This document shows, piece by piece, positions 1-64,000 of a DNA stretch of 64,000 nt (position 1 is its first letter; the number at the start of each line of letters is the position of its first letter). Where the stretch lies: NCBI GenBank assembly GCA_002104945.1, contig MCFH01000026.1:248001-312000 (forward strand). The letters run 5' to 3'. A program made the translations under genes and the position numbers. The notes beneath the pieces were generated by a model. The model was not told where the DNA came from, searched no databases, and saw only the letters and a list, made by a program, of their open reading frames with translations. This DNA comes from Piromyces finnis finn (Eukaryota; Fungi; Neocallimastigomycota).

Positions 1-1674
1 TTAAGTGATCCTATTTTAAGTTATCCTGATTTTAATAAAGAATTTATTATTCGTACTGATGCATCAACTAATGGCATTGGTGCTGTACTCTTACAGGTGG
101 AGGGGGACAAATTGGAACATCCAATTTGTTGTATTAGTCGTACTTTATCTACTTCAGAAAAGAATTATTCTGTTACTGACCTTGAAGGATTAGCTATTTA
201 TTATGCAATTCTACAATTTCGTCAATATATTATAAGTAATAAAAATCCTACCATATTAATTACTGATCATAAACCATTACTGGGATTTTATAAAAAGAAT
301 ATTCCATCAAAAGGTAGACATGCAAGATGGATTGAAGAATTTAATAAATATAAAATTGAATTAAAATATGATAAAGGAAAGAAAAATGTTTTTGCTGATG
401 CCCTTTCAAGATTACCTTCTAAAAATTCTGATGAAATAGTAAATTGTGCTTATGCAATTTTGTCTGATTTTAATCCAAGAGATTTAGACCTACCTGAAGG
501 AATAAAAAAATATTTTACTAAAAATTATCAAGTTGTTGATAATACTCTTTATTATAAAAAAGATGAATTATATCTTAAAGTTATTTACAAAGATGAAGAT
601 AAAAAAGATATTATTAGTCGTGCTCATTCTGTTGGTCATGAAGGTGCTGAAAAGACCACAAATAGAATTTTAAAATCTTATTATTGGCCTGGTATTTGGA
701 ATGATGTTAGAATGTGGGTAAAGTCCTGTAGAAAATGTCAACTTTGTAGACCTAAGCCTTTACCTAAAAATACTGAAGATAATATAACCCCAATTGAACA
801 ACCATTTACTAGAGTCGGATTAGATATAGTTGGCCCATTACCACTTACTAAACATGGAAATTCTTATATTATTACCCTTGTTGATTATTTTACTAAATGG
901 GTTGAAGCTAAAGCAATTCCAAATATGAAATCAGAAGAAGTAATAAAATTTTTAATAGAAGTAATAACAAGACATGGTCCACCAGAAATAATTGTTACTG
1001 ATAATGGAAGTTCATTTATTTCTGATATTACTAAAATGATGATTGATTTATATGGATCATGGGTTCATTTTGTTTCTCCTCATCACCTACAATCTAATGG
1101 TATGATTGAGAATAGAAACAAAGAAATAGGAAAAACTTTAAGACTCTTAATTGAAAATGAATCTGAATGGGATGAATATCTACCATCTGCATTATGGTCA
1201 CTTAGAACTACCAAAAATTCAAAAACAAAGTTTAGTAGTTTCGAATTATTATATGGTAGAAGAGACACATGGCCATTAGAAATAATGTTTCCCGATATTT
1301 ATAAAGATCCTAATGAAACAGAAGAAGAATATATTTTTAGAAGATTTTTAAGGCATCAAAATTGGGTAAAACAAGCTACTGAATATTCTAATCATGCTAA
1401 TCAATATTGGGAACATAGAATAGGTTTATCCAAAGCTTTAAAGAAGACTTATAAACCGGGTGATTATGTTATGATAAGATTAATAGGAAGAAGTAAATTA
1501 AATCCTTATTTTTATGGTCCTTATAAAGTTGTTAATAAACAAAAATTTAATACTGTTGTACTTGAAGATCCACATACAGGAAAACTACTTGATAGAAATG
1601 TACATATTAAAAATATTTTTCCTTACGTTCTACCAGAACAAAATTTAACTTCAAGGGACGAAGTTAATTCTTAA
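1..1674 (+). CDS. Ty3/gypsy pol, 3' part (RNase H + integrase, no chromodomain); runs in from window edge
   Basis: Frame is open from base 1 (LSDPILSYPDFNKEFIIRTDAS). ORF 97..1674 has RNase H motifs (TDHKPL, ADALSR), the zinc finger H-H-C-C (AHSVGHEG..CRKCQLC), the integrase core (GLDIVGPLP, TDNGSSF, IENRN) and GPY. Confidence 0.95.
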   Translation, partial: LSDPILSYPDFNKEFIIRTDASTNGIGAVLLQVEGDKLEHPICCISRTLSTSEKNYSVTDLEGLAIYYAILQFRQYIISNKNPTILITDHKPLLGFYKKNIPSKGRHARWIEEFNKYKIELKYDKGKKNVFADALSRLPSKNSDEIVNCAYAILSDFNPRDLDLPEGIKKYFTKNYQVVDNTLYYKKDELYLKVIYKDEDKKDIISRAHSVGHEGAEKTTNRILKSYYWPGIWNDVRMWVKSCRKCQLCRPKPLPKNTEDNITPIEQPFTRVGLDIVGPLPLTKHGNSYIITLVDYFTKWVEAKAIPNMKSEEVIKFLIEVITRHGPPEIIVTDNGSSFISDITKMMIDLYGSWVHFVSPHHLQSNGMIENRNKEIGKTLRLLIENESEWDEYLPSALWSLRTTKNSKTKFSSFELLYGRRDTWPLEIMFPDIYKDPNETEEEYIFRRFLRHQNWVKQATEYSNHANQYWEHRIGLSKALKKTYKPGDYVMIRLIGRSKLNPYFYGPYKVVNKQKFNTVVLEDPHTGKLLDRNVHIKNIFPYVLPEQNLTSRDEVNS

Positions 1675-1687
1675 AAGGCCGAGAAAC
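1673..1687 (+). promoter_or_regulatory. Polypurine tract of gypsy element 1
   Basis: aaaaggccgagaaac lies between the pol stop and the TG of the LTR. Confidence 0.65.
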
Positions 1688-2490
1688 TGATAAATAATGA
1701 AATTAATAAATATAAAATTATTATTAAACCTGATTTTTAAGTTAACCCTAAAAGTAACTTAAAACAAGTTATAGTTTAATTAAGTACTTTACCAAAATTC
1801 TTAAATAAAATTAATCCTAAACACTGCATATATTTTGATTATTGAAAGAAAATAATAAACTTTAATTAATCGAGATCAAAATATATAACTCTTGTTAAAT
1901 TAATTGTTAAATTAAATATTTAATAACTTCGTTAGTAAATTACACTTTAAAAGTAAACAAATATAATAATTCATGTTATAAAATAATATAATTAAACACC
2001 TTTATTAAAACATTAAAAATAATTATTACTTTAATTAATTGTAAAATAAACAACTTTTTATATTCTTTAACTTTTAATTATTTCTTTTATTGTTATTTCT
2101 AATTACTTTTATTGTAAATAGTTATTAATTTTATTGTTTTAATGTAAATAGTTTAAATCTAAAAGAAAATATAAATACATGTAAATATTCTTATTTTAAT
2201 CATTATTATTATTATTAATAAAGAAATATTATATAGTTAGATTAATATTTTATAATTTTAATAATCACTTTTATACTTAAATAAATAAAAATTTTAAATA
2301 TTTAAATATTAGAAAAACAAGTGTTTCTAATAAAACAATTTAGTGTTTTAACAAAACAATTTTATTAATTTTTATAAAAACGATTTTAAGTCTTAATCAA
2401 TATAACTTATATAGTTATAACAAAAGATATAATATAATAATCACTTTTTGAAGTAAAATTCAAAATTAAGATTATTATCAAATTATATCA
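1688..2490 (+). mobile_element. LTR family A, 3' LTR of gypsy element 1
   Basis: TGATA...TATCA ends, follows the PPT, near-identical copies at 8147-8978 (-) and 23650-24460 (+). Confidence 0.9.
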
Positions 2491-2494
2491 TTGT

Positions 2495-3001
2495 TGATAC
2501 AAAGAGGATATTATCTTAATTCTATAAAGGAATATAGAAAGTGATAATATTTGTATCTAAAAAAAAAAAATTAAAAAAAATAAAATAAAATAAATGATTT
2601 TTATACTTGTTCATTTGCAAGTCTTTGTTAGTTTAAAATATAAAATTATTTTATTTAATTATAAAGTTTTAATATTTAATAACTCTTGTATTATTAAATA
2701 TATATATGTTATGGTTTAATACATCTTGAATGTATGTAAATATAATCACAACTATTATTTTAATAAAATTTAATATTATTATCTAATTTTACTGGATTAT
2801 TAGGAACATCTTTTAAAATAAAATAATTCTATCACTATTTATATAAAATTATTATTTTAAAGTATAATTATAAACAAATATAAACTATTTAATTTAAAAC
2901 TAAATAAACAATTAAATAAACAAAAAGTTTACATTTATAATTTTTAATTTAATAATTTTATACATGTTAATTATTTTAATTTTTAACTATCTGTGTTTTA
3001 A

Positions 3002-3095
<94 letters not shown>

Positions 3096-3127
3096 AATTC
3101 ATAATTTATAAATTTAATTATTTATCA
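2495..3127. mobile_element. Solo LTR-like element, family B, containing an (ATT)n tract
   Basis: TGATA...TATCA ends, flanked by TTGT on both sides (2491-2494, 3128-3131; 4-bp TSD). Reverse-complement copy at 24467-25070. Confidence 0.85.
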
Positions 3128-3131
3128 TTGT

Positions 3132-3412
3132 TGATAAATAATGAAATTAATAAATATGAAATTATTATTAAAATTTAACTTATTATTACTAATCTAAGTC
3201 TTCCTATTTTGTACTAAAAAAATATTATTATTCTTTATAATAAAAATTATTTTTATAATTTAACCCAATCAAATATATAAATTTATAAAATATTTGATTT
3301 TATGTAAATTATATTTTTAAAATAAACTATATAAAATTATTTAATAATTATTTTATAATAAAATTTTCTACTAATATCAAATGTATAATATATTTATAAT
3401 TATTATTTATCA
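3132..3412 (-). mobile_element. LTR family C, 3' LTR of gypsy element 2
   Basis: TGATA...TATCA ends. On the minus strand it is preceded by the PPT aggggaggaaatct (3413-3426) and lies downstream of the minus-strand pol. Confidence 0.8.
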
Positions 3413-3740
3413 AGATTTCCTCCCCTAAGATACGACTTAGTGGTAGCTGATAAAAGTATTCATAAATAATAATAAATATATAAGTTTTTGATATTTTTAT
3501 ACTAAAGATTTAAAAATTTAAAATTTTTTTTTTCTATATATATATATATATATATATGATAAAAATAATATAAAATAAGGTTTATAAAAAAATAATGAAA
3601 AATTTGAAAATTTTTATTAATAAAATTTTTTTTCAAAAAAAAGTAAAAAAAATAAAATAGATGAGATAAAATTCGTCTTCAGTATATTAATATGTGTTTT
3701 TCTTGAAATTTATATAATAATCGCCATTTTTTATATGATT

Positions 3741-6407
3741 TTATAGAGAGGACAAATAGGGCTTCACATTTTTAATATGGACATTACGTTCTAATATCTT
3801 ATGCGTGTCCAATGTTTCTAAAACTAGAGTGTTGAATTTTGATGCTTTCTTCACTTTAAATGGTCCTAAAAAGAATGGATCTAATTTTTTTCTACCTATA
3901 TATCTTACCAACACTAGATCATCTGGCTTGTACCGGTGTTGCATAGACTTTGCTGTTTCATTTCTTTGAAGCCAATAGTCGTGAGCTTGCTTGATATTTT
4001 CAGTAGCTTCTTGTACCCAATTCTGGTGTCTGACAAAACGTCTGAAATTGTATTCTTCGTCAGACTCATCCTTTTCTTTTGGAATATCTGGTAGCAATAC
4101 GCTAAGAGGCCATAAGTCTTTTCTTCCATATAAGAGTTCGAAACTACTAAACCCTGTAACTTTCGAACGAGACGTACGCAGAGCCCATAAAGTTGCCGGA
4201 AGTATTTCGTCCCAATTTTCTTGATTTTTACATAAATGTCGAAGTATTTTTATTATTTCTCTATTTCTGTTTTCAACTTGTCCATTAGCTTCAGGGTGAT
4301 GTGGTGCAACGAATTGAACCCAGGAACCGTATAAGTCTATCATTGTTTTTGTTATATCCGAAGTGAACTGACTTCCATTATCAGTGACAATTATTTCTGG
4401 GACACCATGTCTTGCAAAGACGTCTTTTAAGAAATAAATAACGTCTTGACTTTCGATTCTCTTTAAGGGAGCGGCTTCAACCCATTTAGTAGTATAGTCT
4501 ACTAAAACAATGATATATAAATTACCTCTATCTGTTAATGGTAGTGGTCCAACTATATCCAAACCAACTCTAACGAAGGGTCTTTCAACAGGACTTGAAA
4601 TATTAGACAGGTTTTTAGGAATGGGTTTTGGACGGTAGCATTGACATTCTAAACATGTTTTAACGACTTTATTTACGTCGTTCCACATTCCTGGCCAATA
4701 ATATATTTCTTTTAATCTGGAAAGTGTTTTTTCAACACCTTCATGGCCGACAAGATGAGCCTTACGAATCAAGGAGAATTTTAAAGAGTCATCTTCAATA
4801 ACTTTTAAAAAGTTTCCAGATTTAGAGCGGTAAACAAGAGTACCATTTAAAAATGAATAGTTCTTCTTAACATATTCAATAATTTTGGGAGGAGCAAAGG
4901 TGGAAATATTATCTTCTTTGTCTTCTAAGATAGAATGAATAGAATTAATATTTAAATTTTGTGAAGAGGGCATACGGGACAAAGCATCAGCAAAAACATT
5001 ATTTTTACCTTTTTCATAAATGATGTCGACTCTTAATTCATTAAACTTGGCTATCCATCTAATATGTCTATCATTAGAAGGAATACTTGAAGTAAAGAAA
5101 CCTACAAGTGGCTTATGGTCAGTGTATACTTTTACAACAAGGGGAGAAGCTGCAATATAGGAGCGAAATTTATTCAAAGCGAATAAAATAGCAATACCTT
5201 CTTTTTCAGTAACAGAATAACGCGTTTCAGCATCTTTAAGACATCTACTAACACAATAAATAGGAAACTCAATATCTAAAGAGTCAGAAGGCTGTAGAAA
5301 AACGGCGCCAACGGCATAAGAAGAAGCGTCAGTACGAATAATGAATTGTTTATTAGGGTCAGGATATTTTAAAATACTGGAGGAGCAAATAAAAGAACGA
5401 AGTGTATGAAAGGCATCAGAATGGATATCTAACCAAATAAAACTAGCTTTAGGACTTGTAAGTTTATATAAACAACTTGAAATAGCAGCAAAGTTAGGAA
5501 TAAATTTTCTATAGTAGCTAACTAAGCCAAGGAAGGACCTAAGTTGAGTGACGTTTTTGGAGTGTTCCAAGAAGCTATAGCAAGAACTTTAGAAGGCATA
5601 GGTTTAATACCATCTGCAGTAAGTACGTGACCAAGAACTTCGACGGAGTTTTTGCAAAAAGAACACTTATCAATATTAATAGAGAATTTATGCTCTCTTA
5701 GGATAATAAAAAGTTTTTCAAGGTCCTTTAAATGTTGTTTAAAGTTAGGAGAATAAACTAAAATATCATCCATGTAAACAAATAGACAAGTACCGATAAG
5801 AGGCATAAGAATACGGTTCATTTCACGTTGGAAGGATGGGTGCATTAGTTAACCCGAATGGCATAACCTTAAAGTTAAAATTACCAAACTTAGTAGTGAA
5901 TGCTGTCTTTTCGATATCTTTGCTATTCATTGGAATTTGATGAAAACCAGAAAAAAGGTCAATAGCAGAGAAATATTTTGCGCCATGAACAGATTCTAGT
6001 AGTTCATCAATAAATGGTAGAGCATACGCGTCTTTAATAGTAATTTGATTTGATTTTCTATAATCGACACACATACGCCATTTACCATTTTTCTTTTTCA
6101 CTATAATAACAGGGAATGACCATGGTGAATGGGAAGGTTCAATGAGACCATGTTTCAATAGTTTCGAAATCTCTTCTTTTAATGCTTGGGATTGAGCAAG
6201 AGATATCTTATAAGGTCTCAGTTTAATGGGTTTGGTGGATGTTAATTCAATAGAATGAGGTTCAGCATCAGCAACTGAAACATCATCAATGGAATCGATT
6301 AAAACATCCCTATAATTTTTTATTAAAGAATGAAGTTGAATTTGTTCATCCTTTGAGATAATATTATCAATATCAGAAATATCTTTTAAGGAATTAATAT
6401 TATTCAT
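3741..6407 (-). pseudogene. Ty3/gypsy pol (RT-RNase H-integrase), two frameshifts, 5'-truncated
   Basis: Overlapping ORFs 5823-6407 (SPWSFP, MCVDYR, MPFGL), 5522-5845 (YMDD) and 3741-5570 (RNase H, integrase, GPF). The integrase C-terminus resembles that of element 1 (RNVHIKN). No gag or protease upstream. Confidence 0.93.
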
Positions 6408-6417
6408 AATAGTAATA

Positions 6418-7642
6418 TGATATAACTTATTTCATATTTAATAATTTATTTTATTTAATAATTTATTTTATTATTATCACTATTAGGTCGTTTTTACTCA
6501 GAATTTATTATATAATAAAGAGAATATTATTTATTTTTAGAAAGGGTTATATTTTCATAAAATTATTATTCATTCATTTTTAAGGGTTATTATCGTTTAT
6601 TTTTATTATAAGTTACCATTGGTTAAGTCGTGTGTTAAGTTTTGGAATTTGGTTATGCGGCCAGGTCAGAATGTTATTAATTATATAGAAAATATGTTTT
6701 TTAAGAAATTAAATTTAAATATAAAATAACACTTTAAACTTCCAAATGAAAAATTAATATTTATTTTTTAGAATAACTTTTTTATAAAATTTTATTTATT
6801 TAGTAATAATAATATAAATGATAATATAATAACTATATAATTAAGATTATAACTATAATCTTTACAAAGGATTAAAATCGAATTCAAATCATTCTATTTT
6901 ATATTCTTTGTTCAGATTATTAAATTGATAAAAATAAAGTATTACATGTAATATATTAATAACATAATAAGATTGTTTGTTTATTTGTTTGTTTGTTTTG
7001 TCATGACATATAAAATAAAATAAACATATGATTAATCATTTAACCACTTGATCTGTTAACCTATTTTATAATAATTATAATTATTTAATTTATAAATGTT
7101 AACTGTTACACCTAAATGGTTTAGTTCTATTTTTAGTAACAGTTACTATCATTAATTAAATTAATATAATTAAAATTTCTATTGATATATTTTTAATTTT
7201 CGTCAAGTCATAAGAAATGTCTACGATCCATACTTGATATCATATTGATTTTAATTTACCTATTAAAACCTTTAAATGATCATATCTTCCTTAAATGACC
7301 AGTTAGAAGGACCGCGATTGTACCAAAATATAGCTTTTCCCTTAAGCTTTCTAATAAACTTGGTTTCACAACCGTAGCACTTATTTCGTGTTTGTTTATT
7401 TTTGGTTAAGGGTTATAGTGTATTGATATTAAATTTTTTGAAATCATAACCCTTTCACTGAATCAAAATTTAAAAGGTAACTTTTAAAGGTGTTTTAAAA
7501 TAATTGTTGGGATTATTTAATTATAATTATTATGTTTAATTAATTATAGATATTATCTGAATTTGTTTTAAATCCAGTTAATATCTTCACATCGTGTTTA
7601 TTCAGTTAGTTTTTATTATGTTTTTATGTGAGTAGCGTATCA
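6418..7642 (-). mobile_element. Short family-F LTR-like element (~260 bp) interrupted by a nested insertion
   Basis: 7600-7642 and ~6440-6632 are the reverse complement of the first ~250 bp of the element at 22541. TGATA begins at 6418 and TATCA ends at 7642. Confidence 0.75.
6633..7591. mobile_element. Nested solo LTR with 5-bp TSD
   Basis: TGT...ACA termini with the exact duplication TCGTG at 6628-6632 and 7592-7596; removing it restores the family-F sequence. Confidence 0.8.
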
Positions 7643-7647
7643 CAAAA

Positions 7648-8142
7648 TGACACACGTTCAAATATACCTTAATTCTAAATAAGCTTAGAAAGTGGTATAT
7701 TTGTGTGTAATTGAATGATTTATTTTTACTTGCTCATTCTACAAGTTTATATAATTATTAAATATAATTTAAAGTTTTAAAAACACATCTTGTTTTATAA
7801 TATTAGTTTATTTATTTAAAATAAATATATAATACATCTCGCTATGTATTATAAAAAAAAAATATATTAATTTATTATAATTTTAAAATATTCTAATTTT
7901 CCTGGCTAATTAGTAACAATCTTTAAAAATAATATTTTCTATTTCTATTTATAATAAATAATTACATTTAAGTTTGTTTATAAACAAAAGTTGTTTATAT
8001 TTTACATTTTTAAAATTTAATTAAACATTTATATTTTATATTATTTTGATTATTTACTATTAATTTAATTTATATTGAGTTTATATAATCTTAAAATCAG
8101 CTATTCTATTAATTCATTATTTATAAATTTCATTCTATATCA
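7648..8142. mobile_element. Putative solo LTR (family E) within the stack
   Basis: TGACA...TATCA ends, separated from neighbouring LTRs by 4-5 bp. No second copy in the window. Confidence 0.55.
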
Positions 8143-8146
8143 AAAA

Positions 8147-8978
8147 TGATATAATTTGATAATAATCTTAATTTTGAATTTTACTTCAAAAAGTGATTAT
8201 TATATTATATCTTTTGTTATAACTATATAAGTTATATTGATTAAGATTTAAAATCGTTTTTATAAAAATTAATAAAATTGTTTTGTTAAAACACTAAATT
8301 GTTTTGTTAAAACACTAAATTGTTTTATTAGAAACGCTTGTTTTTCTAATATTTAAATATTTAAAATTTTATTTATTTAAGTATAAAAGTGACTATTAAA
8401 ATTATAAAATATTAATCTAACTATATAATATTTCTTTATTAATAATAATAATAATGATTAAAATAAGAATATTTACATGTATTTATATTTTCTTTTGAAT
8501 TTAAACTATTTACATTAAAACAATAAAATTAATAACTACTTACAATAAAAGTAATAAAAGTAATTAGAAATAACAATAAAAGAAATAATTAAAAGTTAAA
8601 GAATATAAAAAGTTGTTTATTTTACAATTAATTAAAGTAATAATTATTTTTAATGTTTTAATAAAGGTGTTTAATTATATTATTTTATAACATGAATTAT
8701 TATATTTGTTTACTTTTAAAGTGTAATTTACTAACGAAGTTATTAAATATTTAATTTAACAATTAATTTAACAAGAGTTATATATTTTGATCTCGATTAA
8801 TTAAAGTTTATTATTTTCTTTCAATAATCAAAATATATGCAGTGTTTAGGATTAATTTTATTTAAGAATTTTGGTAAAGTACTTAATTAAACTATAACTT
8901 GTTTTAAGTTACTTTTAGGGTTAACTTAAAAATCAGGTATAATAATAATTTTATATTTATTAATTTCATTATTTATCA
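8147..8978 (-). mobile_element. Solo LTR, family A
   Basis: Reverse complement of 1688-2490 with a small internal duplication. Flanks are AAAA and AAA. Confidence 0.9.
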
Positions 8979-8981
8979 AAA

Positions 8982-9559
8982 TGATAACGGATTGGTAGTT
9001 ATATTACAACTTTTTAACTACTTCTTCTGTTATCTTATATTGTTTTATCTCGACAGCTATTGTACGAGCTTTAACAATATCTACTAGTTTTATTAATTTA
9101 TTTTAAGTTATTTTATAATTTTAATAGTTTTATTATTTTAATAATATTTATATAGAATAATAACACCAGATTTATTCTATAAAATATTATTTATTATTAA
9201 CACAATAATTACAAATTAGACAAGTTTAATTTCGTTTTTATATTTTCTTTTATTTATTGTTCTTACGCTCTTTTTAACAATAATTTTTATTATATAAAAA
9301 CTTATTTTTTGTCTTTTAAATATTATTATGTATTCACTAATTAATTATATTAACTATTATTAAAATTTAACTTATTATTAGTAATCTAAGTCTTCTCATT
9401 TTCTACTAAAAATTATTATTATTCTTTATATTAAAAATTATTTTTATAATTTAACCCAATCAAATATATAAATTTATAAAATATTTGATTTTATGTAAAT
9501 TATATTTTTATAATAAACTATATAAAATTATTTAATAATTATTTTATAATAAAATTTTC
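8982..9559. mobile_element. LTR-like element G, left part (partly similar to LTR C)
   Basis: Starts TGATA 3 bp after LTR A. ~9360-9559 closely matches 3170-3368. Ends at the chromovirus LTR. Confidence 0.55.
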
Positions 9560-10690
9560 TGTAAAAGTTTTACTAAACTTATAATTTAATATTAAAATAT
9601 CAAATTAAATAAAAGGTTAAAAGATAACTAGGTTAGAAAAAAAAAATGTTTTATTAAAATAATCTTAATTGATTTATAAATGAATAATTAAATTATATAT
9701 TATGGTTAAAATAATTTCTTTTATTTTATTTAATGATATATTGCTAAAATATATAATAATAAGATTATTTAGTAGTAATACTCATTAAGTATTAATTATT
9801 ATTAATAGTTAATAATTTATAGTTAATAATCTTTAGTTAATAATTTATAGTTAATAATTTAATAATTTATGGTTAATAATTTTTGGTTAATAATCTTTAC
9901 AAAGATTTTAATTTCATAAACTATTCTAAACTATTTATACTATTTGTAATTTTACATTTAATAATAAAATAACTTTTCAATACATGATTATATTCATAAT
10001 ATATTTTATAATACTTAAACTAAACTTAAGACTTATTCCTAATTATTAAAAAATAACTATTGTTTATAATATTCATAATATTAATTATTTCTTAATTATA
10101 ATATAATTCATTGAATATAATATTAATAATTATAATCCTCTAGTTCAAAGATTATAATATATGTTATTGAAATAATTATTATAAAATAAAGTTAATTAGT
10201 TCCGGAAAATAATTTTAATTTAATTAAACAATAATTTTTATACTTTGAGTGAATGATTTATGTTTGATATATCAGGGGTGATCATTCTCTGAATAAACAA
10301 TTAATCATTGCTAACAAAATATCTTTAAATTGGAATATCTCGTGAACCAGCAGAGATATTGACCTGATTTTAAGATATGTTGTTTGTCTCGAGCGTGGCT
10401 TTCTAACGAACGTAATTATAACCAAAATATTTTTATTCAAAAATCGTCATTCGTTGAGGAGATATGCGTGTTTTTCCTTATTCCATTTTAACGATAAGGG
10501 TTAAAGTTATTTATTATAAAAATTATTAAGGGTTAAGGTCATATTTTAACCTTTCCTAAATTTTTAAATATTTCTTAATAAAATTTTATAATTTATTTGA
10601 AAATAAACTATTTGTTGATTTTGAATTTTCATAAGTGATTTCACAATTCCAAGTGATCTTGAAATTGTAATTTCACTAGTATTCGTGACA
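9560..10690 (-). repeat. Chromovirus 3' LTR (1131 bp)
   Basis: Direct repeat of 16282-17311 with an extra tandem TTAATAAT-type expansion near 9800-9890. Confidence 0.93.
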
Positions 10691-11608
10691 TCGCTCCGCC
10701 AAAAAAAATCGAATACCAGGCGATTGAAATAATATAAAATAAAATTGTATAATAAAGTATAATTGAAATAAATTGAAGTAGTATATATTAAATATAAACC
10801 AATATATAGTTGTATGTGTAACATGAAATAAAATGGTAACTAAATAAAGAATATATTTAATATAACATGTTGAATATATTGCAATATATGAAATAAAATT
10901 AAAAAACATTTTCTTGTGTAACATTCAGTCAAATTCATAAAATTTTTGAAAGAAATGTTGAAATTTAAATTGATCATTGAGTGAAAAAATTGAAATTCGT
11001 ACGAAAAATTAAAATTTGAATAAGAAATATTATTCCTAGGATATTGAAACACTTTTTATTTTTGAAAAATGTTAACATTTGCTAAAATAATTGAAATTTC
11101 AAAAATTGATCAAATAAACTTTAATTAATATGATTTTGAAAAAAAAAATTTTTGAAATTTTTGAAAAATTTTTAATAATAAAAATTTTTTCATTAAATAC
11201 AAAAAAAATTTTGAACTAAACTTTTTGAAAAAATGTCACTGAAAAATATTGATTTTAATGATCGATCGAGATAGTGACAATATTGAAATTGATACTATTG
11301 AATAGAGAATAAAATAAGCATTAACAACATATAAATATTTGTAATTGTACTGCTAAAATAAATTGAAAATTATTCTCTTTAAATATTTAATTTTCATTAT
11401 AAAAATTTTGTGTTTTAAATTAAATAAATTGATAAAATTGTTGGATCAAAAATTATTGAATTGAAATTTAACATTCATAGAAAAAAATTTTTGAAATTTG
11501 TGTTGAAATGTATTAGATGAGTAATACAAATTATAATAAAACATAATGTTAGTGAAAGATATTAATAAATTTTTAAAAAATAAAATTGTTGAAATGCAAT
11601 TTAAAGAA

Positions 11609-14600
11609 TTAGATTTTGTGTTTTCTAATACTTTTATTGAATTGAATTAATAATTCTTGATATCTTGGGTCACTTTCTATTACTGTAGCAGGAACCCAGT
11701 GCCAACTTAGGCGGTGTTTATAACGAATTTTATATTCGTAGCGTTTTTCTTTATAATTTGTCCTAAAGTCACCAATTTCTATAATTTCTGCATTAGTTTC
11801 TTTATATTTAAATCTATTTTTAAATTTATCTGGCGTAGATACATAAGGTTCAAGTTCCGATATGTGAAATACAGGGTGGTGTTTTGGAAAAGGTGATTTT
11901 GAAATATCTATTTTATAATTACCATTGTTTAAAACTTCTAAAACCTTGTAAGGACCATACTTGCGAGGCGCTAGTTTGGCATTTTCAGTAGTAGCAAAAG
12001 CAGGAGGTGCATGAATCCAAACTTTTTGTCCTTCATTCAATTCAGGAGCAATAATTCTTTTCTTATCGGCAGCTCTTTTGTATAAATCTTGAGATCTAAG
12101 CAAAACATCTTTAACTAAAAGGAAATTTTTACTAACATCTTTAATGTATTTAAAGTTTGAATCAGAACCTTGAAACAAAAAGACATCATCCATAGGTGGG
12201 TGGAATCCATAATTAATGAAAAATGGAGTTTGTTTTGTAGATTCATGAACTGTATTATTATAAACAAATTCAGCTAGATGTAACCATTCAATCCAGTCAT
12301 CGTGGAAAAATGTTCTTGAATAGCAACGTAAATATTGTTCAATGAAAGAGTTACAACGTTCTACTTGACCAACGGTCTCATGGTGATCTGTGGTAGCTAT
12401 TTTTGGCTTAACACGCAATTTTTCCATAATTTCTATCCATAAAGCACTAGTAAATTGTGTTCCTCTGTCCGTATAAATATCTGTAGGTAGTCCATGGAGT
12501 TTAAAAATATTTTTTAGGAAAGCTTTGGCAGTTTCTTCAGCTGTAGGTATTTCTTTGAACGGAATAAGGTGAATCATTTTTGAAAAGCGATCTACAACAA
12601 CCATTATAACGGAAAACTTTTTTGATTCAGGGAGACCACAAAGAAAATCGATTTCAATAGATTTCCAAGGGCGATCAGGAATTTCTAAAGGTCTTAAAAG
12701 ATCATATCTTTTATGTCTATTAACTTTATTTCTGGAACATTGTTCGCAAGAATTGACAAAATTTACGATATCTTGATGCATTTTGGGCCACCAAAAATTA
12801 CGGTTAATTAGTTCTTCAGTTCTTCGAATACCTAAATGTCCAGCAGTAGCGTTATCATGGTACCTGGTTAAAATATCTACATGAAGTTTTTCTGGTACAT
12901 AAATTAAATTATTATATAAAATTATTTTTTATTTTAAATTTTTCCATTTTTCTGAAAGGTCTGTAAAAGTAACCTTGATTAGCATTATTAGGACTAAAGT
13001 AAAGATAAATATTATTCGCATTTTCATCATCCTTATAATTTTCTATTATTTGATCAATGAGAGAACCAACAATACCAACAAAACATGGAGTATCGGGAAC
13101 GTTTTTATAATCTAATATATGTTCTGGTTTAGGTTCAACATTATTTTTCTCGTAATCAGGTCTTCTTGATAAACTATCAGGTTTACCATTTTTTCTTCCT
13201 TGGCGGTATATTAATTGAAAATTATATTCTTGGAAAAATAAATGCCAACGATGTTGACGTTGGTTTCCGACTTTACCACCTAAGGTGTATAGAAGGTTTT
13301 TATGGTCAGTAAAAACGGTTACTTGGTATTTAGCACCTAGTAATAAATGTCTCCAGGTAGAAAATGCACATTTTATAGCTAAAAGTTCCTTTTCAGTAAT
13401 TGAATAATTTAATTCAGCATTGTTTAAACATCTTGAATAATATGCTACAGGATGTAATTTGTTATCTTCATCCTTTTGAGAAAGTATACAACCAATGGCA
13501 AAATTACTAGCATCGCATTCGACAATAAATGGTTTGGTTGGATCTGGATGTAATAAAATAGGTGAAGAGATTAGTCTCTTTTTTAATTCTAAAAATGAGT
13601 TATTACATTTATCATTCCAATTAAAACTAGTATTTTTCTTTGTTAAATTGTGAAGCGGTTTAGCAATAGTAGCAAAATCTTTTATAAATCTTCTATAATA
13701 GTTGCATAATCCAACAAAGCGTTGAACATCTTTTACACAATTAGGTGTAGGCCATTCTTGGACAGATTTAATTTTCTTTGGATCAGTAGATATACCATTG
13801 CCTGATATAACGTGTCCTAAAAATTCAACTTCTGGCTTGTGAAATTCACATTTCTTTAATTTAGCAAATAAATTATTTTTGAGCAATGTTTGGAGAACAG
13901 TACGAACATGTTGTATATGTTCATCTAATGTTTCCGAGTAAATCAGAATATCATCTAAATATAAAATAACAAATTTTTCTAAATAAGGGCGTAATACTGA
14001 ATTAATAAATGATTGAAATGTAGCAGGGGCATTTCTTAGACCAAAAGGCATTACTAAATATTCATAGTGACCATATTTAGTTCTAAAAGCTGTCTTATAT
14101 TCGTCTCCTTCACGAATACGCACTAAATTGTAAGCAGAACGAAGATCTAATTTTGAAAAGAATTTAGCACCTTTCACTCTTTCGATAATATCAGTAATTA
14201 GAGGAAGTGGGTAAGAATTGCGAATTGTAACTGCATTTAATTTTTTGTAATCAATACAAAGACGTAACGATCCATCCTTCTTTTTCTGAAATAAAACAGG
14301 ATAACCAGCTGGAGATTCAGATGGTCTAATGAATCCTTTCTTGAGATTTTCATCTATGTATTCTTTAAGAACTAGAGATTCATCTTCAGATAGAGGATAT
14401 ATAGGACCATAATGTAAAGAAGCATCTTTTTGTAAAACGATTTTACAATCCGTTAGCCTATGTGGTGGTAGTTTATCAGCCTTAACCTTGCTGAAAACTT
14501 CCGCTAAATCACGATATGGTTCTGGTACTTCTTCTAATTTGAAGTCTTCTTCATTATCATCTTCATCATCAGTATTATAATCTTTTTCACTATTAGCTAA

Positions 14601-15311
14601 AAATGAGTGAATAAAGTAATTATAGCTGAAATTTTGATATTTTGGTTTAGAGCAATTTTTCAAATTATTAAAAGATGTATTGGAAGTTAATTTATTATGA
14701 TTAATGTTTTTAATTTTTAAATTTTTGGATTTATTCAATAGGTTTTTATTAATTTTATATATAATTTTATTAGAATTTAATTTTTTAAAATTGTTAAAAT
14801 TTAAACTTGAATATACAAAATTTTTATTATAATTAAAATGTAGTTGATATTTGTGTAAAAATTTATTGCCTAATAACAAATCTGTTGGAAGATTTTTAAT
14901 AATTAGAAATTTTTCTTTAAAAGTAATTAAAAATTTTGAATGATTAATATAGATAGTAGTCTTAAAATATAAGAAGGTGTATGTATCAATAAATATTGAA
15001 CCACTAATTCCATTTATTTCAATTGAGTGTAATAATTTGTGTGGTTTTAGTTTTAATTTATTGACCAAGTTGATTGAAATAAAGTTGCAATATGAGCCAC
15101 TATCTAAAATTAAATTGTATTGATTTTTATTAATTGAATTTTTTAAATCATAAAGTTTGTTTAATTTAATTGGGATAAAAAATTTTAAGTTGAAAAATGT
15201 TGTAGGCAATTTTTTATTTATTTTAGAGTCATATGTAGGAAAGTTGTAATGTATTATTTTTGTATTATGAACTCTCTTAGACTCTCTTGAGAGTTCATTT
15301 CTTAGTTTTTT
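11609..15311 (-). CDS. Chromovirus pol: protease, RT, RNase H, integrase, chromodomain (one frameshift near 12915)
   Basis: LILDSGS protease, YLDD RT, ECDASN/TDHKNL RNase H, HDNATAGHLG zinc finger, EIDFL..DRGTQF integrase, GPY, and a C-terminal RYEYKIRYKH..WHWVPA chromodomain-like segment. ORFs 12912-15209 and 11609-12781; the pol frame is open back to the slippery site. Confidence 0.92.
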
Positions 15312-16213
15312 GAGTTCATTTTTTGAACTTTATTGACATAATTATTATTATTGTTTGAATTTTGATAATGGGTTTTATTCTTATTGAATTTCCTATTGTT
15401 TCTCTTATTGTAATGTTGATTTTTATTATTATTATTATTGATATTTAATTTATTATTAGTAACAAGAGAATTTTCAAAAATTATACACTTTGTAACCATT
15501 TCACTTAAAGTGTTAGGTAAAATATCAGCTTTCTTAATTTCATTCTTATATTTTGGATGTAAACCATTTAAAAATATTAGTGAAAGACTAATGTCATCTA
15601 TCTCTAAACAACGACTTAAATCTCTAAATTTGTTAATATAATCGTTCACTTTTCCATAAGCTTGTCTTAATTCTATTAATTGAATCATGGCTAATTTGGT
15701 ACTGGTAACATTTGAAAAAGCTTCGTTTAATTCACTTAATAGTTCGTTCATAGTCATAGGAGTAATACCATCTTTATATTTAATATGATACCAAGTTCTG
15801 GCAGAATCACGTAATCTAACAACAACAAAGTTAATTTTTACTTCTTCAGATAGTTGATTGTTAGGTGGAGTTTTAAAGGTAGCTTGGCAGAGTTCGCAGA
15901 ATAACTCAGTCTGAGTAGTATCACCAGTAAAGAATCCTGGATCTGGTACTTGTTTGATAGGATAGGTTCTATTACGCATTATAACATCATGATCTTCATC
16001 ATAATCAGTAGAAGATTCCTCGGTTTCAGTATAATTAGCACGACTCTTAAGTTCCTTTAACATAGCATCCATACGTTCTAACAAGGAGGTGGTATTTTTA
16101 TCCAATTGTTGAGTGATATACTTGTCTAATTCACCACAAAGATTTTTCTTGAATTCTTCTAAATCTTGAGGCTTTAGGAATTGTTGAACTGGTTTAGGTG
16201 TTGGTTGAGTCAT
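15302..16213 (-). CDS. Chromovirus gag (retrotransposon capsid)
   Basis: 303 aa ORF right after the 5' LTR, with gag-type motifs (PDPGFFTG, RLRDSARTW, LRQAYGKVNDYINKF, FLNGL). Confidence 0.9.
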   Translation of the reverse strand: MTQPTPKPVQQFLKPQDLEEFKKNLCGELDKYITQQLDKNTTSLLERMDAMLKELKSRANYTETEESSTDYDEDHDVIMRNRTYPIKQVPDPGFFTGDTTQTELFCELCQATFKTPPNNQLSEEVKINFVVVRLRDSARTWYHIKYKDGITPMTMNELLSELNEAFSNVTSTKLAMIQLIELRQAYGKVNDYINKFRDLSRCLEIDDISLSLIFLNGLHPKYKNEIKKADILPNTLSEMVTKCIIFENSLVTNNKLNINNNNNKNQHYNKRNNRKFNKNKTHYQNSNNNNNYVNKVQKMNSKN

Positions 16214-16281
16214 TTTTTTTTAAATTTTTAAATTAAGTTTTTTCCTAAGGTAGTTATGGTAAAAAACGCGGTAAAGATTAT

Positions 16282-17311
16282 TGTAAAAGTTTTACTAAAC
16301 TTATAATTTAATATTAAAATATCAAATTAAATAAAAGGTTAAAAGATAACTAGGTTAGAAAAAAAATGTTTTATTAAAATAATCTTAATTGATTTATAAA
16401 TGAATAATTAAATTATGTATTATAGTTAAAATAATTCCTTTTTATTTTATTTAAAGAATATATATAATAATAAGATTATTTAATAGTAATACTTATTAAG
16501 TATTAATAAGATAATAATCTTTACAAAGATTTAATTCATAAAACTATTCTAAACTATTTATACTATTTGTAATTTTACATTTAATACTAAAATAACTTTT
16601 TAGTACATGATTATATTCATAATATATTTTATAATACTAAGGCTAAACTTAAGACTTACTACTAATTATTAAAAATAACTATTGTTTATATATTTATAAT
16701 ATTAATTATTTCTTAATTATAATATAATTCATTGAATATAATATTAATAATTATAATCTTTTAATTCAAAGATTATAAGATATGTTATTGAAATAATTAT
16801 TATAAAATAAAGTTAATTAGTTCCGGAAAATAATTTTAATTTAATTAAACAATAATTTTTATACTTTGAGTGAATGATTTATGTTTGATATATCAGGGGT
16901 GATCATTCTCTGAATAAACAATTAATCATTGCTAACAAAATATCTTTAAATTGGAATATCTCGTGAACCAGCAGAGATATTGACCTGATTTTAAGATATG
17001 TTGTTTGTCTCGAGCGTGGCTTTCTAACGAACGTAATTATAACCAAAATATTTTTATTCAAAAATCGTCATTCGTTGAGGAGATACGCGTGTTTTTTCTT
17101 ATTCCATTTTAACGATAAGGGTTAAAGTTATTTATTATAAAAATTATTAAGGGTTAAGGTCATATTTTAACCTTTTCTAAATTTTTAAATATTTCTTAAT
17201 AAAATTTTATAATTTATTTGAAAATAAAATATTTGTTGATTTTGAATTTTCATAAGTGATTTCACAATTCCAAGTGATCTTGAAATTGTAATTTCACTAG
17301 TATTCGTGACA
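16282..17311 (-). repeat. Chromovirus 5' LTR (1030 bp)
   Basis: Direct repeat of 9560-10690. Minus-strand TATAAATA at 16555-16562. Confidence 0.93.
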
Positions 17312-17362
17312 AATAACTATATAAATTTAATATTTTTAACTATATAATTTTATCACGTATCA
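17312..17362. mobile_element. tRNA-proximal LTR terminus (probably the right end of element G)
   Basis: Ends ...TATCACGTATCA exactly 15 bp before tRNA-Cys. Confidence 0.55.
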
Positions 17363-17377
17363 AAAAGATAAGAGAAA

Positions 17378-17449
17378 GGGGTGTTAGCTCAGCGGTAGAG
17401 CAATTGACTGCAGATCAATAGGTCTTCGGTTCAAATCCGGAACGCCCCT
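17378..17449 (+). tRNA. tRNA-Cys(GCA)
   Basis: Acceptor stem GGGGTGT/ACGCCCC with T discriminator, anticodon arm ATTGA-CTGCAGA-TCAAT, GGTTCAAATCC T-loop, and a T5 terminator after the 3' end. Confidence 0.96.
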
Positions 17450-18166
17450 AGATATTTTTGAAAGTAATAAAGCATTTCATAAAAAAGTGAGTTATATATC
17501 ATAAAGAGGAAGGAATGTAAGAGAAAAATTTTTTTATGCTTAAATATTATTGTTATAATATCGTATATAACACCAATAATTTTATAAGTAAATATTTATA
17601 TATAATAAGTTTATTTATTATTTATTATTATTATTTTATTATTATTCAATAACGTCTTTTCTTATATTATGAAAAGAACAACATTTTAATAATAGTAAAA
17701 AATATATATTTTTATAATATTAAATAAAATTATACTTTTCATATAATTAATTTAATTAATACATAAAAATAAATAATATATAATTATATAATTAATTAAT
17801 AGTAAATAAAATATATAAAATTATTTTATTATTTTTTTAACAGAAAGTGATGTAAGTTTTTAAATAAAAATTACAGTAGGATAGAAAACATAAATAACGT
17901 CCTACATAATTAAAAATAAAGTTTTTTTTTTTTTTTTTTAACATGAATACTTATCTTTTTCGCTAAATATTCACAATTAGATACTTCCTATTATATTCCA
18001 GAGTAATTTAAGTTTTTATTAATTTTTAAATTGTAATTTTATTTATTTACTTATTATTTATATGTATTTACTACAAATTACAGATTGAAATATTATTATT
18101 ACTAATATTAAAAAAATATTCATTTTAAAATTTTACACCTCATAAATTTTTTTTATTAATATACAA

Positions 18167-19816
18167 TTAATTACATGTGTTTTTAATTCCACACCATTCG
18201 CCATTCTCTATTCCCCATCTACCGTCATTATCAACATAGTATACAGAACAGGAATTACAACATTGGTAGCCTTGATCTTTTCCTGTACAGGTAGCTACTG
18301 CATTTTGATTATTAGATATAATACCACACCAATTATTATTTTCAAATCCCCATTGACCATCATTGTCAACATAATATACAATATTGCTGTTACAACATGG
18401 ATAACCAAGTTTAATCGAGAAACAACTTTGATTATTGTTTTGATTTTGATTATTATTAATGTTGTTGTTATTATTGTTATTGTTATTTTGATTGTTGTTT
18501 TGATTATTATTAGTAGCATTACTTTGAGCACTCTTTTCACCTAATGTCCATATAGTTTTTAAAGCTTTACCATTTGTGTCAAAAACAGCTTGATTATCCC
18601 ATGAAGTTCCACCAGTTTGTGTTCTACTTGCATCACTATCATATTCTGCTGCTGCTGTTGAAGCCCAACTTGAACCATATTGTTCCCATATTTGTCTTCT
18701 TTCATAATCATTTCTTGCTTTTGGAGCAATCCAAGCTGGTTCCCAATAGAAAGCACCAATACCATTCTTTGTACTTTTTATAGTACTATAAATATCTTTT
18801 ATACATTGTTCTTGACCATCAATACTAATAGGATATTTGAAAACTACATTTTTGGATTTTGAATTAACTGAACCATAAGAACAACCATCTGATGTTTTTG
18901 CTTCATTGGTATATGGATATGAATATTCAGCAATAAGTACTCTTTTACTATATTTATTTGCAACTTCATTTAGTGTCCACTTTAAATTATCAAGTGTACC
19001 ATGCCAATATGGATAATAAGATGTAGAAAAAACATCATAATCAACTCTTCCAGAGGCAAGTTGTGAGGCATACCATAACATAGTATCAGATTTATTTGGG
19101 TTTGTAAAATGAAGAGCAATTAGAATATTTCTATTAATATCACGAACAGCCTTGGCACCATTATTCATCATTTTCATGACATTACTCATATTCTTATCAC
19201 CGCACATAAAGCATGTAGTTTCATTACCAATTTGAACCATAGAAATAAGTGAACCATTTTCCAAAAGCCATTCCAAGCAACCTTTTGTAAATCTATAAAT
19301 TTCAAATACTCTCTTATCAACATCAAAATTCTTCCAATCTTTTGGAATTGACTGTTTGCTTGGATCAGCCCAAAAATCGGAATAATGGAAATCAACAAAT
19401 AACGGAAGACCATATTTAGCTGCTCTACTTCCAATTTCTCTAGCAACTTCAAGATCATTATTACCACCACCATAAGATTTACCACTTGAAGTTTTTGGAG
19501 TGTTCCAGATTCTTACACGAATGCAATTAACGCCAGCATTAGCAAGCATTTCAAATATATCTTGTTGTTGTCCATTAGTATTATAAAAACGAATACCACT
19601 ATTTTCTAAAGATATAATACTTGAAATATCAACACCTCTATAAAAATCAACTTTTTTAATTTGATTTTCATAACTTCTCTTTTGAAGTTTCGAAAACTCG
19701 GTTTCATTCCAATGGTCAATATCTAACCACTCAATATTATTAATATCAAAAGCTTTTGTTGAAATTAATGTAAATAATAATACATTAATAATGTAAATTA
19801 AAAAGCACTTCTTCAT
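18167..19816 (-). CDS. Secreted GH53 endo-beta-1,4-galactanase with two fungal dockerin (CBM10-like) domains
   Basis: Signal peptide; GH53 motifs [30 protein letters not shown] (acid/base), IAEYSY (nucleophile), FYWEPAW; Asn/Gln linker; two CC..YY.D.DG.WG.EN..WCGI repeats. Intronless. Confidence 0.96.
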
Positions 19817-22453
19817 TTTATTAATTAGAAGATTTGAAAAGTAGTAAAAAAATTAATTTAAAATTGCCTTTAATAATTATTATATAATATATAAAATAAT
19901 ATAGAATAATGTTAAATAATTAATTTGATAAAAATATTGAAATTTATTTATGAAATATTTATATTTGTAACAATAAGAAAAATAGAATAATTCAAGCTAT
20001 TTAAATCAAGATATATATATTTATATTTATATTAGAAAGTAAAATATAATATCTAATATTAATTTAATTAAATTGTTTTTCAATTAAAAAAGTTTATTGT
20101 AAAAAAAGTTTATTTTAATTATTGATTATTGAATTTCTATATAAATAATATAATTATCTATTTATATAAACTTTTTTAAGATTTTTAATTTCTTAAAATT
20201 ATTTTACAAAAGAAAAAAAAAATTATATAAACATTTACATATAGTTTATAAAAAGAATTTTTTTTTTTTAAATATTAATATATTAACTTTATTTTTAATT
20301 ATTTGATTAGTATTATTTATTATAATAACGGTAAAAACTATATATATATTCTAATTTAATAATTACATTCAATATATTATCATATTCTAATTTATTTTTT
20401 ATATTACATCAATATATTATTTTGATTAATTATAAATTATTTTTACTCTGATTTGTGTAACATGTAATTTTCATCTATTTATATTTATAAATGACCATTA
20501 TTCATTTTACTTTGATAACTCACAACAAAACTTGACCATTATTATTTTAATATTCTTTTACTTTACATATTTATAATTTATAATAGATATTAATATTACC
20601 TTTTACTTTTAGCTTAGATTTTATTATATTACAATTAAATTCTTTAATATAATATTGAGGTGCTTTTATATTATTTAATTTTTTTTATTATAAATATAAA
20701 TTTGTTTTTTATTAAAAAAAAATTAAAAAATGAAAGGGCTTTATATTCTATTTATACTTTTTGAAGCAATAATAAAATATATTGTGAATATTCTGACATT
20801 TTAAGCTATTAACAATATTAAATAATTACAATGTTATAATTAAAAAATTAATCTATATATAATTAATATAATGAATACTTTTTAACAATTTTGTTATTTG
20901 TGCCAATCATGGTAAACATAAAATGTAATTTAGTGATATAAATGAAATTTAATATAAATTTTAGTTAGTCAAAATGAACAAAATAAAATTATTATATAAT
21001 TAATAATTTTATTGTATATTATATATTATATACATTGTTAATTATTAATTTTTCTAGTATTAATATATATAACTTTAATTAACAATGAAGTTATTATATT
21101 AACTTCCCTTTTAAATTTTTAGTTGTTATTATCATTATGATTTACTAGTAATAAGGTTATAATACATATAATAATTTAAATTTTTTCCGAAGATTTAATT
21201 ATTTTTTTAATATTTAAATAAGTTTTGTATAAATTAAGGTTCGTTGGTCAATGGAGGACTATTTCTATAAATTTCAAAAACAATATTAAATAAAATTATG
21301 AAAATATGGCCACTAATTTTTATTATTGAAATTTTAATGTGCCTAAAAGTTTTTACACAAAAAGTATATTGTTACGGCGCATATTACTAGGAATTTAGGA
21401 ATATTTAAAAATATTTCTTTTGAATAAATAAATATTATTTCTTATTTTATTTTTAATTTATTGTTATATATATATTATATAGTATAAAAACAGTTACTAC
21501 TGAATAACTCAACTGTAATAAAAAATTATATATAGGTAACAAAATTTATAATTATTAAATTATATTATAATATTTATATAAAAATAAACTTTTTTTTATT
21601 TTCCGTTAGAAAAGTATAAATAAATCAATTATTTTATATTAATGCTTTTATTATTTTTTTAATTGGTTGCATTCTCTTTCAATTCATAATCTAAATTTTT
21701 AACAAAATGAATAATTAATTAAAACTTCTATATAATAATATTTTATGCATTTATATTTATTTATTTAATGTATTAGATATTTTATGATCAAGTCACATAA
21801 TATTTTTAGCATATAAAAGATAAATTTTTATATTAATAATTATAATATTATATATAACACCAATACTATATAAATAAATATTTGTTTAAGAAGTTTATTT
21901 ATTATTTTATATTTATTTATTATTATTTATTTATTAATATTTATTATTATCATAATACAAGTATATAATAACGTCTTTTGTCTTTTCTTATGCATTTAAA
22001 AGAGCTACATTTTAATTATAGTAAAAATATGTATTTATATAATATTTATTAGTAGTTGCCAATTTAGGTTTTAAAATATTGTCAATTTTATTATTCAAAC
22101 TACATGTATTTATACATTTATATTGTGGCTTACATATCTATTCAAATATAATATATACAAATACGTTTCAATACATATGTCATAATGTTTTACATATTCT
22201 AACAATATTAAATAAAATACTTTTCATATAATTAATTTAATTAAAAATAAAAATAAAAATTAAATAATGTATTATTATATAATTAATAGTAGCATAGCAT
22301 ATTATAAAAATTATTTTTTTATATTTCAATAAATATTTTTATCTTTTTAAATAACTATTTTTAAATAATAAAATGTTTCATTATTGAAAAAAGTTATTTT
22401 TTTTTGATAAATTATATATAATTTTTCATACTGTATTAAAAAATAAATTTAAC

Positions 22454-22525
22454 TGGAGATATCGGGGATCGAACCCGAGGCTTCTTGCATGCAAAGCAAG
22501 CACTCTACCACTGAGTTATATCCCC
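22454..22525 (-). tRNA. tRNA-Ala(TGC)
   Basis: GGGGATA/TATCTCC stem with G3:U70, anticodon arm CTTGC-TTTGCAT-GCAAG, GGTTCGATCC T-loop. Confidence 0.96.
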
Positions 22526-22540
22526 AGTACATATTAATTT

Positions 22541-23646
22541 TGATACGCTACTCACATAAAAACGTAATAAAAACTAGCCGAATAAACACGACTTAACCCA
22601 TAGCGACTTATAATAAAAATAAAAGATAATAACCCTTAAAAATGAATAAATAATAATTTTATGGAAATATAACCCTTTCTTTTAAATAAATAATATTCTC
22701 TTTATTAAATAATAAATTATGAATAAAAACGACTTAATAGAGATAATAATAAAATAAATTATTAAATAAAATAAAACGACTCAATCCAAAAATGTATTAA
22801 AATAATAAAATAATAATAAGTAAATAAAAATGAATAAATAAACTAAAAAAATAAAATGATATACATTAAATTATTAATTCTAGTGTTTTATCCAAGTGTT
22901 CTTTAGAAATTCTTTCAAACTTATATATATAAATTAACAAATAAATAACTGAGTAATTATTACTAAAAGTGATTAATTTAAAGCCTGGAAATAGAACAAT
23001 AATAACAATTTTAAAGATAAAATACAGAACTCTTTTATGTTTCTGTATAAAATGTGTTTATATTAATTGATACTTTTAATATTTGATTTTATTAATTTTA
23101 TTTTAATTTTTATTTTAATTTTTATTTTAATTTTATTTTAATATTATTTTAATTTTAAATTTTAATTATTTTATTCAAGGTATTATACATTTAATGATAG
23201 TCAATGATAATTTATAATAATTTTTCTAAATTTAAACATTTTGAAGTAATAAGAAAATCAAATAAGTAATATTCTATAATATTTTATAATACTAAGACAT
23301 AATTTTAATTTATTCTTTTAATTTTAATAAATAATAACAATAGTAATAATAACATTTAATAGTTAAAAATAATAATACATGTAATAAATGAAAATGTATA
23401 AAAGGAAGATAAAATTCTTCTTTATAAAGGGCGGACAATAAATAGACAATAAATAAATTATAAATATAATAAAGAGATAATTTAAACATAATAAAAAGAG
23501 TTTATTTTCGAGTTTTTGAGTGATTTATTTGTTAATTATAAAACATATTTTATTTTATTTTAAATTTATTGTTTCATCATAAATATTAGAATTTATTATT
23601 TATTAAAAATATTATATTATTCAAAAATATATCGGTCAACGCATCA
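22541..23646 (+). mobile_element. LTR-like element, family F (copy 1), 15 bp upstream of tRNA-Ala
   Basis: TGATACGC...GCATCA ends; a second long copy is at 25076-26089. Non-coding. Strand is given relative to the other F copies only. Confidence 0.8.
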
Positions 23647-23649
23647 ATT

Positions 23650-24460
23650 TGATAAATAATGAAATTAATAAATATAAAATTATTATTATACCTGATTTTT
23701 AAGTTAACCCTAAAAGTAACTTAAAACAAGTTATAGTTTAATTAAGTACTTTACCAAAATTCTTAAATAAAATTAATCCTAAACACTGCATATATTTTGA
23801 TTATTGAAAGAAAATAATAAACTTTAATTAATCGAGATCAAAATATATAACTTTTGTTAAATTAATTGTTAAATTAAATATTTAATAACTTCGTTAGTAA
23901 ATTACACTTTAAAAGTAAACAAATATAATAATTCATGTTATAAAATAATATAATTAAACACCTTTATTAAAACATTAAAAATAATTATTACTTTAATTAA
24001 TTGTAAAATAAACAACTTTTTATATTCTTTAACTTTTAATTATTTCTTTTATTGTTATTTCTAATTACTTTTATTACTTTTATTGTAAATAGTTATTAAT
24101 TTTATTGTTTTAATGTAAATAGTTTAAATTCAAAAGAAAATATAAATACATGTAAATATTCTTATTTTAATCATTATTATTATTATTAATAAAGAAATAT
24201 TATATAGTTAGATTAATATTTTATAATTTTAATAATCACTTTTATACTTAAATAAATAAAATTTTAAATATTTAAATATTAGAAAAACAAGTGTTTCTAA
24301 TAAAACAATTTAGTGTTTTAACAAAACAATTTTATTAATTTTTATAAAAACGATTTTAAATCTTAATCAATATAACTTATATAGTTATAACAAAAGATAT
24401 AATATAATAATCACTTTTTGAAGTAAAATTCAAAATTAAGATTATTATCAAATTATATCA
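23650..24460 (+). mobile_element. Solo LTR, family A
   Basis: Near-identical to 1688-2490, with AATT on both flanks. Confidence 0.9.
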
Positions 24461-24466
24461 AATTTT

Positions 24467-24498
24467 TGATAAATAATTAAATTTATAAATTATGAATT

Positions 24499-24553
<55 letters not shown>

Positions 24554-25070
24554 TTAAAACACAGATAGTTGAAAATTAAAATAATTAACATGTATAAAAT
24601 TATTAAATTAAAAATTATAAATGTAAACTTTTTGTCTATTTAATTGTTTATTTATTTTTAAATTAAATAGTTTATATTTGTTTATAATTATACTTTAAAA
24701 TAATAATTTTGTATAAATAGTGATAGAATTATTTTATTTTAAAAGATGTTCCTAATAATCCAGTAAAATTAGATAATAATATTAAATTTTATTAAAATAA
24801 TAGTTGTGATTATATTTACATACATTCAAGATGTATTAAACCATAACATATATATATTTAATAATACAAGAGTTATTAAATATTAAAACTTTATAATTAA
24901 ATAAAATAATTTTATATTTTAAACTAACAAAGACTTGCAAATGAACAAGTATAAAAATCATTTATTCTATTTTTATTTTCTTATTTATTTTTATTTATTA
25001 AATTTTAGATACAAATATTATCACTTTCTATATTCATTTATAGAATTAAGATAATATCCTCTTTGTATCA
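24467..25070. mobile_element. Solo LTR-like element, family B
   Basis: Reverse complement of 2495-3127 with a shorter (AAT)n tract. Confidence 0.85.
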
Positions 25071-25075
25071 AATTT

Positions 25076-26089
25076 TGATACGCTACTCACATAAAAACAT
25101 GATAAAAACTAGCTGAATAAACACGACTTAACCCATAGTAACTTATAATAAAAATAAACAATAATAACCCTTAAAGATGAATGAATAATAATTTTATGAA
25201 AATATAACCCTTTCTTTAAATGATATTCTCTTTATTATATAATAAATTCTGAATAAAAAAGACTTAATATAGATGATAATAAAATAATTTATTAAATAAA
25301 ATAAAACGACTTAATCCAATAATGTATTAAAATAATAAAATAATAATAAATAAATAAAAATGAATAAATAAACTAAAAATAAAATGTTATACATCAAATT
25401 ATTAATTCTAGTGTTTTATCCAAGTGTTCTTTAGAAATTCATTTAAACTTATAAATTAATAAATAAATAATTGAGTAATTATTACTAAAAGTGATAAACT
25501 TAAAGCCTGGGAATAGAACAACGATTTTAAGATAAAATACAGAACTCTTTTATGTTTCTGTATAAAATGTGTGCTTATAATAATTGATACTTTTAATATT
25601 TTAATTTTGTTATAATTTTATTTCAATATTATTTTAATTTTAAATTTTAATATTCAAGGTAATGATAGTTAATGTTAATTTATAATATTTTTTCTAAATT
25701 TAAGCATTTTGAAGTAATAAGAAAATCAAATAAGTAATATTCTATAATATTTTATAATACTAAGACATAATCTTAATAAATAATAACAATAGTAATAATA
25801 TTTAATAGTTAAAAATAATAATACATGTAATAAATGAAAATGTATAAAAGGAAGATAAAATTCTTCTTCATAAAAATCAGACAATAAATAGAGAATAAAA
25901 GGACAATAAATAAATAATAAATAATAAAAATATTATAAAGAGATAATTTAAAAACATAATTAAAAGAGTTTAAGAGATTTGTTTGTTAATTATAAAACGT
26001 ATTTTATTTTAAATTTATTGTTTCATCTAAATCTTAGAATTTATTATTTATTAAAAATATTATTCAAAAATATATCAGTTAACATATCA
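25076..26089 (+). mobile_element. LTR-like element, family F (copy 2)
   Basis: Diverged direct repeat of 22541-23646 with TGATA...TATCA ends. Confidence 0.8.
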
Positions 26090-26093
26090 TTTT

Positions 26094-26158
26094 TGATACG
26101 CTACTCACATAAAGACTTGATAAAAACCAATTTTAAAAATATATCTGTTAACGCATCA
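26094..26158 (+). mobile_element. 65-bp mini family-F element (both termini, interior missing)
   Basis: tgatacgctactcacataaa matches the F start and aaaaatatatctgttaacgcatca matches the F end. Confidence 0.7.
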
Positions 26159-26161
26159 TTG

Positions 26162-27122
26162 TGATGAAAAATCTTCTAATAATATAATAAAAACTGGCTA
26201 ATAATTAAATAACTTATTCATAATAATATCTAACACTAACTGTTTAAAACAAATAAATAATTTTAGTAGTTTATCAGTAACCTTTTTAAATTAAATAATA
26301 TTATCTAAGTTGAAAAAAATCTTTAGCAAAACAACAAAAATATAAAAATAAATTATTATTATTAAAAATTAATTTAATTAATAAGTAAAAACAAACTCAA
26401 AACGAAATATTAAATAAAATGACTATTAAATCATGTATTGGAACTATAATAGCAAAACTAAATAACAAAAAAATAAAATTTAGAACTTTTTAGCTTTAAT
26501 AAAACTAATAAATAATTGAGTGATAAAATCTAAAAGTGACTAATTTTAAAATCTATATAAATATAGTAATAAAAATGAGGGGATGAAATAAAAAACTTTC
26601 CTATATTTCTAAATAAAATATGTATTAAAATTTTAATTTTAAATTTTATTATAATTACTTTATATACATTTAGAGAGAGTTTTTACAATAATTTTAAATT
26701 TTATCATTTTAAAGTAAGAAAATTAAATATATAATACTAAAACATATTTTTAATTTAAATGAATTATAATAATTAGGAAGTATAATACTATAAAAGGGGG
26801 ATGATAATTTATTTTCTTTTTTTTTTAATTAAAAAGGAATAATAAAGGCAATAAAAAAGGAAAATAATAGTTAAGTTTATTATTGAGAGTAATATTTACT
26901 AATTTCAAAATAGTATTGTTTTAATTTGCTTAATTAAAAAAATTACATTATTTTGAAGTATATTGGTTAACACAACATTTTTGATATGTAACAAACAGAA
27001 AACACTACTTCTGGTGTAAATTCTAGGTTAATTATGAGAATATTAAATGAAATATCTAATCTTATTTAATCGTACTAAATAATTTCAACATTCATATTTA
27101 AAATATTCAAAAGAGTTAATCA
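26162..27122 (+). mobile_element. Degenerate LTR-element remnant at the distal end of the Ala stack
   Basis: TGATG start 3 bp after mini-F, and a PPT-like aaaaggggga directly followed by TGATA at 26802. Right boundary uncertain. Confidence 0.35.
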
Positions 27123-27599
27123 CAAAAAAAAAAAAACTGTTCTTAATTAAAAATAAAAAAACATAAAATTAGCTCTTCTAATATAGCTTCTAAAATAGTT
27201 TTATTGGAAAGTTCTTAAAAAAAATTAGCATTTTTTTCAATTATTAGTTTTCTAAATAGTTATATAAAGTTGAAGGTCATTTAATTGAAACTCCATTCAT
27301 TATTATTTTGACCATGAACTGAGATTATTGGTAAAAATTCAATATAATTCATATTAATTAGGTCCAAAGAAACGAAAATTATGCCGTGAGGTAGGTACAG
27401 TATTGTTGTTCATTTTTTGAAGGGAACTTCTTATGAATATATAGATATTATAGTAAAAGATAAAGAAAATAAATAAAAAAATATAGTCCCTACCTGATAA
27501 ATTAAATGAAATAAAAAAGAAAAGTAACATCAGGAATGATAGTATGTTGTCCACTAAACTCTTCCATGAGCTCAAAATGTTTTCATTTGAAGAAATACT

Positions 27600-28979
27600 A
27601 ACATTAAACCTTGTGTACGGAACATTAGGAATGTTCCTTTGCCATATCGGCGCTTTTAATTATATTAGGTGTCTTACTAAATCTATCAAAAAGTAGCTTC
27701 ATTGAGCTACTAATGATAGGAATTGTTTTAGTAAGAAAATCTGCAAGACCCTCTACATATGGAGCATGAGACCCTGATGAACTGTAAAGCTATTCATTCA
27801 AATGTCTTTGTTTCGCCTTATTGATTTGTAGCTCATCATAAGCTAAAGTTCCACCAAGAAGGAACGTAAAAATATAGTTATAAATTGTTTTTCTTATTTC
27901 CACTTCAGGAAGTAAGTAAGTGATGAATTGATTATTATATTTATTTTGAAAAAGGGTAAAAAGATCTCCAAGAAAGCTAAGTGAAGAAGTTCTGTATTCA
28001 GAGAATACAGAACATTCTAAAATCCAATGATGAAAAGATTGTTCATTATATCCACAACATAAACAGACACGAGGGCAGTCGGGAGTAATTCTATTACTGG
28101 CAATAGCAATTCGGGTAGTGTTTTCATAACCATAATGAATACGAATAATCCAAGTAATTCCTAAATTTAAGTAAGGTTTGTTGAGACCGATATGCATTAG
28201 GCGATTTGAATTAAGGAATTTGTTGTTAGTATATCTAAGGGCTTTACTTCCATTATTCAGATTACTATTATTCCAATTATATTCTCTAATATCTTTAGTA
28301 CTTTTAATATTAATTTTCATAAGTTTCTTATGTAGTGAACAAGATTCTTTCACCCAAGAGTAATGAGATATAGGAGGAATAGATCAAACAAGATCTTTAA
28401 TAATACAGTTTGATTTTCTCCATTTAACAAAGCATTTCACATGTTGCGCAGCACAAATACCTGAAAGTATTGGAATCTTCAAATTCCTTGCAAGAGCATA
28501 TAGGCTAATAAATGAATTTCATTCAAAAACAAAATCATTGTTATTTAGACTTTATTTCGAAAGCTATTAACACTCCATAAAACAGTAGTATTGATAAGAG
28601 ATTGGACTCTTCTAGTTCTATTTTTGTTGGAACCAAGCAAAGGAGCATAATAATAGACTTTGCTTAAAATATAAGAATGAATTACTATGTTTTTTAAGCC
28701 AATAGGAACACAATTGTTGGTGAGGAAGTTCTTAAAAGAGAATAAAGATTTCTGAACTTTTTTGTACATATTAGACAGAATAGGAGTCAAAGAAAGATTT
28801 TTGTCGAATGGGATTCCAAGATAAGTATAGCAAGAAACCTTTGGAATCAAGTACATACCGATGTAAAATGTTGGGTCGACATAACTAGGGGATCTATTAA
28901 AGTTGATAGGTTTAACAACAATAGTTGCACATTTATTTATTCCAAAAGACATTTCATTTAAATTAGCCCAATCAAGGAC
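27600..28979 (-). pseudogene. 5'-truncated, decayed LINE of a second family (RT C-terminus + CCHC)
   Basis: DWANLNEMSFGINKC, YTYLGIPF and CLCCGYNEQSFHHWILEC are collinear with, but diverged from, the main LINE. Frameshifts and a premature stop. 3' end not resolved. Confidence 0.85.
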
Positions 28980-31900
28980 TTTTTTTTTTTTTTTTTTTTT
29001 TTTTAACGGCATCAAATATTATAAACTTTATTATTAATTTAATTAAAATTATAATACATGTAATAAAAAATTAAAAAATAAAAATAAAAATAAAAAAAAT
29101 ATGTTTAAATAAACACAAATGAATAAAAATTGGGTATAATGTATTCTAGTAATTTTAATTAAAGTAAGAAAGCCACTATCATACTAAAGTATAATAATTG
29201 TATTTGACTTCCAATGGGACACCGAGCCAAAGATCAAAATTTTGTCATGGAACAAAATTATGATCTCCATTGGTTGCGCTGGCCCTCCTGGCCTGTCTTA
29301 CTGTTTCTTCAGCATTGACGCTCTTGGATGTTGCTTCAAACCTTTTGAACATTGACCATTGCTGGCCAATAGCAAAAGGCATGATTTTGGTTAGAAGTTC
29401 CGCGGTTACCGTCAAGAATGGTGTTCCTTCGTTAGTATCAGATTGAATCTGACGCTTACAAAGTTCTTTCCATTCCCTTGAATTGTAATTAATATTGTTA
29501 AAACTTCTTCCCCCAAGAAGGAATTTAAATATTTTACTGCACACACTAGAATAATCATACACATTAATATTCACCGGATTATTAGAACTATTACTATCAT
29601 TAACTAAATTACTATCTAATTTAGAATTATTATCTTCACTATTGCTATCATTACTAGTATTATTATTTCTATTATTGTTATTATTACTATTGTTATTATT
29701 ACTATTTCTATTATTACTATTGTTACTATTACTATTGTTACTATTACTATTGTAATTATTATTACTACTATTGTTACTATTACTATTAATGTTATTGCTA
29801 TCTCTACTGATATTAACATTTTCATTATTATTGATAGGACTATTGGAATTACGTTGACTGAAAAAATTTAGTAGCTGGACTATGGAAACATAATATTTAA
29901 TACGGATATCTCTAAATGTTGGACAATCTAATAACCAATGTTTAATACTTTGATCTCCACACTTGCAACATGGACAGTAGTTAGGACAAACTGGATCAAC
30001 AAATTTAGCAGCTTTGGCAACTCTAGCATCCAACTTGTATCCGCTTCTTGCTTTCAATAGCCAGTAGAAGCCATAGGCAAACTCTGGGTACTCATAACAT
30101 AATTTAATAAAATCTTTAGTTTCAATAAATTTATTATCATCATAATATTGCGCTTTGATTGAATTCCCTTTGAGATCTTTCCAATAAAAGTTTTTAACTG
30201 CTTTAACATCTCCATGTTTCTTTAGTTTTTTATCAAGTGTCCTACTTGATTTGCACCACGTGTATTTTCTAAATTTAGGAATGTAATTGACAAGGTGTGA
30301 GATAATACAATTTGAGTTTTTCCATTTGTTAAAACATCTAACCTGAGCTAACGCACATTTGGCTGACAATGGAGGAATATTCAAATCTTTTGAAATAGAG
30401 TATAAAGAAATAAACGATACAGCTTTATGAACTCCGGCAACCCATCGTATTCCTTTGTTAACATGCTTCTGAGCAATTCTAGACCTGGCTTTGTTGGATC
30501 CAAGTAATGGTGCAAAGTATGAAACTCTGCTAATCACTTGTGAGTTAAGTACTAGCTTTTTGAAGGGAATAGGAATATTAGGATTTCTTAAGAATTTACT
30601 GACTGAAAAAAGTCCTTTCAAAACCTTGTTATTAAGAGCTTTAATAACTGGTTTAAGGGACAGATTCTTATCAAATGGAACACCAAGATAAGTATAGCAA
30701 TCAGTAGTTGGAATGGGTTGTCCTGCTAAGTAAAATGTTGGATCTCTCTTGTTCTGATTTTCTATTGATTCAGGACGAATCACCATCGTTGAACATTTCT
30801 GGATACCAAATTCCATTTCATTATACAATGCTCATTCATTAACTCTTCTAAGCATCTTTTTTAAGCATCCTCTTGTTGGAGCACAAATAACTATATCATC
30901 TGCAAAAAGTCCACCACAGCATCGAGTGTCACCTAAACTGACTCCAAGATCTTCGCACTCTTTAAATATATCATTAATAAAGAGATTAAAGAGAATAGGA
31001 GAAAGAGGGCATCCTTGACGGACTCCTTTCTTCACATCAAAAGATTTCGAGAATTGTCCATCTAATTTGACATTAGCCTTAGATGTTAAATATAAATTTT
31101 TGATGAATTGTAAACTCTTACCTCGGATTCCTAAACAATTTAATTTATGGAGAATATTACCGATTGGGACTGAATCGTATGCTTTCCTGAGATCTAAAAA
31201 GGCCAAATATGTCTCTTTATTATCTAATTGACGTCTACGGCATATTTCTTGGATTGAAATGAAAAGACTAATACTTTCTTCTTTTTTCGAAAACCAAATT
31301 GTTCAGGTCTAATGAAATTATTCTTTAGACCATATTCTGAGATTCTAGTTGTGACAATTTTGGAAATCAACTTAATACCATTATTGATAAGTGATATACC
31401 TCGATAGTTATCACAATCTGTCAAATCTCCCTTCTTAGGAATAGAAACAATACTGGATTCATTCCATGAGTTGGGGAAGTCTCCATCCCAAATACGGTTG
31501 AATAATTTAAGAATAAAATTTAAACCATGAGCATCATTATCTGAAGTAGTATTACCAGAAGAATTATTATCTGTAGCATTATTAGAATCATTACTTGATG
31601 GAATTAATGCTTTGTAAAATTCAATTGGAATACCATCCGGACCTGATGCTTTATAATTTGGAGTAGTGAGGATAGCTGACTTGACTTCATCAATACTAAT
31701 ATCTTGGTTGATATCCCACTCATCAAGCATAGGAAGTGAAAAACGTTTATTCATTGGTTCTTCATACCAATGCTCCAAACCAAGACTTACACCACTTGGA
31801 TCTGATGCAAGGTTTTCGAAATGATCTGGAATATTTTCATGATGGGAAACTTGTTGAAGATCTTGTTGAAGATCTTGTTGAAGATCGGATTGTTGATGAG

Positions 31901-33084
31901 ATTGTTGAACTGATTGTTGAAATGATTGTTGAATAGAATGTTGATGTTTATTAGAAACTAAAATTTTACGTTTGAGAGTGGAAAAAGTGTATTTGTGATT
32001 CCTTCTACTACGAGCTGAAAAGGAAATTGAGGTAACTGAAAGTTTCTTCTTTAACATGTGTAAGATTTTAATACAATCTTTCGATGAACCATGAACCTTG
32101 ACTAAGAAAAAGTGATCATTGAAAGTCTGAAAATATTTAACACTAATAACTGAATTAAATTTATCTTCTAGAATAACCTCGAGTTTTTCCCATAGCATAT
32201 TTACTGACCATGATCGAATACCACGGATAAAGAAGGAGCGAATATCATCTAAGGGGATACCATAAGACCGGGTACCACGTCTGATATAATTCTTGTCTTT
32301 AATATAAAGGACTGACATGATAATAAATTCTAATTAAAAAATATTGAATATAAAATAAATACTAATAAAAATTACAAATATAACGTATATGGAAAAAAAT
32401 CTGTCTCTCTCTCTCTTCTTAAAAGTACTGGATAGTACAAAAATTGTTACGATGCTTTGTTTAAAGTTTCTTTTTTTTGAATTCTAGTTGTAAATTTTCT
32501 TTAAAAATTCTAGTTTTGGTTTGTTGTTAGTAAATTCGATTCGCTTTTTGACACTAAAATTGTTTGACTTTACTTTTCATTAAATATTTAAATTGGTAAA
32601 AAATTTGAATCAAGAATGTTGACACCAGAAAGCTTGTGAATAGTATTTTTACATGATGTAGAGTGAATCAGTCTCTTACAAGAAACAATACAACAATAGC
32701 TACATGAATATAAAAATACAATGCAAATGCTAGAGTTGACTACATTGGATTCTTACAAGAGAAGAGTAGTACTACATGAATACATGAATAAAAGAAAAAA
32801 ATACAGCAACAAAATGTATTACTCTTCTAATTAAATACTATACAAACTTACCTGAGTATCAAACATTCAACTTATTCATCAAATACTTAAATTCGATGAA
32901 TAAAATGTTTTTTAATCGCTCAGTACCATGAGCTTAGTCCTAATAATTTTCCCTTAAAGACTAACCAAGCATCCATTGCGCAATACTTGGATTTAATTCT
33001 TTCTACTCTCTCAGTACCATGAGCATGAGTAGACCCCCTTGAGAAACTACATTTATTAAATAAATGAAGGGACGTTCCCAAGAG

Positions 33085-33086
<2 letters not shown>
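28980..33086 (-). mobile_element. LINE unit 1: both ends present, endonuclease deleted in-frame, two frameshifts
   Basis: Poly(A) at 28980-29004, ORF pieces 31224-32318, 30832-31206 and 29245-30828, fusion ENIPD|HFENL, one 5' module. Confidence 0.92.
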
Positions 33087-33123
<37 letters not shown>

Positions 33124-34439
33124 GGCATCAAATATTTTAAACTTTATTATTAATTTAATTAAAATTATAATACATGTAATATAAAAATTAAAATAAAATA
33201 AAAATAAAAAAAAATATGTTTAAATAACACAAATGAATAAAAATTGGGTATAATGTATTCTAGTAATTTTAATTAAAGTAAGAAAGCCACTATCATACTA
33301 AAGTATAATAATTGTATTTGACTTCCAATGGGACACCGAGCCAAAGATCAAAATTTTGTCATGGAACAAAATTATGATCTCCATTGGTTGCGCTGGCCCT
33401 CCTGGCCTGTCTTACTGTTTCTTCAGCATTGACGCTCTTGGATGTTGCTTCAAACCTTTTGAACATTGTCCATTGCTGGCCAATAGCAAAAGGCATGATT
33501 TTGGTTAGAAGTTCCGCGGTTACCGTCAAGAATGGTGTTCCTTCGTTAGTATCAGATTGAATCTGACGCTTACAAAGTTCTTTCCATTCCCTTGAATTGT
33601 AATTAATATTGTTAAAACTTCTTCCCCCAAGAAGGAATTTAAATATTTTACTGCACACACTAGAATAATCATACACATTAATATTCACCGGATTATTAGA
33701 ACTATTACTATCATTAACTAAATTACTATCTAATTTAGAATTATTATCTTCACTATTGTTATCATTACTAATATTATTATTTCTATTACTACTATTGTTA
33801 TTATTACTATTGTTACTATTACTATTGTTATTACTACTATTGTTACTATTACTATTAATGTTATTACTATCTCTACTGATATTAACATTTTCATTATTAT
33901 TGATAGGACTATTGGAATTACGTTGACTGAAAAAATTTAGTAGCTGGACTATGGAAACATAATATTTAATACGGATATCTCTAAATGTTGGACAATCTAA
34001 TAACCAATGTTTAATACTTTGATCTCCACACTTGCAACATGGACAGTAGTTAGGACAAACTGGATCAACAAATTTAGCAGCTTTGGCAACTCTAGCATCC
34101 AACTTGTATCCGCTTCTTGCTTTCAATAGCCAGTAGAAGCCATAGGCAAACTCTGGGTATTCATAACATAATTTAATAAAATCTTTAGTTTCAATAAATT
34201 TATTATCATCATAATATTGCGCTTTGATTGAATTCCCTTTGAGATCTTTCCAATAAAAGTTTTTTAATGCTTTAACATCTCCATGTTTCTTTAGTTTTTT
34301 ATCAAGTGTCCTACTTGATTTGCACCACGTGTATTTTCTAAATTTAGGAATGTAATTGACAAGGTGTGAGATAATACAATTTGAGTTTTTCCATTTGTTA
34401 AAACATCTAACCTGAGCTAATGCACATTTGGCTGACAAT

Positions 34440-34442
<3 letters not shown>
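33087..34442 (-). mobile_element. LINE unit 2: 5'-truncated (~1.35 kb)
   Basis: Poly(A), 3' UTR and the last ~360 codons, abutting the next poly(A). Confidence 0.93.
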
Positions 34443-34474
<32 letters not shown>

Positions 34475-34711
34475 GGCATCAAATATTTTAAACTTTATTA
34501 TTAATTTAATTAAAATTATAATACATGTAATAAAAAATTAAAAAATAAAAATAAAAATAAAAAAAATATGTTTAAATAAACACAAATGAATAAAATTTGG
34601 GTATAATGTATTCTAGTAATTTTAATTAAAGTAAGAAAGCCACTATCATACTAAAGTATAATAATTGTATTTGACTTCCAATGGGACACCGAGCCAAAGA
34701 TCAAAATTTTG

Positions 34712-37700
34712 TCATGGAATAAAATTATGATCTCCATTGGTTGCGCTGGCCCTCCTGGCCTGTCTTACTGTTTCTTCAGCATTGACGCTCTTGGATGTTG
34801 CTTCAAACCTTTTGAACATTGACCATTGCTGGCCAATAGCAAAAGGCATGATTTTGGTTAGAAGTTCCGCGGTTACCGTCAAGAATGGTGTTCCTTCGTT
34901 AGTATCAGATTGAATCTGACGCTTACAAAGTTCTTTCCATTCCCTTGAATTGTAATTAATATTGTTAAAACTTCTTCCCCCAAGAAGGAATTTAAATATT
35001 TTACTGCACACACTAGAATAATCATACACATTAATATTCACCGGATTATTAGAACTATTACTATCATTAACTAAATTACTATCTAAATTAGAATTATTAT
35101 CTTCACTATTGTTATCATTACTAATATTATTATTTCTATTATTGTTATTATTACTATTGTTACTATTACTATTGTTACTATTACTATTGTTATTACTACT
35201 ATTGTTACTATTACTATTAATGTTATTACTATCTCTACTGATATTATCAATTTCATTATTATTGATAGGACTATTGGAATTACGTTGACTGAAAAAATTT
35301 AATAGCTGGACTATAGAATCATAATGTTTAATACGGATATCTCTAAATGTTGGACAATCTAATAACCAATGTTTAATACTTTGATCTCCACACTTGCAAC
35401 ATGGACAGTAGTTAGGACAAACTGGATCAACAAATTTTGCAGCTTTGGCAACTCTAGCATCCAACTTGTATCTGCTTCTTGCTTTCAATAGCCAGTAGAA
35501 GCCATAGGCAAACTTTGGGTACTCATAACATAATTTAATAAAATCTTTAGTTTCAATAAATTTATTATCATCATAATATTGCGCTTTGATTGAATTCCCT
35601 TTGAGATCTTTCCAATAAAAGTTTTTAACTGCTTTAACATCTCCATGTTTCTTTAATTTTTTATCATGTGTCCTACTTGATTTGCACCACGTGTATTTTC
35701 TAAATTTAGGAATGTAATTGACAAGGTGTGAGATAATACAATTTGAGTTTTTCCATTTGTTAAAACATCTAACCTGAGCTAACGCACATTTGGCTGACAA
35801 TGGAGGAATATTCAAATCTTTTGAAATAGAGTATAAAGATATAAACGATACAGCTTTATGAACTCCGGCAACCCATCGTATTCCTTTGTTAACATGCTTC
35901 TGAGCAATCCTAGACCTAGCTTTGTTGGATCCAAGTAATGGTGAAAAGTATGAAACTCTGCTAATCACTTGAGAGTTAAGTACTAGTTTTTTGAAAGGAA
36001 TAGGAATATTAGGATTTCTTAAGAATTTACTGACTGAGAAAAGCCCTTTCAAAACCTTGTTATTAAGAGCTTTAATTACTGGTTTAAGGGACAGATTCTT
36101 ATCAAATGGAACACCAAGATAAGTATAGCAATCAGTAGTTGGAATGGGTTGTCCTGCTAAGTAAAATGTTGGATCTCTCTTGTTCTGATTTTCTATTGAT
36201 TCAGGACGAATCACCATCGTTGAACATTTCTGGATACCAAATTCCATTTCATTATACAATGCCCATTCATTAACTCTTCTAAGCATCTTTTTTAAGCATC
36301 CTCTTGTTGGAGCACAAATAACTATATCATCTGCAAAAAGTCCACCACAGCATCGAGTGTCACCTAAACTGACTCCAAGATCTTCGCACTCTTTAAATAT
36401 ATCATTAATAAAGAGATTAAAAAGAATAGGAGAAAGAGGGCATCCTTGACGGACTCCTTTCTTCACATCAAAAGATTTCGAGAATTGTCCATCTAATTTG
36501 ACATTAGCCTTAGATGTTAAATATAAATTTTTGATAAATTGTAGACTCTTACCTCGGATTCCTAAACAATCTAATTTATGGAGAATATTATCGATTGGGA
36601 CTGAATCGTATGCTTTCCTGAGATCTAAAAAGGCCAAATATGTCTCTTTATTATCTAATTGACGTCTACGGCATATTTCTTGGATTGAAATGAAAAGACT
36701 AATACTTTCTTCCTTTTTTCGAAAACCAAATTGTTCAGGTCTAATGAAATTATTCTTTAAACCATATTCTGAGATTCTAGTGGTGACAATTTTGGAAATC
36801 AACTTAATACCATTATTGATAAGTGATATACCTCGATAGTTATCACAATCTGTCAAATCTCCCTTCTTAGGAATAGAAACAATACTGGATTCATTCCATG
36901 AGTTGGGGAAGTCTCCATCCCAAATACGGTTGAATAATTTAAGAATAAAATTTAAACCATGAGCATCATTATCTGAAGTAGTATTACCAGAAGAATTATT
37001 ATCTGTAGCATTATTAGAATCATTACTTGATGGAACTAATGCTTTGTAAAATTCAATTGGAATACCATCCGGACCTGATGCTTTATAATTTGGAGTAGAG
37101 AGGATAGCTGACTTGACTTCATCAATACTAATATCTTGGTTGATATCCCACTCATCAAGCATAGGAAGTGAAAAACGTTTATTCATTGGTTCTTCATACC
37201 AATGTTCCAAATCAAGACTTACACCACTTGGATCTGATGCAAGATTTTCGAAATGATCATGCCACACATCTAGTTCTTCCGTAGCAACAACTAATTCTCC
37301 ATTTTTATTTTTAATTGGTTGAGCAATAAAGAAAGAATCTTTTCCAATTTTTGCAGTTTTCTTGATCCATTTCCAGGCCTTCTTAGGATTATGACTCTTC
37401 ATATACTCACATCCTGTTTTAATCCAATGAAGATATTCTTGCTTCCTAAATTCATTACATCTTTTGTGGATGTAATCAATGAGTTTACGGTAGATTTTAA
37501 TTCTTTTAATAAATTCATCTATATCATAAATTCTTTCTTTTTTAAATCTCTTATACAACTTCATTTTGATTTTTTGAAGATTAAAAATTTGTTGTGAAAT
37601 ATGAAATGAAGACTTTATAACATTATTTGCTGAAGTAATACTGAGCTCGTCTGCAATTGAAAAAGCAGTTGAAGTAAACTCTTTGGAAAGTTCATCTGTA

Positions 37701-39232
37701 GAAACATTAGGATCGTTGGATTTTGCTGAAAGTATTTGGAATTTATTATGACTGAGAATAGATTCCTTTTCCTCAATACATTTTAATCTATTCCATTTCA
37801 GAATTTTCTTAGGAACATTAAAGTCATTAGAAAAATCTTCCATAGGAATAATTTTACCATTAATAAGAAGTGGCTTATGGTCTGATACAGGATAAAAATT
37901 ATTTATAAATGATCCTGAATGAATAAGATCTTTCATCTTCAAATTGATAAGAGCATGGTCAATGTCGGAAGATTGATCACCTCGAGTCCAAGAGATAGTC
38001 GACCCTCTAAGCGGAAGAATTTCCCAATCTCCTAATCCATTAGTTGATAACCAATTGGATAATTTTACTTTAGACATATTAAAATCACCAACAAGAATCG
38101 ATGGATGGGATGAATGAGTTTGTAACCACAAGCGAACTTCTAACTTTGCATGATCAACATAGATGTTGTGATGACTATGAGGCATATAAACATTTCCAAT
38201 CGAGCATTTGAATCTATTCCAGAGACTAAAAGTATAAATAGAAATAATATACTTTCCAGAGAAGTTTTCAAGTGAAGCTTGACACGAATTGTGAAAACCT
38301 AAATATAAACCTCTCATTCCCGGAACTGATTCGTCAGCTTTCTTGAAAAAGTGTCTATAGTTTCGCAAAGTAACACGACAAGGATAATCTGTATTCGATC
38401 CAGAACCATTACCAGTTTCTTGGAAACATAAAAATAATGGTTTGAAAATAGCTGTGAAATAGCTAATACTATCTCTCTTTTCGTGATTCCACCCATTGGT
38501 GTTCCAACTAAGACAAAAAGAAAAGTTAACAGGCTTGTTGGATGAGGAAGAATCGTTGCTATTATTATTATTATTAAAGCCATCGTTATTAATGGATGAT
38601 GCATCAGAGGAATAAGTAGAACTATTACTAGATGGCTGTGAAACTGAAGAACTATCAACTATTGAACTGTTATCAGAGTTGATAGAGCTATTAGAATTAA
38701 TTGTTGAATGTTGAGATTGAAATTGTGTTTGCTGTAGATCTGGAATATTTTCATAAATGGAAACTTGTTGAAGATCTTGTTGAAGATCTAGTTGAGGATC
38801 GGATTGTTGATGAGATTGTTGAACTGATTGTTGAAATGATTGTTGAATAGAATGTTGATGTTTATTAGAAACTAAAATTTTACGTTTGAGAGTGGAAAAA
38901 GTGTATTTGTGATTCCTTCTACTACGAGCTGAAAAGGAAATTGAGGTAACTGAAAGTTTCTTCTTTAACATGTGTAAGATTTTAATACAATCTTTCGATG
39001 AACCATGAACCTTGACTAAGAAAAAGTGATCATTGAAAGTTTGAAAATATTTAACACTAATAACTGAATTAAATTTATCTTCTAGAATAACCTCGAGTTT
39101 TTCCCATAGCATATTTACTGACCATGATCGAATACCACGGATAAAGAAGGAGCGAATATCATCTAAGGGGATACCATAAGACCGGGTACCACGTCTGATA
39201 TAATTCTTGTCTTTAATATAAAGGACTGACAT
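34712..39232 (-). CDS. LINE polyprotein, 1506 aa: N-terminal domain + APE endonuclease + RT + CCHC zinc knuckle
   Basis: APE motifs SWNTNG, FQET, GDFN, SDIDH, SDH; RT motifs ASGPDG, YRGISL, LDLRKAYDSV, GVRQGCPLSP, FADD; CKCGDQSIKHWLLDC. Confidence 0.96.
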   Translation of the reverse strand: MSVLYIKDKNYIRRGTRSYGIPLDDIRSFFIRGIRSWSVNMLWEKLEVILEDKFNSVISVKYFQTFNDHFFLVKVHGSSKDCIKILHMLKKKLSVTSISFSARSRRNHKYTFSTLKRKILVSNKHQHSIQQSFQQSVQQSHQQSDPQLDLQQDLQQVSIYENIPDLQQTQFQSQHSTINSNSSINSDNSSIVDSSSVSQPSSNSSTYSSDASSINNDGFNNNNNSNDSSSSNKPVNFSFCLSWNTNGWNHEKRDSISYFTAIFKPLFLCFQETGNGSGSNTDYPCRVTLRNYRHFFKKADESVPGMRGLYLGFHNSCQASLENFSGKYIISIYTFSLWNRFKCSIGNVYMPHSHHNIYVDHAKLEVRLWLQTHSSHPSILVGDFNMSKVKLSNWLSTNGLGDWEILPLRGSTISWTRGDQSSDIDHALINLKMKDLIHSGSFINNFYPVSDHKPLLINGKIIPMEDFSNDFNVPKKILKWNRLKCIEEKESILSHNKFQILSAKSNDPNVSTDELSKEFTSTAFSIADELSITSANNVIKSSFHISQQIFNLQKIKMKLYKRFKKERIYDIDEFIKRIKIYRKLIDYIHKRCNEFRKQEYLHWIKTGCEYMKSHNPKKAWKWIKKTAKIGKDSFFIAQPIKNKNGELVVATEELDVWHDHFENLASDPSGVSLDLEHWYEEPMNKRFSLPMLDEWDINQDISIDEVKSAILSTPNYKASGPDGIPIEFYKALVPSSNDSNNATDNNSSGNTTSDNDAHGLNFILKLFNRIWDGDFPNSWNESSIVSIPKKGDLTDCDNYRGISLINNGIKLISKIVTTRISEYGLKNNFIRPEQFGFRKKEESISLFISIQEICRRRQLDNKETYLAFLDLRKAYDSVPIDNILHKLDCLGIRGKSLQFIKNLYLTSKANVKLDGQFSKSFDVKKGVRQGCPLSPILFNLFINDIFKECEDLGVSLGDTRCCGGLFADDIVICAPTRGCLKKMLRRVNEWALYNEMEFGIQKCSTMVIRPESIENQNKRDPTFYLAGQPIPTTDCYTYLGVPFDKNLSLKPVIKALNNKVLKGLFSVSKFLRNPNIPIPFKKLVLNSQVISRVSYFSPLLGSNKARSRIAQKHVNKGIRWVAGVHKAVSFISLYSISKDLNIPPLSAKCALAQVRCFNKWKNSNCIISHLVNYIPKFRKYTWCKSSRTHDKKLKKHGDVKAVKNFYWKDLKGNSIKAQYYDDNKFIETKDFIKLCYEYPKFAYGFYWLLKARSRYKLDARVAKAAKFVDPVCPNYCPCCKCGDQSIKHWLLDCPTFRDIRIKHYDSIVQLLNFFSQRNSNSPINNNEIDNISRDSNNINSNSNNSSNNNSNSNNSNSNNSNNNNNRNNNISNDNNSEDNNSNLDSNLVNDSNSSNNPVNINVYDYSSVCSKIFKFLLGGRSFNNINYNSREWKELCKRQIQSDTNEGTPFLTVTAELLTKIMPFAIGQQWSMFKRFEATSKSVNAEETVRQARRASATNGDHNFIP

Positions 39233-39877
39233 GATAATAAATTCTAATTAAAAATATTGAATATAAAATAAATACTAATAAAAATTATAAATATAACGTA
39301 TATGGAAAAAAAAATCTGTCTCTCTCTCTCTTCTTAAAAGTACTGGATAGTACAAAAATTGTTACGATGCTTTGTTTAAAGTTTCTTTTTTTTGAATTCT
39401 AGTTGTAAATTTTCTTTAAAAATTCTAGTTTTGGTTTGTTTTTAGTAAATTCGAATCGCTTTTTGACACTAAACTTGTTTGACTTTACTTTTCATTAAAT
39501 ATTTAAATTGGTAAAAAATTTGAATCAAGAATGTCGACACAAGAAAGCTTGTGAATAGTATTTTTACATGATGTAGAGTGAATCAGTCTCTTACAAGAAA
39601 CAATACAACAATAGCTACATGAATATAAAAATACAATGCAAATGCTAGAGTTGACTACATTGGATTCTTACAAGAGAAGAGTAGTACTACATGTATACAT
39701 GAATAAAAGAAAAAATACAGCAACAAAATGTATTATTCTTCTAATTAAATACTATACAAACTTACCTGAATATCAAACATTCAACTTATTCATCAAATAC
39801 TTAATTAGATGAATAAAATGTTTTTTAATCGCTCAGTACCATGAGCTTAGTCCTAATAATTTTCCCTTAAAGACTAA

Positions 39878-40127
39878 CCAAGCATCCATTGCGCAATGCT
39901 TGGATTTAATTCTTTCTACTCTCTCAGTACCATGAGCATGAGTAGACCCCCTTGAGAAACTACATTTATTAAATAAATGAAGGCACGTTCCCAAGAGGGA
40001 AGGGCACCAAGCATCCATTGCGCAATACTTGGATTTAATTCTTTCTACTCTCTCAGTACCATGAGCATGAGTAGACCCCTTGAGAAACTACATTTATTAA
40101 ATAAATGAAGGCACGTTCCCAAGAGGG
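39878..40127 (-). repeat. Tandem ~124-129 bp 5' modules of the LINE (also at 32965-33086, 48030-48227, 48329-48387)
   Basis: The unit ccaagcatcc...cccaagaggg repeats at 39878/40007 and 48030/48154. Confidence 0.9.
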
Positions 40128-40141
40128 ATATGAGCATGAGT

Positions 40142-40144
<3 letters not shown>

Positions 40145-40182
<38 letters not shown>

Positions 40183-42439
40183 GGCATCAAATATTTTAAA
40201 CTTTATTATTAATTTAATTAAAATTATAATACATGTAATAAAAAATTAAAAATAAATAAAAATAAAAAAAATATGTTTAAATAAACACAAATGAATAAAA
40301 ATTGGGTATAATGTATTCTAGTAATTTTAATTAAAGTAAGAAAGCCACTATCATACTAAAGTATAATAATTGTATTTGACTTCCAATGGGACACCGAGCC
40401 AAAGATCAAAATTTTGTCATGGAACAAAATTATGATCTCCATTGGTTGCGCTGGCCCTCCTGGCCTGTCTTACTGTTTCTTCAGCATTGACGCTCTTGGA
40501 TGTTGCTTCAAACCTTTTGAACATTGACCATTGCTGGCCAATAGCAAAAGGCATGATTTTGGTTAGAAGTTCCGCGGTTACCGTCAAGAATGGTGTTCCT
40601 TCATTAGTACCAGATTGAATCTGACGCTTACAAAGTTCTTTCCATTCCCTTGAATTGTAATTAATATTGTTAAAACTTCTTCCCCCAAGAAGGAATTTAA
40701 ATATTTTACTGCACACACTAGAATAATCATACACATTAATATTCACCGGATTATTAGAACTATTACTATCATTAACTAAATTACTATCTAAATTAGAATT
40801 ATTATCTTCACTATTGCTATCATTACTAATATTATTATTTCTATTACTACTATTGTTATTATTACTATTGTTACTATTACTATTGTTATTATTACTATTG
40901 TTACTATTACTATTAATATTATTACTATCTCTACTGATATTATCAATTTCATTATTATTGATAGGACTATTGGAATTACGTTGACTGAAAAAATTTAATA
41001 GCTGGACTATGGAATCATAATGTTTAATACGGATATCTCTAAATGTTGGACAATCTAATAACCAATGTTTAATACTTTGATCTCCACACTTGCAACATGG
41101 ACAGTAGTTAGGACAAACTGGATCAACAAATTTAGCAGCTTTGGCAACTCTAGCATCCAACTTGTATCCGCTTCTTGCTTTCAATAGCCAGTAGAAGCCA
41201 TAGGCAAACTCTGGGTACTCATAACATAATTTAATAAAATCTTTAGTTTCAATAAATTTATTATCATCATAATATTGCGCTTTGATTGAATTCCCTTTGA
41301 GATCTTTCCAATAAAAGTTTTTAACTGCTTTAACATCTCCATGTTTCTTTAATTTTTTATCATGTGTCCTACTTGATTTGCACCACGTGTATTTTCTAAA
41401 TTTAGGAATGTAATTGACAAGGTGTGAGATAATACAATTTGAGTTTTTCCATTTGTTAAAACATCTAACCTGAGCTAACGCACATTTGGCTGACAATGGA
41501 GGAATATTCAAATCTTTTGAAATAGAGTATAAAGATATAAACGATACAGCTTTATGAACTCCGGCAACCCATCGTATTCCTTTGTTAACATGCTTCTGAG
41601 CAATCCTAGACCTAGCTTTGTTGGATCCAAGTAATGGTGCAAAGTATGAAACTCTGCTAATCACTTGTGAGTTAAGTACTAGTTTTTTGAAAGGAATAGG
41701 AATATTAGGATTTCTTAAGAATTTACTGACTGAGAAAAGCCCTTTCAAAACCTTGTTATTAAGAGCTTTAATTACTGGTTTAAGGGACAGATTCTTATCA
41801 AATGGAACACCAAGATAAGTATAACAATCAGTAGTTGGAATGGGTTGTCCTGCTAAGTAAAATGTTGGATCTCTCTTGTTCTGATTTTCTATTGATTCAG
41901 GACGAATCACCATCGTTGAACATTTCTGGATACCAAATTCCATTTCATTATACAATGCCCATTCATTAACTCTTCTTAGCATCTTTTTTAAGCATCCTCT
42001 TGTTGGAGCACAAATAACTATATCATCTGCAAAAAGTCCACCACAGCATCGAGTGTCACCTAAACTGACTCCTAGATCTTCGCACTCTCTAAATATATCA
42101 TTAATAAAGAGATTAAAGAGAATAGGAGAAAGAGGGCAACCTTGACGGACTCCTTTCTTCACATCAAAAGATTTCGAGAATTGTCCATCTAATTTGACAT
42201 TAGCCTTAGATGTTAAATATAAATTTTTGATAAATTGTAAACTCTTACCTCGGATTCCTAAACAATCTAATTTATGGAGAATATTACCGATTGGGACTGA
42301 ATCGTATGCTTTCCTGAGATCTAAAAAGGCCAAATATGTCTCTTTATTATCTAATTGACGTCTACGGCATATTTCTTGGATTGAAATGAAAAGACTAATA
42401 CTTTCTTCTTTTTTTCGAAAACCAAATTGTTCAGGTCTA
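40145..42439 (-). mobile_element. LINE unit 4: 5'-truncated within RT
   Basis: Poly(A), 3' UTR and ORF 40417-42333, with a T-run frameshift near 42410. Confidence 0.93.
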
Positions 42440-42587
42440 GTAAGAAAGCCACTATCATACTAAAGTATAATAATTGTATTTGACTTCCAATGGGCACCGA
42501 GCCAAAGATCAAAATTTTGTCATGGAACAAAATTATGATCTCCATTGGTTGCGCTGGCCCTCCTGGCCTGTCTTACTGTTTCATCAG

Positions 42588-42589
<2 letters not shown>
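42440..42589 (-). mobile_element. LINE unit 5: 150-bp internal fragment with no poly(A)
   Basis: Matches the ORF end and proximal 3' UTR only, fused directly to unit 4. Confidence 0.85.
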
Positions 42590-42621
<32 letters not shown>

Positions 42622-45600
42622 GGCATCAAATATTTTAAACTTTATTATTAATTTAATTAAAATTATAATACATGAAATATAAAAATTAAAATAAAATAAA
42701 AATAAAAAAAATATGTTTAAATAAACACAAATGAATAAAAATTGGGTATAATGTATTCTAGTAATTTTAATTAAAGTAAGAAAGCCACTATCATACTAAA
42801 GTATAATAATTGTATTTGACTTCCAATGGGACACCGAGCCAAAGATCAAAATTTTATCATGGGACAAAATTATGATCTCCATTGGTTGCGCTGGCCCTCC
42901 TGGCCTGTCTTACTGTTTCTTCAGCATTGACGCTCTTGGATGTTGCTTCAAACCTTTTGAACATTGACCATTGCTGGCCAATAGCAAAAGGCATGATTTT
43001 GGTTAGAAGTTCCGCGGTTACCGTCAAGAATGGTGTTCCTTCATTAGTACCAGATTGAATCTGACGCTTACAAAGTTCTTTCCATTCCCTTGAATTGTAA
43101 TTGATATTGTTAAAACTTCTTCCCCCAAGAAGGAATTTAAATATTTTACTGCACACACTAGAATAATCATACACATTAATATTCACCGGATTATTAGAAC
43201 TATTACTATCATTAACTAAATTACTATCTAAATTAGAATTATTATCTTCACTATTGTTATCATTACTAATATTATTATTTCTATTACTACTATTGTTATT
43301 ATTACTATTGTTACTATTACTATTGTTATTATTACTATTGTTACTATTACTATTAATATTATTACTATCTCTACTGATATTATCAATTTCATTATTATTG
43401 ATAGGACTATTGGAATTACGTTGACTGAAAAAATTTAGTAGCTGGACTATGGAATCATAATGTTTAATACGGATATCTCTAAATGTTGGACAATCTAATA
43501 ACCAATGTTTAATACTTTGATCTCCACACTTGCAACATGGACAGTAGTTAGGACAAACTGGATCAACAAATTTAGCAGCTTTGGCAACTCTAGCATCCAA
43601 CTTGTATCCGTTTCTTGCTTTCAATAGCCAGTAGAAGCCATAGGCAAACTCTGGGTACTCATAACATAATTTAATAAAATCTTTAGTTTCAATAAATTTA
43701 TTATCATCATAATATTGCGCTTTGATTGAATTCCCTTTGAGATCTTTCCAATAAAAGTTTTTAACTGCTTTAACATCTCCATGTTTCTTTAATTTTTTAT
43801 CAAGTGTCCTACTTGATTTGCACCACGTGTATTTTCTAAATTTAGGAATGTAATTGACAAGGTGTGAGATAATACAATTTGAGTTTTTCCATTTGTTAAA
43901 ACATCTAACCTGAGCTAACGCACATTTGGCTGACAATGGAGGAATATTCAAATCTTTTGAAATAGAGTATAAAGATATAAACGATACAGCTTTATGAACT
44001 CCGGCAACCCATCGTATTCCTTTGTTAACATGCTTCTGAGCAATTCTAGACCTGGCTTTGTTGGATCCAAGTAATGGTGCAAAGTATGAAACTCTGCTAA
44101 TCACTTGTGAGTTAAGTACTAGCTTTTTGAAGGGAATAGGAATATTAGGATTTCTTAAGAATTTACTGACTGAAAAAAGCCCTTTCAAAACCTTGTTATT
44201 AAGAGCTTTAATAACTGGTTTAAGGGACAGATTCTTATCAAATGGAACACCAAGATAAGTATAACAATCAGTAGTTGGAATGGGTTGTCCTGCTAAGTAA
44301 AATGTTGGATCTCTCTTGTTCTGATTTTCTATTGATTCAGGACGAATCACCATCGTTGAACATTTCTGGATACCAAATTCCATTTCATTATACAAGGCCC
44401 ATTCATTAACTCTTCTAAGCATCTTTTTTAAGCATCCTCTTGTTGGAGCACAAATAACTATATCATCTGCAAAAAGTCCACCACAGCATCGAGTGTCACC
44501 TAAACTGACTCCGAGATCTTCACACTCTTTAAATATATCATTAATAAAGAGATTAAAGAGAATAGGAGAAAGAGGGCATCCTTGACGGACTCCTTTCTTC
44601 ACATCAAAAGATTTCGAGAATTGTCCATCTAATTTGACATTAGCCTTAGATGTTAAATATAAATTTTTGATGAATTGTAAACTCTTACCTCGGATTCCTA
44701 AACAATCTAATTTATGGAGAATATTACCGATTGGGACTGAATCGTATGCTTTCCTGAGATCTAAAAAGGCCAAATATGTCTCTTTATTATCTAATTGACG
44801 TCTACGGCATATTTCTTGGATTGAAATGAAAAGACTGATACTTTCTTCCTTTTTTCGAAAACCAAATTGTTCAGGTCTAATGAAATTATTCTTTAGACCA
44901 TATTCTGAGATTCTAGTGGTGACAATTTTGGAAATCAACTTAATACCATTATTGATAAGTGATATACCTCGATAGTTATCACAATCTGTCAAATCTCCCT
45001 TCTTAGGAATAGAAACAATACTGGATTCATTCCATGAGTTGGGGAAGTCTCCATCCCAAATACGGTTGTATAATTTAAGAATAAAATTTAAACCATAAGC
45101 ATCATTATCTGAAGTGGTATTACCGGAAGAATTATTATCTGTAGCATTATTAGAATCATTACTTGATGGAATTAATGCTTTGTAAAATTCAATTGGAATA
45201 CCATCCGGACCTGATGCTTTATAATTCGGAGTAGAGAGGATAGCTGACTTGACTTCATCAATACTAATATCTTGGTTGATATCCCATTCATCAAGCATAG
45301 GGAGTGAAAAACGTTTATTCGTTGGTTCTTCATACCAATGCTCCAAATCAAGACTTACGCCACTTGGATCTGATGCAAGATTTTCGAAATGATCATGCCA
45401 CACATCTAGTTGTTCTTCCGTAGCAACAACTAATTCTCCATTTTTATTTTTAATTGGTTGAGCAATAAAGAAAGAATCTTTTCCAATTTTTGCAGTTTTC
45501 TTGATCCATTTCCAGGCCTTCTTAGGATTATGACTCTTCATATACTCACATCCTGTTTTAATCCAATGAAGATATTCTTGTTTCCTAAATTCATTACATC

Positions 45601-48224
45601 TTTTGTGGATGTAATCAATGAGCTTACGGTAGATTTTAATTCTTTTAATAAATTCATCTATATCATAAATTCTTTCTTTTTTAAATCTCTTATACAACTT
45701 CATTTTGATTTTTTGGAGATTAAAAATTTGTTGTGAAATATGAAATGAAGACTTTATAACATTATTTGCTGAGGTAATACTGAGCTCGTCTGCAATTGAA
45801 AAAGCAGTTGAAGTAAATTCTTTGGAAAGATCATCTGTAGAAACATTAGGATCGTTGAATTTTGCTGAAAGTATTTGGAATTTATTATGACTGAGAATAG
45901 ATTCCTTTTCCTCAATACATTTTAATCTATTCCATTTCAGAATTTTCTTAGGAACGTTAAAGTCATTAGAAAAATCTTCCATAGGAATAATTTTACCATT
46001 AATAAGAAGTGGCTTATGGTCTGATACAGGATAAAAATTATTTATAAATGATCCTGAGTGAATAAGATCTTTCATCTTCGAATTGATAAGAGCATGGTCA
46101 ATGTCGGAAGATTGTTCACCTCGAGTCCAAGAGATAGTAGACCCTCTAAGCGGAAGAATTTCCCAATCTCCTAATCCATTAGTTGATAACCAGTTGGATA
46201 ATTTTACTTTAGACATATTAAAATCACCAACAAGAATCGATGGATGGGATGAATGAGTTTGTAACCACAAGCGAACTTCTAACTTTGCATGATCAACATA
46301 GATGTTGTGATGACTATGAGGCATATAAACATTTCCAATCGAGCATTTGAATCTATTCCAGAGACTAAAAGTATAAATAGAAATAATATACTTTCCAGAG
46401 AAGTTTTCAAGTGAGGCTTGACACGAATTGTGAAAACCTAAATATAAACCTCTCATTCCCGGAACTGATTCGTCAGCTTTCTTGAAAAAGTGTCTATAGT
46501 TTCGCAAAGTAACACGACAAGGATAATCTGTATTCGATCCAGAACCATTACCAGTTTCTTGGAAACATAAGAATAATGGTTTGAAAATAGCTGTGAAATA
46601 GCTAATACTATCTCTCTTTTCATGATTCCACCCATTGGTGTTCCAACTAAGACAAAAAGAAAAGTTATCAGGCTTGTTGGATGAGGAAGAATCGTTGCTA
46701 TTATTATTATTATTAAAGCCATCGTTATTAATGGATGATGCATCAGAGGAATAAGTAGAACTATTACTAGATGGCTGTGAAACTGAAGAACTATCAACTA
46801 TTGAACTGTTATCAGAGTTGATAGAACTATTAGAATTAATTGTTGAATGTTGAGATTGAAATTGTGTTTGCTGTAGATCTGGAATATTTTCATGATGGGA
46901 AACTTGTTGAAGATCCTGTTGAAGATCTCGTTGAAGATCGGATTGTTGATGAGATTGTTGAACTGATTGTTGAACTGATTGTTGAAATGATTGTTGAATA
47001 GAATGTTGATGTTTATTAGAAACTAAAATTTTACGTTTGAGAGTGGAAAAAGTGTATTTGTGATTCCTTCTACTACGAGCTGAAAAGGAAATTGAGGTAA
47101 CTGAAAGTTTCTTCTTTAACATGTGTAAGATTTTAATACAATCTTTTGATGAACCATGAACCTTGACTAAGAAAAAGTGATCATTGAAAGTTTGAAAATA
47201 TTTAACACTAATAACTGAATTAAATTTATCTTCTAGAATAACCTCGAGTTTTTCCCATAGCATATTTACTGACCATGATCGAATACCACGGATAAAGAAG
47301 GAGCGAATATCATCTAAGGGGATACCATAAGACCGGGTACCACGTCTGATATAATTCTTATCTTTAATATAAAGGACTGACATGATAATAAATTCTAATT
47401 AAAAAATATTGAATATAAAATAAATACTAATAAAAATTACAAATATAACGTATATGGAAAAAAATCTGTCTCTCTCTCTCTTCTTAAAAGTACTGGATAG
47501 TACAAAAATTGTTACGATGCTTTGTTTAAAGTTTCTTATTTTTTGAATTCTAGTTGTAAATTTTCTTTAAAAATTCTAGTTTTGGTTTGTTGTTAGTAAA
47601 TTCGATTCGCTTTTTGACACTAAACTTGTTTGACTTTACTTTTCATTAAATATTTAAATTGGTAAAAAATTTGAATCAAGAATGTCGACACCAGAAAGCT
47701 TGTGAATAGTATTTTTACATGATGTAGAGTGAATCAGTCTCTTACAAGAAACAATACAACAATAGCTACATGAATATAAAAGTACAATGCAAATGCTAAA
47801 GTTGACTACATTGGATTCTTACAAGAGAAGAGTAGTACTACATGTATACATGAATAAAAGAAAAAATACAGCAACAAAATGTATTATTCTTCTAATTAAA
47901 TACTATACAAACTTACCTGAAAAATCAAACATTCACTTATTCATCAAATACTTAAATTTGATGAATAAAATGTTTTTTAATCGCTCAGTACCATGAGCTT
48001 AGTCCTAATAATTTTCCCTTGAAGACTAACCAAGCATCCATTGCGCAATGCTTGGATTTAATTCTTTCTACTCTCTCAGTACCATGAGCATGAGTAGACC
48101 CCCTTGAGAAATTACATTTATTAAATAAATGAAGGCACATTCCTAAGAGGGCACCAAGCATCCATTGCGCAATACTTGGATTTAATTCTTTCTACTCTCT
48201 CAGTACCATGAGCATGAGTAGACC

Positions 48225-48227
<3 letters not shown>
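42590..48227 (-). mobile_element. LINE unit 6: full-length
   Basis: Poly(A), intact ORF 42857-47383, 5' UTR and ~1.6 5' modules. Confidence 0.95.
42857..47383 (-). CDS. LINE polyprotein, 1508 aa (APE-RT-CCHC)
   Basis: Near-identical to 34712-39232, with scattered substitutions and small indels in low-complexity linkers. Confidence 0.96.
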   Translation of the reverse strand: MSVLYIKDKNYIRRGTRSYGIPLDDIRSFFIRGIRSWSVNMLWEKLEVILEDKFNSVISVKYFQTFNDHFFLVKVHGSSKDCIKILHMLKKKLSVTSISFSARSRRNHKYTFSTLKRKILVSNKHQHSIQQSFQQSVQQSVQQSHQQSDLQRDLQQDLQQVSHHENIPDLQQTQFQSQHSTINSNSSINSDNSSIVDSSSVSQPSSNSSTYSSDASSINNDGFNNNNNSNDSSSSNKPDNFSFCLSWNTNGWNHEKRDSISYFTAIFKPLFLCFQETGNGSGSNTDYPCRVTLRNYRHFFKKADESVPGMRGLYLGFHNSCQASLENFSGKYIISIYTFSLWNRFKCSIGNVYMPHSHHNIYVDHAKLEVRLWLQTHSSHPSILVGDFNMSKVKLSNWLSTNGLGDWEILPLRGSTISWTRGEQSSDIDHALINSKMKDLIHSGSFINNFYPVSDHKPLLINGKIIPMEDFSNDFNVPKKILKWNRLKCIEEKESILSHNKFQILSAKFNDPNVSTDDLSKEFTSTAFSIADELSITSANNVIKSSFHISQQIFNLQKIKMKLYKRFKKERIYDIDEFIKRIKIYRKLIDYIHKRCNEFRKQEYLHWIKTGCEYMKSHNPKKAWKWIKKTAKIGKDSFFIAQPIKNKNGELVVATEEQLDVWHDHFENLASDPSGVSLDLEHWYEEPTNKRFSLPMLDEWDINQDISIDEVKSAILSTPNYKASGPDGIPIEFYKALIPSSNDSNNATDNNSSGNTTSDNDAYGLNFILKLYNRIWDGDFPNSWNESSIVSIPKKGDLTDCDNYRGISLINNGIKLISKIVTTRISEYGLKNNFIRPEQFGFRKKEESISLFISIQEICRRRQLDNKETYLAFLDLRKAYDSVPIGNILHKLDCLGIRGKSLQFIKNLYLTSKANVKLDGQFSKSFDVKKGVRQGCPLSPILFNLFINDIFKECEDLGVSLGDTRCCGGLFADDIVICAPTRGCLKKMLRRVNEWALYNEMEFGIQKCSTMVIRPESIENQNKRDPTFYLAGQPIPTTDCYTYLGVPFDKNLSLKPVIKALNNKVLKGLFSVSKFLRNPNIPIPFKKLVLNSQVISRVSYFAPLLGSNKARSRIAQKHVNKGIRWVAGVHKAVSFISLYSISKDLNIPPLSAKCALAQVRCFNKWKNSNCIISHLVNYIPKFRKYTWCKSSRTLDKKLKKHGDVKAVKNFYWKDLKGNSIKAQYYDDNKFIETKDFIKLCYEYPEFAYGFYWLLKARNGYKLDARVAKAAKFVDPVCPNYCPCCKCGDQSIKHWLLDCPTFRDIRIKHYDSIVQLLNFFSQRNSNSPINNNEIDNISRDSNNINSNSNNSNNNNSNSNNSNNNNSSNRNNNISNDNNSEDNNSNLDSNLVNDSNSSNNPVNINVYDYSSVCSKIFKFLLGGRSFNNINYNSREWKELCKRQIQSGTNEGTPFLTVTAELLTKIMPFAIGQQWSMFKRFEATSKSVNAEETVRQARRASATNGDHNFVP

Positions 48228-48262
<35 letters not shown>

Positions 48263-48418
48263 GGCATCAAATATTTTAAACTTTATTATTAATTTAATTA
48301 AAATTATAATACATGTAATAAAAAATTAAGTAGACCCCCTTGAGAAACTACATTTATTAAATAAATGAAGGCACGTTCCCAAGAGGGCTTCATCAGCATT
48401 GACGCTTTCCCAAGAGGG
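48228..48418 (-). mobile_element. LINE unit 7: mini-element and mosaic 5' junction
   Basis: Poly(A) + 69 bp of 3' end + 59 bp of 5' module + 19 bp ORF fragment + 12 bp of 5' terminus. Confidence 0.8.
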
Positions 48419-48468
48419 TAACTGTAAAGCTGTTAAAAAAAAAAAAAAGGTAAAAATTTTAAAAATAT

Positions 48469-48549
48469 TGACTAAGGTGGGATTCGAACCCACGCCACAT
48501 GTGTGACCAGGGCCTAAACCTGACGCGTTAACCTCTCCGCCACTTAGCC
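48469..48549 (-). tRNA. tRNA-Leu(TAG)
   Basis: GGCTAAG/CTTAGTC-A stem, anticodon arm TCAGG-TTTAGGC-CCTGG, long variable arm, GGTTCGAATCC T-loop, and a T5 terminator just downstream. Confidence 0.95.
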
Positions 48550-48885
48550 AATTATATTTATATTCTTGAAGAGTCAATAATATAAAATTATTATTTTTGG
48601 ATATTTACCAATTAGATACCATACATCCTTAAAATAAAAAACTTTAAATCCATTACTCTACTTAAACAATACACACAAATTAAAAATTAAAAAATCATAA
48701 ATTATTGTTTAATAAAATTTTATTAAATAAAAAAATTTAGTATGTATAATACAAGATATGAAATAGTCTATGATATATATAAACAAGATTTATTCTTTTC
48801 ATTAAATAAGTAACTATATATAACTTATTATGGAAATAGAATCGAAATAAAATTAAAAAATGTTAAAAATAGTAATTCATTGAAT

Positions 48886-49895
48886 TTAGTTTTCGGCGGC
48901 AACGGCAATAGCTTCGGTGTTTTCAACAGCGTTTTCAATGTTGGCAGCTTCTTCCTTGGTGAAGTTAAGAGCGACCTTTAAGCTAATGGCTCTACCATCA
49001 ATGATCTTGTTGGAGCATTCAACAAGGATCTTCTTTTGTTCTTCTTCATTTTCGACTTCAATGAAACCGAAACCCTTGCTCTTACCACCCTTGTAACGAG
49101 CAACGTGGACCTTGGAGACTTCGTAATCCTTGAAAGCTTCCTTAAGCTTTTCATCATCAGTCTTGTATGGTAAGTTAGCGACATAGATAGTAGTCTTAGA
49201 TGGTTCACCACCTTCACGTGGCTTACGTTGTCTGTATCTCTTTTGCTTTCTGAAACGAGACTTGTTCTTGGAAGAACCTTCAGTGTTGCTTTCGCTACCA
49301 CTGCTTTCGTTCTTACCTTCTTCGTTAGAAGAACTTTCATCAGCACTAGCTTCAGATTCCTTCTTGTCCTTGTTAGTACTCTTTCTACGACGGACACTGT
49401 TGTTGCTACGACGACCCTTACCTCTTAAGTTACGCTTGCTTCTTCTCTTGGCAATTTCAGCCTTTTCCTTAGCAAGTTCAACCTTTAATGGTCTTGATTG
49501 GAATTCCTTCTTGTCGTATTGTTCAACACACTTCTTAGCTTCTTCTTCATCATCGAAGACAATGAAACCGTAACCAACGGAAACGTCCTTGCGCTTGTTA
49601 ATGAAGGCATCAACACTATTATTATATAAAAAATTTATTAATAATCAATATTACAATTTACCTTCATTTTTTAATTTTTTAATACTTACAACTTTAAGTC
49701 CTTGAAGAATTCCTTTAATTGTTCATCAGTAACCTTGTAATCAATGTTACCAACGAAAACCTTAATGTTTTGACCGTCAGAACTGACAGTGTTAGTTTCT
49801 TCTCCTTCAACAACTGGAGTTTCAACTGGGGTTTCAACTGGAGTTTCAGTAGCAGCAACAACTTCAGCAGTAGCAGTAGCAGTAGTTTCAGCCAT
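48886..49895 (-). CDS. Two-RRM RNA-binding protein (~311 aa; exons 49690-49895 and 48886-49615)
   Basis: RNP2/RNP1 pairs VFVGNI/GYGFIVF and IYVANL/KGFGFIEV, basic Arg-rich linker, a GT-AG intron that restores frame, and strong codon bias. Confidence 0.9.
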
Positions 49896-52787
49896 TTCTT
49901 TATAATAATAACAAATGAAATAAATAAAATATTATGTTAATTACTTGTACCTTTTTTTTATTATTTTTCATTTATTTACATTTAAATTAATTTGTGAATT
50001 ATCTCTTTGTGTTGTTTTCAAAATTGATTTTAAAATTATTGTTCTTCATTTCGTAATTGTTTTTAAACATTCTTTTAATTTTAAACTGTTTTTTTTTTTA
50101 ATAATATTTTTTACAAAATTATTTTTGACTCTGTTTATATCTTTTTTTATTTTTTTTTTTTTTTGATACTAACCTTCTATTTTAGTTTTAATTAAACGGT
50201 TCCCTAAAAACTTTTCAAAGTTTTTTTTTATTCTATTTAGTTTTTTTTATTACAAAAAGAAATAAATTTCTTTTTTTTTTTTCAAATACTTTTCTCTGTA
50301 CTAAATTGGATTAAAAAAAAAAAAAATTGAATCGAAATTTTGTTTTTTTATATGTTTTTTTAACATATAAATAAACAAATATTAAAAAATGATGAATCTT
50401 ATTTTTTTGTACTCTTGGTTTCCAAAAAAATTTCCAAATATATAATTTGCTTAATGCTTTAATATGAATCTATATATTAATAATTAGTATTAATTATATA
50501 TACCACCAGTATATAATCAATATATTTCAATTAAAATAATAGTATTGAATTAAGACTCGAATAATTCAATGTATTTTAATTATATTGGTTAATGTTATAT
50601 TCTGTTTCTTTCTATATGATATAATTGTGTTCTATCTTTAAATAATACAATTACACTATTATATATTATATTAAATAAGCTAAATATGTAATACTTTACT
50701 TTCAATATATATTAATATACCAAATATACAATAAATACCATATATTTGAGTATAATAACATAAAAACAAAAATTTATATAGTTAAATCTCAAAAATGATA
50801 GTTATATTAATATATTAGAATACTAGTATTTTTATATTACTATATATTAAATATTTATAAAATTATTATATAATAAATATATATATTTAATTGTTTTCGT
50901 TTTATTATTTTTAATTAATTTAATTAATATAAATTTATTTTAAAAATTATTGATTTTTGTATGTTACATTATTATCCATCAATATAATAATATATAATAT
51001 TATATATTAATATATTATTTGATATATTTATGTATAATACTTTTGAATAATATATTATTTAAATACTAGAACTTTATAAATTGAATAATATAATTTTTAA
51101 GCCATGATATATTGTAGTACATTGTTATTATATTGATTTATACATTTAATACATTAATTTTAAATAAATAAATAAATATGATGTATGTATTATTTATTTT
51201 AATAATATATTAGATTTTTATATTAAATAACTGAATAAAATATATTAGAAATATATTTAATAAGCATTAAAAAATATTATGTTTTTATTTATTTTTGCAT
51301 TTTTTTACTAATTTTTAGTATGAGCAAGAATGTGATTTAAAAAAGATACTTTTTTTTTTTTTCAACAGAATAGGAAGAAAGTTTTTATTTTTTTCTTATA
51401 TTTTTAACTTTATTAATGTTTCAACTATAGTAATTACAATAAAAGAAAAATAATATAAAAGTTATATGTAATAAATTGATGAAAAAGTAAATGAACAAGC
51501 ATTTACTCTTAATAAAAATAAATAATATTATATTATTTATTTTTATTGATTAATATAATTCAACTAAATAGCATTAGTTTCAAATTTATTATTTATACCG
51601 ATAAATTTCAAAATAAAAAATCAAGGCTTACAAATCCATCGATTTAATATGACTTTGTAATGAATAGAAAATTAAAAATTTTAAATTTTAATATATTACA
51701 ATGATGAATATAAATTTTAATTTCATTAATATAAAAATGTAATATTTATGTATATGTTCTATAGATATCTTAATTATTTTTGTTAATAATAGATCATCTT
51801 TTATTATATTCTTTTTTAACTATTTTTTTTTTGTTTTTATCCTTTATATATTATAGATCATTTGAATAACCCTTTCTTTCTTTTAAGCCAGCCAGAGTTT
51901 CTTTTTTTACCATTCTTAATTGAAACAAATAATAATATTTTTTTAAGCTTGTTCAATACATTGCCTTTGTAGTATGTAAAAACTTTCTATATATGGTATA
52001 AAAATCTAAATTATTAAAAAACAAAAATTTAAAGTTATTAAAATTAATTAATTAATTAAATTTAATAAATTTAATCTACATTTGATAATTATTATAAAAT
52101 TAATTAAAAACCTTTTTTATTAATAAATTGAGAATAAAATAATAATTAAAGTTTTACCTATTTTATTTTAAAAATTTCTACCAAGAATCTTTTTCTTTTC
52201 TTTTTTTTATTTATTTAGATAAATAGTGGTATTGGTATTGATAGTAGTGACTAAAAAAAAAAGTATAATAATTTCTATATTTAATATCAAAGGATTATTT
52301 GAAAAAGAGTATAAATTATACAATATAATTAAAGAATATATAAATTTTATATATGTAAATTTTTGGTAATTTCATAAGCTTTAGTATTCTTAAATTTTTA
52401 GAATATGCTTCAATGACTTAATGATCGTTTCTACCTAAAATAAAGTCTAATTTGTGTATTAGTATTTAATTAAAATAAATTATTTTAATTGATGACTATA
52501 TTAACTTTATTGATTATACTTATAAATACTATTATACTTGTATATTTAATAGTATTTATAATATATTATAAAAATTTTAATTATGATATAAATATGTTTT
52601 ATTCTATTAAATTATATCTTACCATATATTATATTATTATTATTAATATATATCGAGAATTGTTTATGATTTAGCCTAATATGGAAAATTACTAAATCAA
52701 AATTTGGAACTCACCAAAAAAAATAAAAGTGGAATTACATTTATTTATTTCTCTTTGTTTTTATTTATTTATTTATTTATTTTTAGT

Positions 52788-52999
<212 letters not shown>

Positions 53000-54595
53000 T
53001 CTAATTATTATTATCATTTACTTTTTTAAAAAATAATTACAATAATAATAAGGATAAAGATACATTTAAACAAGCAATCTTTTTCAACTTTAACCCTTTA
53101 ACAATAAATTAGTTACAAGATCTATTAAAAAAAGAGTAATAACTAAATAAATAATAACATATATATTATTTAAATAATATAAATAAATAAATAAATTAAT
53201 AGGAAATAAAAACTGAATAGTAATATATAAATGTTTAATGGTTCAATATCATCCTTGTTTCGTCAAAAAAGCTAAAATTTTAAATTTTTTTAAAAAAAAA
53301 TACGATTGAATAAAGTTTATTAAAATTGACAGGAGAAAATTGTTTATAATTAAAGTTTTTGTATTTTTCTGTTTGTACTTTTTTTATGAAAATGTTGTTA
53401 ATTTCTTTTTAAAAAAAAAAAAAAAATTATTTATTGAAAAGCAATAATTAGTCTGATTTTCATCATAACAAATAAATAGTTGAAAAGAATACTGATTTGA
53501 CATTTACAGGATGATCAAAATACCAAAATAATATTATTAATAATTTAAAGAATTAAACTAAATATATATATTGATAGTAGTTAAAAAAAAGGCTTTAGAC
53601 TTTATTATTGAAAATATTATTAAAATATAAATTAGTATGCATGCATATATTCGAAAAAAAAAAAAGTGACGTTTATTTAACAATAATAAAAAAAGGATTA
53701 TAGAAAAGAAACCATTCTTTTATCAATCTATATAAGAACTTTTTATTAAAATACAAATGTATATAATGAATGTATTTACATAAACAATTAATGTAGTACA
53801 AATGTAATAATAAAATAATATAATTATATATTAGAATATTTATTTATTATATTTATTTATAATCTAATAAATAGTAAATATTGCACATAAAAATAAAATT
53901 GTATCATCCTTTTAAATAAAAATTATTGAATATTCTAAAAACTTCAAAGCCATTTTTTTGTTTATTATATAATAAATAATGAAAATATTATAACATTTTA
54001 AAAAAAAATATAAAATTATATTTGGCGTTGGTAATCAAAATCATTTCATAACAAATTATAAATATAATATAGTTTTATTATTTTAATAATAGTAATTTCT
54101 TTTTTGTGAATTTATTTTTACCATTTTAATAATAATTTATATTTTATGAATTTATAATATTGATTATATAGTTATTCATGTCATTATAGTGTTATCAATT
54201 GAATTGAATTTAAAGAATTAATGTATTAATAAATGTGTTTATTAGAGTATTCATTTTTTTATAATACAAGGTATTATTACATTAGTAATATAATTCGTTA
54301 ATAGATATATAAACGAAAGGAATATTATTGAATTTTATAAAATTAATGATAATAAGAAAAAGACAACAACAAAAAAAAGGCTTCAAGATATAATAATGTT
54401 ATATTTACAGTGGAAAGACTTATTATTTTGTAGGTGCATTTATAAAACAAAAAAAAAAGGAAATTAATTTTATAGAGGATTGTTGAAATAATATTTTAAT
54501 ATTTAAAATATTTTCATTTTTGTATAGTTTTGTATAAATATGTCTTTGCCTGAATTGAATTTTTTTAAAAAAAAAAAAAGATTTACTTTTGAGGA

Positions 54596-55636
54596 TTATA
54601 TATTTATAAAACTGTAATTACTAAGACTATCATTAATATCAGTAATATTTGGATTTTTAATATTACTCCTAGAGTCATTTTTTTCAACAGTATTTTGATA
54701 TGGATTTTGCTGCTGTTGGACATAGTTATTTATGATTTTATTATTATTATGACCATTATTATTTTGCTTTTTTATTGTTGGAGTACATGAATTCATATCA
54801 CAATGAAAAGAAATATTATTGCAATCCGAATAAACGTGATTAATGCTATTATTATTAATATGTAAATTATTAATATTTAATGAATTATCTTCTTTTATCT
54901 GATAATTTGAAGAAAGATTATCTTCATTAGGTTGCATCATAGTCTGAATATTAGTATTATAATCATTATTATACATATCCATCATTTTATTATGTAGGTT
55001 ATTATTTTGATTATTTAGTAATTCTATATTATTATTGCTATTGATGTTATTATTATTATTGATGTAATTTACTTGATCATTATTATTTCTAAATTCATTA
55101 GAGTTTGGATTAAAAGATGATATATCATTAATATCATTCATATTATCATTTCTTTGATTTTGCGGTTGGGAAAAAGATTGGTTTGGTATTTTATTCTGAA
55201 TTTTATTATAATTTATATTATTTTTTATATTATCTCTTTTTTGTTGTTGGGCTGGTAGCGGTGATTGTATATTATCAAAAATTCTATTATGAGTTGAATT
55301 TGTTGAATGATGATGATAAAGACAATTAATATCATTTTCACTTTTGAAAGGTCTTAAAATACTTCTATAGAAATTTTCTCTATCTTCTCTACTTTGAATA
55401 CTTGATTTTGAATTAATGGATGATTGACTTCCACTAACACTTTTTTTGTACTTTGCATTATTTTTATTAATATTCATTTGATTTTGAACGATGGGATGAG
55501 GATGTGTTTCATATTGTGAAGGGTTCTTTGTATTTTTATATCTACTAGTATTTAAAATTTCATGAACCGATGGTGGATGATAATAAATTGAATTTTGATT
55601 TTCATCTTCATTTTCATTATGTTGCATATAATTTTG

Positions 55637-55692
<56 letters not shown>

Positions 55693-56040
55693 AATTTTGT
55701 TTTTCAAAGTTATCATTTTTATTATATAATGATTTTACATTTCTCCTTTCTCTCATAAATTCATCCGTTAATGAAACATGATTCATCATTTTATTTTGCG
55801 AGTAATCTTGATAAGAAAACTGATTTTCTTTTTGATTTTGATTGATGTCATTATTGCCGTTACTTATAGTAGCATTATTGTTGCCATAGTAATTTATATT
55901 ATTGTAAAAATTAGCATTATTACTATCTAATCCCATATTATTATTAGTATTCATAATATAATTATATGGATTAGGAATTATATTACTATTAATATTTATA
56001 TTTGCTCTATCAAAATTATTAGATATTGTATTATTCATTA

Positions 56041-56122
<82 letters not shown>

Positions 56123-59100
56123 GTTAATTGCATTGATAGCTTGATTTATAGCAGATTCGCGTGAATTTGGGTTTTGATTATTCATTTGGGGTTCAACTTT
56201 TTTCTATATATATCATTTTTAAAAGAAGAACGTTTGCCATTTTAATATTTATTTAAATTTAAATTTAGTAATATAAAATAAATTAACAAGAAATTGAAAA
56301 AAAAAGTATCTATTATTTATTACTTACTTTTAATGCATCATTACTTTTTGAATTTCCTAAACCAATATTATCAAGATTCATCACCAATTCTTCCATTTTT
56401 TTGATATCCTTTTCACGAGCATCTTTCTTCAATTGAACTAATTCATCTTCCTTCATCATCCATTCCTTTTCAACTTTACTAAACTCTTTATTAATATTTT
56501 CCATCATTAAATTATCATCATATTTCTTTTGATTGTTACCAATTGTTTTAGATAGCAAACTAATATATTGTTCTTGAGAACGGGCATTGGTTTCAAAGAA
56601 ATTATTTCTTTCTAAAAATAAGAATGTAATGATTAATATTTACATAGTTTTTCATTTAAAAAAAATTTTAACTATTATTATATAAAATTATTTTATATTT
56701 GGAAAATTTACTTGTCGCAATATCTTTCATATTATTTATTTTTTCTTCTTTATCTAATTCATTATTCCTAATAAATAAATAACATTAATAGGTAGAGTTT
56801 TTTTTTTTTTAATATACTATTTTTTTAAAAAAAAAAAAAAAAAACTTTTATTTCGTATAAAAATATTTTCTTTAATAGTAAATTTACATACCTTTGTTTT
56901 AAACTAAGATACCTTTCCTCATTTTCTATAGTTTAGTTATATATGTTGTTATTATTTATATATTATTTATATAATAAATACATAATTCAATTTGTTAGGT
57001 TTTTTTTTATTAAATACATTAATTTTATTCAATCCTACCCATCATGCTTTCCCACCATTTATTAACAATATCGCTCATCTTCCATTTATTTGATTCCATT
57101 TGTTTATAATCTTTCTTTAATTCTTCTGATAAGCGTTTCATTTCATCAGATATTTTCCTTTATTTTTTTTTTTTAATTTTTAATATATTATTAAGAAGTT
57201 TTAAATAGAATATTAAAAATTCATATCTATATTTATTTAAAAAAATGTTTAAACTCTACTTTTTTTTTAAATATTCTTCTTCTTCTAATCTAATTTTCTC
57301 TTTAAGTTTAGTTTGATAATTAATAATATATTTAGGATATTCATTAAATATTGGATAGTTTGTGTTGCTACTAAGAGAATAGTATGGTTTTAATATTTTT
57401 TTGAATTTTAAATCTTCTGGGGTACATTTTTTAACTTCATTGGTTAATCTAATAATTTTTGAAAATTGACAAGGGTTTTCTTTATGAATAAAAAACTAAA
57501 GTAAAAAAAAAAAAAAAAAAAAAAGATATAAATATATTTTAATATATTAATTATTTTTAATTATATCTAGAGAATTAAACTATTTAAATAATGGTTTATA
57601 TAAATTTTTTGTTATATTACCATAAAATCTTCAATATCTGTAATTCTTAAAATAGACTTCTTTAAATATTTTAAATAAGCAATTACAAAATAGTATAGGT
57701 AAGAAGGGTCACAACTTGTTAAAATATTATCCCATAAACAAAGCCATTCATTTTTAGAAAGAATATCAGAAAAGAAATTATTTACAAGTTCCCATCCATA
57801 ATACTTTTTTTAATAATAATTAATAATAATATTTTATAAAATAATATAAAAATTTATTATGTATTTTTTTTTTTTTTTTTAAATCTGCTGTAATAATAAG
57901 GATTTTACCTGACTAGTAATATTATATTTTACAAAATGATTATAGAGTTCCTTATCATGATAACTCAATAAGCTTTCTAACATATCTAAACATTCAATCG
58001 GAGGATTTGGATAAAATTCCCACCATTTCTGACAATAATTTACTATAATATATTTATATCACATCACATTTTAAAAAAAAATTAATATTATACACTATAT
58101 ATATATATATATTTTTCCTCTATTATTTATAATTCAATAATTAATTCTTTTGTATAAAATGAGAAAAAAAACATACTAATAACAGTTAATAAAATTTCGA
58201 AACAAGAAAAAGTATCATTTTCATAAATTTTTACAAAAGGGAAGATCATGTTTGGTAAATAATCAATATTTTCAAAAACAGGAGACCAGTAGCAAAGCAT
58301 AGACATGATTCTAATTTAAATAATATAAAGAACATAAATGTTTATAATTTTCAATATCAAATGATTTTGTATTTTATTCAATATTCAAATAAATGACATA
58401 CTTTTCCATTGATCTTAATACTCGATATATTTTTAATGGATATTTTTTTTTAAAATTAATTACTGCTGGATGTATATCTTTTGATGAATATAATTCATAT
58501 TCTGTTTTATTCTCTGGTAACTTTAAAATATATTTCCATATTACTTTTCTTTTTTTTTATATCATTTATTTCATATCATTGTAAAAGTAATTGATTAATA
58601 ATTTATGTTATACATAGAATTTTTAAAAAATAATAATTAAAATAATTAATTTTAAGATACCTATATTTTTCAGGATATTGAATGTTTTTCGATAGATAAT
58701 CCTTAAATTGCTTATAATTAATGACTTTTTTTACTGTCTTTTTTTTTAATTTTATTGAAAAATAAGAAAATTAATAAATAATACATTTATATATCTATAT
58801 ATGGATTATAGATATATGACTATACAGGATAATAGTATTTGGTGCTTTGTTATACTTACTTTATGTTGATCGATTGTTTCGTATAAGGATCTTACTTGAG
58901 TAGTAGTATTAGAACCAACCTCTATTACTAATATTTATTGATAAATTAATATTTAGTTTTCAAGTGAAATATCTTATTTTTAATAATAATATATATTAAT
59001 TATATCTATTTGTATTTATTCTTTCTTCTTACCATTAATTGCATCCTTATTTTTTTTCTTCTTATAATCTTTTTTTAAGGAACTTAATTTATTTTCTAAA

Positions 59101-60747
59101 GACTTACTTCCTTCTGTTTCTATTATAATTAATTATTTAAAATATTAGTACTATTACTATTGTTATTATTATTGTAAATTATATATATATATAATACCTT
59201 TAGATGATTCTTTTAAAGATTTAATATTTACTGGTTTCTTTTGATATAGTAATATGAATCAAAAAATAAAATTATTATTATTATTTTATATCTATTATAT
59301 ATTTGGATAATACTGATATACTATTTTGAAAATTAATAATTACTTGATAATTAATTAATTGACTGGTAGAATAAATCAATACTTTTGATTTTTGATTAAG
59401 AATTAAAAATATAAATTCACCATCATTTGATAATGTAAATGATGAGCACTAAAATTTATTATACAAAAATAGGCATATTCAAAATATTTCATATTTTAAA
59501 AAAAAGTACACCTTGATGTATAGTTAAAAGATAAGTTTTTTATATAATTTTACCTTTATTTCATTTCTAAAAGCTATTAAAGATCCTGTTTTTGTATTTA
59601 TAAATACTAGATTACCATCATTTGATAATACAACAACCATCTAAATTATGTTAATATAAATAAATGTTAATATTAGTTCCTATTACCATATTACCATATC
59701 CTTTTTATTTATTTATTTATTTATTTATTAATATTTTTTTATATCTTAAAATCTTAACTTTATATTTTTAATTTTACCTTTTTATTTCCTACATATTCTA
59801 TTCTTTTTAGTGCTGAACTATTTAAAATAGTAAGATTTAGTTCGTATTGTAAAACTTTTTCAATAATATTCCATATAAATAGAGTTGATCCCCTTTTAAT
59901 TTATAGATATTAATAAATATATTTATTTATTTATTTTTTGATATAACCAAATATTATGTTATGGTTTCATTTAAAATATATATATATGATATATGATATT
60001 TTAGTATGAATATTTTACATATTATAATTGTATTTTTATCTTGTATATAGTGGTATATTATTATTATTATTATAAGTATGTATATTTTTTACGCTTATTA
60101 CATTCCACCATAAACTAATTGGGTATTATCTTTTGACATAATTAATAACGATGTATTTTGAAGATTTGTTGGAAAATGTTTTTTAGGTATTATTATATTT
60201 TCATTTTTTAAGGCTTCCAATGAAATTTTCCATTCCATATTAAAAGTTTCTGAATTCCATATTAAAATATTGCCATTTAAAAAACTGGCAATAATTTGTT
60301 GACCTGATTTAGAAAATATAGCCTATTATATTTTTAAATTATGTATAAAAAGTTTTTATTAAATTGACAATATCCTAATAATAGATAAAATATATTGCAT
60401 ATTTTAAAATACATTTTGTATTTCAGAATCTTGAATTCCTATTAATACTCTCAAACAAGAATTTTCACTTAAATCCCAGACAATAACATCCTTAAATGAA
60501 GTAGATAAAAGATATGGTTGATGTGGATGAAACGAAAAAGCGTAAGGTTCTGAATGATGATAGGATGATAAAACAACGGCTAGTTTTTTTGAACCTAAAT
60601 TCAACCAAAATATATTTATTCGTTTTATAAATAAAAAATATATATATTATTATAAGGTAAGGTAATGATAAGAATATGATACTATTAAATTATAACTATA
60701 TAAAAAAAGTTGTATTAAAATATTTAATTAAAGTTCAATTTAGAAAG

Positions 60748-60784
<37 letters not shown>

Positions 60785-61832
60785 ATATATACCAATATTG
60801 TAACTTCTTATAGATTTATTAGTATGACCAACAATTATTTCATTTTTATTATATGGATTAAAACTAATACAATTTGCTGAAATTCCAGAACGCGCAATTA
60901 AATTATATCTTTATGATAATTCATAAATAAGAATTTACAATATTATATATTACGTATTCATAACATTTAAAATAAATTAATAACTATATATTAAATAGTT
61001 TTTTTTTTTTTTTTTTTTTTTGAAAAATATCCTCTTTGTATAAACTTTAATAATAAATATAAAAATGAATAATTACGTATTTCTTTCAAAATCAAATATA
61101 TAAATGTTTCCTTTTTGATCAATGGCTCCCATTTTAAAATGTTGTAATTTTGCGATATTACTTTCTTCAATATCTTTACTGACACCGTCTAAAATACTAT
61201 TATTTTCATGGTTATTGTCATCAAAACTCAAATCTTTAGTAATACATTTCAAAATTCCATAATCAACACAAATACTACAGAAACTAATATCATTCACTAT
61301 ATCTTTTTTTATTCCACTATTATTTTTTATTAATTTTGAATTGTTTATGCTTAACAAACAACTATAATTTCAACCCCAAAGAAAATAATAATTTATATTC
61401 AAATTTTAATAGTCCATTTTAAATTTCAGTGTTTTTTTATTTTTTTTTTTAATATTATTATTGAATTAACAATAACAATAATAAAATGCAATTATATTAT
61501 TTATTTATTTATTTATTTATTTTTATAATTAATAATAAATATATAAATTCCAATATTTATATTTCCACATTATAATTCCAGGAAATTCCATTCCACCATA
61601 TAATATAAAAATATATAAAATTATAATATGAAATGAAATTTAATATAGCTTCTTTTATCACTCTAAATATTTTATAATAAAATAAATCAAGAAAGCAAAA
61701 TATATAATAGTAAAAAGATAAAAAGAAAACAAACTTTATTTTTTTTTCATTGATTATGTTATTTAAATTTGGCCATATAAGATTTGTTTTACTTCCTCCT
61801 ATATATATCTTATTTTGATATTTACTAAACAT
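54596..61832 (-). CDS. TBC1D31: Multi-exon WD40 + Rab-GAP TBC + coiled-coil protein, TBC1D31/WDR67-like, with an Asn-rich terminal exon
   Basis: Exon translations AIDQKGNIYIFDF, YAFSFHPHQPYLLSTSFKDVIVWDL and GQQIIASFLNGNILIWNSETF resemble the TBC1D31 WD region as I recall it. TBC-like segments (ELHDKELYNHF, ILSKNEWLCLWDNI) at 57.6-58.0 kb. The splice DALK|KKVEPQM joins the 54596-56185 ORF in frame. Full exon structure and start codon not resolved. Confidence 0.72.
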
Positions 61833-62617
61833 TTTTAATTTTTAAATTTCTTTGATAATCTTTATGTTTTGGTTCTTTACTATTTATAACTATACTATTT
61901 TATTATATTATTTATTTACTTATCTAATATAATTAATTTATATATCAATAAAGGTAAGGAAAATAAATTTAAAATTAAAATTTCAAAATCCCAAAATTGA
62001 GATTTCTTATTTTAATTTTTTTTTTTAATTAATTAAATTAATTTTTCAAAAAAAAAAAAATTAAATTTGCTTTGCATAAAAAAAAGCTTTTTAATTTAAA
62101 AAATGTTTTCATTACAATACATTAATTAATGTAACGTATTTATTATACATTTTAAATGATGAAATGTATAATTTAATTAATAATAAAAATATAATTACAA
62201 TATACAATATCATAACTAATACAATTTATTAAATCAGATTTTGACCAATAAAAATATAGTACTTTTTTTTTTTCATTTTATATATAATAATCGATATGAA
62301 AAAAATTTTTTTTACTACACAATTTATTTTATTTAAAAGGTAAATATAAAGATTAAAAGTGTTTTTAAAGAAATGAATAAATCATTATAATATGATGGAT
62401 AGTAGTGTAAAATTTGATTTTGGGGGGTTATTATTAGCTTTTTAAAAAGAAAAATAATAAAATATGTAGTATTTAATGAAAATAATAATGCAGTACTAGA
62501 GCTATTATATCACAAAATTAATATTAAATATAAAAAATTAAAATAAAATAATTATAAACTTATATAATATATGTATATTATAATTTTTTTAAACAAAAAA
62601 GTACATTTTAAATTAAA

Positions 62618-64000
62618 ATGCCACCAAAGAAGCAAGTTCAAGAAGAAAAGCCATTACTTGGAAGACCAGGTAACAATTTAAAGGTCGGTATTCTTGGTTT
62701 ACCAAATGTTGGTAAATCTTCTTTCTTTAAGTAAGTATTCATATTATAATTTTTTAATATCAAGATTAGAAATTTCAATTGGAAATTTATATCTGACTTT
62801 AAATATTTCAAATCGTATATAATATACTATTTCAATAATTGTTTTCTTTTTTATCACCTTTGAATAAATAAATTTATACAATTATCATTATCTAATAATA
62901 ACAAATTAAATCAATAAAGTGCTTTAACTCAATCTGCTGCTTCTGCTGAAAACTACCCATTCGTAAATATTATTTTTATTATACATTTTTAATATGAAAA
63001 TATAATTTAAAAAACAATAAATTTATAATATTTCCTAATTCATTTTATTAAAAATTTATAAAATTTTTATAATTACCTATTTATTATTATAAAAATAGTG
63101 TACCCTTGATCCAGAAGAAGCTCGTTGCTCCGTTGTTGACCCACGTTTTGACTGGCTTTGTGATCACTACAAGCCAGCTTCCAAGGTTCCAGCTTACTTA
63201 ACTGTTATTGATATTGCTGGTCTTGTTAAGGGTGCTGCTGAAGGTCAAGGTCTTGGTAACGCTTTCTTATCCCACGTCCGTGCTGTCGATGCTTTATACC
63301 ACGTCGTTCGTTGTTTCGATGATGCTGATATTATTCACGTTGAAGGTGATGTCAACCCAGTTCGTGATATTGAAATTATTCGTGAAGAATTACGTTTAAA
63401 GGATGTTGAATTCTTAACTAAGAGAGTTGAAGAAGCTGAATCTGCTTGCCGTAGAATTGGTCATGGTGGTAACGCCGCTGATAAGGCCAAGAAGGAAGAA
63501 TTCGAAATCTTAAAGAAGGTTTACAACTACGTTGCTGAAGAAAAGAAGGATGTTAGAAAGGGTGAATGGAACAACAAGGAAATTGAAGTCATTAACTCTT
63601 TATTACTTTTAACTGCTAAGCCAGTTATTGTTTTAGCTAACCTTTCTGAAAAGGACTATGCCCGTAAGAAGAACAAGTGGTATGTATAAATATATTTATT
63701 TTTTTAATAATAATTGCACTTCAAAATATATAAAGTTAATTTATATGAATATATTCTAAAAATTTTTTATGTTTTGTTACTGTATTTTATAATTAAAAAC
63801 ATATTATTGTACTATTCTATCTAAAATTCAATATTTCAAAAAAAAAAAAACATCTTCAAATTAATATATCAAATACGTATCATTTTATCATAAAGGCTTC
63901 CAAAGATTAAGAAGTGGATTGATGACAACAACCCAGGTGATTTATTAATTCCATTCTCAGTCCAAGTTGAAACCAACTTGTTAAACATGAGCAGTGATGA
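62618..64000 (+). CDS. OLA1: Obg-like ATPase OLA1/YchF, 5' part (exons 62618-62730, 62920-62962, 63099-63679, 63896-end)
   Basis: [16 protein letters not shown]-loop, [40 protein letters not shown] and LTAKP, with GT-AG introns in frame. Confidence 0.96.

Follow-up and report, generated by a model that had tools for sequence, protein, structure and literature searches.

The window, a stretch of 64,000 nucleotides of Piromyces finnis DNA (contig MCFH01000026.1), carries on its minus strand an intact tRNA-Leu gene with anticodon TAG (48468-48550; ARAGORN, and Rfam RF00005 at 58.8 bits), followed on the same strand by a 33-nt host spacer (48435-48467) whose sequence holds the T-runs of a Pol III terminator (T5, T5 and T14). 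The first LINE-derived base, 48434, lies 33 nt past the tRNA, and from there all LINE sequence of the window, as mapped by tblastn, forms one block spanning 27.3-48.4 kb; the two other tRNAs have no LINE downstream. The block consists of one single-ORF APE/RT LINE in six copies, each ending in poly(A), and, beyond these, a decayed copy of a LINE from a second family, with short 5' stubs of older copies lying between the tRNA-Leu terminator and the first long copy. A sequence-only reading had described this region as a head-to-tail LINE array of seven units, starting about 50 bp from tRNA-Leu, sharing its orientation and ending at 28980. The LINE block is real and every copy in it lies, like tRNA-Leu, on the minus strand, but it is not a head-to-tail array free of target-site duplications (TSDs). 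Position 48418, the start given for the array, is indeed 49-50 nt from the tRNA end, but LINE-derived sequence begins earlier, at 48434; on the far side the block goes on past 28980 with the second-family copy, from 28979 to about 27484. We count six poly(A) ends rather than seven; what had been taken for a seventh unit is probably a 151-nt piece (42589-42439) that lacks a poly(A) and is joined directly to the next copy.

The single ORF of the main LINE encodes an RRM-like N-terminal domain, an APE endonuclease, a reverse transcriptase and a CCHC knuckle. The reverse transcriptase matches PF00078 (RVT_1) at E = 1e-35, and the best PDB relative is human L1 ORF2p (E = 8e-33). The endonuclease matches PF03372 (Exo_endo_phos) over residues 228-480 with 31.7 bits against a cut-off of 24.5, and D387, N389 and D455-H456 (the SDH motif) are invariant in the alignment; a fold search with the N-terminal domain returned generic ferredoxin-like matches only. 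The hallmarks of an APE-type (L1-like) non-LTR element are present, namely a poly(A) 3' end, variable 5' truncation and TSDs. The 5' UTR is built of structured monomers of about 124 nt, and in the 0.85-kb 5' region we found no minus-strand ORF of at least 100 aa and, by Rfam scan, no known ribozyme or other family besides the tRNA. Named relatives of the ORF come from Neocallimastigomycota only (Orpinomyces), and an exact-sequence look-up of the window ORF among public contigs gave no match. In contigs from public runs, which are short Logan contigs that break at A-runs, the family is extremely abundant, its summed word depth exceeding that of the unique flank about 2000-fold; its sequence also occurs in contigs from RNA runs, and 48387 recurs as the canonical 5' terminus.

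Reading outward from the tRNA, the innermost insertion, M (48228-48329), is the youngest and comprises only the last 70 nt of the LINE and a tail of 32 A. Next lies the remainder of E1 (42590-48227), a full-length copy with a tail of 29 A; this is the unit that the earlier reading had placed nearest the tRNA. In the remainder of V, or U2 (40145-42589), a 151-nt piece from the end of the ORF and the 3' UTR meets, at 42439, a truncated copy of which about the 3'-terminal 2.3 kb is left and which has a tail of 35 A; the joint is non-homologous and may reflect a template switch. U3 (34443-40144; 29 A) is again full length, U4 (33087-34442; 34 A) is 5'-truncated and retains about the last 1.35 kb, and U5 (28980-33086; 25 A) begins at the canonical 5' terminus but carries a 1.5-kb internal deletion and frameshifts. 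U6 (27484-28979) represents the second family, at 35-49 % amino-acid identity; it is 5'-truncated, frameshifted and interrupted by a premature TAG, and it lacks a clear poly(A). All these copies are on the minus strand, as is a possible further fragment at 27263-27402, a weak match with 70 % identity to the 5' region of L015, a relative of the U6 family. Nothing interrupts the 5.6-kb body of E1 or of U3, and the earlier claim of two intact ORFs holds, with 1508 aa in E1 (42857-47383) and 1506 aa in U3 (34712-39232). Main-family bodies end at 48260, 42619, 40180, 34472, 33121 and 29005, and each poly(A) follows GATGCCGTT, with AATAAA 22 nt upstream, just as had been noted. The copies also differ as described, by SNPs (0.8-2 %) and by truncation point, of which the main family shows four.

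The short pieces beside the tRNA, likewise on the minus strand, carry the evidence for how the block arose. P1 (48420-48434) is a 15-mer that equals internal sequence of the second LINE family, with 15/15 identity to L015 and 14/15 to U6 at 27794-27780. We rejected its assignment to the main-family ORF, since its DNA mismatches that family and matches the U6 family; P1 would be either a stub of the oldest resident or else templated filler. P2 (48409-48419) consists of A plus CCCTCTTGGG, the 5'-terminal 10 nt of a full-length copy, and forms the upstream TSD copy of event C, whose partner lies at 33077-33087 (pair 48418 / 33086). The following 20 nt (48389-48408) are the 5' stub of V, and their last 12 nt, AATGCTGATGAA, form the upstream TSD of event D, with the partner at 42580-42591 (pair 48400 / 42591); on the minus strand this 12-mer occurs in these two places only, and its GAT variant is exclusive to them and found in no other copy. 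An extra G and the 58-nt 5' stub of E1 (48330-48388) complete the series, ending in the event E TSD, (AA)GGGGGTCTAC (pair 48341 / 48229). The three TSD pairs, of 10-12 nt, are thus arranged in mirrored, nested order, each stub-end TSD recurring directly after an outer poly(A). Excision of M and one TSD copy in silico yields a canonical 5' monomer identical to U5 at 125/126 positions, and excision of E1 restores V with 97/100 identity to U3. The earlier statement that no TSD is visible was therefore mistaken: at least two nested insertions, and probably three, have TSDs of 10-12 nt on either side. Their sequences have nothing in common beyond a leading A or AA, and the inserted DNA has its 5' boundaries at 33, 48, 59, 79 and 138 nt past tRNA-Leu. 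TSDs were also sought at the 42439 joint and at the A35|U3, A29|U4 and A25|U6 junctions, and none was found there.

We consider that the block probably records at least three, and likely five, successive same-orientation integrations 33-138 nt downstream of tRNA-Leu, the evidence for this integration range coming from one locus and one tRNA gene. Each newcomer would have cut into the first 10-58 nt of the resident copy, leaving a short 5' stub beside tRNA-Leu and displacing the rest of the older copy outward. Repeated splitting of this kind makes the block resemble a head-to-tail array when it is a Russian-doll nest, and the TSDs allow several separate integrations to be reconstructed; M is the youngest insertion of the block. 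Because the target sequences are unrelated and only their position is common, it is most likely the Pol III transcription complex (TFIIIC/TFIIIB) on the tRNA gene that determines where insertion takes place. The three junctions without a TSD (A35|U3, A29|U4 and A25|U6), in which a poly(A) abuts a copy directly, require an extra assumption. Poly(A)|truncated-copy junctions of this type are most likely concatemers from one integration, formed when the reverse transcriptase leaves one RNA and resumes at the poly(A) end of a second, such that one integration could deposit several head-to-tail copies. A wider proposal, to which we give about even weight, is that anaerobic gut fungi (Neocallimastigomycota) independently evolved a Dictyostelium-like way of parking retroelements at tRNA genes. 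On this view a single-ORF LINE would recognise the Pol III complex, the N-terminal RRM-like domain or the APE perhaps serving as its sensor, and would insert 30-140 nt downstream, its reverse transcriptase also jumping between RNAs; LTR elements reportedly occupy fixed upstream positions at those genes.

The same architecture might be expected of a LINE that targets its own copies or their poly(A) tails, in the manner of Zepp or Cnl1, with the tRNA being merely where the founder landed. Every reconstructed target but the first is LINE DNA, the three TSD-less junctions run from poly(A) directly into a copy, and in the genome's own contigs the canonical 5' terminus at 48387 is joined to several internal LINE positions, which suggests that copies nest inside other LINE copies as well; all of this would suit such an element. 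We nevertheless regard self-targeting as unlikely, as the TSD-defined insertion points all fall 10-58 nt from the resident's tRNA-proximal edge despite the 5-21 kb of LINE DNA on offer, a coincidence whose joint chance under uniform self-targeting is, by our own estimate, about 1e-6. The four target sequences are unrelated, one being the start of a truncated copy that lacks the 5' repeat, and the founder itself sits 33 nt past the tRNA in matching orientation. Moreover, all six tails are uniform and unbroken at 25-35 A, which fits complete RNA tails and not tails split by later insertions.

A DNA-level origin, in which unequal crossing-over, segmental duplication or gene conversion acted on a few inserted copies, could draw on the variants that adjacent copies have in common (E1 and V differ by 0.76 %, U4 and U5 by 1.1 %) and on the duplication of the 15-mer of U6 and P1 in register with U6. 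It is very improbable and indeed largely refuted by the TSDs and clean in-silico excisions, which are signatures of insertion; 5' truncation points and SNPs are private to each copy, every copy ends in a complete poly(A) of its own, and recombination would be expected to give in-register joints. That the assembly has misplaced or miscounted near-identical copies is a concern wherever copies are 98-99 % identical and family depth is about 2000 times that of the flank, yet copy-specific truncations, SNPs and nested TSD pairs are not expected from collapse or a chimeric join, and similar junctions appear in independent metagenome assemblies of relatives; an artefact is very unlikely. Junctions between poly(A) and a truncated LINE in the same orientation are present on six contigs of related fungi (L011, L019, L022, L024, L033 and L080). 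No normal tRNA gene was found on the 78 related metagenome contigs, and a tRNA and B-box scan of the relatives' contigs and the 78 metagenome loci gave one odd tRNA-like gene only (L023). As these contigs are 1-10 kb long and break at repeats, they are uninformative on tRNA association rather than contrary to it.

Among known systems, the parallel with Dictyostelium TRE3 drawn in the sequence-only reading holds and is stronger than first proposed, in that the TSD-reconstructed integrations all lie 33-138 nt downstream of tRNA-Leu in the orientation of the tRNA, and TRE3 inserts 40-150 bp downstream of tRNA genes, also in the same orientation. The likeness is one of behaviour. Like TRE3-A to -D, which are L1-type, the fungal LINE combines an APE, a reverse transcriptase and a zinc knuckle with a poly(A) tail, and both hosts have AT-rich genomes in which transposable elements pile up at tRNA genes, although one is an amoebozoan and the other a fungus; the Pol III complex (TFIIIC/TFIIIB) has already been proposed as the guide for Dictyostelium TRE elements. 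TRE3 has two overlapping ORFs, with ORF2 expressed by a -1 frameshift, whereas the fungal LINE has one (1506-1508 aa) with an RRM-like N-terminus, and unlike TRE3 it has a 5' UTR of structured monomers and no identified external B box. Yeast Ty3 and Ty1 and Dictyostelium DGLT-A and TRE5 are also targeted to Pol III genes but integrate upstream of the tRNA; the Ty elements and DGLT-A are, unlike the fungal LINE, LTR elements with an integrase.

Zepp of Chlorella and Cnl1 of Cryptococcus are LINEs that nest within themselves in the same orientation and form long LINE-only clusters. The Piromyces copies likewise nest the same way round inside older copies. Zepp and Cnl1 clusters are, however, subtelomeric and not known to be anchored at tRNAs, and their hallmark, insertion points spread through older copies independently of neighbouring host genes, is not seen at the tRNA-Leu locus, where every reconstructed insertion point is at the tRNA-proximal edge. 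HeT-A, TART and TAHRE of Drosophila form head-to-tail LINE arrays of one orientation, which the fungal block resembles, but they are added to chromosome ends without target duplication, whereas the fungal insertions are internal, have TSDs and lie beside a tRNA. The earlier comparison with HeT-A/TART-like end-to-end addition is accordingly unsupported, nested insertion taking its place.

Integration downstream of tRNA genes has been described as confined to dictyostelids (PMC5911963; PMC5006619), with TRE3 (a LINE) and Skipper-2 (an LTR element) of social amoebae the only elements for which the habit has so far been described, and we found no paper on such LINE insertion in fungi. If the proposed integration is correct, the fungal LINE would represent a second, independent origin of the habit, would bolster the view that an AT-rich genome pushes retroelements towards Pol III genes, where they find safe havens, and would provide another system for asking which Pol III factor is recognised by a LINE 3' of a tRNA gene. 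It would also account for a large share of the repeat structure in these poorly annotated fungal genomes. Before an apparent LINE array is named tandem, it should be searched for stubs and nested TSDs.

It had also been predicted that divergence would rise with distance from the tRNA. Counted per 2260 nt, private substitutions number 10 in E1, 3 in V, 11 in U3 and 13 in U5, so that no nucleotide gradient runs along the block, and nucleotide differences between copies probably reflect different source copies. Coding damage is heaviest in the outermost copies and is the only trace of decay outward.

The window, strongly AT-rich (13-33 % GC), holds three tRNA genes, and all of its LINE-coding sequence lies, by tblastn, within a single minus-strand block (~27.3-48.4 kb) directly downstream of tRNA-Leu(TAG) (48468-48550, minus strand; Rfam tRNA, 58.8 bits). 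No LINE sequence lies in the flanks downstream of tRNA-Cys and tRNA-Ala (17451-18100, plus strand, and 21800-22452, minus strand); they are plain AT-rich DNA and resemble unoccupied sites. A sequence-only reading had described the block as seven head-to-tail units without TSDs. We count six main-family 3' ends on the minus strand, in each of which GATGCCGTT precedes a tail of A25-A35 and AATAAA lies 22 nt upstream; the surplus unit probably represents 151 nt of ORF end and 3' UTR (42589-42439), a piece that has no tail and is joined to the next copy at a non-homologous joint. Both ORFs described as intact are so, and the SNP differences reported among copies amount to 0.8-2 %. LINE sequence does adjoin tRNA-Leu as proposed, but the left boundary was set too early, as the block runs on into U6, a copy that belongs to a second LINE family and is frameshifted and truncated at its 5' end (28979 to ~27484, minus strand).

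Outward from tRNA-Leu on the minus strand, a 33-nt host spacer containing terminator T-runs is followed by P1, a 15-mer (48434-48420); by P2, which consists of A and CCCTCTTGGG, the 5' terminus of the LINE family; by the stub of copy V, a 20-nt piece from the ORF 3' region; by the stub of the full-length copy E1, G plus 58 nt of 5' monomer; by the mini copy M, made of the LINE's last 70 nt and A32; and by the remainder of E1. Contrary to the sequence-only reading, TSDs are present, as nested pairs. That of M, (AA)GGGGGTCTAC (10-12 nt), stands before M and is repeated directly after its tail; that of E1, the 12-nt AATGCTGATGAA, stands before E1 and is repeated directly after its tail at 42591, has no further occurrence on the minus strand beyond these two flanks, and holds a GAT variant absent from every other copy. 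The third, (A)CCCTCTTGGG, lies before the V stub and is repeated directly after the tail of U4, where it forms the opening bases of U5. The three pairs sit one inside another, as brackets do. When M and one repeat are deleted in silico, a canonical monomer results (125/126 identity to U5); the same operation on E1 and one repeat gives back V (97/100 identity to U3).

As judged from its sequence, then, the block is a nest with TSDs. Because the pairs are nested and the excisions restore canonical sequence, an insertion history follows: M, the youngest, entered E1; E1 had earlier entered V; the block V-U3-U4 had before that probably entered U5; and, in the oldest step, U5(-U6) would have inserted beside a still older second-family copy, or inside it. 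Measured from the tRNA-Leu end, the inserted DNA has its 5' boundaries at 138, 79, 59, 48 and 33 nt. Divergence had been suggested to rise with distance from the tRNA; nucleotide divergence gives no age gradient, and coding decay alone tracks the nesting order, with a 1.5-kb deletion and frameshifts in U5, and frameshifts and a premature stop in U6.

The sole feature common to the TSD sequences is a leading A or AA, which would provide a T-ended primer, as expected for target-primed reverse transcription. The targets themselves are of four kinds (second-family ORF, main-family 5' terminus, truncated-copy start and monomer), and E1 and U3 each have an uninterrupted body of 5.6 kb. LINE nests have a rival explanation in self-targeting, as in Zepp and Cnl1. 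If LINE DNA were chosen at random, the joint chance that three insertions all fell no more than 140 nt from the proximal edge, in a block of 5-21 kb, would be ~1e-6, by our rough estimate; the property common to the insertions is their distance and orientation relative to the tRNA-Leu gene. We therefore favour tRNA-anchored targeting over self-targeting at this locus, and only genome-wide data could separate the two. Dictyostelium TRE3 inserts 40-150 bp downstream of tRNA genes and with matching orientation, and downstream insertion at tRNA genes has been described for dictyostelids only (PMC5911963; PMC5006619). The gut-fungus insertions are likewise downstream of a tRNA gene and co-oriented with it, and by analogy with TRE3 the Pol III complex may serve as a landmark. 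Because of the nested TSDs, we take the TRE3-like, orientation-specific integration of a fungal LINE just downstream of a tRNA gene, as read from the sequence, to be a real feature of the tRNA-Leu locus; as a mechanism of LINE integration, proposed from the one locus analysed, we consider it reasonably probable. Full-text literature searches gave no report of LINEs associated with tRNA genes in Neocallimastigomycota, and wherever a paper paired 'downstream of tRNA genes' with 'non-LTR retrotransposon', its subject was Dictyostelium.

No duplication was found at the A35|U3, A29|U4 and A25|U6 junctions. Among three readings we prefer template jumping, in which several copies would be deposited in one integration as the RT jumps from one RNA to another's poly(A) end, because one TSD pair flanks the whole V-U3-U4 block, V has an internal template-switch-like joint, and the tails, six in all, are complete and uniform. 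A second possible reading is that later insertions entered A-tails, with TSDs consisting entirely of A; this predicts short and long tail remnants, whereas all six tails measure 25-35 A. Repeated blunt insertion at an identical bond is a further possibility. Same-orientation poly(A)|truncated-LINE junctions occur in the related-fungus contigs L011, L019, L022, L024, L033 and L080, among which no opposite-orientation junction was found; the phenomenon is therefore not confined to this assembly. Metagenome contigs of relatives are too short for flanking DNA to be included. Two 5' truncation points recur across LINE families and species, which suggests, from sequence comparison, hot spots at which the RT stops or jumps, or RNAs of less than full length. 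U6 (28979) and the second unit of L019 (L019:5145) begin within ~2 nt of one shared RT position, and the V stub (48408) and the second unit of L024 (L024:5079) both begin at '(A)AGCGTC' near the ORF end.

The main-family LINE is ~5.7 kb long, with a single ORF of 1506-1508 aa and no separate ORF1. Its protein, which has a named relative from Orpinomyces and human L1 ORF2p as best solved relative, carries an APE endonuclease (PF03372), a reverse transcriptase (PF00078) and a CCHC knuckle. Joined to this APE-RT protein is a conserved ferredoxin/RRM-like N-terminal domain (47078-47308, minus strand), predicted as beta-alpha-beta-beta-alpha-beta over residues 26-102 (pLDDT ~90); a fold search gave generic ferredoxin-like matches only, and the domain is a candidate for a role in RNA binding or targeting. 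The 5' UTR opens with structured monomers of ~124 nt, from one to three in number (32962-33086, 48103-48227 and 39877-40127, minus strand); U5 has one, E1 and U3 at least two. For the monomer a three-hairpin fold is predicted (-42.7 kcal/mol, z = -4.1); it matched no Rfam family and may be a promoter or processing element. Full-length copies have a CAG|GTAAGT in their 5' UTR (~47910-47925, minus strand); the motif also occurs in U5 (~32850) and could, from its sequence, be a splice donor. The family is very abundant (summed word depth ~2000x unique flank in public-run contigs, in which 48387 (CCCTCTTGGG) is a recurrent terminus), and the LINE at 42701-48300 occurs at high word depth in this organism's RNA-run contigs and, with 95-99 % identity, in independent gut metagenomes from animals. 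Gut-metagenome runs contain the sequence, which, together with the Orpinomyces relative of the LINE protein, marks the host as an anaerobic gut fungus.

P1 (48420-48434, minus strand) is the same as a U6-family sequence that lies 1.2 kb into U6 (27780-27794, minus strand) and matches the U6-family relative L015 at 15/15 positions; within U6's copy, a C-to-T change creates an in-frame TAG. P1 may represent either templated filler or a stub carrying a TSD. In the metagenome contig L023, an unusual tRNA-like gene that has a B box (4597-4671), and to which ARAGORN assigned no anticodon, directly follows a LINE 3' end and precedes a copia-like RT; possibly it is the head of a SINE.
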